Shown piece by piece: positions 1 through 64,000 of a DNA stretch of 64,000 nucleotides. The translations under genes and the position numbers were made by a program. Source of the DNA: Octopus sinensis (taxonomy: Eukaryota); assembly GCF_006345805.1 (NCBI RefSeq), contig NC_043018.1, positions 24,428,001-24,492,000 of the forward strand, read 5' to 3'. Under the pieces are notes generated by a model. The model worked only from the letters and a program-made list of their open reading frames with translations, did no database searches and was not told the DNA's origin. Position 1 is the stretch's first letter. The number at the start of each line of letters is the position of its first letter.

Positions 1-133
1 ACCACCCCCTGCCAGAGCCTCGTGGAGCTTTAGGTGTTTTTGCTCAATAAACACAACGCCCAGTCTCGGAATCGAAATCGCGATCCTACAACCATGAGTC
101 CACTGCCCTAACCACTGAGCCATTGCGCCTCCA
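1..133 (-). mobile_element. tRNA-derived SINE, head portion
   Basis: Reverse complement gives A-box TGGCTCAGTGGTTAG and B-box-like TTCGATTCC; homologous copy at ~30075-30205. Confidence 0.75.
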
Positions 134-614
134 CATCAATTTAATTAATATATCAAAATAGCTACTAATAATTTCATGCTCAGAGATACATGGCGTATTT
201 TATAAATATTCCTATTTAAAGTATCATGAAAGTATGAAACTATTAGTCATATATACATACACTTTCACCATGGAAAAGTGGACGTTGATGATGATCATGA
301 TATATAATGCTAGGAGGGACTCTTAAAGTCAAAACTACCAAAATAAATAAACGCATTGTACCGAATACAAGGAATGCAACTCTCGAAGCATTTTTATATA
401 AATGTACACATTTTTTTCACTTCACTGTAGTTGTTCAAAGCCACTTATCGTGAAGGGTGTAGCAATCCCACCGGTCAATCTAGAAATTCATTTCCATGGA
501 GGGCAGGATTTCGATACAGAGTGACACAAACGAATAACATTAAAACCATTTCTTTGATGCTCTACCAATTCTACCAATCCACTCTACAATGTCTGTATTT
601 CTTTTCCATTTCAG

Positions 615-792
615 TCGAGTGGGACCAGTTTACATTCACGGGTCAACTTCTGATTGGAGGCTTCTTATTTCATTACCTGCCTCACTTTGTAACTGATCGC
701 ACCCTCTTCCTACACCATTACCTGCCGGCCTTCCTCTTTCAGGTGATCACCTGTGCTGCTCTCTTCGACCACTTCATTCTCATATCTGCCAG
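615..792 (+). CDS. POMT1: Protein O-mannosyltransferase 1, penultimate coding exon (178 nt, phase 1 in, phase 2 out)
   Basis: Acceptor ttttccatttcAG at 613-614 and donor AG|GTAAAA at 793. Translates VEWDQFTFTGQLLIGGFLFHYLPHFVTDRTLFLHHYLPAFLFQ, matching the PMT-family C-terminal YLPFF..RTLFLxHYLPA motif. Confidence 0.93.
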
Positions 793-1071
793 GTAAAACC
801 AATTCTCTTTTCCAACTTTGTGTATGCCTTTTATCTTTTACTTGTTTCTCTCATTGAACAGCTGCCATGCTGGAGCAATACCTTCAAGGGTTTCTCAACC
901 ATTTTTTGTCTTTGGACCCTTTTGGTTCCTATTTTTATCTACTGGACCCCCAAACCCATTCAATGATTAAAAAAGGTCCCATTATGTTTTTATAATTAAA
1001 TAATATTAGGAATAGTGTAGAAAAAAATTGTTAAAATATTTTGTATATTGTAGAAGCATAATCTATTTAAT

Positions 1072-1580
1072 GTGGAACTGTGTAAAGGCACCTGTGCCAC
1101 GCCACGTAAAAGCACTTGTGTGACGCCATGTAAAACTGCCCATGAAGTGGCATGTGAAAGTATCTGTGTTGTGCTACATAAAAGCACCTGTGCCACGTCA
1201 CATAAAAGCACCTGTTCCACATCATATAAAAGCACCTGTGTGACGTCACACAAAAGCATGTACTACACCATATAAAAGCATTTGTGCAGCGCCATGTGAA
1301 AGCATTTGTGCCACCTCACATAAAAGCACCTGTGCCGCACTATGTAAAAACACCTGTGCCACATCAAATAAAAACACTTGTGTGGAACCACATAAAAGCA
1401 CATGTGCTGTGCCATGTAAAAGCACCTGTGTCACATCACATAAAAGCACCTGTGTGGAACCACATAAAAGCACCTATGCCACGCGATTTAAAAGCACCTG
1501 TGTCACATCACATAAAAGCACTTGTATGACACCATGTAAAAGTGCCAGTTTGGCGTCACATAAAACTGCCCATGTTGTGA
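1072..1580. repeat. Degenerate 24-bp minisatellite (cataaaagcacctgtgccacgtca), ~20 units
   Basis: 24-nt periodicity gives 8-aa repeats (HKSTCxTS) in several frames. The unit resembles the internal tggcacgtaaaaagcacc repeat of the RTE-tailed SINE family. Confidence 0.85.
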
Positions 1581-2929
1581 GGGGAAAAGGGAAGAGTGGA
1601 AAGTGTGATGATTGATGTTGTTTAAGAACTCTTGGCCGTTTCTGACTTTGTGGTGGTGAATCTCAGTTATTTGATGAGGATTTAGTTGTTCAGCCAAGTG
1701 ACTTAACATATAAGTGGCTGAGTATTCCATAGACATCTGTACCTGTAACCCTTTAGCATTCACAGTATTATGTCAGAAGTAATGCTTATTTATTCTCATT
1801 GCGTTGTATTAATCATGCATCATCTTGTAGCTTTGAGATTTTGAAGAGGTAACTTAATTTTTAGAATGATATTGTAGGGTCGGTATGATAGGCCAGATCT
1901 GGTCAGTTTGAACATAAAACAGGTAGAATATTTCAGTTAGATATAGCTCTACTCTTTCACCACAACTTTCTTCCCATTTTTCTTGTGCCTGTATTTCAAA
2001 GGGGCCAGCCTTGTCACACACTGTGTCATGCTGAATCTTCCCGAGAACTACTTTAAGAGTACACGTGTCTGTGGAGTGCTCAGCCACTTGCACATTAATT
2101 TCATGAGCAGACTGTTCTGTTGATCGGATTAACTGGAACTCTCGTCGTTGTAACCGACGAAGTGTCACGACTATGGGAAATTATTGCTCTGCTTTACAAG
2201 TTTTCGCTTTATGAGCAAACTCCGGGGACGAATTATACATAAATTATATAAGTGTATGTGTAATTGTGTATGTGTATGAATATTAATTAATATATGTATA
2301 ATATCTATGTGAGTATGTGTGTATATCTATCAAAGTAGTCTGGCAGGACCTACTCAACCTTGAAAACCCCTAGTGAACTTCAGGAAAATTTAAAAGGAAT
2401 AATTGAAACCCCTATGATCAGAGTTTAGGCATTGTTTGTTTGCCCTAATTTTTTGGAACCATGGGTGCAAGCTCTCTTGCCATGACATGGCAATGCCAAC
2501 AAGAGAGAGAGGGACTTAGGTGTTGGGGGGATTTCGATGGCCATATGATGCGTTTAGGCGTTGTTAGTTTGCCGTTAGTTGTTGGGAACCAAAGGCGTAA
2601 GCTCTCTTACCACGACAAGGTCACGCCAACAAGAGAGTGGGACTTGGGTTTCAGAGAATTTCAGCGGCCAGACGATAATGAACATTCAGCGGATTAGTCA
2701 TATTCGAATGTAAGGGAGACAATCAATTTCTGAAAGTTACTTCGCAAAGAGTTATCTCCCTTTTTCACGTCACTCAGGAACATAAGCAATGTTCCCAGTT
2801 TGGAGAAAATTAGTTTGTGAACTTCATAAGTTATGCGAGTTTACACACACACACACACACACACACCACCCCCGACTTTTATATAAACAGGGGAGAGAGT
2901 GGTGGATGTAAGTGGTGGATGTGAAGCAG

Positions 2930-3250
2930 CTCCTTGAAGATGAAAGGAAGGGTTTATCGGAGTTGCATGAGATCTGCAATGCTGTATGGGAGTGAGACAT
3001 GGTGTCTGAGGGAAAGCGAAACGGCAGTTTTGAGACAGACCAAGAGAGCAGTGTTTGGTGTGAAAGTATTTGATGAAAGGAGGGTTGAGGACTTGATGGG
3101 GGACGATGGGGTTGGAGGAATCTGTGGAACAGCCGGCAAGGGCGAATGAGGTGTAGTGATATGGACATGTTTTGAGGAGAGTGTTTGAGTTTAAAGGGAA
3201 TGAACTGCGAAAGCGAGGTCGACCAAATAAAACGTTGAGGAGACAGATTG
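2930..3250 (+). mobile_element. RTE-clade LINE reverse-transcriptase C-terminal relic
   Basis: KGRVYRSCMRSAMLYGSETW matches the RTE motif K.RLY...V...LLYG.ETW; frameshifted downstream. Confidence 0.75.
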
Positions 3251-3758
3251 GGGGTGGGGTTGGCTTGAGGAGGGAGGATGGTTGTTTTGTAATAAATCAT
3301 CACATTTATTCTTTGAAATGATAGATCTATTATTTAAAAAATTTTTATTTATTTTTATATTTAAAATTTTTTTGTGTGTTTAGTTTCACATTTAGAATCG
3401 AGATTGAGCTGCTTTCCCCTCTTCTCTCTTTCTCACTTTTTCTCTATCAGCCTCTCTCCTCTATCTGCATCTACAATTAGCAACAACGGTGAGCTCCTTT
3501 CCCTCCCCTTTCTCTCCTTCCATCATTCTCTATCAACCTCGCCTCTATCCGCATCTACAGTTAGCGACGAGGGTGGACTCCTTTCTCCCTCTCTCCTCCT
3601 CCTCGCCTATATCTGCATGTACAGATGTGACTGGAAGCACATTTTTTTTTTCGAAAGACAGTTTATTTTTATGTGTGATTGAGACGGGATCTGTTTTTTT
3701 TTTTTTTCTTTAAATAAATTTTATGAAATGCGGTGAAATATAAGACATTGAAACTTAC

Positions 3759-3933
3759 CTGCGTCCATCACCTTTCCATGAAGTCGAATGAAGTGAGCCA
3801 AGAATTGAGCCGAAAGGCTGTCATGACGTCACAATAGACGGTCGTATTTTCTTCTGGAATTCCCAAATGGCGTCATATTAGAATACTTTTACGATTTCAT
3901 TTTCTTTCTTTCTTTCAAAATTAGCGATTTGAG
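3759..3933. promoter_or_regulatory. CpG-enriched promoter-like island in the POMT1 last intron
   Basis: TGACGTCA (CRE) at 3824-3831, CAAATGGCG (YY1-like) at 3864-3872, minus-strand ATG GAC GCA G|GTAAGT (3768-3759), plus-strand donor GAG|GTAATT at 3933/3934. Confidence 0.45.
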
Positions 3934-3989
3934 GTAATTTATATTGTTCTCAGTTGTAATAGAAATAACGTATACGACATTTGAAATTA

Positions 3990-4225
3990 TGACGGAACGG
4001 TTTCTGTTACAAAGTAGGGTGTTTGGTGATCGAAAAGGTACGATCGCGAATACAAGCTGCCGAAATAGGTTTTCTGCGAAGGATCTCTAGAATAACCTTT
4101 CTCTTCAGGGTGCTTTGCTCGGAGAATCAAGAAATCTCGCCAGGTTGAAACAGACTTCTCTGGATTGAGAGGCCACAGCTTTGGTGCTACCGATATGTCT
4201 CAGGAAAGAGAGCAAAAAAAAAGTT
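3990..4225 (+). mobile_element. RTE-clade LINE relic
   Basis: RIQAAEIGFLRRISRIT resembles RTE R.QAAEM.FLRRI; decayed. Confidence 0.6.
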
Positions 4226-4776
4226 TCTTCTAAGTAAACAACTCTAGATCTTTGTATATTTGTTGTGCAAGATTTTTTATGTGAAGTCGTGTTTTGAAAC
4301 ATATTGTTATATTAGATCTGTTTTTTAAAAAGAAACCTACAAGTCCGTCTACGAATGCTTGTGAATCGGCGATCGCGTCTACAAGTCTAGTGCGAGTAAA
4401 AGTGATTCAGAAAACAACAACAACAATAATTTTTGTTATAAATGATTCTTTTTATTTTACATGAAATATTCTTTACAGTCTACTGTTGTTTTATTGCCAT
4501 TTATTTATACGAGTATTTATTATTACAATATTTTTCTGGGAACGAATTACGATTTATAACATTGCTACTATAGGAAATTATTGCTCACTTTACGAGCGGA
4601 CACCGGGAACGAATTAACTCGGCAATCGAAGCATCACTGTAATATAGTGTCTTTTCATATCACGTTAACCATAGTTTTAAGAAAGGCAAATAAAAAGACA
4701 ACTCCAGACAAATAAAGGGGGATAACTCTGACAATACTGCCATGATCGCAGTTCAGCTCAGCTTCTCTGGACTTGT

Positions 4777-5011
4777 AAGGCGGCGAGCTGGCAGAAACGT
4801 TAGCATGCCGGGCGAAATGCTTAGCGGTATTTCGTCTGCGTTACGTTGTGAGTTCAAATTCCGCCGAGGTCGACTTTGCCTTTCATCCTTTCGGGGTCGA
4901 TAAATTAAGTACCAGTTACGCACTGGGGGGTCGATATAATCGACTTAATCCATCTGTCAGTCCTTGTTTGCCTCCTCTGTGTTTAGCCCCTTGTGGGTAG
5001 TAAAGAAATAG
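4777..5011 (+). mobile_element. Full-length tRNA-derived SINE, long ('A') tail form
   Basis: Head aaggcggcgagctggcagaaacgttagc, B-box GAGTTCAAATTCC, central ctttgcctttcatcctttcggggtcgataaattaagtaccag, tail ttagccccttgtgggtagtaaagaaatag. Confidence 0.9.
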
Positions 5012-5400
5012 GTATAAACCATCGTGTCTTTTAGGGGCCTATGTAAGACTACATTGTCCATTCCTTATTCAAGACAGTAGCGTGCGGTCTGAAAGGCATT
5101 CAGCTACTGTTTTTAGCAGATTGCGTAACCCACAACTACATGGTTCTGGCTACAGTCCCACTGCGTGGCACTTTGGGCAAATGTCTTTTGCTATAGCTTC
5201 AGATTGATCTGAGCCTTTTGAGTAGATTTGGTAGATGGAAGCTGAAAGAGCTTGTCGTGTGCGTATATATATATATATCATCGTTTAACGTCCACTTCCC
5301 ATGTTAGCATGGGTTGGACGGTTTGACCGGGGTCTTGGAAGCCAGGAGGTTGCACCAGGCCCAGTCTGATCTGGCAGTGTTTCTACAGCTGGATGCCCTT

Positions 5401-5439
<39 letters not shown>

Positions 5440-5577
5440 ATATAGGAGTTATCTATTTGTTTTATGGTTCATTGGTTGGTATTTAGCAGAAAGTCTTTCC
5501 TGTTATAAGCATTCAAGCCATTTCTTTGCTCTGAGGTGTTCTCGATTCATTGCTGTGCTGTTGTGTGCTTTCTTCTT

Positions 5578-6435
5578 CCCTCTTATCTCTTTTTCTAGTC
5601 TTGGAGACTTTTTAAAGAGTCAAGGATGCTGGCTTTCTCTGACTAAGCAATATCAATTTTTTAAAAATCCGTATGAAGGAAGATGGACAGTATGAAGAGA
5701 TTTGTTAAATATATTTTGTACCAAAAGGCAACGTTTACATTTTACTAAATGTATTTTTTGGGCACTGAATACTGCAGTATCAACCTGAAGAGGCCCTCTC
5801 ATAAAGATGTATGGTGCTAAAAGCATAGAGATACACCATAGTAGACAAGAATCATCTGATATGGGTACCAGAACTGCAGGATCACATAATTTCGGTGTAC
5901 TGCACTTCTTCAGTGGTAGCTTCATATACCAGCCAAATCTTACTGCTAGTGATATGTAGAATAACTGTGGCAACACTATATAGAACAACAGTGGCTTTTC
6001 AGGCACTGGTATCGGAAACAGATTGCTTCCATCTCCAATATTTATTATTTTTAATAAACCTGCTGACTATCAGTAATTGAAAAACCACTGTTATTCTATA
6101 TATCGTTGGCAGTGTGATTTGGTTGGTATGTGAGGCTGGATGCCTGCCACTGAGGAAGTGCATGCTGAGATTATGGGATCTGAAAGTTCTGGTGCCTGTA
6201 CCAGATGATTCTCATCTGTTATGATATATGTCTGTGTTTTTAGCACTGTATGTCTTTATAAAAGGATCTCTCGAGGTGAATACCGTTGTGTTCAGTACTC
6301 TAGCAATGCAGCCATTTTTAGTAACATAAGAAGATTACCTTTTGGTATTGATAATGCTTCCATAGCTAATATCTATGTTGTTTTTACATTTAGACAAATA
6401 AGATCTGATATGTAAAGTCGAAGGGAGATATGAGG
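5578..6435. mobile_element. Foldback (long inverted repeat) element, arms ~5578-6015 and ~6062-6435
   Basis: Reverse complement of 5760-6000 aligns with 6078-6300 at roughly 70-75% identity by eye; termini cctc(a/t)tatctc..tt are inverted copies. Confidence 0.8.
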
Positions 6436-6465
6436 TCAATGTGTCTTTTATGCCTTTCTCAAATC

Positions 6466-6990
6466 ATCATCATTTAACGTCCGCTTTCCATGCTAGCATG
6501 GGTTGGACGGTTCAACTGGGGTCTGGGGAGCCCGAAAGCTGCACCAGTCCAGTCAGATCTGGCAGTGTTTCTACAGCTGGATGCCCTTCCTAACGCCAAC
6601 CACTCCGAGAGTGTAGTGGGTGATTTTATGTGCCACCGACACAGGTGCCAGACGAGGCTGGCAAACGGCCACGCTCGGATGGTGTTTTTTATGTGCCACC
6701 GACACAGGTGCCAGACGAGGCTGGCAGACGGCCACGCTCGGATGGTGTTTTTTATGTGCCACCGACACAGGTGCCAGACGAGGCTGGCAGACGGCCACGC
6801 TCGGATGGTGTTTTTATGTGCCACCGACACAGGTGCCAGACGAGGCTGGCAGACGGCCACGCTCGGATGTTGTTTTTATGTGCCACCAACACAGGTGCTA
6901 GATGAGGCTGGCGAACGGCCACAATCGGATGGTGTTTGTCATGTGCCCACCGCACTGACTACGGCACTGATGGATTTCTTGTGTGCCACA
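6466..6990 (-). mobile_element. RTE-tailed SINE with an internal 62-63-bp tandem array (~5.3 units, 6628-6960)
   Basis: Reverse complement ends gcatggaaagcggacgttaaatgatgatg. Unit atgtgccaccgacacaggtgccagacgaggctggcagacggccacgctcggatggtgtttttt at 6628, 6691, 6754, 6816, 6878. Related copies at ~5277, 37728, 43730, 54832, 63750. Confidence 0.88.
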
Positions 6991-7213
6991 GGATACAAAT
7001 TCCATTGATGTTCATCTATTTTGTCTATTTTGATTTGATTTGATTTTCACTTGCCTCAACCGGTCTTCACAAATAAATTAGGTAGAGTGGCCTAAAGTGT
7101 ATATTGGCTACCTTTTATGAGAAACAGGTCACATGAGACATTGCTCATCATCAAACAGGCTACACTACTAAAAAAAATTCAAGGGCTACAATTTACTTGT
7201 GAATGGCCTAAAA

Positions 7214-7487
7214 CAATGGTTCTTAATTGGGGTCCATAATAGTATTTTAAGGGCCCCTGAAAAATATTTTGCTTTAGATGTATCTCATATTGGTATGTAT
7301 TGCAAGAAACAGCTGGGTTTCTTTCTCTGACATTTTATATAGTTCAACCTACATAAGTGTGAAAAATAATAGGAATTTTGAAAGTTCCTATAAAACTAGT
7401 TTTTAAACATCGAATGGCTATGGGAGTCCAGCAGAATAGAATAGTAATAAAAAGGGGTCCATAGATAAATATGGTTGAGAACCCCTG
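7214..7487. mobile_element. Older hAT-type MITE
   Basis: Termini caatggttcttaa / ttgagaacccctg (10/13 inverted match); decayed 8-bp flanks gcctaaaa / gtctgaag. Confidence 0.6.
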
Positions 7488-7671
7488 GTCTGAAGGAAGA
7501 CTCAAAAACCAGTTCCACAATGGCTGACCAGCTTGTAAAGTGTAAATTAGAATGAAAGAATTTTTTTCCTATTTCCATCAATTGAATATTATTTCCATGA
7601 TGGCCTTTTTGATTGAAATGTTTAAATTACATTTTTTGCTTTATTTATTTATTTGTTTTTTCTTCTTCCAG

Positions 7672-7855
7672 GTTTGTTCCTTACCTGAGCAGTTTTGTGA
7701 AATATCTTATCGTCCTCTTGGTACTTATAGCCCTGGGTGTTTTTCTTTATTTCTCTGCATTCTCCTATGGTAATATTCCCCTAACAGCCGCAGACATTCA
7801 ACAGATGTCGTGGAAAGACAGTTGGGATTTTCTGGTGCGTGTTAAATTAAGATAA
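7672..7855 (+). CDS. POMT1: Protein O-mannosyltransferase 1, terminal coding exon
   Basis: Acceptor tttttcttcttccAG at 7670-7671; AG|G reconstitutes Arg in phase with exon 615-792. Encodes FVPYLSSFVKYLIVLLVLIALGVFLYFSAFSYGNIPLTAADIQQMSWKDSWDFLVRVKLR*, with the POMT1-typical terminal WKDSWD. Confidence 0.93.
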
Positions 7856-9642
7856 AAACATTTATTTTCTTCAGATATCCCCCACTTCATCTTCATCACT
7901 TTTCTCCCCACCTCACAATTGTTACATCACCTGTGTTTCCATAGGTAATAATGAGAAGATAAGTTGATGATGTCTTGATGTTCTGGTCACTTAAAACTTT
8001 AATCTCCATGCAACGAGTTTTTAATATGAACAAAGTAACAACCACAAGATTGTCAGTTGATATTTTAGTGTACTAATTTTCTGGTTTCCATGTCTTTTCG
8101 ATCTAGTCTAACAGAATCTCATCTTCAGAAAATAATGTTTACTTTGTTTTAGAAATTGTAAGGTAAGGAAAATATTGGAAAATATTCTGACTCTAAAAAC
8201 AATAAGCTGAAGGTTGGTTGAATGGATTAAGATGTTTGACTTCCAGTTCATAGGTCTCCAGTTTTAATCGATTGTAGTATTTTGTTATTAATTCTATAGC
8301 CTATGTCCACCTAGCTGGTGAGAATAGGTACCAAATCACTGAAACAACAAAAGATACACCATGTGACTGGAGCTAAATGCAGCTCCCAAAAATCCATTTG
8401 ATGCTACTGGAAGTATTTATCTTTCTATTTTTTGCCTGTGGAATTCATAAAATCATAATGTTCTGTGTTTGGGGTGTAAGTGTTCCCTTTAAACATGATA
8501 AAACAGTCTCACCATGTTATGGAGTGTATATTACTACATTATACTCCACAGATGAGTACATGTTTGTTTACTTCTCTACATGTGCCCATGTGTGGCTCGC
8601 TAGTAGGAGTGGAAAGGCCTATTGTGCTCATGGCTGGAAAATGTTGTAGTGCCTGTAGCTAAAAGGCTCTAGGTTTTAAACAAAACTGTGTCCACTACAT
8701 GAGCAAAGACTGTTTGACCAACTGAGCTTCTTGCAACACTTCCTGGCTCTAGTTTGTCTAGGAATTCTACTACATTAAATGCATAATATATGTGCTGTTT
8801 GACCATAATGTAAATCCCCAGTTAAAGATATATCTATTTTAACTCATTAACATATTTGTTATTTCATTAACATAAATTAAGTTAAAATTAACATAAAATA
8901 TTTCTCTCCACAGTAACGAGTGACTGTTATAGTTTGTTACTTTGAAATTAATAATTCCATTTCTTTCGAGTAAAAACAAATCTCAAATTTTAATTGCCTA
9001 AGAAGAATTATGAATATGATTTAATTATTCAAAGTACTAATTGCATGATGCTTTTTTAAAATTTATTAAAATATTTAAATTTATTAAACATCCAGTGGCG
9101 GTGCCCCAGCATGGCCGCGGCCTTCGGGCTAAAACATTTTTAAGGATTTATCCCAAATTAAAATATTTTCCATTTCCAAAGACGAGGTTAATCACCTGAT
9201 TAATTACAATCATATAAATCTAGTTTAATTTGTGTTTTTAATGATTTCTTTTGATTGACTAAAGCATTTAAAATTTTCTTTAGTCATTTTTAAACATTTT
9301 ATTTGTTGGTAGGATTGACAGCATTGCTGAAAGTCATGTTTGACTTGTTGAGGTTTTACTTTTCTCTTTAAAACCTTGCTGTCGTATTATAAAACTATTT
9401 ACGAAGGACGATATAGTCTCCCTACATCCAGCAGATCTCAACAGTTTCAATTCAAGGAACTTGTGGTGGAGTAAGGCTTAATCGACAAAGATTAGCCAAA
9501 TCTTGAATCCTTAGAGATTAACTAAAATTAATTTATAGGGTGGAAACTCAACTCTTATCCTAGTTCATCAGAAGCACCAAGAACAACTTGACTGTCGTTA
9601 TAATCTAGTGTCTTGGAGGCGAGTTGAACGGTGTCTGTGTAC

Positions 9643-9833
9643 GATGGCCTAATGGTGACACAAATGTGTATGATGGCCTAATGGTGACACAAATGTGTAT
9701 GATGGCCTAATGGTGACATAAAAGTGTATGGTGGCCTAATGGCGACATAAAAGTGTATGGTGGCCTAATAGCGACATAAAAGTGTATGGTGGCCTAATAG
9801 CGACAAAAGTGTATGGTGGCCTAATATCGACAT
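9643..9833. repeat. 29-bp minisatellite, ~6.5 units
   Basis: Units start at 9643, 9672, 9701, 9730, 9759, 9788, 9815; consensus g(a/g)tggcctaat(g/a)g(t/c)gaca(c/t)aaa(t/a)gtgtat. Confidence 0.95.
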
Positions 9834-11105
9834 CATGTAACCAATCATTCTCTCATTTTTACAATCTAGTCATTTACATACTATGGAAGCACAGTTGTTT
9901 ACATTCTGGCGAGACACTTGCCTATAACACGGAGACATGCTGACAAGAGTTCATTCTCTATCACTGTCACATATATTTTTGTTGTATAAAATGCAATAAA
10001 TTGCCTTTTTTATACCTGCCGACATTTTAAAGTCAACATCATTACATATAATACATCATACTAGAGACTTCTCCCACCCCCTCAACTACCCCATGGAACC
10101 ATCACCACTGCCTCCACCTCCATCAGTCAGTGGAGAAGCAAGCACCTACGTGGTTGCTTGACCTGTTAGAAAGAGTAGTCAAATCTCTCTCAAACCTCTC
10201 ACCATACAATCTTAAGCAGGGAATGGGACACACTTGATAATTTTGTCCTTGATATGCAAAAATAGCTGGTTGGTCATATTTGGAATACCTTTTGATCACA
10301 AGTTTGGGCTAAATGGTAACTGCTCCTACCCACCCTCTTTAATTATTTTACATCCAACTTTCTGTTGTTCATGGCTCAGGTACCTACTTTTGTTCTCCAG
10401 CAAGATCAGTGTCTTCTCTTTCCTTGGTCAATGTCTCACACACACGAACGCACGTTACACAACATTGACTGTAGCAGTCAGGTTTGAACTCATAACCATC
10501 ATTATCGTTTAACATTCTCCTTCCAGCGGGCCAAGCAGAAGCCTGCACCATGCTTCTCTGTGTTTGGTATAGTTTTTTATTATGGCTGGATGCCCTTCCT
10601 AACACCGACCACCCTGCAGAGTGGGCTGAGTGCTTTTTACGTAGCACCTGCACAGGTGAGGTCAGTTTTGGCATGGTTTTTACAGCTGGGTCTCAATGAT
10701 TGTAACACTGTAGACTGCTAAACTTGCCCAAGGTGGTGGTGGTACCTCTACACAACGAATATTACATAAACATACAGATATCGCGTGCTGTTATCTCAAC
10801 ATACTGCCAACCATACATGCATCCTGATGTCTGCTGTTATCTCTATATAACAATGGCTGTTATGTTTAACCCTCTAGCATTCAGAATGGTCATATCTGGC
10901 CAAATTATTAAACTCGTTTTATGTTGAAACCGGCCAGATCCAGCCTCTCACCTCAATCTTTCGATGTCATTCTAAAAACTAAACAATCACATCATTGAAA
11001 TCTCAAAGCTATAAGATGATTGATTCAAAATAATATGAATGGAAGAAAAAATATCTATATAAGTTCTCTATAATGGCTGTTATGTTTTATAAACATACAG
11101 ATATG

Positions 11106-11482
11106 TAGGCGCAGGAGTGGCTGTGTGGTAAGTAGCTTGTTTACCAACCACATGGTTCCGGGTTCAGTCCCACTGCGTGGCACCTTGGGCAAGTGTCTTC
11201 TACTATAGCCTCGGGCCGACCAAGGCTTTGTGAGTGGATTTGGTAGACGGAAACTGAAAGAAGCCCGTCGTATATATGTATATATATGTATGTGCGTGTA
11301 TGTTTGTGTGTCTGTGTTTGTCCCCCTAGCATTGCTTGACAACCGATGCTGGTGTGTTTATGTCCCCATCACTTAGCGGTTCGGCAAAAGAGACCGATAG
11401 AATAAGTCCCGGGGTCGAGTTCCTCGATTAAAGGCGGTGCTCCAGCATGGCCGCAGTCAAAATGACTGAAACAAGTAGAAAG
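11106..11482 (+). mobile_element. tRNA-derived SINE with CORE-like domain
   Basis: A-box TGGCTGTGTGGT, B-box GGTTCAGTCC, CORE-like ccttgggcaagtgtctt, tail ending ccagcatggccgcagtcaaaatgactgaaacaagt. Related copies at ~26320-26660, 35200-35430, 57550-58010. Confidence 0.85.
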
Positions 11483-12866
11483 AAAAATAGAAAGAGATAG
11501 CTGCTGCTAGATCCATAATATCTATGTTATTTAACATACAGACCTCTGCTGTTAACTATGTAACATCTTTGTTTGATAAACAGACAGGCCTCTACTCTTA
11601 GCTCAAGATACTTACTGTCATGTCCATACAAAGATCTATATAATAAGCTCTCTATAATAGCTGTTATGTTTTATAAACATACAGACCTCTCTGTTAACTC
11701 TAACATCTTTATGTTTAATAAACAGGCAGTCTTCTACTCTTAACTCAAGAGACTGGCTGTCGTGTAGATATATATATATATATATATATATACATACATA
11801 CATACAGATGTCTTAAAATGGCTGTTATGCTATATAAGCATACAGGTTATTTGTTGCTAGTTCCATAATATCTGTATGTTTAACAAACATTCAAATGTCT
11901 CTCTCCTGTGAGCTCTGTACATTGGCTGTTATGTTTAACAAACATCAAGACATTTACTGCTGAAACATTAAAAAATGAATTTTTAAAAAATAAACATTAT
12001 CAGAAGAAACTTAAAAAAAAAGAAAAGAAAAAACTCCATGAAGTCAAACTTAACAGAAACATATTTTAAAGCTTTATTTATAATAAATTCTATTAAAAAA
12101 CTGGAACAAATGATATTTTTTTATATTTGTTATATGCATGTTATTAATAGTATTTATGAGTTGTTACAATATTAACACCATATTGTTATAGTAATATTTA
12201 TAAGAGTTTCATATTGACATTGAGTTATTATAATATTGACATCATATTGTTGTTATGTGTATGTTGTAAATAGTATTTATAAGAGTTATTATTATATGTA
12301 TATTGTAATATTTAGGAGTTTTATATTGTATATATATGTATATATTGATATTGTGTTATGTATGTTGTATTTATATAGTTTAATGGTTTCAAATTTTGGG
12401 ACAAGGTCAGCAGTCTTAGGCTAATGTGTAAGTTGATTACATCAACCCCAGTGCATAACTGGTACTTATTTTATCCACCCTGAACGGACGACCTCTCCTC
12501 CTTTCAGTGGGGGTGGGGGGTCGATAAAATAAGTGCCAGTTGAGCAATGGTTGTGGTGGGGTGTCGATATAATCGACTCAACCCTCTCCTCACAAAATTT
12601 TAGGGCTTGTGCCTTTAGAAGAAAAAAAAAGGCGTTTATAACACTTAAATCAGAATGGTTACAAATTTACGCATGAGGCGAGCAAATTTGAGGTGGGGGA
12701 AGTTAGTCGATTACATCCTAACCCCCCCCCCCAATATATGGCTGGTACTTTATTTAATCAACCAGAGGTAAACTTAGCCTTGGCAGGATTTAAGAGTTAA
12801 ATTATACGGTAATTACTACTAAAAACATTCACTTAGTATAACTAAATTATAGCTGTTATGTTATAG

Positions 12867-13085
12867 CAGTGCTTTTCAAACTTTTTGCTGGAGCGGAACC
12901 CCAAGGAAACATTCCACTGGCTCGAGGAACCCCTGTGCAATAATTTAATAGTCTTATGCACAAATATCTGCACAGGAGAATTAAAAATTACTGCCAATTT
13001 TTGCAGCTTTGTAACTTCTTGCAGAACCCATGGACTGTACTGGCGGAACCCTAAGGTTCCTTGGAACCCTGGTTGAAAACCACTG
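12867..13085. mobile_element. hAT-type MITE, copy 1
   Basis: TIRs cagtgcttttcaa / ttgaaaaccactg; 8-bp TSD tgttatag / tgttatat. Confidence 0.92.
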
Positions 13086-13744
13086 TGTTATATCATTTTG
13101 TAATCATTGCTGTTACACATGGAGTAGTTAGCTAATAATGCCATAGTTTTGGTAAATTATTCTCACTTTGTGTGTATATATATAGCAAATAGGTAACAAG
13201 GCTATCAAGGTATTAATGCATTACATTTTAACAGTCAGGATATACTATTATAATTTTTAGCAAGTATTTCATCGGAGCGAGAAAAGGAAAGAATTCCATG
13301 CTGTTACTAATGTGGCACTGAAGATGGCGCTGTATTTCAAATTGATGTAATGCTTGCATTGTTTGATTAAATGGAGACGCCTGAAACCGCTGCATTGTAC
13401 TAATACTGGGACATCTTTGTTACTTATTTGATCTTTATTCACCTTACTCTGAGCCTTGCAGATAACACTGGACTGCCCTGGTGCATCAACTATATACCTT
13501 ATACAACTGAATCTTAATTATTTCTTATATATATATATATATATCTATGTAAAACTTGCATTAAGGGGGGAGATTTACTTGAGAGGATGTGTTTTTGTGT
13601 TAGTTATTCTTCCCCTAGTTAATCTGCATAAGATAGGATACAGCATGAGAAATTATATTTTTATATATATATATATAAATATATTATATATATATTTTTT
13701 CTCTTTTTGTAATTTCTCTGTTACCATAGATTTAATATTCTTTT

Positions 13745-14110
13745 CTACTCTAGGCACAAGGCCCGAAATTTTTGAGGAGGGGGCCATTGATTAGATTGAC
13801 CCCAGTGTGCAATTTGTACTTAATTTATTGACCCTGAAAGGATGAAAGGCAAAGTCGACCTCAGAATGTAGTGGTAGATGAAATACCTATTTCTTTACTA
13901 CCCACAAGGAGCTAAACACAGAGAGGACAGACAAACGGATTAAGTCGGTTATATCGACCCCAGTGCGTAACTGGTACTTATTTAATCAACCCTGAAAGGA
14001 TGAAAGGCAAAGTCGACGTCGGTGGAATTTAAACTCAGAACATAGTGGCAGATGAAATACCGCTAAGCATTTCGCCTGGCGTGCTAATGTTTCTGCCAGC
14101 TTGCCGCCTT
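13745..14110 (-). mobile_element. Composite SINE (A-tail copy fused to a 5'-truncated B-tail copy)
   Basis: Junction aaagaaatag|gtatttc at 13887/13886; same architecture at ~27495-27880 and ~34080-34480. Confidence 0.85.
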
Positions 14111-14983
14111 ACCATAGATTCAATATTGATTAAAAAAACCTAAATAGCTTTTTTTTTTTTCAACCATAATTTGAAATACAAATAACTACTCTGCCATTGA
14201 ATCTCACCATTTGTGTTTTGAAATACGGTTGAAGAAAAAAACAATATGATGGATTTTGATCTGCAAGAAACCTATGGTAGCAGAGAATTAACAATTTAAC
14301 CAGTATTGAGTACTCCTTCTTTCAGTTTGTTACTAACGATTATGTATATAATCTTAATCCTGCTTGACCTAATGTGACAAATATTGTGCATTTTAACATA
14401 TATATGTATATAAAAATAATCTCTTTTACTGGTTTCAGTCACTGGACTGCAGCCATGCTGGAGCACTGCCTTAAAGGGGTTTTAGTGAAACAAATCAATA
14501 CCAGGAGTTATTTCTTTCTGTTTTTTCTAAGTCTGATACTTATTCTGTCAGTCTCTATTGCTGAACTATTAAGATATGGGGGAGGGGTGTAAACAAACCA
14601 ACACCAGTCATCAAGTGGTGGAGGGGACACCTCCCCACACATATCTATGGGTTTCTACACAGTTTCCATCTACCAAATTCACCAACATGGCATTGAATGG
14701 GGCCTGGAGGGGTTATTATAATAGAAGACATTTGCTCAGGGTGCTGCACAACGAAACAACCCATATGATTGCAAAGCTGGTTTCTTAACCACACAGCCAC
14801 ACCTATACACACTTTCCCCACCCCATACACTACAAACTTACGTTAAAAACACTAACTTTAATTGTTCCACATTCTGTGTATGAGATTCAGTTTTGTACTT
14901 TACTATTAAAATATGTAAGTACACACACACACATATATATATACATATATATAAAAGAGCATTGTGGTACCGAAGTAGAAAAG

Positions 14984-15205
14984 GAAAATGAAAAAAAGCT
15001 TCTAACAATGTAGAAAGTTTTACAAAAACCTTTGTTTTAGGTCCAAATGCCCATTCTCAGAAGGAAGCAGTCCAAGAAATGTCTGGTTACATCAATTTAA
15101 CTACACATTTCTTGAACTGTTTCTTTCTGAAGATTGGCCTTTATGCCTGAAATATAGATTTCTTTTTTATAAAACTTCCTGCATTGTTAGTTTTTTTTCA
15201 TTTTC
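14984..15205. repeat. Imperfect inverted repeat (~100-bp arms, 22-nt spacer), Penelope-like relic
   Basis: 14984-15082 is the reverse complement of 15105-15205. The right arm carries CTGAAGA..GGC..GCC..GAAA; the left arm has only a more decayed version. Confidence 0.75.
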
Positions 15206-15217
15206 TACACACACCTT

Positions 15218-15547
15218 TAAATATAACAAAGAATTTAGTAAAATAACTTAGTTACCATTAAGCTAGTGTTAGGAACATAAATTATGACTAAGGTTTAGTA
15301 GAAGATTTTAATTCAGAACTTTTGACAAGACGTACTACAGAACCAAAAGTGGTTTCAACCGGGTTGTTATCAAAAGTGTTAAATAATATAACAAAGAATT
15401 TAGTAAAATGTCATTAACTGAGTGTTAGGAACGTAAATTATGACTAAAGTTTAGTGGAAGATTTTAATTCAGAACTTACAGGAACAAGACATTTGTACTA
15501 CAGAGCCAGGGGTAGTTTCAGCCGGGTTGATATCAAAAGGATTAAAG
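15218..15547. repeat. Two tandem ~165-bp partial copies of a piggyBac-like MITE end
   Basis: aaatataacaaagaatttagtaaaa...tatcaaaag(t/g)(g/a)ttaa occurs twice; ends resemble ...aaagggTTAA. Confidence 0.6.
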
Positions 15548-15999
15548 AAGGTTGTCGTGTGTGTGTGTCTTGGTCCTCCACCACTGCTTGACAACACAGT
15601 GGTGTGTTTATGTCCCTGTAACTTAGTAGTTCAGCAAATGTAACTGATAGAACAAGTACCAGGCTTTAAAAGAAAATAACAACAAGAGTCAATGTGTTCA
15701 ACTAAAATACCTCAAGGTGGTGCTGTAGCATGGCCGCAGTCTAATGAGTGGGGAAATGTTTAGTCGGACTTACGTTATTGAAAGGGTGTGTGTATATACG
15801 TATGTATGTATGTGTGTGTGTATATATATATATATATAATATATATATATATTGTATTTGGTGAAGAATAGTGTTATTGACTTCAGCCAGACCAAACCTT
15901 ACTATATTTATGATGGCAAAAGTGGCAAGGGATTATCTGTGCAACTTGGGTAAGACAAACACCACACAAGGTATTTTATCAAAAAAAAAAAAAAAAAAA

Positions 16000-18860
16000 A
16001 TTAAAGTTATTTTATCAACCCTGAAAAGATAAAAGGCAAAGTCAGCTTAGTGAAATTTGAACTTGGAACCTAAGGAGTCAACATTTTGTCCGATGTGCTA
16101 ATGGTTCTTCTGTCTTCATAATAATTGTTTCAAATTTTGGTACATGGCCAACAAGTTTGGAGAATAGTCAGTATAATTGACCTCAGGAGTTAATTGCTAC
16201 TTCATTTTATCAACCTTGAAAGGATGAAGGGCAAAGTTGATCTTGGTGGGGTTTGAACTAAGAACATAAAGCATCAAAACAAAATATTGCAAAGTGCTTT
16301 TTTCTAATGCTTTAATCATTCTACCAGCTCACCAATAATAATCCTTTCTACAATAGGCACAAGGCCTGAAATTTGAGGGGAAGAGACTAGTTGATTACAT
16401 CAACCCCAGAGATTCACTGGTACTTAAGTTATTGACCTCAAAAGGATAAAAGGCAAAGTCGAGCTTGGCGGAATTTGAACTTAGAACGTAGTGATGGACG
16501 AAAGTATTTTGCCCGGCGTGCTAATGACTCTGCCAGCTTGCCGCCTTGAATAATTATAATAATAATAATCCTTTCTACTTAAGGCACAAGGCCTGAAATT
16601 TGTGGGGAGGGGACTAGTCAATTATATCAACCCCAGTGTTTCACTGGTATTTAATTTATTAACCCGAAAGGATGAAAGGCAAAGTCGACCTCGGTGGAAT
16701 TTGAACTCAGAATGTAGCAATGGGCGGAATACTATTAAGCATTTCATCCAATGCGTTAACAATTCTGCCAGATTCTCACCTTCTCAATAACGGACATAAT
16801 AAAATGTGTTCCTAGGTTCCAACATGAAATATCAACTAGGATCTTTATCTATCACTAGGGTAAATAAACTTTTAAAAAGGCCCTTTCTGTCTGCTGCACG
16901 TGTACACACACACATACAAAAACCCCTGAATTTAGTATGAGATTACAAAACTAGGAGAAGATGCCAAAAACGATATGATGTCAATAAGTTATGGTTTTAT
17001 GATTTATAATTTTTTTTTTTACTAAATATATAAAATAAATAAACAATTCTATCATGGAAGAGTTACTTTAACCATTTAAGAATACACGAAAGGTTGTTAT
17101 GGTTACACCCCGTTTTATTTCTTAATAATACTGTATACTCAGTACACCTCTGAGACCCCTGTGACATGGTTTCCAGCCGAGGCAGCTTCCATTGCATGGA
17201 AAGGAGCATAACAACTTAGTTTTTCCTTTTTTTTTAGACTTTGTGCGACGTTAAATGGCTAAAAGGAATCTTCTATGATTTAATTGTTTTCTTTTCTTCA
17301 GTTTTAATTCATGGCTTTAAATGAAGCCATGAAATGAATATATTTTTTTTTTGGAAATATCGAAATTAATAAATAAATAAATAAAGGTGAAAAAAAAAGA
17401 AAAAAAGAAAAAAGTTTCAACAATAACATCAACAACAATTATATTAATTGCACCTCCCCCACACCTGTAATTATTTTTTTTCTTCTTTGTAGGTGTGAAA
17501 CCTGAGGTTTATTTTTTGTTTTTGTTTTTTTTTAAATTTTACTATTTGGGAGTGGGGGTGGGTGGGAATGAGGGGGAGATGTTGTAATGCATATCCCTTT
17601 CCACAAGCGGATCAGTGAAGAGGTTCCAAGTGGAGGTCAAAACGAGCTGAAGGACACAGCGCAACATGTGCCACACTAACCTGCCACATGTGCCACACTA
17701 ACCCTCCACCACAATCGTTATATGCATAATAATGAGTTTATAACAAAACAACAGCTGTAACGATAATAATAATGATAATAATAACTCTTTCTAATTTTTG
17801 ACAAAAGGCCACCAATTTTGAGGGGAAGGGTCAGTCAATTACTTGTCCGGCACCTTATTTAATTGACCACGCTGAGACGAAAGGCAAAGTCAACCTCGGT
17901 GGAAGTTGAACTTGGAATGTTAAGCTGGAAGAAATCTTGCTAAGCACTTTGTTCTGTAGGCTAAGATTTCTGTCAGTTCACGACTTTAATAAAAACAATC
18001 CTTTCTACTGTAGGGCACAAGACCTGAAATTTGTGGGGAGGGGACTAATCGATTACATTGAACCCCAGTACCCAACGGGTACTTAATTTATCAACCCTGA
18101 ACGGATGAAAGGCAAAGTCGACCTCAGCGGAATTTGAACTCAGAACGTAAAGACAGACGAAATGCCACTAAGCATTTTGTCCTGTGTGCTAACGATTCTA
18201 CCAGCTTGCTGCCTTAATAATAATAATAATAATAATAATTCTTTCTCCTAAAGGTATAAGGCCTGAAATTTGTTGGGAGGGGGATAGTACTTATTTTATT
18301 GACCCCCAAAGGATGAAAGGCAAAGTCAACCTCAGCAGCATTTGAGCTCAGAATGTAAAGATGGACAAAATGCTGCTAAGCCGTTTGCCTGATATGCTAA
18401 CGATTCTTATTTCTTTATTGCCCACAAGGGGCTAAACACAGAGGGGACAAACAAGGACATTAAGTCGATTACATCGACCCCAGTGCATAACTGGTACTTA
18501 ATTTATCGACCCCGAAAGGATGAAAGGCAAAGTCGACCACGGCGGAATTTGAACTCAGAACGTAATGGCAGACGAAATACCACTAAGCATTTCGCCCGGC
18601 GTGCTAACGATTCTGCCAGCTCACTGCCTTCCACTGTTCTAATAATGATAATTGTTTCTCGTTAAACAAGGCCAGCAGTTTTTAGAAGGATAGTTGAGTA
18701 CATTAACCCTAGTACTTGACCGGTACTTAATTATATCAAAACCCCACCCCCTCCTCCCTGCTGCAAGGGATTAAAGGCAAAGTCAACCTTGGTGGGATTT
18801 GAGCTCAAAACATAAAGAAGCAGAACAAAAACCCTCGAGGCTGACGCTTTAGCAATTCTA
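16000..18860 (-). mobile_element. Two clusters (~16000-16790, ~17790-18860) of minus-strand tRNA-SINE copies separated by (AAT)n
   Basis: Repeated ggatgaaaggcaaagtcgacct...atttgaactcagaa blocks, each preceded by ctttctact...ggcacaaggcctgaaatt and AAT runs. Confidence 0.85.
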
Positions 18861-19828
18861 CCGATCCAACACCCTTAATAATAATAATAACAACAATAAT
18901 AACAATAATAATAATAACAATATGAGCAACAATGATAAGTTACAGCTTCAACAAAAATGTAAATGCAAAATTAATCAAGACCCAGCTTCATTAATTTGCA
19001 GCTACTGGTTAATTAAATATTCCTGCTCAATTATGTCTGCAAGTGTTCATACAGGGTCATAAATTGCTTAATTAACAACTCCCAAACTTAAAGGGTTAAT
19101 TATTTGTTAACAATGTTTATTATAAACAGGCATATTTCTAGATATATACACACACACAGATATATATATATACCTGGCTCTCTGTCAGGTATGATGGCAA
19201 AGGTTCCAGTTGATACGATCACCAGAACAGCCTGCTCGGGAAACTAACATCTAAGTGGCTGAGTATTCCACAAACATGCATACTCTTAACGTAATTCTCA
19301 GGGAGATTCAGTGTGACACAGAATGTGATAAAAACTGGCCCTTTTGAACTGAGTAAACTGGAGCAAAGAAAAATGAAATGTCTTGCTTAAGGATACAATG
19401 TATCACCGGAATAGGATCCATGGCTTCACGATCGTGTGCCAAATACTGTCATCATTAAATCAGGTGCCTTCCACAAACATACATACATACATATAAATAC
19501 ACACTCATGCTCACATATACACACACCTACGTATTGGTGTCAAATAATGTAGGAAGGTATTTACCCCCAGGTCAGCCCTGATTGAACAAACCTATGATTA
19601 AAGGTATTCCAGCCATGACTATCCCATGTTATATATATATATACACACACAGAGACACATGCAAATATACATTCATAAATATCTCAATGTGAAAACAGAA
19701 ATTCCCAAACAATTTTACTTGAGAAATACTTTAGAATAAATAAAATATTTTGCTGTGCATTAAACTAAATTATGTCCCTTATATATATTTTAGCCAATAA
19801 ATAAATCTACATTCTCTAAGTTATAGAT

Positions 19829-20029
19829 CAGTGCTTTTCAATCTTTTTGCTGGAGCGGAACCCCAAGGAAACATTCCACTGGCTCGAGGAACCCCTGTGC
19901 AATAATTTAATAGTCTTATGCACACATATCTGCACAGGAGAATTAAAAATTACTGCCGATTTTAGCAGCTTTGTAACTTCTTGCGGAACCCCTGGACTGT
20001 ACTGGCGGAACCCTGGTTGAAAACCACTG
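19829..20029. mobile_element. hAT-type MITE, copy 2
   Basis: Same TIRs; perfect 8-bp TSD ttatagat; near-identical to 12867-13085 apart from an ~18-bp internal indel. Confidence 0.94.
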
Positions 20030-20099
20030 TTATAGATAATTGATGAACTCCGTAATTCTTTAGTCAATAAACAATGCTTGAAACTTCAATTTATATTTT

Positions 20100-20760
20100 G
20101 AACATTTCTAAAATATAATTTTATTTTTGTGATGATACACCAATCTATATCTTGCATTGCACCTAACCTCATCTCTACACTTGCTATATCTCGCAGCGTA
20201 CCTGGCTGCACCTTGCACTGTGTCCAGCAACATCCTTCTTTGGTTGTAGCCATATCTTGCAGCAAGCCAAGCTGCATCTTGCAAAATGCTTAGCCACATC
20301 TTGCAACAGGCCAAGCCATATTATGCATTGTACCTTGCATCTTCTCGCAGCATGGCCTTGCTATGTCTTGTAGCAAGCCTAGCTGCATCTTACATTTTGC
20401 AGCATGCCTAGTTGCATCTTATAGCATGCCTTGTTGCATCTTGCGATGTGCCTGCCTACAGCTCACAGTATGCATAACCATGTCTCGCAACAGGCCTAGC
20501 TGCATCTTGCTGCATGCTTTGCCATCTCTTGCCACAGGCCTAGTCACATCTCACATTGTGCAGCCTGACTAGCTGCATCTTACAGTGCATCTACATGCAT
20601 CTCGGAGAATAACTAGCTACATCTCATAGCACAGCTAGCTGCATGTATTGGTGTGTCCAGCTGCACCTTGCAATGCACTTAGCTATATCAGTGCATCTAG
20701 CTTCCTCTTGTGATGCATCTAGCTACATCACGTAGAACACCTTGTCACATCTCGTGGCAC
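20100..20760. repeat. Highly degenerate ~22-bp minisatellite (catcttgcagcaagccaagctg)
   Basis: Recurring (g)c(a/t)gcatcttgca cores about every 22 nt over ~650 bp. Confidence 0.75.
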
Positions 20761-21387
20761 ATTGTTTGAGAATCACTGAAGCAGGGTGTGATTAGAGGGA
20801 CGTTTGGCTGCTATTTCTAACAGGCTGTATTGTCATCATAAGACTACCGAAACAATAATTTATTTGAATAAATTATTCAGAAATAAAAACAATAACAAAC
20901 ATGATTTTAAGTTAATCATCTCGAATCTCATTGTCCAGAGGGTGGGGGGGTGACAGTGGGGTAGGGGGTTTTCACTTCCTTTTGTTGTATTGTTGCTGAG
21001 TAAATTTATGATGAAATGTGTTCCATCCATGGCCACCCCGTCTTATATATATACACATATATATGACTACGTTATCAAATGTATATCCTTTCTTCATCTA
21101 GGACAGTAGGGTGTGATTTGAGGGAGAATTTGACTACTATTTCTTGCAGGATCAACAACTACATAGAGGCCCCCCCCCCCGGCTAAATTTTGTTGTTGTT
21201 GCTGTTAGAGGAGGATGAAGCAGTGAAGGGAGCAGGAATTCCTCCAAGCAGTATTGGGGAGTGGCCAGGGTGGAGGGCTTTGATTTTTATCTACTTTTGT
21301 GGAGTGGGGGTGAGTTTGGTTGGGGTATTTAAGAGAAAGTTGGTGTTTTTTTTTTTTAGTGTGTTTTTGTGTTTGTGTTTGGTGTTG

Positions 21388-21573
21388 TTACCGTAAAAAC
21401 TGTTGTAACATGTCAATCGGTAAGGGGAATACGATTGTGGAATTCTTCTCGGCCGAGATTGTACTTAGCGTCTGGAGATAACGGAGCTGCAAAGCTGACG
21501 GGGACTCATTGATGACGTCAGCTGCTTCCTTAAGGGCACGAGAAGCTTGATGTTCGCCTTCAGCAGCAATTAC
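21388..21573 (-). CDS. STOM: Stomatin-family terminal exon 8 ([61 protein letters not shown])
   Basis: Acceptor ttttcattctttccAG, 186 nt ending in [27 protein letters not shown] is the conserved stomatin C-terminus. Confidence 0.96.
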
Positions 21574-21594
21574 CTGGAAAGAATGAAAAGGAAA

Positions 21595-21626
<32 letters not shown>

Positions 21627-22481
21627 AGTCTGAGTGAAATCAGTTGAAAACTGTGGAAATGCATAATGACCATACACACACAAACAGACATCTATTTTAT
21701 ATATATATCATCATCCTTTAATGTCTGCTTTCCATGCTGGCATGGGTTGAATGGTTTGACTGAAAACTGGTAAGCCAGGGAGCTGCACCAGATTCCAATC
21801 TGATTTGGCAAGGTTTCTACGGCTGGAAGCCCCTCCTAATGCCAATCACTCCGAGAGTGTGGTTGGGTAGTTTTTACATACCACTGGCATGGGTGCCATT
21901 GACCCGACACCAACATCAGCCACGACTACGGTTTCACTCGGCTTGAGAGGTCTACACAACCACGGTGTATTCTTTTCTACTGTAGGCACAAGGCCTGAAA
22001 TTTTGGGGGAGGTGGGGCTGTTAATTAGATCAACCCCAGTATGCAACTAGTACTTAATTTATCAACCCTGAAAGGATGAAAGGCAAAGTCGACCTCAGTG
22101 GAATTTGAACTCAGAACGTAAAGACAGACGAAATACTGCTAAGCACTTTGCCCAGCGTGCTAACAATTCTGCCAGTTCACTGCCTTACAAGGATGGTGCA
22201 TTGCCAAAGGTGTTGGTCACTTTTCACTGCCTCAATGAGGCCTAACACTCGAATGGTGCTTTTTTTCTTGGATATATTTGATTTTTTAGTTGGTATAAAA
22301 GTTCACAAAGCACTGAACAGAATATGTTGTCCTTGAAGACAACATCCCTGAAAGCTTTAGTCCTTGTTATGTACCCTTGTTAGCTCTTCTGTCTTGTGAG
22401 TTGTTTTCTTCTATTTTTCACTTTATGTCAAGAAGTATACAATCTTAACTATGGAAAGAAATTGAAGAGAAAATCTATCTG

Positions 22482-22519
<38 letters not shown>

Positions 22520-24041
22520 TGTTATTGTATGACAAAATGTAAGGGGTGGGGGAGAAATACTAAGAGTGGAAAAAAGAAAAAGGAGAGAACCAGAAATGAA
22601 AGAGAGCAAAGGAGAGAGACACACATAGAAATAAAAGAGAGAGAGAGAGAGATGTAGAAAGAGTGAGAGAAACGTTGAAAAAGTGAAAGAGATGTAGAAA
22701 GAATGAGAGATATGTAGAAAGAATGAGAGATATGTAGAAAGAGAAATATGTGTAAAGAGAGAGAGAGAGAGATGTAAAGAGATGTACAAAGGGAGGTAGA
22801 GGTGTAGAAAGAGGAGAGATGAATAAAGGGAGGGAGAGACATAGAGAGAGAAGGCGAGACATATAAAGAGAGATGTAGCAACAGATATAAAGATATTGAA
22901 GAATGAATTGATTTTTTGACATCAACTTTGAGCAAAAGTAATTATTGATCAGTAATTATTTTAATCATTTTCACAGCTGGATGAATGCCCCCACATCTCA
23001 CTAATTAAGCAATCATCTAGGAGGGACTAAAGGAATTTAGTTCTATAGTTGGATACCAGCCTCTCCTTACTATTAACTATTTGACTGTGAAGTTATTGAT
23101 TAGCCCCAGGTTAGGCTTCATCCAGTAGATATGACTAAAGGTGTTCCAGGCATGACCATCCTGCCTTTATTTCAGGAATAGTGTACGTTGGATTATATCA
23201 TCCAATATGTCCGTCTTTAAAATGGTAAAGATTTATGATTTGACTGCTATCTCTAATATGTTGTGCAACCTCATAGTGGTACCCAACAGAAAAGAGGGAT
23301 TGAACTTGGTTTTTGCGCAGGCCAAACTGGAGCAGTAAAGCAAGTGGACATGACTCCATAACAATAGTAAAATTGTGATGTCAAGACGAGGAGACAACAT
23401 ACACACACACACGTATATATATATATATATATATACACATATATATACACATATAAACATACATATGCACATTTCACATAAATGTACACACATATATACA
23501 TAAATACACACACACATATACATACATAAGCAGATATAGACACACTCATATATACATGCATACACATACAATGATGTGTACATATATACACACTGATATA
23601 TGCAGAGATTTGCATACCCACATGCACACACAAATATGAACATGACATACTTGCATACACACGCATCAGCACAAACACACACACACGCAATATATCATCA
23701 TCATCATTTAACGTCCGCTAGTCATAAATGACAGAGAAATATTTTATGAGATTTTATTTAACAATAAGAAATTTCTAATATCACAACAGATTGTTTCGTA
23801 ACTTAAAAACATGTAAGTAATTTATATTATTATATTTATTAACAAATAAATTACTTACATACCTGCATTAATGCAAAATGCAAAAAAAATCCTGATTTAT
23901 ACACATGCATACATATCTTCACAGGTACCCATAATAGTTGCATACCTGTGAACATATTGACACACACACACACACACATACAGACAGAATCATAGAGACA
24001 CAGTCACACACAGAACTAGGAAATAATAGTTAGTCACTGAC

Positions 24042-24120
24042 CTTAGCTTTTGCTTCTCTAGATGCTTCAGCCTCTGCAGCCATTGCTCTTTGTAACTGGA
24101 CTGGTAATCTGACATCTTTT
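24042..24120 (-). CDS. STOM: Stomatin-family exon 7 (KDVRLPVQLQRAMAAEAEASREAKAK)
   Basis: Acceptor ctctctccacAG, donor AAG|GTCAGT, 79 nt. Coiled-coil QRAMAAEAEA motif. Confidence 0.96.
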
Positions 24121-24179
24121 CTGTGGAGAGAGAGGAGAGAGAGAGAGACGATGAAAATGTATGTGTGTGTGTGTGTATG

Positions 24180-24210
<31 letters not shown>

Positions 24211-24254
24211 TATATATAAAGTTAATCCAAACAAGAAAACACAAAAAAACACAG

Positions 24255-24420
24255 CAACGCGAGGACGTGGAACAAATAAAGTATTATTGGACGCTCAGGG
24301 AAGAAGGAGGGTTTAACGTTTCGAGCGGAGCTCTTCGTCGGAAACAAAGGAGAAGGAAAGATCCCGAGAAGGGAAGACAGAGGAAAAAAATTGCTGGCGG
24401 TGCTCACGAGGTCACATGTT
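24255..24420 (-). mobile_element. Penelope-like terminal-repeat relic containing a minimal hammerhead-like motif (24311-24345)
   Basis: Minus strand GUUU-CCGACGA-A-GAGC(UCC)GCUC-GAAA-CG-UU-AAAC. Confidence 0.6.
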
Positions 24421-25989
24421 GAAAGAACGGATATATTCACTATGAGGATATTTAAACCTCTTATAAGGATAGCTTCATCCAAGATATTCTGGTTTAATAT
24501 ATTGTATTTTGAAGAGATATTTCTTCAATAAATATTTTATAAAACATCGAATATTATAATAAAGTTTGAAAATGGGGAGAATCAATGGATATAAATTAAT
24601 TAATTAATTAATTAATTAACATTGCTAACAATTGTTTCACTTCACACCCAATTTAAATTACACACACATGCTTGTCCAATCTATCACATGTGTTACCCAG
24701 GATATATTTCCCTGGCATCCATACATCATATATGACACATGTTCCCAATTTTTTCCAACCACCAGAGTAATTTGGGATTTAGGAAAGCTTTATATTACTC
24801 AGAATGTATGAAACAAGGGATAACTAGTCTGAAACAAGCATGGACGTTTAGGACAGATTTATGGAAATGTTTGGGCTAAGGGTTAAGGACATCCCAATCC
24901 TACCAGTGTTTTTGCTGTTTCAAAACACACCTTTACCATCTGTTGTCTAAAGTTCTATGATTTCGGCATGTTTAACAATAGAGTGACTGGCTTCAGTATG
25001 CCAATAGATTTAAAGAAAACTTCCTTTAGGAATAACAGGACAATAACAAATGGTTGGGACCATGAGACATGTTTATAGTATCAAGAGAAGACAACAAGTA
25101 TACAAAAATACATGGAAAAAATTATAAAATTATATATAACAGATATCTGAGTTTATCAACTTAACATAGAAGATAATTAGTTTTCTTGGCTTAGATTAAG
25201 AATAATAATATATTTACATGCATGTGTCCTAAACACACACACATTATGTGAAGGAAATTCATTATATTATCAGACTGATAATACTGTGGAACAAAATGTT
25301 TTTTCCTTTTGTTCTTTGTCTAGTAAGGGTTGTCTCCTGTTTGTTTCTATCTAGAAATCAAAGGAAGTGACTACTATTCCCTTCAACCTTTGCTTTTGTG
25401 ACCTGAACATCAATGTTTTGAAGCCGATTTATTTTCCATTACATTTCAGACAGATTCAGCTCCGAGTTGCTGAAGCAGAAATATCATTATAGCAAATATT
25501 CTGCTCAATGCCACAGATTTGCTTATTGTCTTTGGCCAGTAGGTGTTATCTCCTGTTTGTTTCTATCTAGAAATCAAAGGAAGTGACTACTATTCCCTTC
25601 AACCTTTGCTTTTGTGACCTGGACATCAATGTTTTGAAGCCAACCTATTTTCCATTACATTTCAGAAAGATTCAGCTCTGAGTTACTGAAACAGAAATAT
25701 CAGCAAATATTCTGCTGAATACCACAGATTTGCTTGTCAGTTGCTCAACCTTAACCCCTTGAGCATGTCTCTTGGTGGCTGAAAATATGTGCATCTCTGA
25801 ACATGAGTGAGTGTAGTCAGGGAACATCATAGCCATGTGTTGAGAGGGGTTGTTTAGGGTTTGAATAAATATCATAACAAAAGCAAAGTTTGAAGGAAGT
25901 ATTAGTCATTTTTCATGCTTTCTAAGGGGAAGCAAATAGGAAACCCAAGGACATAATTAACACAAGAGATGCAATCGATAAACACTTAC

Positions 25990-26045
25990 ATAGCAACTCT
26001 CTCCACGTGGATTCCCCAGTTCTCTGTTGCATCATCTAGAGCTGA
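25990..26045 (-). CDS. STOM: Stomatin-family exon 6 (SALDDATENWGIHVERVAI)
   Basis: Acceptor ttttctctctttcAG, donor AT|GTAAGT, 56 nt, phase 2. LDDAT..WGI.VERV motif; not in the ORF track. Confidence 0.94.
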
Positions 26046-26740
26046 CTGAAAGAGAGAAAAACAATATTTAATATAGTTACCCTTAGAAGGCGACGAGCTG
26101 GCAGAAACATTAGCACACCAGGTGAAATGCTTAACGGTATTTCATCTGCCATTACATTCTGAGTTCAAATTCTGCCAAGGTCAACTTTGCCTTTCATCCT
26201 TTCGGGGTTGATAAATTAAGTACCAGCTGCATACTGGAGTTGATCAAATTAACTGGTCCCCTCCCCCAACATTTCGGGCCTTGTGCCCAGAGTAGAAAAG
26301 AATATCTTTACCATTCATTCTTTACTTGTTTCAGTCATTTGACTATGGCCATGCTGGAGCACCTTCTTGAAGTTTTTTTTTCTTTTTTTTTAGCTGAACA
26401 AATCAATCCTAGGACTTATTTTTTTAAAGCCTAATACTTATTCTATTGGTCTTTTTTGCTGAACTGCTAAGTTACAGGGATGTAAACACACCAACACTGG
26501 TTGTCAAGCAGTAGAGGGGTGACAAACAGACACAAAGACACACACACACACGTGTGTGTGTATTTATCTATAGTAGAAAACATTTTCCCAAGGTGCCACT
26601 CAGTGGGACTGAACCCAGAACCATGTGGTTGGGAAGCATGCTACTTACCACACAGCCAAGCCAGTATATAAAACATTCGCATATACATAAAACATGTATT
26701 ACACACACACACACACACACACACCACACACACACACACA

Positions 26741-27407
26741 CGCATATACATGCAGTTATTGTGCTGAAGAAAATAGCACAAATGGAATGTATTCATATGC
26801 TTATTTCACTCAATGTGAGGTTTTATCAGATTTAAAGTTTTCATGCTTGCACAGCAGTTTGCATAAAATAGATATTGTTTGTCTCGTTAATAACAAGCTG
26901 TCAAAAAATCGTTTCAGTAATGACAAGCTGTCAAAAGCACAGATATGTAAATTTGACAAGATATGCAGTGCTGTCAAATGCATAGACATGGCAAAATTTA
27001 TGCTTGGTAAACATCATCATTGGTGTCCACACAAAGACATGGACAAGCACACAAGTACATACACACACACACACACCACACACACACACACACGCATATA
27101 CATGCAGTTATTGTGCTGAAGAAAATAGCACAAATGGAATGTATTCATATGCTTATTTCACTCAATGTGAGGTTTTATCAGATTAAAGTTTTCATGCTTG
27201 CACAGCAGTTTGCATAAAATAGATATTGTTTGTCTCGTTAATAACAAGCTGTCAAAAAATCGTTTCAGTAATGACAAGCTGTCAAAAGCACAGATATGTA
27301 AATTTGACAAGATATGCAGTGCTGTCAAATGCATAGACATGGCAAAATTTATGCTTGGTAAACATCATCATTGGTGTCCACACAAAGACATGGACAAGCA
27401 CACAAGT

Positions 27408-27446
<39 letters not shown>
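26741..27446. repeat. Near-identical 352-bp tandem duplication bounded by (CA)n
   Basis: cgcatatacatgcagttattg at 26741 and 27093; copies differ by a 1-nt indel (gatttaaag / gattaaag) and CA-run length. Confidence 0.95.
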
Positions 27447-27450
<4 letters not shown>

Positions 27451-28439
27451 TATGCTGAGGTGTGTGGCGTACTGGTTAGGATGTTGTTCTGAAGATAATC
27501 CTTTCTACTGTAGGCACAAGGCCTGAAAATTTGAGGGAGGGGATAGTCGATTACATCGACCCCAGTGTATAACTGGTACTTATTTTATTGACCCTGAAAA
27601 GATGAAAGGCAAAGTCGATCTTGGCAGAATTTGAACTCAGAACATAGCGGCAGACGAAATACCTATTTCTTTACTATCCACAAAGGGCTAAACACAGAAG
27701 GGACAAACAAGGACAGACAAATGGCTTAAGTTGATTATATCGACCCCAGTGCATAACTGGTACTTATTTAATTGACCCCGAAAGGATGAAAGGCAAAGTC
27801 GACCTCGGTGGAATTTGAACTCAGAATGTAATGGCAGATGAAATACTGCTAAGCATTACGCCCGGTGTGCTAAAGTTGCTCTCAAGATAATAAAGTCGTT
27901 TGTTTGATTCCTGAGTTGAGCAGCACATTGTCTCCTCTTTGTGTTACTCCTGTCCACTTAACTAAAAGCTGAGTGCACTGGAGTAACTTGAAGAGGAGAT
28001 GGTGTTTTTCAAAGTGGGTTCCATGAAAAAAATGCTGGGTGCTGCAAGATCAGGTCTTTCCACCATTTAGCCCTTCAACATTTAAACCAACCATATCAGC
28101 TCTGAATATTCTACCCCATTTTACGTTCAAACAGATCTGGCCTTTCACACCTATCCTACAGTGTCATTCAAAAAATAAACAATCATCATCATCATCATTT
28201 GATATCCGTTTTCCATGCTGGCATGAGTTGAATGGTTTGACAGGAGCTGGCCAGATTCCAGTTGTCTGTTGTGGCATTGTTTCTACAGCTCGATGACCTT
28301 CCTAATACCAACCACTTTACTGGGTGCTTTTTATGTGCCACCGGCATGAGTGCCTTTTATGTTGCATCAGCACCGTAAAGGACAAGGCAGTATGAAGGGA
28401 TGACAGTGATTTTACTTATCTTGACTCGTCTTGTCAAGT

Positions 28440-28810
28440 ACAGAAAGTCGCCACAACTCCTGGTCACCTTATCATTTCATCATTGAGGCCAGGTATCTGA
28501 AGATTCTTTCTCATCCTTTCATCCCACAGGTTTCCTCCACAATTAGAGCTCAGTACTTCTTTATGCAGCTGTTCTCATCCATATGCATCACATGACCAAA
28601 CCAGTGAAGTCTTCTCTCTTGCACACAACGTCTGATGCCTCTTATCCCTAGTTTTCCTCTTAAATCATTTACACCCTGTCTTGCATCCAGCAGAGCACCC
28701 AGCTTCATTCCTTTCAAGTCTTCGCAAGTCCTCTGTAGTCAAGGCCCATGTTTCACTGCCATGTAGCATAGCTGTACATACACAGGCATCATACAATCTG
28801 CCTTCCATTA
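28440..28810 (-). mobile_element. RTE-clade LINE relic
   Basis: Minus strand reads GRLYDACVCTAMLHGSETWALTTEDL, an RTE RT C-terminal motif. Confidence 0.75.
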
Positions 28811-29392
28811 AATTCTCAGAGTTATGAGATAATGCCTGATTAATTTAAAACAATGTGAATAAATAAACATTACATTTGACAGAATAATATGAATTGTAAA
28901 AGGTTAAAGTAACCATATGCAGCCCAAACATTCTACCCATTTTATGTTCAAACTGACCAGATCTGGCCCTTTACACCTACCCTACAATACAATTTTAAAA
29001 ATAAGCAACCACATCATTGAAGTCTCAAAGCTATGAGATAATCCATGATTAACTCAAAACAATGTGAATAAGGATTACATTTGACAGAATAATCTGAATG
29101 CCAAAGGGTTAAAGATGAGAAGCTGTTCAGGGAGATTTTAAGGTAACGGAGGTTCTATTACTTGTTTCAGTCATTTGACTGTGATCATGCTGGAGCACCA
29201 AAACCTTTGAAGAGGGTAAGGAGATTGCTGAGAGAGATTATAGAAAGGATAGGGAAATTGCTGATTGAGATTTTAAAAACAGTAGGGTGTTTGTAAGGAG
29301 TTATTTTTCAAAATAGAAAGTTTGTTAAAGGTCATTTCTTGAAATTCTACCTCACATAAAAAGAATGCTCCAAAAAACAAAACATAACTGAC

Positions 29393-29596
29393 CTGCATTC
29401 CTTGACTTACTGCCTCTCTGTCTGTTAGGATTTCTGATAGATTTTTAGTGCCCAGCATATTTCGCAGGGTTGTCTGGGCGAGAAGTCGGGTAGAGTGGTG
29501 AGCATTCTCGACATTAGCGACAGATATAGTGGGATTTGAGACCCGATAGTAGACAACTGCATCGACGGACACTGTCACACTATCACGACTCAACAC
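29393..29596 (-). CDS. STOM: Stomatin-family exon 5, SPFH core (VLSRDSVTVSVDAVVYYRV...DREAVSQGMQ)
   Basis: Acceptor atgttgtAG, donor CAG|GTCAGT, 204 nt = 68 codons. DSVTVSVDAVVYYR and LLAQTTLRN motifs. Confidence 0.97.
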
Positions 29597-29758
29597 CTAC
29601 AACATATAAAATACACATTGTAATACATACTTATATGTATTATTACATACATGTTACACATTATATATATATATTGATTAGTTAAAGGAAATTGAATATA
29701 AATGCACACACAACACAGACACACACACATGAAGGTGTGGTACTTTATACAAACTCAC

Positions 29759-29841
29759 CTCTTGGGGTGGCACATCAAATGACAACGTACGCAGGTCAAC
29801 TTTGGTGTAACTCTCAACACAAGGTAACACAAAGAAGATTC
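29759..29841 (-). CDS. STOM: Stomatin-family exon 4 (GIFFVLPCVESYTKVDLRTLSFDVPPQE)
   Basis: Acceptor ttccttctAG, donor GAG|GTGAGT, 83 nt. FxLPC and VDLRT.SFDVPPQE motifs. Confidence 0.96.
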
Positions 29842-30205
29842 CTAGAAGGAAACAAAAATTGGAAGATATCAAAGCACAGAGAGAGAGGAGAAAAGACAAT
29901 ATATACATCGTTTAATCAACATCATCATGAATAACATTTAATGTCTGTTTTCCATGTGGGTATGGGTTGGACAGCTTGGCAGGGTCAGGGACCACACCAG
30001 GCTCCATAATCTGTTTTGGCTTGGTTTCTACAGCTGGATGCCCTTCCTAATGACAAAAGAATACAACTGGGATCGCAACCACCCCCTGCAGGAGCCTCAG
30101 GTGGTTTCACTCAATAAACACTCACAACGCCCGGTCTGGGAATTGAAACCGTGATCCTATGACTGCGAGTCCACTGCCCTAACTACCGGGCCATTGCGCC
30201 TCCAC

Positions 30206-30253
<48 letters not shown>

Positions 30254-30477
30254 TGTATATATGTTTGTGCATCTGTGTGTCCTGCCACCATCACTTGACA
30301 ACCAATGTTGGGGTGTCTACATCCTTGTAACTTAGCAGTTCAGCAAAAGACACCGATAGAATAAGTACTAGGCTTACAAAGAATAAGTTCTGGAGTTGAT
30401 TTGTTCAACTAAAGGTGGTGCTCCAACTTGGCTGCAGTCAAATGACTGAAAAGAATAAAACAATATATGTATGTATG

Positions 30478-30532
<55 letters not shown>

Positions 30533-30559
30533 CGTCAAAGATAAGATAAGACAATGTAC

Positions 30560-30631
30560 CTGGTCCTTTGGCACCACCAGACAACAGCCTTCCAAGACGA
30601 AATATCACTGCACGTTCATATTCTGGACAAC
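30560..30631 (-). other. Second copy of stomatin exon 3 with a 1-nt deletion (72 nt)
   Basis: Same splice sites as 31628-31700, but reads gttgtccAGaatatg instead of gttgtccAAGaatatg. Part of an ~1.07-kb tandem duplication. Could be a cassette exon, a pseudoexon or an assembly artefact. Confidence 0.6.
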
Positions 30632-31262
30632 CTGCATTTTGGAAAATAAATTTGTATTTTATGAGATTTTAAAAAACTCTTTATCAATTGGTTTTTATGG
30701 TTTACAAAGTATATGTGTGTATGTGTAGATTTATATGGTACGGGGGTAAGGTGAGGAGTGAGGAATACTCGGCCACCTTCACACATACAATTAGTAAGGA
30801 GTTTGGGTGGTTCAACAACTAGAATAATAAAATAATAAAAAACACAATTTCAGGCCTTGTGCCAATAATAGAAAGAAAGACCCATTTGTTACAATGATGA
30901 GGATTCAGTTGATCTGATCAATGGAACAACCTGCTCATGAAATTAATGTGCAAGTGGCTGAGTACTCCACAGATATGTGTAACCTTAATGTAGTTCTCAG
31001 GGAGATTCAGCATGACACAGAGTGTGACAAGGCTGGCCCTTTGAAATATAGGTACAACTCATTCTTGCCAGCTGAGTGGAGTGGACTGATGTGAAATGAA
31101 GTGTCTTGCTCAAGGACACAACATGTCACCAAGAATCGAACTCAAAACCTCACAATTGTGAGCTGAATACCCTAACCACTAAGCCACGTGTCTTCACACA
31201 ACTAGAATACTCCTTGTTGAGAAAATAAAGAGAAGATTCATTTCATTTGATTTAAATATATA

Positions 31263-31327
<65 letters not shown>

Positions 31328-31551
31328 TGTATATATGTTTGTGCATCTGTGTGTCCTGCCACCATCACTTGACAACCAATGTTGGGGTGTCTACATCCTT
31401 GTAACTTAGCAGTTCAGCAAAAGACACCGATAGAATAAGTACTAGGCTTACAAAGAATAAGTCCTGGGGTTGATTTGTTCAACTAAAGGTGGTGCTCCAA
31501 CTTGGCTGCAGTCAAATGACTGAAAAGAATAAAACAATATATGTATGTATG

Positions 31552-31600
<49 letters not shown>

Positions 31601-31627
31601 CGTCAAAGATAAGATAAGACAATGTAC

Positions 31628-31700
31628 CTGGTCCTTTGGCACCACCAGACAACAGCCTTCCAAGACGAAATATCACTGCACGTTCATATTCTTGGACAAC
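31628..31700 (-). CDS. STOM: Stomatin-family exon 3 ([25 protein letters not shown]), intact 73-nt copy
   Basis: Acceptor aaatgcAG, donor CAG|GTACAT. Canonical stomatin [16 protein letters not shown] motif; phase 0 in, phase 1 out. Confidence 0.95.
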
Positions 31701-32333
31701 CTGCATTTTGGAAAATAAATTTGTATTTTATGAGATTTAAAAAAACTCTTTATCAATTGGTTTTTATGGTTTACAAAGTATATGTGTGTATGTGTAGATT
31801 TATATGGTACGGGGGTAAGGTGAGGAGTGAGGAATACTCGGCCACCTTCACACTTATACAATTAGTAAGGAGTTTGGGTGGTTCAACAACTAGAATAATA
31901 AAATAATAAAAAACACAATTTCAGGCCTTGTGCCAATAATAGAAAGAAAGACCCATTTGTTACAATGATGAGGATTCAGTTGATCTGATCAATGGAACAA
32001 CCTGCTCATGAAATTAATGTGCAAGTGGCTGAGTACTCCACAGATATGTGTAACCTTAATGTAGTTCTCAGGGAGATTCAGCATGACACAGAGTGTGACA
32101 AGGCTGGCCCTTTGAAATATAGGTACAACTCATTCTTGCCAGCTGAGTGAAGTGGACTGATGTGAAATGAAGTGTCTTGCTCAAGGACACAACATGTCAC
32201 CAAGAATCGAACTCAAAACCTCACAATTGTGAGCTGAATACCCTAACCACTAAGCCACGTGTCTTCACACAACTAGAATACTCCTTGTTGAGAAAATAAA
32301 GAGAAGATTCATTTCATTTGATTTAAATATATA

Positions 32334-32366
<33 letters not shown>

Positions 32367-32587
32367 CAGTGACGTATGGTGGTTGTTGTATTAGGCATGC
32401 TGTCACACCCAATGCCACCAAATTTCAAGCAAGGATATAACAAAAGCTTTCCATTAAGATTTGTGATTAAATTAATGAGTGAGGTTAATGAATTTATAAT
32501 GAATTTGTCATTTTCAATGGGTGTGCAGTACACACCCAAGATATACACCTCTGATATATATATACATACATACATACATACATACAT

Positions 32588-32641
<54 letters not shown>

Positions 32642-32779
32642 CAACACCTGTATGTGAGAGAGATGTGATTTTGAATATGTGTAAGTACAAGGAATGTGTA
32701 TTATAAGGGAGAGGGTGAGGAGGGGGAGAGGGTGAGGAGGGAGAGAAAGGGAGAAACAGAGAGAGAGAAAAAGAGTGAA

Positions 32780-32967
32780 TAAATACGTAATCAGAGAAAA
32801 GCAGATGTAGACAAACAGAAAGCAAAAAACAAGACAGACAGGCAGACAGATAGGCAGATAGACAAACAGATAGGCAGACAGATAGACAGATAGGCTGACA
32901 GATAGACAGATAGGCAGTTAGATAGACAGATAGACAGATAGGCTGACAGATAGACAGAGAGTCTGAC

Positions 32968-33034
<67 letters not shown>

Positions 33035-33227
33035 CAGGTAGATAGATAGACAGGTAGATAGATAGATAGATAGACAGGTAGACAGATAGGCAGATAGACA
33101 AACAGATAGGCAGACAGATAGACAGATAGGCTGACAGATAGACAGATAGGCAGTTAGATAGACAGATAGACAGATAGGCTGACAGATAGACAGAGTCTGA
33201 CAGATAGACAGAGTCTGACAGATAGGC

Positions 33228-33278
<51 letters not shown>

Positions 33279-33485
33279 AGATAGACAGGTAGATAGATAG
33301 ACAGGTAGATAGATAGATAGATAGATAGACAGTAGATAGATAGATAGGCAGATAGACAAACAGATAGGCAGACAGATAGACAGATAGGCTGACAGATAGA
33401 CAGATAGGCAGTTAGATAGACAGATAGACAGATAGGCTGACAGATAGACAGAGTCTGACAGATAGACAGAGTCTGACAGATAGGC

Positions 33486-33555
<70 letters not shown>

Positions 33556-33640
33556 GCAGACAGATAGATAGATAGATAGAGATAGATAGATAGACATAGA
33601 AAGATAGACAATTAAACAAATAGATAGATAGAGGGAAGAG
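32780..33640. repeat. (GATA/GACA)n satellite with a higher-order repeat
   Basis: Block ggcagatagacaaacagataggcagacag... recurs at 32853, 33089 and 33347. Confidence 0.9.
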
Positions 33641-34008
33641 AGAGAGTCAGAGACAAAGAGAGAAAGCAAGGAAAGTAAGAGATAGAAAGTGCTTCTATAC
33701 AGTTGATAAATCAATGTTTTATAAATATATTTATATGGTAAATATCTCCCATAACAATAATGATGATGATAATAACGATAATGGTTTCTTAATAGTCCAG
33801 TGAGAGTTGGTTTCATCAGTTAATCAAAGCAACCAGAGATTTAACAAGAGCTAATGACACAAATGTAATAAACTATGCCAGGCAGATAATTACGATGTGT
33901 AATTATGAATGAAAGATGACATACAGAATCAATGACATTAGCTAATGTCATCTACGCCTCTGGTGAAACCTTGGAGCCATGCGATTGGGTGACTTTAGAG
34001 AACAGATT

Positions 34009-34046
<38 letters not shown>

Positions 34047-35740
34047 TAATAATAATAATCTATTATTAATTATTAAGGTTATAAGGCAATGAGCTGGCAG
34101 AATTTGTAGCATGCTCAGAGAATTGCTTAGCGGTATTTTGTCTGTCGCTACGTTCTGAGTTCAAATTCTGCCAAGGTCAACTTTGCCTTTCATCCTTTCG
34201 GGGTCGATTAAATAAGTACCAGTTACGCACTGGGGTCGATATAATCGGCTTAATCCGTTTGTCTATCCTTGTGTAGCCCCTTGTGGGCAGTAAAGAAATA
34301 GGTATTTTGTCTGTCTGTCTATCTGTACGTTCTGAGTTCAAATTCTGCTGAGGTCGACTTCGCTTTTCATCCCTTCCAGGGTCAATAAAAATAAGTACCA
34401 GTTGAACATTGGGGTCGATGTATTGGATTTAGTCCCTCCCTTGGGACTGCTGGCCTTGTACCAAAATTTGGAATCACAAATTATTAAGGTGATAAACTGG
34501 CAGAATCGTTAGCAGGTTGGACAAAATACCTAGTGGTATGTTTTCTGGTTTAACATTCTGAGTTCAAACTCTGCTGAGGTTGACTCTAGTTTTCATCCTT
34601 TCAGGGTAAACAAAGTACCAGTTAAATACTGGGGGTCAATGAAATTGACTGAACCTCTTCCTTTAAATTTCAAACTTTGTGCTTATAGTAGAAATGCGTT
34701 GTCGAAGTAATGATTTCAAATTTTGACACAAGGCCAGCAATTTGTGGAGAGGGAGTAAGTCGATTCATTGACCCCCAGTACTTAACCAGTACTTCAATAT
34801 CTTTTATTTTCAGTCGTTGGACCGTGGCCATGCTGGGGTATCACCTTGGAGGGTTTAGTCCAGGCCTGGCCAACTCGAGCTACATTACAGGCCACTTTAA
34901 TCACAGATAGATTTTTGAGGGCTGCTTGTATCCTGACGAAATTGAAAGCATTTTGCTCTCTCGTGCTATTATTATACAATAACGAATGAATGATTGCTGA
35001 TTCAACATGAAATATTATCATTGCAATAACAGCAGCATCTTTCATCATCATCTTCATCATCATCATTTAATCTTTCTTTTTTTTACTTTTGTTTAAATAA
35101 ACAAATTTAGTGAAAGTATCAAGTGGGCTGCAAGATAAAAATCTGTGGGTCGCATGGGGCCCATGAGTCTCAGGTTGGTCAGCCCTGGTTTAGTCAAACA
35201 AATGGTCTGGTACTTATTCTATCAGTGCTGTTTTGAGAACTGCTAAGTTAGAATTGTCAAGCAGTGGTGAAAGACACACACAACAGGCTTCTTTCAGTTT
35301 CCCTCAACCAAATCCACTCACAAGGCTTTGGTTGGCTCAGAGCTACAGTAACAGACACTTGCCCAAGGTGTCACACAGTGGGGCTGAACCTGAAACCAAG
35401 TGGTTGGGAAGCAAGTTTTTTCACACATCGTCATGCTTAAGCCTAGCAATAAACAATTCTTTTGAGTGGGGTGAACCTCAAAGGGATGAAAGGCAAAATT
35501 GATCTCTGTGGTATTTGAACTGAGAATGCAAAGAACAGGAACAAATACCACTAGGCATTTCCTCTCATGTTCTAACAATTCTACCATCTTGCTGCCGTAG
35601 TAGTAGTAATAATCTTTTCTATTATAGGCACAAGGCCTGAATTTTGGAGGAAGGAGCAGTCAATTACATCAACCCCCAATACTTGACTGGTACTTTCTTG
35701 ACCCCAGAAGGATCAAGGGCAAAATCAACCATAGCATAAA

Positions 35741-35772
<32 letters not shown>

Positions 35773-36397
35773 TAATAATTTTTTCTTCTGTAGGCACAAG
35801 GACTGAAATTTTAAGGGAGGGGACCAGTCAATTACATTGAATCCAGTACGTAACTGGTACTTAATTTATTGACCCTGAAAGGACGAAAGGCAAAGTTGAC
35901 CCTGGTGGCATTTGAACTCAGAACATGAAGACAGGTGAAAGACGAAACACTACTAAGCATTTTGCCCAGTGTGCTAACGATTCTGCTAGCTTGCTGCCTT
36001 AATAACAATAAGGGTTTCAAATTTGGCTGCAAGGGCAGCAGTTTTGGAGGAGGGAACTAGTCGTTTACCATGTAGTTGAGAAGCAAACTTCTTACCACAC
36101 ACCCATGCCAGTGTAATTTAAAAGTAATTTGATAGTTTTATTTTTTTGTGTGTTTTTAGTTGGCTAAAATGGCTTTTCTGTGGTGTAGTTGTTTATATCT
36201 AAACACACAATCACTCACGACAGGAATAGAATCCTGAAATATAGCAGAAATATTTCCAGTCACAGTTGAAAAATTTTTCCACATGGGAAGAGGAGGCAGA
36301 AGAAGAGTGGAAGAAGAAAAGAAGAAGAGTGGAAGAAGAGGAAGGAGAAGAAGAGAAAGAAGCCGCTGCTGTCACACAGCTTAAAATTCTGACTCAC

Positions 36398-36507
36398 CTT
36401 GAAACAGAGCATAAGGGAGAATGGAATGGTTGCAAATACCAGTAACCATGACAAAATGGTTAACACCCATCCACAGATTCCTAAACCTTCATAGGTCTCA
36501 CCAGCAG
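36398..36507 (-). CDS. STOM: Stomatin-family exon 2, hydrophobic membrane hairpin (AGETYEGLGICGWVLTILSWLLVFATIPFSLMLCFK)
   Basis: Acceptor ttttgtcttttcAG, donor AAG|GTGAGT, 110 nt. Conserved G.CG, hairpin Pro and CFK of stomatins. Confidence 0.93.
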
Positions 36508-39090
36508 CTGAAAAGACAAAAGAAAATTAACAAAACCGATTTATTTTTTCTTTCTTTCGACTAAAGGCACAAAGCCTGAAATTTTTTTGGTGGTGGGGGT
36601 GGGGTGAGGGTGATGTGCCAGTCCCTATGCACCAAAGGTCCCTATATTGGTCCCTATGCGCCAAAGGTTCTTATTTTATTGACTCTGAAAGAATGAAAGG
36701 CAAAGACAACCTCAGAAGAATTTGTGCTTGGAACGTAAAAAACTGAAAGAAATGCTGAGCATTTCATGTGATTCATTTAAGAATTCTGCCAGCTTGTTGC
36801 CTTCTTTCTAATTTTGGCACAGGGCCAGCAATTTTGAAGGGAGGTGGCAAGTGATTACATCGACCTCAGCATCAAGTACTGGGGGTTCAATGTACTCAAC
36901 TGGTCCTTTATTTTATTGACTCCAAAAGGACGGAAAGCAAAGTTAACTCTGGCAGAATTTGAACTTACAATGTTTTATGCCAGAAGAAATACTGGTAGAC
37001 ATTTTGGCTACAAGAATAATAACGGTGAATGCCTTTTGCTGTTTTCACTCGATGGGAATAATGGTTGAGACATTATAAAAGAAGTGGATCTTACAGAATT
37101 GAGCAAAAGAATATAGGTACGTAAAACAACAATGAACAAAAACTGACATGAATATTCCCTAATAGGGGACACAGCGGTCTGAAATCAAAACAGAGAACTA
37201 CCCCACAGTTCTAACATTACCCTGGCAATGAAGAGCAGGTGCCTTGCCCACATTCCTCTTTGACTGTTGAGGGCAGATTTTCTGTGGTTGGAAGCTCTTC
37301 CTGTTTTTTTCTACTCTAGGCACAAGGCCCGAAATTTTGGGGGAGGGAGCTAGTCAATTAGATTGACCCCAGTACGTAGCTGGTACTTAATTTATCGATC
37401 CCAAAAGGATGAAAGGCAAAGTCGACCTTGGCAGAATTTGAACTCAGAATGTAAAGACAGATGAAATACTGCTAAGCATTTTGCCTGACGTGCTTACATT
37501 TCTGCCAGCTCTTCCTGTTGCCAACTCTTTTCTGTTTCCAAGAAAGGTAATATTTCTCCATGGCTTGGCATGTCTTCAAAGAATATTGGAAATGAATGAC
37601 ACTGCCTGTATGACAGGGACACTCATTTACGACAATCATGAAGTGTCAAGATGAGGAAACACAAGTGAACACGTAACTATAGATACATAAATACACACAC
37701 ATATATTTTTATACATACACACATACATCATCATCGTTTAACGTCTGCCTTCCATGCTAGCATGGGTTGGACGGTTTGACCGGGGATCTGGGAAGCCAGG
37801 AGGCTACACCAGGCTCCGGTCTTATCTGGCAATGTTTCTACAGCTGGATGCCCTTCCTAACGCCAACCACTCCGTGAGTGTAGTGGGTGCTTTTTACGTG
37901 CCACCTGCACTGGAGCCAGGTGAGGCTGGCATCGGCCACGGTCGGATTGGTGCATTTTACGTGCCACCTGCACGGAAGCCAGTCGAGGCGGCACTGGCTT
38001 CGGCCACGATTCGGATGGTGCTTTTTACGTGCCACCGACACGGACATATATATATACAATATATATATAAATATATATATATACAATAGGCTTCTTTCAG
38101 TTTCCATCTACCAAGTTCACTCACAAGGCTTTGGCTGGCTCAAGGTTGTAGTTAAAGACACTTGTCCAAGAGGCCATGCTGTAGAACAGAACTTGAAACT
38201 ACGTAACTTGGAAACAAACTTCTTAATTACACACACACAAATATGAGGACTGTCCATTTCTATCTGAAGAAGACCATCACTAACTATTAAAAGAATCATG
38301 CAGTCAACAAAAACTCTTTTATAGTCATACACACACACACACACACACACACAGAATCATCATACACAACCAGGTTATTTAAATTTCCATCACCCAAATC
38401 CACCTACAAGGCTTTGGTCAGCCTGAAGGAATGGTAAAAATGCTTCCCAGTCCCACTGTGTGGCACTTTGGCCAAGTGTCTTCTACTATAGCCAGAGGCC
38501 AGCCAAAACTTTGCAGCTGGATTTGGTAGATGGAAACTGAAAGAAGCCTGTTGTGTATATGTGTATGTGTGTGATTGCTTGTTTCCTTGTATTGTCATTG
38601 TATGATGGTTGTAAATGACTGTCATCGTCATCATACAAGCAATGTCATTCATTTCCAATATTCTGTGAAAACTTGTCTGGCCATGGGGGAATATTACCTC
38701 CCTTGATTGGAAACATGAGGGTTGGTGACAGGAAAGGCTTCCAGCCATAGAAGCTCTGCCACAGTAAAACACTGTTTGACCCATGCAAGCATGGAAAAGT
38801 GGGTGTTAAAACGATGACACACACACATGCGTATCATCATTTTAACACTCTGTGTGTGTGTGTGTGTGCAAGACATAAATGATGTCCCTGTTTTGTTTTC
38901 TACATGGACTCTGTATAACACTAAATATGGACTTTATAGCAAAGGATACAATTTCCAATACATACACAGAAATACACATGGAGTTCTAGACACTTGTTAC
39001 TTGTCATGCAATTTAAGATATAAATCACACAGGATGAATACATACACTTATATGTGTTTGTGTGTGCATGTGTGCGTGTATATATATATT

Positions 39091-39302
39091 AAGGTGGCAA
39101 GCTGGCAGAAACGTTAGCTTGCCGGGTGAAATGCTTAGCAGTATTTCATCTATCTTTACGTTCTGAGTTCAAATTCCATTGAGGCCGACTTTGCCTTTCA
39201 TCCTTTCGGGGTCGATAAATTAAGTACCAGTCGTGTACTGGGGTCGATCTAATCAACTGGACCCCTCCCCAAAAATTCCAGGCCTTGTACCAAGAGTAGA
39301 AA

Positions 39303-39334
<32 letters not shown>

Positions 39335-40502
39335 AAACTTGTGTATTGTTGTTATTTAGCCCCAAGACAGGTCTGATGAAACAGACTTTCGTTTACAATC
39401 CCTTTAGGCATGATAATCCAGTCTTTATATATATAAATCATGGACTTACCCTTTTTCGTTTTTTTAAGTAATAGTAGAGAGTGATTGGACTGCTATTTCT
39501 AGCATGCCTTGTCCACATAGAAATCCACCTTGTTTCCTTTTGCCCTGTGTGTGTGTGTGTATGTGTGTGAGGGTGTGTGAAAGTGTATGTGGATGGGTTG
39601 GTTCATCAGGATTTCATTGTTTAACGCTGTTGTCTGTTACACGGCGAAATTTATAAACACCTGCGTATATGCGTATGCATTGCTATTTATGAAGAATGCA
39701 CACACATACACACACACATGTATGTATGTGTATATGTGTGTATGTATAGGTATGTATATTTGAATGTATGCATGCACACACATTTACACAAGTAAGCACA
39801 CTCATGTGTGTATGTGTGTGTGTGTGAAACTACATACATATGCACATTCTTATTTCTGAAAATAATTTGCATGTGTGCATACGTGTATGCATGTGTGTGT
39901 GTATATGTATACACACATGTATGTAAATATATATTTACTAACACATATACATACATACATATGCATATAAATATATATACACACACACACATATGCATAT
40001 AAATATATATACACACACACATATGCATATAAATATATACACACACACACATATGCATATAAATATATATACACACACACACATATGCATATAAATATAT
40101 ATACACACACACACATATGCATATAAATATATACACACACACACCATATGCATATAAATATATATACAACACACACACATATGCATATAAATATATATAC
40201 CACACACACACATATGCATATAAATATATATACACACACACATATATATTATATATATATATATATATATATTAAGGTGGCAAGCTGGCAGAAACGTTAG
40301 CTTGCCGGGTGAAATGCTTAGCAGTATTTCATCTATCTTTACGTTCTGAGTTCAAATTCCATTGAGGCCGACTTTGCCTTTCATCCTTTCGGGGTCGATA
40401 AATTAAGTACCAGTCGTGTACTGGGGTCGATCTAATCAACTGGACCCCTCCCCAAAAATTCCAGGCCTTGTACCAAGAGTAGAAAAGTGTGTGTGTGTGT
40501 AT

Positions 40503-40556
<54 letters not shown>

Positions 40557-40956
40557 TTGTGTATTGTTGTTATTTAGCCCCAAGACAGGTCTGATGAAAC
40601 AGACTTTCGTTTACAATCCCTTTAGGCATGATAATCCAGTCTTTATATATATAAATCATGGACTTACCCTTTTTCGTTTTTTTAAGTAATAGTAGAGAGT
40701 GATTGGACTGCTATTTCTAGCATGCCTTGTCCACATAGAAATCCACCTTGTTTCCTTTTGCCCTGTGTGTGTGTGTGTGTGTGTGTGTGTTGTGTGTGTG
40801 TGTGTGTGTATGTGTGTGAGGGTGTGTGAAAGTGTATGTGGATGGGTTGGTTCATCAGGATTTCATTGTTTAACGCTGTTGTCTGTTACACGGCGAAATT
40901 TATAAACACCTGCGTATATGCGTATGCATTGCTATTTATGAAGAATGCACACACAT

Positions 40957-40960
<4 letters not shown>
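39091..40960. repeat. Near-identical duplication (39091-39715 and 40274-40960), each copy starting with a SINE
   Basis: aaggtggcaagctggcagaaacgttagcttgccggg at 39091 and 40274; copies differ mainly in microsatellite length. Confidence 0.92.
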
Positions 40961-41031
<71 letters not shown>

Positions 41032-41064
41032 TATACACACACACATATATACACACACATATAT

Positions 41065-41095
<31 letters not shown>

Positions 41096-41545
41096 CACAC
41101 ACATATATACACACACATATATATTATATACACACACACATATATATATATACATATATACACACACATATATTATATATATATATATATACATATATAC
41201 ACACACATATATAATATATATATATATACACACATATATATACACACATATATATATATATAATATATATACACACACCACACATATGCATATAATATAT
41301 ATACATACACACACACACACTATATATATATACACACACACACACATATATATATATACATATATACACACACACACACACACATATGCATATAATATAT
41401 ATACACACACACACACATATATATATATACATATATACACACACACACACACATACATATATATATACACACATATATATACACACACCACACATATGCA
41501 TATAATATATATACACACACACACACATATGCATATAATATATAT

Positions 41546-41597
<52 letters not shown>

Positions 41598-41600
41598 GTG

Positions 41601-41672
41601 TGTGTGTAATGGTAGCACACTTGTCGTTAAAACACGGAGGCGCAGGTTCAAGTCCCACGCCTACAGAAAACC
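41601..41672 (+). pseudogene. tRNA-like sequence (pseudo-tRNA or SINE head)
   Basis: A-box TGTGTAATGG, D-arm gtgt..acac, B-box GGTTCAAGTCC; the T-stem pairs only 3 of 5 and the acceptor stem is not evident. Confidence 0.5.
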
Positions 41673-41875
41673 CACTTTTCTCCGGTAAGGGTTTAAATGC
41701 CCCAATATTAGACTGTTTTCTTTACTCAATACATGGTGATCGCTTATATAGCTTTGAGCTTATATATAAAAAAAATATTGTTATTTACAGAATGTATATA
41801 TGTGTATATATATATATGACACAATGCAAGATCTAAAGGTAGAAATATTACAATATATATATATATATGTCCTAC

Positions 41876-41948
41876 CTCCAAACACAACCTGTCTTTCTTC
41901 CGAGACATTGGTCAACGGAATCTTTTGTTGATTCTCCATCTCAGACAT
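41876..41948 (-). CDS. STOM: Stomatin-family gene, probable coding exon 1 (MSEMENQQKIPLTNVSEERQVVFG, 73 nt, phase 1)
   Basis: ATG with A at -3 and an in-frame TAG 5 codons upstream. Donor GAG|GTAGGA in phase 1, matching exon 2. Total CDS becomes 864 nt = 287 aa + stop, a typical stomatin length. The N-terminus is not conserved, so the call rests on phase and length. Confidence 0.7.
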
Positions 41949-44059
41949 GATGTTCAGGTGCTAGGTATAATTCCAACTATAACCACTACCTCCACCACCG
42001 CCAACACTACGTAATAACAATAGTAGTAGTAGTAGTCATAACATGTAACAGTATTCCTGCTATTACTTCTACCACAACATCAACAGTGGGACCATTACAC
42101 AGGCTTGCTGCAACCACTATTGCAATGCTGGTACTGTTAATATCACCACCACAAGCAGCAGTACCACCACCACCACCACCACCACCAAAAGCAGTTAGTT
42201 ATATCCCAATTATTACAACAACAAAAGCCAACAATAGAAAGAGAGAGAGAGAGAGAGACAGAAAGAGACAGACAGACAGAGGTGAAGGTGTGAGGACAGG
42301 TGTGAGAGAAGGCAGAAGCACAGGGAGAGATAAGGGGGTGTATGAGTGCGAGCACGTGTGTGGGAGGGACGTGTAGGAAGGGAGAAGGTGTGAGGAGGGA
42401 GGGAGTGAAAGTGAGAGGGGGAGTGAGAGGAAAGGAGAGCAAGTAAGAGAGCCTTTGGCTTAATCGCACAGATTTTCTGGAAATAGCAGCCAATTCTCAC
42501 TCAAATCTAAATTTAGCAGCTTTGAAAAAAAAATGTCGCTGCGTGTTGGATAATGCGATCCTAGGTGCACTGTGGACAGACTAAAAACAAACAAAACAAG
42601 AAGTCTAGGATGGCCGTGGTTGGAATGTCTGGTCATTAGTCTGCATGATCAAAGCTGACCTGGAACTCAGTAAGAACAACAGACAAATGACAGACAAGGA
42701 ATTGAATGAAGAGACACAGATTTTGTAGAGTTGTGTCTAGTGTTTAATGATGGTGGTGGTGGGGGGGAGGTGATGGGGTAGGGGAGAGATGGAAGAGTGG
42801 AGAGGGATGAAGAATGTGGGAGGGGGAGATAAGGAGATGAGAAATGGAAAGAGAGAGAGGGTAGGGAGATGAAGAGAGAGGAGATGGTGAAAAGGGAGGG
42901 GAGAGGTGAAGACGTGGGGGGCGGGACGAGGGCGAAGAGAGAGGAAGTGATTAGAGAAAGGCAGAGCGAAGAGAGAGAGAGTGGATGCGAAGAGAAGGAT
43001 GGGAAGAGAGAGATATGGTGGGGAGGAGAAAGAGAGGGCTGTGAAGAGAGACAGGGTGGATAGAGAGGGAGGGAGGAGAGAGAAAAACTGATGAAGAGAA
43101 TAAAAAACATGTAAAGCTACATAAAAGAAATAAGAAAAAAAGGGAGCAGGAGGGGGGGGGCATTGATGAAAGGAAGGGAGTAGAGTTGCCCCACCCGCCC
43201 ACTCACCTACCGTCCCCCACCCCTATGGCACTCTGCATCCAGCTCAGCTTTTATAAACCAGTATTGTAATTAATTCAGTCAGCCTTTATTGTTGTTGTTA
43301 TTGTTGGAAGAGCAGGTTTAATGTTGGGGGTTTGAATAAACACCTTTACCTGCCCCTAACTGTCCACCCCTCTCTCTCCCTCCCTCCCTCCCGGTCTTTG
43401 TGGTTTAAGCTGATTTCAGCAACAATTAGGAAAGCAAACCTATACAAATGGCTGTTGATCTAATATAAAATGGATTACATGGTTTTCCTCTTGCTATAGC
43501 TGTTTAGCCCCAGGCTAGCAATCTGTGTTATTGAGCAAAGCACTTCATTTAACGTTGCGCCAGTCCTTCTTGTTGGCTTGCTCACTTAGTCAGCAGGGTA
43601 GCATCATTTGAAGGCTAAAATGATGCAAAGCGCATTGTGACCAGTGATATAACAACATCTGATAGTCTGGTTGGTTACGTGATCAAATGATATATACATA
43701 CACACACAAGGGCCATTGCCAGCCTCGCCTGGCCCCTGTGCCGGTGGCATGTAAAAAGCACCATCCAATCGTGGCCGTTTGCCAGCCCTCGTCTGGCACC
43801 TGTGCCGGTGGCACGTAAAAAGCACCATCCAATCGTGGCCGTTTGCCAGCCTTGTCTGGCACCTGTGCCAGTGGCACGTAAAAAGCACCCACTACACTCA
43901 CAGAGTGGTTGGCGTTAGGAAGGGCATCCAGCCGTAGAAACACTGCCAAATCAGACTGGGCCTGGCACAGCCTCCTGGCTTCCCAGACCCCAGTTGAACT
44001 ATCCAACCCATGCTAGCATGGAAAGCAGACGCTAAACGATGATGATGATGATGACACAA

Positions 44060-44870
44060 ACACACACCAGGCAGGCTATGATGCCTTTGGCTTGAAGAAA
44101 AAAGAAACATAAGCAAAGTAGTTCCAGCAAAAGCAGTGCCAGATTGCAAAATTGAAGAAAGAGCTGAAACAGTCAAGGGAACGGTGGACAGAAGCAGATG
44201 ACGGAGGAAAGATGGTCGTAGAATTTGCTTAGATGAGAGTTACAAAGAAACCTGTTCCAGCTTCACAGGGCAGAGCCATTCCAGGAAAAGCAGAAGGTGG
44301 TGAAAGGAATGGAAGGCAACAACTCCTTTGAGTTTACAGCTGACCTCCTCAGAAAGGCCAAAAGCAGGAGAATGATATGTGCCAGGAAAGGGGCAGAGAA
44401 CAGAATAGCAACAGTGCATGGTGACCCCTGAAGAAATATTCTTCTGGGAGATTTCCCCTTCCCACTGACAACACAAACTTTACACATCTTTTAATGTGGC
44501 AGGCTTCTCTTTCGATGATGGGAGGGCAATGGTAGCAAAAGCTCAAGCAGGTTCTGCTCCAGGGCCATCTGGCACCACTTATAGGATTTGCAGGGCCTTC
44601 ATGGACAGCAGAACAGACAAAAGACACTGTGGACAATTAACTCACTTGAAGAGATGGGCACATACGAAGCTTGATCTAGTAAAATCTCAAAACCTGACTG
44701 TCTTCAAAGGAAGGCTGACTAATAACATCTTCAGTATTCAGGGATCTGGGATTCTAACAATCAAAAAAAAAGGAGTCTGATCCCTTGGCAAGAATTACGA
44801 TTGTATGCTTAAGGGGTGAAAGAGAGCTAACAGTGCAAAGGGTACGTGATTCAACAGAGGAAGATTGCTG
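44060..44870 (+). mobile_element. Internally deleted Hero/NeSL-like (R2 superfamily) non-LTR relic
   Basis: QAGSAPGPSGTTYRI resembles RT-upstream SAPGPSG.PYKV, and is joined directly to WAHTKLDLVKSQNLTVFKGRL...SLGKNYD, which resembles late-RT WARM.FKP.KSRSLVLKKGK...SLGK. Family assignment is from memory. Confidence 0.55.
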
Positions 44871-45179
44871 TGTGAAGGTAGTAGGGCTCACCCACCAAGG
44901 ACAGGGGATACTGTTGGACTAAATACTCAAGCACCCATTGCCTAGAAAGAAACTGGAGTATTGACCAGTGGAAACTGTTTTACTCTTGTGTGCTGTTGCT
45001 GACCTCTCGCTAACCCCAAATAACCTTAAAATATGATGCAAAGACGACGAGAAATCCTACAGGCCTTAAAAATAACCTTAAAATATGAGGCAAAGGTGAA
45101 GGCTGATCTTTCAGAAATTTGTTAGAATACTGAGCAAAATGGTTGGCAGCAGATGTTCTAGTGTTCATATGCTGCCAGA

Positions 45180-45996
45180 GCTGACTTTATTTTATTGAAC
45201 CCAGAAGGATAAAATGTAAAGTACCAGTCAAATATGTGGGTTGGCATAAGCAACTAAAACCATCTTCAAGTTTGAGGCCATGTGCCTTATATTAATAATA
45301 ATAATAATCCATTCTACTGTGGGCACAAAGTCTGAAATTTGTAGAGAGAGGATAAGTCGATCACACTGACCCCAGTACTTGACTGGTATTCAATTCATCA
45401 ATCCCAAAAGGATGATAAAAGCAGAATTTGAACTCAGAATGTAGCGACAGATGAAATTCCACTAAGCATTTCGCCCAGTGTGCTAACAATTCTGCCAGTT
45501 TACTGCCTTAATAATAATGAATAATAATAATAATTATTATTCATTATTATTATTATTGTTATTATTATTATTATTATTATTAAGGCAGCAAGCTTGTAGA
45601 ATTGTTAGTGCGTCAGACAAAATGCTTAGCAATCATTTCTTCTGAATTTATGTTCAGAAGTCAAATACTGCCAAGGTTGACTTTGCCTTTCATCCTTTCA
45701 GGGTTGACAAAAATAAGTACCAGTTGAACACTGGAGTCAATGTAATCAATTTACCTCCTCCTCTGAAATTGCTGGCCTTGTGCCGAAATTTGAAACCATT
45801 ATTATAATTGTTATGAAGGCAGCAAGCTGGAAGAATTAATATGTCAGACAAAATGCTCAGCAGCAATCTTTTGGCCCTTTATGTTCTGAGTTCAAATTCT
45901 ATTTCGAGGCCAATAAAATAAAGTACCAGCTGAGCACAGGGGTCAATGTAATCAACTACAAAATTCCAGGCCTTGTGCCTGTAGTAGAAAGGATTA

Positions 45997-46027
<31 letters not shown>

Positions 46028-46460
46028 CATTATTATTAAAAGTGATGAGCTGGCAGAATCGCTAGCATGCTGGACGAAATGCTTAACGGCATTTTGCCTA
46101 TCGCTATGTTCTGGGTTCAAATTTTTCCGAGATTGACTTTGCCTTTCATCCTTTTGGAGTTGATAAATTAAGTACCAGTTGTGTACTGAGGTTGATCTAA
46201 TTGACTGGCCCCCATCCCCCAGAATTTCAGGCCTTGTGCCTATAGTGGAAAGGATTATTATTATTATTAAAGCAGTGAGTTCACAGAATTGTTAGTACAT
46301 TGTGGAAAATGTTAAGTGCATTTTGTCTGTCTTCACATTCTGAGTTCAAATTCCTCTGAGGTCGACTTTGCTTTTAACCCTTTTGGGAATTGATAAAGTA
46401 AGTACCAGTTGAGCACTGAGGTTGATGCAATTGACTTACCCCTTGTGCCAAAATTTGAAA
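45180..46460. mobile_element. Array of tRNA-SINE copies separated by (ATT)n/(AAT)n
   Basis: At least six copies; head aaggcagcaagctggcagaa repeatedly starts right after an ATT run. Confidence 0.85.
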
Positions 46461-46491
<31 letters not shown>

Positions 46492-46543
46492 CATTAATAT
46501 TATTATCATTATCATTATTATCATTATTATTATTATCATTATC

Positions 46544-46584
<41 letters not shown>

Positions 46585-46591
46585 CATTATC

Positions 46592-46662
<71 letters not shown>

Positions 46663-46720
46663 CATTATTATTATTATTATCATTATTATTATCATCATTA
46701 TCATTATTATCATTATTATA

Positions 46721-46751
<31 letters not shown>

Positions 46752-46916
46752 ATCATTATCATTATTATTATTATTATCATTATTATTATTATCATTATAT
46801 TATTATTATTATATCATTATTATCATTATTATTATTTTATTATTATCATTATTATTATTATCATTATATTATTATCATTATTATTATTATTATTATTATT
46901 CATTATTATTATTATC

Positions 46917-46987
<71 letters not shown>

Positions 46988-47031
46988 CATTATTATTATT
47001 ATTATCATTATTATTATTATCATTATTATTA

Positions 47032-47074
<43 letters not shown>

Positions 47075-47121
47075 TATCATTATCATTATTATTATTATCA
47101 TTATTATTATTATCATTATTA

Positions 47122-47152
<31 letters not shown>

Positions 47153-47222
47153 TATTATTATTATCATTATTATTATTATCATTATTATTATTATCATTAT
47201 TATTATTATTATTATTATCATT

Positions 47223-47263
<41 letters not shown>

Positions 47264-47265
47264 CA
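46461..47265. repeat. ~800-bp compound (ATT)n/(ATC)n microsatellite
   Basis: Direct reading; source of the poly-Ile, poly-Tyr/His and poly-Leu ORFs. Confidence 0.98.
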
Positions 47266-47631
47266 TTACATCCACCTTAGCAAAAGCAAAAGTATTGTCT
47301 TCACTTGTGCTTGTTTATTTGTTGTGGACAAGATATCTCAAGAACTGCTGGATGGATTTGGATGAAACATTTAGGAATGTTTAGCCTTGTGACTGGCATG
47401 AACTGATTAGATTTTGAGATCGATCAGGTACCAGACAAGGTTTCTGGACTATTTTCCCTGTTTTTTTTACTTAATTTTTGAGAGTGGTCAGTTTCATTTT
47501 TAGTATTCTTGTTTGTGAAAGCCATAGAGTTTATTTCAGATATTCTCATTTTAAAAATCATCTCTGGTTAATTGTTGAGAGGATGTTGGTGCTGCTTTGG
47601 TGGAGGTTTGCGCTCTCTGAGTGCTCTTGTT
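47266..47631 (+). mobile_element. Helentron-associated non-autonomous element (HINE/DINE-1-like)
   Basis: Sub-terminal inverted repeat tccaccttag (47271) / ctttggtgga (47595), 3' hairpin gcgctctctgagtgc (47610-47624), T-rich ends, no TSD. Confidence 0.7.
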
Positions 47632-49074
47632 ACTATTGTTTACTGCTTGTGTGGTGCCACGTAGCAGCACCCAGCACACTCTGTTAAGTGGTTGGTGTTA
47701 GGAAGGGCTCCAGCCATAGGAACCATGTCAAAGCAGACTGGAGTCTGGTGCAGCTCCCCAGCTTGCCAGCTCTGGTCAAACTGTCCAGCCCATGCCAGCA
47801 TGGACAGTGGACATTAAATGGTGATGATACTGACATTCACAGGAAAGGCAGGCATGATCTGATATCTATTGGATGCTATTTAGAATGTTGTTAGGTGCTT
47901 ACTGCTCACTACTAGTAGGATAAAGGGTTCAGTGAATGTTCCACCCTTGCAATCTATAGGGGATTAGTGTCAGAAGAGAGTGAGGGTTTTAATAGGGAAG
48001 CTCTGAGCATTGGCAAAAATGAACTGGCTAATCTGTTCTGGAAGATTCAGACTACTTTTGGATTGGGGACTGCCATGGATAACTTCCAGAAGTTCTTGGT
48101 CTGAGAGTGGAATTGAGGGGTTCTAACAGTTCAAGATAAACTCTACAGACATAGAAGTGCCATCAGACAGACTTGCTTTAAGATGCTCATAGACTAATAA
48201 AACCAGTTATCAACCATGAGTCTACCATGATGACTACCCCATTGCACTCCATCAACCAAAGAAGGCAGTTTTACTCACTCTGGTTGCTATAACAAAAATA
48301 GTGTAATGGACAAAGGTAAACAATAGGAAGACACAGACTTGCTTCTTTGATAGGGGCTCTCATTAACTTTTCCAAGTTTCATGTGAAAAGCAAGATGATG
48401 GGTAGAGAAGCACAGTTCCAGAATGAATTTATTGAGAAGCAAATGAGAGCGGCAAAAATGGTTTAAGTGGACAGGGTCACTCTAAGTATGGACCTGTAAA
48501 TTGGAGAATGATAATTGGAGAGGGAAAATGAGGTTGATGTAACTGACTTAACCCCACTCCTGAAATTGCTGGCCTTCAGGAAAAATTTGAAACCACATTA
48601 TTATTACTATTATTATTATCATCATGTTTTTTCCTTCTTTCTTCAAATTTTCTTCCGTTTCTCGCCGAGTGTTTCCCATACACCTAGGGCAGAGAAGGGC
48701 ATTGTATGCATTTTCAGATTACACGCGCAAATTCAAAGATAAAATATGTATTTAAAAATTAATAACTAAATAAATTCATGGATGGATGTTATTTTCACAG
48801 CGATAGTGCTTATTATTATTATTATTATTATTATTATTTGTATAATAAATAAGAGCCGGCAGAATCCTTTGCATGCTGGACAAAATGCTTTGCGGTACTT
48901 CACCTGTTGCTACATTTTGAGTTCAAATTCCACTGAGGTTGACTTTGCCTTTCATTCTTTCAGGGTCAATAAATTAAGTACCAGTGAAACACTAGGGTCG
49001 ATGTAATCGACTAGTCTCCTCCCCATGAATTTCAGGCCTTGTACCTATAGTAGAAAGGATTATTATTATTATTG

Positions 49075-49400
49075 AAGACATTGCACAGTTTCCAATGTTG
49101 TGATTGATGTTATTGTGTGCTCCAAGGGAGTCTGGGAGTTGTCCTGTCTGTTAAGTCACAACAAGGACCTCAGACAGTACTTTATGCAGTATACGTGCAG
49201 TTCCGAGTAAAACTGACTTTTACAATACCCCAAAATTGTAGGGTATTTCCAATGGGCCCAGATGTTTCTTCAGGTGAGATTGAACCCAATTCTCTGATAA
49301 CAACAGGAACAACCTTTATGTTTGACTTTCACAGCTGCCGCATCTCCACAAACTCAAATCTCAGGTTTCTGTCACTGAACTGTGGTAAGTTGTCAGTGAC
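49075..49400 (-). mobile_element. 3' fragment of an R4/Dong-like (RLE-type) non-LTR retrotransposon
   Basis: Minus strand EMRQL*KSNIKVVPVVIRELGSI then VL*KSVLLGTARILHKVL, matching LW...VVPVVIGALG...LQK..LLGTA.ILRKVL; 3' end abuts (AAT)n. Confidence 0.75.
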
Positions 49401-49559
49401 TCACATTAGGGTCCGGGTTTTGATTCCTTCTCAATCATGTACACCTTCGGTTGAACTAGGAAACACCTCCATGTCAATGCATGAGTGCCACAATGCATCC
49501 TTCGCTGTTGTTAGTCTCTCATGAATCTGAGAGTCTTAGAAAAACACCTCCAAGAAATG

Positions 49560-50300
49560 AATGTCAGCCTCGTTGTCATTGTTGATGGCAGCATCATCAC
49601 TATTGTCATAACCACTGCCGTCATTGTCATAACTTCCATCATCACTATCGTCGTCATCATCCCAATCATAGTCATCAACACTATCGTTGTCGTCGTCACT
49701 ATCATCGTCATCATCATCATCACTATCATCTTCATCATCATCAACACCATCATCACTATCGTCGTCATCGTCTCATCACTATTGTAGTCATCATTACTAT
49801 CGTTATCATCATCATCATCCCTATCACTATCATCTTGTCATCATCAACACCATCGCTATTGTCATCATCTTCATCATCATCAGTATTGTCATCATCGTCA
49901 TCACTATAGTCATCGTCATCATCATTATCACTATCGTCGTCTCATCACTATCGTCATCATCATCATCATCACTATCATCGTTGTCATCATCAACACCATC
50001 GCTATCGTCATCGTTATCATCATCATCACTATCGTCGTTGTCATCATCACTAATGTTGTTATCATCATCACTTTCACTATCATTACCACTATCACCATCA
50101 GAATCATCATCACTATCACCATCATCATCACTGCTACTGTTATTGATGCAATCACTGTTGCTACTGATCATTGTTGTTGTTGTTGTTATCATCACCCTAA
50201 TCATCATTCTTACCACCAATGTCATCACCATTATTGTCTTCACAATTATCCTCATCAGCATCACTGATATCATTATTATTGACACCCTCTTCATCATTAC
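49560..50300. repeat. Degenerate (ATC/GTC)n microsatellite
   Basis: Direct reading; produces Ser-, Ile- and Asp-rich ORFs in all frames. Confidence 0.92.
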
Positions 50301-50460
50301 CGAATGACATTACTGTCGACAGTTCCTGTCTTTCGTAATTATGAAGGGATCTTGTCGAGAGAGAATGTAAACAGAGAATGTAAACAGAGACGCATATATG
50401 TACCTATACAAATAAAGGGAAAAAGAGAGAGAGAGGACGAAGAGGCAGAGACAACAAGAG

Positions 50461-50494
<34 letters not shown>

Positions 50495-50643
50495 GAGGAA
50501 AAACAAAAAACATATATAAAAAAGGAGTTGGAAAAAAAACACAAACCAAAATAATCTCTCCGTCCCCTTCTCCTCCCTCAGATTGCTAATTTATTGATTA
50601 TTTTCTGCCACTCGGAATCAGGAAACAAATTGCTAGAACACAA

Positions 50644-50657
50644 ATCACCATGGTAAC
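50644..50657. promoter_or_regulatory. Candidate RFX X-box (ATCACCATGGTAAC)
   Basis: 12/14 match to GTTACCATGGTAAC, with a perfect CCATGGTAAC; lies in a non-repetitive island upstream of the stomatin gene. Confidence 0.3.
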
Positions 50658-52100
50658 GCAGAACGAGATGAGAAATATATCGGTTGTGAAGAACACGATG
50701 GTGAAAATACACATCTTGGGATGGTTGAGTGCTAGTGGTGGTGGTGGGTCACTGAACGGGGGGGTTGGTTAGGGGTTGGTGATGGTGGTGGTGGTGGTTA
50801 TGTGGGTGGGGAGTTTGTGGGTGTGTTAATGAGGTGGGGAGAAATTCAGTTAAAAATATCCAAGACTAAATAAAACAAATGTGTGTGTGTGTATAACTAT
50901 ATACACACACACATGCATATATATGAACGTTTTTATATATGTGTATACACAGACACATGCATGAATGTGTTGTTTATATGTTATACATAACATTAATACA
51001 GTTTATATACACACACAAACATTATTTGTAACAATCATAGAATATACCTGTGTGTGTGTGTGTGTGTGTTAATAACATAAGACATACACAAACATTATAT
51101 TGTGTAACATTTTTATATTACATAATAGATAAATTTTTGCATTATGAAGGAACACGGTCTAGTGGTTATGATGTTTACTTCATGGTGATAAGGTCACGAT
51201 TTCAATTCTTTGTCAGAGCAGTGTTTTGTAACCATGAACAAGACACTTCATTTCATATTATTCCTGTCTGTTCAGCTGTAAAAATGTACCAACAAAGGGG
51301 TGTTGTAGCTTCTTCTCTCTGTCCCCCACACCAGTGATTACATCCCAGTTGTGCTGCAGTATCAAAACATGAGGGTATCAAAAGGGTATCTGTATCTCTT
51401 CTCTTTTCTCTTTTACTTGTTTCAGTCATTTGACTGCGGCCATGCTGGAGCACCATGTATGACTACACTGGCACCTACAACATTTAGGGAGAGCATGGTA
51501 CACGTTAGAAAGCCTAAGTCATGGTTGGCTGCTCTGCACTTGTCTTTTACATCCTTTTTACTAAGCCTTAGTTGCTCCCTTACAACTGACTTGTAAACTG
51601 GGCAGCAAAATATCTCTCATAGTTCCAAATTTTTGGTTTTGAGTAGGGTCACCAGCATCTTCCCAGGTGATGGTAAGTTACTTCAGAGCTTCTTTAAAAG
51701 AGGAATACCATGTCTTCTTGGGCCTCTCTCTATCTCCTTTTGTCCCTTTAGTGGTACCCATTGTATAGCTGTCCTGGGCATTCATCATTCTGGCAGATGG
51801 AAAACAAGACCTGCAAGTCTTGCTCTTCCTTCCACCACCAATCTCTTTCAGGCTGCACAGGTTGGTTCTTCTCAGGTTTTCAGAGTTTGTGATTCTGTCT
51901 CAGTAAGTGACATTAGGTATTCTTGTGTAGTCCACTCTGTAAAGTGGTTGGCATTAGGAAAGGCATCCAGCCATAAAAACCACGCCGAAACAGACAGCGG
52001 AGATTGCTGCATTCCTCTGGCTTGCCAGCTCTTGTCAACCTATCCTACACATGTCAGGATGGAAGACAGGTGTTGAACGATGATGATGATATAAGGTTGT

Positions 52101-52420
52101 GTGTGAAGGCACATGGCTTAGTGGTTAGAGTATTCAGCTCATGATTGTAAGGTCATGAGTTCAATTGGCTCTGTGTTGTGTCCTTGAGCAAGAAACTTTA
52201 TTTTCACGTTGCTCCAGTCCACTCAGCTGGTAAAAATGAGTTGTACCTGTATTTCAAAGAGCTAGCCTTGTCACATTGTGTCATGCTGAATCTCCCCGAG
52301 AACTACGTTAAGGGTACACATGTTTGTGGAGTGCTCAGCCACTGCACATTAATTTCATGAGCAGACTGTTCCATTGATCGAATAAACCGGAACACTTGCC
52401 ATTGTTACAGACGGATTGCT
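52101..52420 (+). mobile_element. Full-length tRNA-derived SINE (second family)
   Basis: A-box TGGCTTAGTGGTTAG, B-box GAGTTCAATT, tgtccttgagcaag core. Copies at ~1985-2165, 19195-19470, 30895-31200, 31965-32270. Confidence 0.88.
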
Positions 52421-52424
52421 TTAA

Positions 52425-52643
52425 CCCTTTAGTGTTCAGATTATTCTATCAAACATAATGCCTATTGATTCCCATTAATTTGAATTAATCATGCATTATT
52501 TCATATCTTCAAGATCTTGATGGTGTAATTAATTCATGTAGAATTACATTGTAGGGTAGGTGTGAGAGCCTGGATCTGGTCAGTTTGAACATAAAACAGA
52601 TTAACTATTTTGGCCGGATATGGCCGGTTTAAATACTAAAGGG
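52425..52643. mobile_element. piggyBac-type MITE
   Basis: TTAA TSD at 52421-52424 and 52644-52647; TIRs ccctttagtgtt / aatactaaaggg. Partial copies at ~1748, 10866, 28060, 28800-29113, 52880, 53712-54270. Confidence 0.9.
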
Positions 52644-54702
52644 TTAATATTGGTGGAATGCATCCAACCTCTGAGTAATCTTGGAATCATTTCCCAAGTT
52701 TCTCTTCTTTGGACTGTTTTTGGCAAGACAATACTCTGGTAGAGCAGAATCTTCACATGGTTGCTAATCAATAAGTTATTCCAGACGCTGTTCATCACTC
52801 TCAGCACTGCCACTGCATGCCCAAGTCTGGAGTCAACATCTACCTGAGTACTCCACTCTGTAGTATTCTTTTATGGGGTCATTAACTCTTTAGGTTTTAA
52901 ACTGGCCATATACAGCCCAAATAGTCTACCTTGTTTTAAGCTCAAACCAGCCAGATTTGACCTCTCACACATACTCTCCAAGGTCATTCTAAAAATAAAC
53001 ATTCATGTAATCAAGTTCTTGAAGCTAAGAGATAATACCTGATTAATTCAAAACAATGTGAATGAATAAATATTACATTTGTTGGAGTAATCTGAATGCT
53101 GAGAGGTTACAATAAAATATGGGGGTGGAGGGTAGCTGGACAGTGATAATGGTATCTGAGATACGACAGACAACACACTCTCCCCCTCTCCCAAATACGA
53201 TCTAGTGTCTATATTAGAAACTATTGTTGGTACCTTTCTATCATTGTCAACCAGTTTTTTTTTGTTTTTTTACTTATCAAAGGATTTATAGATAAGCTGT
53301 TATATCTCCGAGACAGGTATAATAGTTGGTTGTGGGCTTTCAGAATAGCTATCACCCCATGGAGAAGAGTACTTGTAAGAATTTACTGGAAGAGGAAAAT
53401 GTTAGGAATTAAATGTTTTGGACAAAAAAAGAACAAAAAAAAACACTAATGTACATGATTATTCAGCCTCTTGAAAATAGCAACCAGATCTTTGAATCTC
53501 ACCCAACCATGTTTAAAATACATATTAAATAACACTAATCTTTGCAGAAGGGAAACAATTTTCATGGGAGGGTGCAAGTTGACTACATTGACCCCAAGGA
53601 TGAAAGGCAAAGTAAGTAGGATTTGAACTCAGAATTTAAAGATTTGGAAGAAATGCTGCTCAGTGTTTAATCAAACATTAACGATTCTACCTGCTCACTG
53701 TCTTGAACTCGTTAACCCATTAACATTCAGATTACTGTCAAATGCAACGCTAATTCATTCTCATTGTTTTGAATTAATCATGCTTTATCTCTTGGCTTCG
53801 AGATTTCAATGATGTGGCTGTCTATTATTAGAATGACATTGTAAGGTAGGTGTGAGAGGCTGGATCTGGCTGGTTTGAACACAAAACAGGTAGAATATCT
53901 GGATTAGATATGGCTAATTTAACAATTTAGCATTCAGATTACTCTGTCAAATGTAATACTTGTTTATTCACATTGTTTTCAATTAATCCTGCATTATCTC
54001 ATAGCTTTGAGATTTTGATGCAGTAACCATTTTTAGAATGATAATGAAGAATAGATGCAAAAGGCCCAAACTGGCAAGTTTCAGCATAAAAAAAAGGAGA
54101 ATATCTGGGTTAGTTGTATCTCATAGCTTCAAGATTTTGGCAATGCGATTGTTTGGTTTTAGAATGCTATTGAAGGGTAGGTGTGAAAGGCCAGATCTAA
54201 CCAGTTTGAGCATAAAAACAGGTGGAATATCTAGATTATATATGACCAGCTGAAATGTTAAACAATGTTGTTCTAGATATAATAAATCTGAATTAAAAGC
54301 AAAAATAAAAAGTGGGACTGTCACAGCTGGAATGTCTAACTTGGAGACCAACTCAAAGTGGAACATGGAATTAAACAATACCAACAATCAGCACACACGT
54401 ACACATACACACACTCTTTGTCTCTCTCTCTTTCTCACACAGATTTGCATAAACTACATGTATATGTACACACTATGAAGCATGCTTCTGAAATGTTATC
54501 AACAAATAGGTTAAAACTAAAGAATTTAGACTAAATAAAACCACTACCGCCAATAACTTTGCCTCCTCTACCATCATCATTATCTACATATGCCAATGGG
54601 GAAGCCTCTGCCTGCCTATCTATTTATCTATCTATCTATCATATAAAGTATGGGGGGTTAGTTCACAGGTGATCTAGCCGATTAGGTACACTAGGTAGTG
54701 CT

Positions 54703-54790
54703 GTAATGAATTACTAGGACTCCAAGGTTATAGCCTAGATGGTAGTTATGGAGCCATTGCAGATATTATATATCTATTATACATACATAC

Positions 54791-54823
<33 letters not shown>

Positions 54824-55168
54824 TATATCATCATCATCGTTTAACATCCGTTTTCCGCGCTAGCACGGGTTGGACGGTTCGACTGGGCTCTGGGAAGCCA
54901 GGAGGCTGCACCAGGCTCCAGTCTGATCTGGCAGTGTTTCTACAGCTGGATGCCCTTCCTAATGCCAACCACTCTGCAAGTGTAGTGGGTGCTTTTTACG
55001 TGCCACCGGCACAGGTGCCAGGGAGTCTGGCAGCGGCCACGATCGGTTGGTGCTTTTAACGTGCCACCGGTACGGAAGCCAGTCAAGGCAGCACTGGCAT
55101 ATATATATCTGCAATGGCTCCATAACTACCATCTCGGCTATAACCTTGGAGCCCTAGAAATTTATTAC
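54703..55168. mobile_element. Palindromic MITE (~63-bp arms) with a SINE in its centre
   Basis: 54703-54765 is ~90% identical to the reverse complement of 55106-55168. Confidence 0.85.
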
Positions 55169-55659
55169 TATATATAGAGAGGGAGGGGGGAGAGAGTGAA
55201 GAGTAAATGTAAGGATAAGCAAGTTGATACACAAAGTCCATTTCTTTGTCTATGGACTCCTTTGATTACCGTTTCATTTTGGTGGACCCCATAGCCATTC
55301 TGCAGCATATTGAAACCAGGAATGGCTTCAGCATGCTGCAGCATTGGCCACTAACAGACATGCAAGTACCACCTTGACCCATGATGCGGTGAATTCAATA
55401 GGAGCTGGCTTAACCCCTTCTGGGTGAATGCTATTGCAAGACTAGAAGAAGAAAGATATTTGTTGCTTAAAAACTAGTTTTCTAGATGCTTCTATCAAAA
55501 TTCCTATTTTGTTTTTCACTCATTCACTTGTTTAGGTGGTTTGCAATGGAACTCTGTGAGGGAACAAATTTACAGTTGCCAGAAACCTGTTGAACTTTGT
55601 TAAATGTTAGAGAAAAAAAACTAGTCATTTCTTGTAATAAATACATCTAAAGCAAAATA

Positions 55660-56012
55660 TTTTTCATGGACCCTTTCTCTGGATCCCTAATTTACAAATC
55701 TGAAATTTTTTTTTCATAAGACCTTACTCTAGATCCCTAATTTATAAATCTGATTTTTAAAATTTTTTTATGGGACCTTACTCTAGATCCCTAATTCATA
55801 CAACTTCGCAAATTTTTTTTTCATGGATCCTTTCTCTGGATCCCTAATTTATAAATCAGAAAATTTTATTTTCATGGGACCTTACTCTAGATCCCTAATT
55901 TATACAATTTTGCAATTTTTTTTTTCATAGACCCTTTCTCTGAATCCCTAATTTACAGTATTTCTTGCATGGACCCCACAGAATCTTATATGAACCCTAA
56001 TTGAGAACCATT
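55660..56012. repeat. Six ~50-54-bp tandem units ending in a hAT-like terminus
   Basis: gatccctaatt at 55682, 55732, 55786, 55839, 55890, 55942; ends ttgagaaccattg. Confidence 0.8.
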
Positions 56013-57704
56013 GTTCTACCTACATGGTAGCCTGACCAGATAGAAATAGCAGCCAAATTTACCACAAATCACACCCACCCAATACATACTCACTAGATAA
56101 TATAATCATAAATATTGCCTCGAGTTCTCAGACTCATGGGGCCATTTACCTGGTTTCTATGACTAAGTGACCGAAATCACAACACCGCCCCTGGATGGGA
56201 AGCCAGTCTGTCTCAAGGTTACTCTTTTGCAGCTGAATGGACTGGAGCAATGTGAAGTGAAGTGTCTTGTTTAAGAACACAATGCATCAGCCAGTGGAAA
56301 CCATAGTCTTACAATTGTGAGCACCACACCTCACCACTAGGCCAAGTGCCTTCATTACTGTGGCCATTTGTATCCCTAAAAAGTGAGGATGGTCATAGCT
56401 GGAATGCTTTTGATCATAAATATCATGGGTCTAAATATCATCATGTTGGTCAAAGAGATTAAGTAAACAGTGTCAAAGTGTTTCACCTTTTTGTTAATCT
56501 ACGCTACCCCCCCCCCCCCACACACACACATCGTTAAGTCCGAAATTAAACAGCCCCCTCTCCTTCCACCATCACTATTTCAGAGCCTGTCCAGAACTAA
56601 TCCAGCGGCCTCCACCTCTCTCTCCCTCCCATAACTATTTTCTGATAGCCAATCCGAGGTTAATCCATTACACCTCTCTCTCTATCATCTTCCGTCCAAA
56701 GCTAATCTACACACCCTACCCCTTTCTCTCTTTCACACACACACACTATCTCCTCTCTCGTGCACTTCATCCCATCCACACCATATTACAACCAGTCCAG
56801 AGTTAATCTATCAACACCTAATCCTGTATATCTCGTATTGTCTGCAGTTAATAGACTAAAAGATCTACCGCCACCACAACCACAACCACCACCACTGCCA
56901 TAAACACAGCAACCACCACCACCACCACCACCACAACCAGTGTCTCCACCATCCTACCATCACCATCATAGACACTGCCACGACTACAACAGCCATAAAC
57001 GCCATCACCACCACCACCACTGTCACTACTACCACGGCTATCACATTAGTGTCAAACGAGATTTAATCCGTTATAACATCACCATCCTCACCAGTCACCC
57101 AACTGTGGCACATCATATCTCTCTCTCTCTCACATACACGCGCACACACACACATGCATGTATGCATGCGCGAACATGCAAGCACTACCACACATACTTA
57201 CACAAGCAAATGAAAGCCATTGTGCAGTTGCATACACGACTGGAAATAACAACTAAACCACACAGGAATTATACTCTTATCTTAGGAAAAAAGAAAGAGC
57301 ACATTGGGTAATATATTCCTAGGTGCACAGTCTCCAGACCCCCCCCCCCCCAAAAAAAATGTTGGCATGGTTAGAATGTCATTGATGACAGAGCTGCTTG
57401 ACCAAAGCTGACTCAGGACCACAGACACACAAATGATTTAGAGAGCCACTACTATGAAAGATAGGAGTAAATTGGACAGGTGTGGACACACACACACAGT
57501 TATGCTTTTTAGTAGCATTTGTGTACCAACACCTGATCAAAAGATATAATGCGTGGTGGTGTGGTAACAAGCTTGCTTCCCAATGACATGGTTCCAGATT
57601 CAGTCCCACTGCAGAGCACCTTGTGTAAATGTCTTCTACTATAGCCTTGGGCTGACCAAAGCCTTGTGAGTGGATCTGGTGGACGGAAACTGAAAGAAAC
57701 CCAT

Positions 57705-57785
<81 letters not shown>

Positions 57786-58729
57786 CTTTGTGCTTGTGTT
57801 TGTCCCCGCCATCATTGATGGGCAACTGGTGTTGGTGTGTTTACATCCCTGTATCTTAGTGGTTTGGCAAAGAGCCCAATAGAATAAGTATTAGGCTTAA
57901 GAAAAAAAGAAAGCAAGTCCTGGGTTTGAATGGTTCGACAAAAACACTTCAAGGTGGTGCTCCAGCATGGCCACAGTCAAATGACTGAAACAAGTAACAG
58001 AATAAAAGAGAACGCAAGCCGATATTTGTAAAATGCATCCATCATACAGGAGTATAGACACTACCCAGGGTAATAGAGATGAATAGTGTAGGGTGTACAG
58101 AAGTACCCAGGGTGGATGAAAAGTCTGGGATTAACAAGGATTGCTTATAATTAGTGATTGTGGAGGTTGTGGTAATGTAGCAATAGCTGTGGTGGTGATG
58201 GTGGTAGTTGTTGTTGTGGTGGTGGTGTTGGCGGTAGTTGTGGTGGTAGTTGTGTCAGTGGCAGTGGTGGGGTAGATGCGGTGGGATTTGAACTCAGAGT
58301 GTAAAGAGCTGGAACAATTACTACAAAGCAATTTAATTAAATGCTCTACTGACTGTTAATTATTCCTTCTTCTACCATAACGACTACCACCACAACAAGC
58401 ACCAACACAGTATCAATGACTAACTTTACTACTTCAACAAAAACTACCATCACCTCAACCATCACCACAGACTACTACTACCACTACAACAAAATATAAA
58501 AGTACAAAAAATTTCTTTTTGCTAAATATGATTATTAGTAAAAAGAAAAAAAGAAAACCTTTCAACAGGTTCAATTTCAAGTGAAGGTAGAGAGTTTATG
58601 AGATTAGAGGGAGAGTAACAAGAATAACATCAGAAACATTGATAAAAAAAAATAACAATAATAATAAAAATTATTTCTGATAATCTATTTTGAGAATGTC
58701 TATGTATGTGCCTGTTTAAAATACATTAT

Positions 58730-58941
58730 TGGATATAATAATAATAATAATAATGATGATAATAATAATAATAATAATAATGATGATAACAATGATAATA
58801 ATAATAATGATGATAATAATGATAATAATAATAATGATGATAATAATGATAATAATAATAATGATGATAATAATGATAATAATAATAATGATGATAATAA
58901 TAATAATAATAATGATGATAATAATAATAATAATAATGATG

Positions 58942-58972
<31 letters not shown>

Positions 58973-59021
58973 TAATAATAATAATAATGATGATAATAAT
59001 AATAATGATAATGATGATAAT
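58730..59021. repeat. (AAT)n/(GAT) microsatellite
   Basis: Direct reading. Confidence 0.97.
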
Positions 59022-59331
59022 AAAGGTGGGTGAATATTGGATGAATGGCCAATGTGAAAGGACCGCTTCTGAGCATGCACCTATAAAAAAAAAAAGAAGG
59101 GGTCTTGTGCTGTTGGTCAGGCACCCGTGGCTTTTGTGGGTTTTCCACAAAGACCTTAAAGCGTCTCCCCTATTGGGAGTTTTTAATTTGTTTCACTTTT
59201 TTTGTTATTACATTGTATACATGTGAAAACCCATTGTATCATCCTGTTTTTGTCTTATATATTGTTTTAATGTTTTGTATGTGAATCCTTGTGGCCAATA
59301 AAAGAATTTATTATTATTATTATTATTATTA
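59022..59331 (+). mobile_element. Short 3' fragment of a Tx1-like (L1-clade) LINE
   Basis: RWVNIG*MANVKGPLLSMHL* is homologous to the ORF end of 59561-60135; shared 3' UTR, AATAAA at 59297, (ATT)n tail. Confidence 0.65.
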
Positions 59332-59560
59332 TAAGGCAGTAAGCTGGCAGAATTGTTAGCATGCCAGACAAAATGCTTAGCAGTATTTCTTCCATCGTTA
59401 TGTCCAGAGTTCAAATTCTGCTGAGGTCGAATTTGCCTTTCATCCTTTCAGGGTTGATAAATTAAGTACCAGTGAAATACTGGGGTCCATGCAATCAACT
59501 AGTCTCCTCCCCACAAATTTCAAGCCTTGTGGTTTCAGTAGAAAGATTTATTAATAATAA

Positions 59561-60088
59561 GACGGATCCGGCTGTCTGCTGAATCCATAGTGAAGATTGC
59601 TCGGACAGCCTCCTTTAACCGAAAGGGAAAGGCAATTTTCATTTGTCTGGTGGCTGTAGCGAAAGAGGTGGTATGGTGGACCCTTTTTAAAGGGCAAAAA
59701 TCAGACACTTTCCTCTATGGCCAAGGCCTCATCAGCTTTTTCAAGTTCCACTTTAAAAGGAAGGTGAGAGTAGAGAGAAAAATGTTGACTTCTAGCAAAT
59801 TTGTTGAAAGGTGGGTGAATGCCAGAAAAATGGCCAGTATGGATGGACCAATTCTGAGATTACACATGTAAAAAAAAGGGTATAAAAGGAGAAAGGGCTA
59901 TCGTCCTGTTGACCAGGCACCATGGCTTTTATGGGTTTTTTTCATGAGTAATCTTCAAAGCGCATCCCCCTATTGGAATTTATATTGTTATTTTTATTAT
60001 CAAATGTTTACACCAACCTTTTATTTGCAAAACTCTTTGTTTATCATCTTGTGTTGAGTTATATTAGCCCTTGTGGCCAATAAAAAGA

Positions 60089-60135
<47 letters not shown>
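59561..60135 (+). mobile_element. 5'-truncated Tx1-like (L1-clade) LINE: ORF2 C-terminus, 3' UTR and (ATT)n tail
   Basis: ORF 59590-59871 FICLVAVAKEVVWW...FFKFHFKRKVRVER...FVERW resembles Tx1 ORF2 ends (assignment from memory); AATAAA at 60079. Confidence 0.62.
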
Positions 60136-60136
<1 letters not shown>

Positions 60137-60996
60137 AGGCAGTAATGGCAGAATTATTAGCATGTGGGATGAAATGCTTAGTGGTTTCTCGTCTGTCTTG
60201 ACGTTCTGAGTTCAAATTCCACCGAGGTCGACTTTGCCTTTCATCATTTCAGGGTTGATAAATAAGTACCAGTGAAATGCTGGGGTTGATGTAATTGACT
60301 ATCCCCCTCCCCCAAATTTCACACCTTGTGCCTTTAGTAGAAAGGGCTATTATTATTATTATTACTATGGTTTTGAAGTTTGGCACAGAGCCAGCGGTTT
60401 TTGATGAGGGTGGGCGGTTGAATACATCGACCCCAGTACGTAACTGGTATTTATTGCATCAATCGTAAAAGGGGGAAAGGCAAAGCCGACCTCCATAAAA
60501 TTTGAACTCAGAATGCAAAGCTGGAAGCAACATCAGAGTATTTGGTCCGTTGCACTAGGAGTTCTGCCAGCTTGCTGCCTTAATAATCTTTTCAACTATA
60601 AGTACAAAGCATGAAATTTTTGGAGAGGGGTTAGTCAATTACATTGACCCCTGTGTTCAACTGGTACTTATTTAACAACCCTAAAAGGACAAAAGGTAAA
60701 GTTGACCTCGGAACGTAAAGACATGAAATGCCATTAAGTATTTTACCTGGCGTGCTAATGATTCTGCCAGCTCACCACCTTAAGAATAATAATCATTTCC
60801 ACTAAAAGCACAAGGCCAGAAATTTTGGGGGAGGGAGCTGGTCGATTATATTGACCCCCAGTGCATAACTCGTACTTATTTCATTGATCCTGAAAGGATG
60901 AAAGGTAAAGTTGACCTCAGCAGAATTTGAACTCAAAACATGAAAAACAGACAAAATGCCGCTAAGCATTTTGCCTGGTGTGCTAACAATTCTGCC

Positions 60997-61035
<39 letters not shown>

Positions 61036-62883
61036 GTTTCAGATTTAGGCACAAGGGCAGCTTTGCGGGGAGGGGATGAGTCGATTACATTGGCCCCAGA
61101 ATTCAATTGGTTCTTAATTTATTGATCCTGAAAAGATGAAAGGTAAAGTCGACCTCAGCGGAATTTGAACTCAGAATGTAGTGAGATACTGCTATTCATT
61201 TTGTCCAACATGCTAATGATTCTGCCAGCTTGCTTTAATGATAATAATAATAATGATAATTCTTTATACTATAGGCACAAGGCCTGAAATTTTTGGGGAG
61301 GAGGATAGCCAAATAACTCTGATCCCTGTACTCAACTGGTACTTATTTTGTCTCCGAAAGGATGAAAAGCAAAGCTGACCTAGGCAGGATTTGAACTCAG
61401 AACATAATGACCTGGAAGAAAAACTGCAAAATGTTTTTGACTAATGCTTTAATGATTCTGCTCATCAATAATAATAATAATAATATGGTTTCAGATTTAG
61501 GCACAAGGGCAGCTTTGCGGGGAGGGGATGAGTCGATTACATTGGCCCCAGAATTCAATTGGTTCTTAATTTATTGATCCTGAAAAGATGAAAGGTAAAG
61601 TCGACCTCAGCGGAATTTGAACTCAGAATGTAGTGAGATACTGCTATTCATTTTGTCCACATGCTAATGATTCTGCCAGCTTGCTTTAATGATAATAATA
61701 ATAATGGTTTCAGATTTAGGCACAAGGGCAGCTTTGCGGGGAGGGGATGAGTCGATTACATTGGCCCCAGAATTCAATTGGTTCTTAATTTATTGATCCT
61801 GAAAAGATGAAAGGTAAAGTCGACCTCAGCGGAATTTGAACTCAGAATGTAGTGAGATACTGCTATTCATTTTGTCCAACATGCTAATGATTCTGCCAGC
61901 TTGCTTTAATGATAATAATAATAATGATAATTCTTTATACTATAGGCACAAGGCCTGAAATTTTTGGGGAGGAGGATAGCCAAATAACTCTGATCCCTGT
62001 ACTCAACTGGTACTTATTTTATCAGTCCCTCTACCAACAAAAGGATGAAAGGCAAAGTCGACCCCAGCAGCATTTGAACTCGGAATGCAAAGTTGGAAGA
62101 AATGCCACTAAGCAATTTTTCCAGTGCGAACAGTTCTGCCAATTCTCCGCCTTAGTATAACAACAACAACAATAATAATAATATTGGTTTCAAATTTTGG
62201 CACAAGGCCAGCAACTTTTGGGGGAGTGGGTCAGTTGATTTCATCACCCCCCAGTACTCAACTGGTACTTATTTTGTCTCCGAAAGGATGAAAAGCAAAG
62301 CTGACCTAGGCAGGATTTGAACTCAGAATGTAGTGAGATACTGCTATTCATTTTGTCCACATGCTAATGATTCTGCCAGCTTGCTTTAATGATAATAATA
62401 ATAATGATAATTCTTTATACTATAGGCACAAGGCCTGAAATTTTTGGGGAGGAGGATAGCCAAATAACTCTGATCCCTGTACTCAACTGGTACTTATTTT
62501 GTCTCCGAAAGGATGAAAAGCAAAGCTGACCTAGGCAGGATTTGAACTCAGAACATAATGACCTGGAAGAAAAACTGCAAAATGTTTTTGACTAATGCTT
62601 TAATGATTCTGCTCATCAATAATAATAATAATAATAATATAATAATAATAATAATAATAATATAATAATAATAATATAATAATAATAATAATATAATAAT
62701 AATAATAATATAATAATAATAATAATAATATAATAATAATAATATAATAATAATAATAATATTGGTTTCAAATTTTGGCACAAGGCCAGCAACTTTTGGG
62801 GGAGTGGGTCAGTTGATTTCATCACCCCCCAGTACTCAACTGGTACTTATTTTGTCTCCGAAAGGATGAAAAGCAAAGCTGAC
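60136..62883. mobile_element. Dense SINE array with internal tandem re-amplification
   Basis: Block X at 61034, 61486, 61705; block Y at 61260, 61931, 62411; block Z at 62183, 62761. Confidence 0.9.
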
Positions 62884-63684
62884 GAAGGTTGTGTGTGTGT
62901 GCATGTGTGTCACAATTGCATTTCGGTGATTTGTCATTCTCTCTCTCTATCTCTCCCTTTTTCTGATGTCTTGTCATTTTAGTCTCGTTTCAAGACATCC
63001 AACGACATTGTTGAGTCACACATTAAGTGGTTCGACCACTTAATCACTTGTCACAGGCCCTCCTCTAAGCTGCTACCATCACCATCACTTCCTCCCTCCT
63101 TCCCCACGCCCACACACCACCAGCAGCACTTTTGTTGTTGCCAGTGCCAAACTTAAAGAAATGGCTTTTCATAAAACTTGCATTGTTCCAAATGTAGTAT
63201 AAAATTTGCCACAAAATCAATGTTGTTTGTTTGTCTTTCTCTCTCTTGTCTTTCTTGCTCTTCTGCTTCTTTTATTTGTCCAAAGTTCATAGCTGGCTCA
63301 GTACAATAGGACAACAACAGAGCCACCATGGGGATTCAGTTCATTCATTCAATATCACACTCCCACCCTATTACATCAGTAAAGTGCAATGTTCTGGATG
63401 AATGGATGGATGGATAGATAGAAAGATAAACAGACAGACAGATAAGAATGTTGTTGACAGTGCCTTTGAAGTTTTTACCAATTAAGCAATGATGATGGCT
63501 TAACTGGCCAAAACTTCAAAGTTACTGTCAACAACATCCTTGTATAAGAATGATAAATTTGTACTCTACAAAAGTATAGAGTGACCCATCGGATTAATGT
63601 AAAATTTTTTTTATTATAACATAAAAACAAGCATTAAGACACATACACACACACATATATACATACACACACACACACATACAT

Positions 63685-63719
<35 letters not shown>

Positions 63720-63720
63720 G

Positions 63721-63752
<32 letters not shown>

Positions 63753-64000
63753 TCCAGTCTGATCTGGCAGTGTTTCTACGGCTGGATGCCCTTCCTAACA
63801 CCAACCACTCTGAGTGTGTAGTGGGTGCTTTTTACGTGCCACCGGCACAGGGGCCAGAGGAGGCTGGCAAACGGCCACAATCGGATGGTGCTCTTTACAT
63901 TTCACCGACACAGATACCAGTCAGGTGGCGCTAGCATCAGCCACGTTCGGATGATGCTTTTTACATGCCACCGGCACTGGTATCATAACTACAATTTCCA

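What the first reader, a model, noticed from the sequence alone, without database searches (positions are those of the whole stretch)
30560..31700. Duplicated stomatin exon 3 whose 1-nt deletion restores the reading frame
Seen: exon 3 (73 nt, phase 0 to 1) occurs twice with identical splice sites. The transcript-downstream copy (30560-30631) lacks one A and is 72 nt. An exact 73-nt duplicate would frameshift the mRNA if both copies were spliced in. With the deletion, exon 3 + exon 3' stays in frame and gives ...[38 protein letters not shown]..., a 24-aa insert with a new Cys. The deletion also creates a CAG 9 nt into the exon; using it gives a 63-nt in-frame cassette (EYERAV...KGP). Exon 3' alone after exon 2 hits a TGA at codon 9. 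Established: stomatins are palmitoylated, oligomeric SPFH proteins that modulate ASIC/Piezo-type mechanosensory channels. Inference: this may be a newly born cassette exon for a stomatin isoform with a doubled N-terminal SPFH segment. Caveat: single-base indels in short runs recur in other duplications here, as long-read consensus errors would.
Basis: partly seen in the sequence, partly recalled or inferred. Interest (0 to 1): 0.8.

Follow-up and report, generated by a model that had tools for sequence, protein, structure and literature searches.

The report
Young tandem duplicate of stomatin exon 3
A 1.07-kb stretch of an octopus stomatin gene, carrying exon 3 and its splice sites, sits twice in tandem. 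The second copy lacks one base, so splicing in both copies would stay in frame, but nothing shows it is used, and the copy or its missing base could be an assembly error.

Summary
Window 30209-31295 and 31283-32366 are two tandem copies of a ~1074-nt unit, 98.7% identical. Each carries exon 3 of a minus-strand stomatin gene with identical splice contexts. Copy 1 is 73 nt and copy 2 is 72 nt. Including both exons adds an in-frame 24 aa. Exon 3' alone stops at codon 9. An exact duplicate would frameshift.

The duplication is very young. Octopus bimaculoides and Argonauta hians have one exon 3, and theirs matches copy 1.

The functional reading has no support:
- All annotated cephalopod orthologues are canonical, including O. 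sinensis and O. vulgaris, which equal the window protein.
- Two searches of a 15-billion-protein collection found no exon3-exon3' junction, though these searches had limited power.
- Exon 3 encodes the start of SPFH1, which holds salt-bridge residues of the 16-mer cage.

The unit is bounded by (TA)n tracts and is one of three such near-identical tandem duplications in 64 kb. In its unique sequence the copies differ only by indels, a homopolymer-boundary change and microsatellite-length or boundary differences. These are the kinds of error long-read consensus makes.

Best reading: a neutral, recent microsatellite-mediated duplication with an unproven extra exon (~0.55). Assembly artefact ~0.3. 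Functional cassette ~0.1. Reads and RNA junctions would decide.

The parts
31283..32366 (-). Tandem duplication unit, copy 1 (transcript-upstream). Order along the transcript: (AT)n(AC)n, SINE-like A, unique sequence with exon 3, (TA)n, SINE-like B, (TA)n.
   Evidence: Self-BLAST and pairwise alignment.
30209..31295 (-). Tandem duplication unit, copy 2 (transcript-downstream). It overlaps copy 1 by 13 nt inside the junction (TA)n tract.
   Evidence: Against O. bimaculoides, copy 2 has three derived changes: the exon 1-nt deletion, a 2-nt deletion and a C>T.
31628..31700 (-). Exon 3, 73 nt, phase 0 to 1. Encodes [24 protein letters not shown](G), which is human stomatin I56-P79.
   Evidence: It is 73/73 identical to O. 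bimaculoides exon 3. Alignment to solved human stomatin.
30560..30631 (-). Exon 3', 72 nt. Same splice sites as exon 3. One A is missing (CCAAG to CCAG, at 30624/30625).
31255..31340 (.). Junction microsatellite between the copies, (TA)~27(CA)~6. It looks like a hybrid of the downstream-flank (TA)n and the upstream-flank (AT)n(AC)n.
   Evidence: Sequence read; TRF row 31277-31336.
32325..32370 (.). Upstream boundary microsatellite, (AT)n(AC)n(AT)n.
30205..30268 (.). Downstream boundary microsatellite, (TA)n. A tRNA-like SINE (~30060-30210) follows and is not part of the duplication.
31971..32266 (.). SINE-like interspersed repeat A inside the unit (sister copy 30900-31195). It holds one of the three clean substitutions.
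31307..31542 (.). SINE-like interspersed repeat B inside the unit (sister copy 30233-30468). It holds two of the three clean substitutions.
36398..36507 (-). Exon 2 (membrane hairpin, ...ATIPFSLMLCFK). It ends in phase 0.
29759..29841 (-). Exon 4 (G)IFFVLPCVESYTKVDLRTLSFDVPPQE. It accepts phase 1.
21388..29596 (-). Exons 5-8 of the same gene: 29393-29596, 25990-26045, 24042-24120, and 21388-21573 including the stop.
   Evidence: The spliced product equals O. sinensis XP_036368034.1 from exon 2 onward.
41876..41948 (-). Alternative first coding exon 1b (MSEMENQQKIPLTNVSEERQVVFG). The distal exon 1a lies outside the window.

Best explanation
The feature is a very recent tandem duplication of about 1.07 kb inside the stomatin gene (named 'band 7 protein AGAP004871-like') of an Octopus vulgaris/sinensis-type genome. 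It most likely arose by unequal exchange or replication slippage between the (TA)n tracts that bound the unit. Exon 3 and all its splice signals were carried along passively.

The downstream copy, exon 3', has since lost one A. That produces three possible mRNAs:
- E2-E3-E4 gives the canonical protein.
- E2-E3-E3'-E4 gives an in-frame 24-aa repeat at the very start of the SPFH1 domain.
- E2-E3'-E4 hits a premature stop at codon 9 and should be removed by nonsense-mediated decay.

I read exon 3' as an unselected by-product, not an established cassette exon. It is either skipped or included at some level with a product that is tolerated or mildly harmful. The deletion is as well described as the first disabling hit on a redundant exon as a frame rescue, because it stops exon 3' from replacing exon 3.

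Shown: the duplication, the exon lengths, the frames, the single-copy state in outgroups, and the canonical annotations. Inferred: the mechanism of origin, the age, and the splicing outcome.
For: - Two copies, 98.7% identical, with breakpoints inside (TA)n/(CA)n tracts.
- Two further near-identical microsatellite-bounded tandem duplications lie in the same 64 kb (26705-27453 and 39079-41043). All three are single copy in O. bimaculoides. This points to a general local process, not something specific to the exon.
- O. bimaculoides and Argonauta hians have one exon 3. The O. bimaculoides exon is 73/73 identical to copy 1.
- Both copies carry derived changes relative to the outgroup, as expected of two separate DNA lineages.
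- Intron identity to O. bimaculoides is ~83-86% over ~34 My (PMC10700109). That puts 0.47% copy divergence at roughly 1 My or less, after or around the 2.5-My vulgaris/sinensis split. This dating is inference.
- There are no N runs in the window, so no gap separates the copies. A gap between copies is a hallmark of false duplications in PMC9516828.
- All annotated orthologues are canonical. No insert-bearing protein turned up.
- The Pfam Band_7 profile starts exactly at exon 3. In the +24 isoform it simply starts at the second copy with an unchanged score, which leaves the first copy as an orphan linker.
- Exon 3 holds E59, R67 and R70 of the human 16-mer.
Against: - No reads, no second vulgaris/sinensis assembly and no RNA data could be reached. 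The duplication is therefore not verified outside this assembly, and the splicing outcome is untested.
- In the unique part of the unit the copies differ only by error-like changes: a 2-nt indel, a T7A3/T6A4 boundary shift, the exon's 1-nt deletion, a (TA)/(CA) boundary shift and a (TA)3 length change. The three clean substitutions all lie inside multi-copy SINE-like repeats. That pattern also fits an artefact or mis-polishing.
- Identical splice signals predict that exon 3' would be recognised. 'Usually skipped' is therefore not the default expectation.
- An 8% coincidence estimate for the frame-preserving deletion is low enough that selection cannot be dismissed.
Confidence: 0.55

Rival explanations
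1. Assembly artefact. The locus has one exon 3 in the animal. The assembler laid down the same ~1.07-kb stretch twice, either as two haplotypes or as two noisy read sets. The joins fall in (TA)n tracts, and the 1-nt 'deletion' is an unpolished consensus error or a haplotype variant.
For: - There are three near-identical microsatellite-bounded tandem duplications in 64 kb. The gapless 90-kb Argonauta locus has no tandem duplication of comparable size.
- The third duplication has zero substitutions over its non-microsatellite part, yet microsatellite-length differences of 35, 31 and 12 nt.
- In unique sequence the stomatin copies differ only by indels, a homopolymer-boundary change and a (TA)/(CA) boundary shift. 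Clean substitutions sit only in multi-copy SINEs, where short-read polishing can cross-talk.
- Copy divergence of 0.47% is within the reported 1.22% heterozygosity of O. vulgaris. That assembly is ONT R9.4.1, NextDenovo and Hypo.
- All annotations are canonical.
Against: - There is no gap between the copies, whereas false duplications on one scaffold typically flank gaps.
- Long reads easily span 2 kb, so a 1-kb false tandem copy inside a contig is not a usual failure mode. This rests on my knowledge, not a test.
- Each copy has its own derived states relative to the outgroup.
- I could not establish which assembly the window comes from.
Confidence: 0.3
2. The duplication is real, and the 1-nt deletion was favoured because it turns a frameshifting double inclusion into an in-frame 24-aa (or 21-aa) cassette. 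This yields a stomatin isoform with a doubled first SPFH1 segment and an extra cysteine near the membrane.
For: - The frames work exactly as stated.
- The splice signals of the two exons are identical from -45 to +34, so exon 3' should be visible to the spliceosome.
- The deletion is derived and specific to copy 2.
- The Pfam profile tolerates the insert as an N-terminal extension.
- The chance of a frame-preserving indel landing in the exon is roughly 8% (my estimate from two indels in ~920 nt).
Against: - No protein with the junction exists among the best hits of two searches of the 15-billion-sequence collection. No annotated isoform in O. sinensis or O. vulgaris has it, although the O. vulgaris annotation used Iso-Seq and PASA alternative-splicing updates.
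- The element is far too young for conservation to support function.
- The doubled segment carries E59-R70 (inter-subunit) and R67-D89 (intra-domain) salt-bridge residues and follows membrane helix H2 directly in a tightly packed 16-mer. A 24-aa insert there is more likely harmful than useful. This is inference.
- The deletion may be a consensus error.
Confidence: 0.1
3. The duplication is real but the deletion is a sequencing error. The animal would then carry two exact 73-nt copies. Such a pair behaves as a nascent mutually exclusive pair: one copy included gives the normal protein, and both included gives a frameshift and decay.
For: - Single-base indels recur in the other duplications of the window.
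- Polishing is weakest in near-identical repeats (my knowledge).
- An exact duplicate gives GCPRI then a stop. That is the classical NMD-enforced exclusivity situation discussed for tandem exon duplications (papers listed, not read in detail).
Against: Nothing in the sequence itself argues for an error at this base. AA is only a 2-base run, shorter than the homopolymers that usually cause long-read deletions.
Confidence: 0.05

Closest known systems
Tandem exon duplication giving homologous alternative exons (mutually exclusive or cassette), as catalogued for human and insects (PMC8373072, PMC5740500; found)
   Same: Two adjacent, homologous exons have the same phase, the same splice sites and a short intron between them. 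They were produced by local tandem duplication within a gene.
   Different: - Known functional cases are old, conserved across species and diverged in sequence. Here the pair is ~99% identical and absent from O. bimaculoides and Argonauta.
- The lengths differ by 1 nt, so exon 3' cannot substitute for exon 3 (stop at codon 9). It could only act as an add-on cassette.
- No transcript evidence is available.
Stomatin / SPFH (Band 7) proteins: human STOM 16-mer cage (PDB 9z7u, 9wkz, 9oh9, 9wmj; PMC12344292), MEC-2, podocin
   Same: The host gene is a clear stomatin orthologue. The match to human stomatin chains has E about 1e-123, and the Band_7 domain, hydrophobic hairpin and C-terminal region are all present.
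   Different: No known stomatin has a repeated first SPFH1 segment. The hypothetical +24 isoform would place a second E59/R67/R70-type segment between helix H2 and SPFH1.
False (heterotype or homotype) duplications in genome assemblies (PMC9516828)
   Same: The copies are near-identical, their divergence is within the species' heterozygosity, an exon is apparently gained, and the differences are error-like.
   Different: There is no gap between the copies, and the unit is only 1 kb inside gapless sequence. Read depth and k-mer tests could not be run.

Membership tests
Stomatin / SPFH (Band 7) family (host gene) | Band_7 (PF01145) domain above the curated cut-off | tested here: met
   137.8 bits against a cut-off of 23.6, residues 61-233, profile positions 1-175 of 176.
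Stomatin / SPFH (Band 7) family (host gene) | Close full-length similarity to solved stomatin, including the N-terminal hydrophobic hairpin with its conserved Pro and Cys | tested here: met
   E=1.6e-123 to 9z7u over residues 52-306. The aligned residues include P47, C53 and C87 equivalents (ATIPFSLMLCFK ... LPC).
Stomatin / SPFH (Band 7) family (host gene) | Orthology to annotated cephalopod stomatin genes | tested here: met
   the spliced product equals O. sinensis XP_036368034.1 from exon 2 onward. Searches give the cluster members.
Tandem-exon-duplication-derived alternative exon (cassette or mutually exclusive) | Adjacent homologous exons with intact, equivalent splice sites | tested here: met
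   identical acceptor (-45) and donor (+34) contexts, with 996 nt between the exons.
Tandem-exon-duplication-derived alternative exon (cassette or mutually exclusive) | Each exon can be used alone in frame (mutually exclusive type) | tested here: not met
   exon 3' alone gives VVQNMNVQ then a stop.
Tandem-exon-duplication-derived alternative exon (cassette or mutually exclusive) | Inclusion keeps the reading frame (cassette type) | tested here: met
   72 nt gives an in-frame 24-aa insert, and 63 nt via the internal CAG gives 21 aa.
Tandem-exon-duplication-derived alternative exon (cassette or mutually exclusive) | Both copies conserved in related species | tested here: not met
   single exon 3 in O. 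bimaculoides (L001) and Argonauta hians (L002).
Tandem-exon-duplication-derived alternative exon (cassette or mutually exclusive) | Transcript or protein evidence that the extra exon is used | tested here: inconclusive
   no junction-bearing protein among the best hits; all annotations canonical. Power is limited because no octopus RNA-seq fragments of this gene appear in the collection.
False duplication (assembly artefact) | Gap (N run) between the duplicated pair | tested here: not met
   zero N in the window. Criterion taken from PMC9516828.
False duplication (assembly artefact) | Haploid or lower read depth, discordant or non-spanning reads, single-copy k-mers | not testable with these tools
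   No read data are available.
False duplication (assembly artefact) | Copy divergence at or below allelic divergence, with error-type differences | tested here: met
   0.47% against a reported heterozygosity of 1.22%. Unique sequence differs only by indels, a homopolymer-boundary change and microsatellite-length or boundary differences. A very young real duplication would show the same.

The most novel reading that the evidence does not exclude
A species- or population-specific tandem duplication of stomatin exon 3 is real, and both copies are spliced in. A compensating 1-nt deletion was favoured because it rescues the frame. Octopus would then make a stomatin with a repeated first SPFH1 strand and an added membrane-proximal cysteine. 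It would be a caught-in-the-act example of cassette-exon birth by duplication plus frame-correcting indel.
Probability: 0.1. Interest if true: 0.55.

Novelty: new member of a known kind. Interest (0 to 1): 0.25.

Why it matters
If real and expressed, this would be an unusually young example (about 1 My or less) of exon birth by tandem duplication. A single compensating indel would decide between a null allele and a new isoform. The gene's 16-mer cage structure is now solved, so the effect of doubling the first SPFH1 segment could be tested directly.

If it is an artefact, it is a useful warning. Kilobase-scale, microsatellite-bounded tandem copies with unpolished indels occur about three times per 64 kb in this assembly and can mimic exon gains.

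Either way the practical value is modest. It flags a locus to check with reads before any biological claim is made.

Tried and rejected
1. Fetching the same locus from O. sinensis and O. vulgaris. The genes are on record, but their ranges (110 kb and 117 kb) exceed the tool's 100-kb limit, so no DNA was returned. The shorter O. vulgaris isoform P0124 is not on record.
2. Looking up window ORFs antisense to exon 3 and exon 3' to find independent read-assembly contigs. Nothing is on record.
3. A protein search with the genomic ORF across exon 3'. It was swamped by YIYIYI low-complexity matches, with no octopus hit.
4. Structure prediction of the +24 isoform and a look-up of the spliced exon-1b isoform. 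I did not try to get round this.
5. Treating the multi-domain top hits P0001 and P0002 as insert-bearing. They contain two YERA motifs and, at 473-501 aa, I took them to be two stomatin units fused in one gene model, but I did not align them. Neither has the GCPEY or GPEYER junction.
6. Using copy divergence to separate paralogues from alleles. Rejected because unequal crossing-over between homologues, a false haplotype duplication and a young duplication all predict the same pattern.
7. Using the neighbouring POMT gene to reach the locus in other assemblies. Its 3' end lies near window ~1-3 kb, so a 10-kb flank cannot reach 30 kb.

Full report
**What is there**

The window carries, on the minus strand, most of a stomatin gene.

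| Exon | Window coordinates | Note |
|---|---|---|
| 1b | 41876-41948 | alternative first coding exon |
| 2 | 36398-36507 | |
| 3 | 31628-31700 | |
| 4 | 29759-29841 | |
| 5 | 29393-29596 | |
| 6 | 25990-26045 | |
| 7 | 24042-24120 | |
| 8 | 21388-21573 | includes the stop |

From exon 2 onward the spliced product is identical to O. sinensis XP_036368034.1. It matches O. vulgaris CAI9738956.1 over the same exons. It has a Band_7 domain and matches solved human stomatin at E about 1e-123. The distal first exon used by those annotated proteins lies outside the window. Their gene ranges are 110-117 kb.

Window 30209-31295 and 31283-32366 are two head-to-tail copies of a ~1074-nt unit. They share 98.7% identity over 1090 columns, with 5 substitutions and 3 indels. 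Each copy contains exon 3. Acceptor context is identical for 45 nt and donor context for 34 nt.

The upstream copy of the exon is 73 nt.
- Both exons included gives an in-frame insert, [24 protein letters not shown].
- Exon 3' alone gives VVQNMNVQ then a stop.
- The internal CAG acceptor gives a 21-aa insert.
- An exact 73-nt duplicate would give GCPRI then a stop.

One small correction: the original exon already has an AG at that position (CAAG). The deletion improves a cryptic acceptor rather than creating one.

**Anatomy and origin**

Read along the transcript, the unit consists of:
- (AT)n(AC)n
- a SINE-like repeat (31971-32266)
- about 430 nt of unique sequence ending in exon 3
- a (TA)n tract
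- a second SINE-like repeat (31307-31542)
- a long (TA)n tract

The junction between the copies (about 31255-31340) looks like the downstream-flank (TA)n fused to the upstream-flank (AT)n(AC)n. This is what unequal exchange or slippage between two (TA)n tracts about 1.07 kb apart would leave. That mechanism is an inference.

The same 64 kb holds two more near-identical, microsatellite-bounded tandem duplications:
- 26705-27099 / 27057-27453: 352-nt unit, one 1-nt indel in a T run.
- 39079-39782 / 40262-41043: no substitutions over its non-microsatellite part, but microsatellite-length differences of 35, 31 and 12 nt.

All three are single copy in O. bimaculoides. The exon duplication is therefore one instance of a local, exon-blind process, whether biological or technical.

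**Age**

O. bimaculoides (L001) and Argonauta hians (L002) each have a single exon 3. The O. bimaculoides exon is 73/73 identical to copy 1, and about 45 nt of upstream intron are also conserved.

With O. bimaculoides as outgroup, the derived changes are:
- Copy 2: the exon deletion, a 2-nt deletion and a C>T.
- Copy 1: an A>T at a T/A homopolymer boundary and an A>G.

Intron identity to O. bimaculoides is about 83-86% over about 34 My (PMC10700109). So 0.47% between the copies corresponds to roughly 1 My or less, around or after the 2.5-My vulgaris/sinensis split. This dating is inference.

**Is the extra exon used?**

I found no support.
- All annotated cephalopod orthologues are canonical across this junction. 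These are O. sinensis, two O. vulgaris isoforms, two O. bimaculoides isoforms, Argonauta hians and Acanthosepion, plus five transcript-derived proteins.
- A full-length insert-bearing query and an 88-aa junction query were searched against the 15-billion-sequence collection. None of the best hits had a GCPEYER or GPEYER junction. The two with a doubled YERA motif were the long top hits P0001 and P0002, which I took to be fused two-unit gene models without aligning them.
- The O. vulgaris annotation used Iso-Seq, RNA-seq and PASA alternative-splicing updates, yet lists only canonical forms.

The power of these negatives is limited. No short octopus RNA fragments of this gene appear in the collection. 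Transcripts from animals lacking the duplication would align to copy 1 anyway.

**What the insert would do**

Exon 3 corresponds to human stomatin I56-P79. In the 2.2-Å 16-mer structure this segment follows membrane helix H2 directly (C53 palmitoylated, K55 just below the membrane). It contains E59 and R70, which form an inter-subunit salt bridge in layer I. It also contains R67, which bridges to D89 inside SPFH1. The equivalent podocin residues are disease sites (PMC12344292; numbering from the alignment).

The Pfam Band_7 profile begins exactly at exon 3. In the +24 isoform the profile starts at the second copy with an unchanged score, which leaves the first copy as a 24-residue orphan between H2 and SPFH1. 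A 24-aa loop at the membrane interface of a tightly packed ring is more likely harmful or neutral than advantageous. This is inference.

**Selection or chance?**

Outside microsatellites the copies differ by two indels in about 920 nt, both in copy 2. The chance that at least one falls in the 73-nt exon is about 15%. Roughly half of 1-2-nt indels would make the exon a multiple of three. That gives about 8%, which is suggestive but not compelling (my estimate).

The same deletion also stops exon 3' from replacing exon 3. It can be read equally well as the first disabling mutation of a redundant exon.

**Real or artefact?**

For an artefact:
- Three such duplications occur in 64 kb, while the gapless 90-kb Argonauta locus has none of comparable size.
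- In unique sequence the differences are only indels, a homopolymer-boundary change and microsatellite-length or boundary differences.
- The three clean substitutions all lie in multi-copy SINE-like repeats, where polishing can cross-talk.
- Copy divergence is within the reported 1.22% heterozygosity of an ONT R9.4.1-based assembly.

Against an artefact:
- There is no gap between the copies, whereas false duplications on one scaffold typically flank gaps (PMC9516828).
- Long reads span 2 kb easily.
- Each copy has its own derived states.

I could not reach reads or the other vulgaris/sinensis assembly, and I could not establish which assembly the window comes from.

**Verdict**

| Reading | Probability |
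|---|---|
| Real, very young, microsatellite-mediated tandem duplication; extra exon an unselected by-product | ~0.55 |
| Assembly artefact | ~0.3 |
| Real duplication with an erroneous deletion | ~0.05 |

The feature is a new member of a known kind, tandem exon duplication. Interest is low to moderate until reads and RNA junctions are checked.

Noticed in passing
window 26705-27099 and 27057-27453: A 352-nt unit is tandemly duplicated at ~99% identity and bounded by (CA)n. The copies differ by one 1-nt indel in a T run. It is single copy in O. bimaculoides. It lies in the intron between stomatin exons 5 and 6.
   Followed up: partly
window 39079-39782 and 40262-41043: A tandem duplicate ~1.2 kb apart has zero substitutions over its non-microsatellite part (to ~39718) but microsatellite-length differences of 35, 31 and 12 nt. 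Only the first ~230 nt of the repeated segment, itself a multi-copy SINE-like element, could be matched to O. bimaculoides, where it occurs once. A 32-nt satellite (39945-40265) lies between the copies.
   Followed up: partly
window 41876-41948 (-): An alternative first coding exon (MSEMENQQKIPLTNVSEERQVVFG) matches the N-terminus of an O. bimaculoides isoform (A0A0L8IG19) and squid or cuttlefish transcript isoforms. The gene therefore has two promoters or first exons.
   Followed up: partly
window 20795-20839 (-) and 17575-17664 (-): These short stretches match the alternative C-terminal ends of two O. bimaculoides stomatin models (MMTIQPVRNSSQTSL and LVLTSTWNLFTDPLVERDMHYNIS). They may be alternative last exons or annotation read-through.
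   Followed up: no
window 431-796 (+): This ORF fragment matches PMT_4TMC (protein O-mannosyltransferase C-terminal region, 57 bits). It is an exon of the convergent neighbour gene that is also annotated next to stomatin in O. vulgaris.
   Followed up: partly
window 32832-33632: An ~800-nt satellite in intron 2 is built on a 20-nt unit (AGACAGATAGATAGACAGAT) over an (AGAT)n base, just upstream of the duplicated unit. A 615-nt (AT)n tract lies at 40979-41594.
   Followed up: no
window 37886-38044, 6474-7008, 43700-43900: A ~63-68-nt tandem-repeat motif recurs at three places in the window. Translated, it reads like ...GAFYVPPA.../...FTCHRHRCQTRLA.... It is probably the internal repeat of an interspersed element.
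   Followed up: no
window ~30060-30210 (-): A tRNA-like SINE (cacgtggaggcgcaatggcccggtagttagggc...) lies directly downstream of the duplication. O. bimaculoides appears to lack it in intron 3, with 131 nt there against ~296 nt here.
   Followed up: partly
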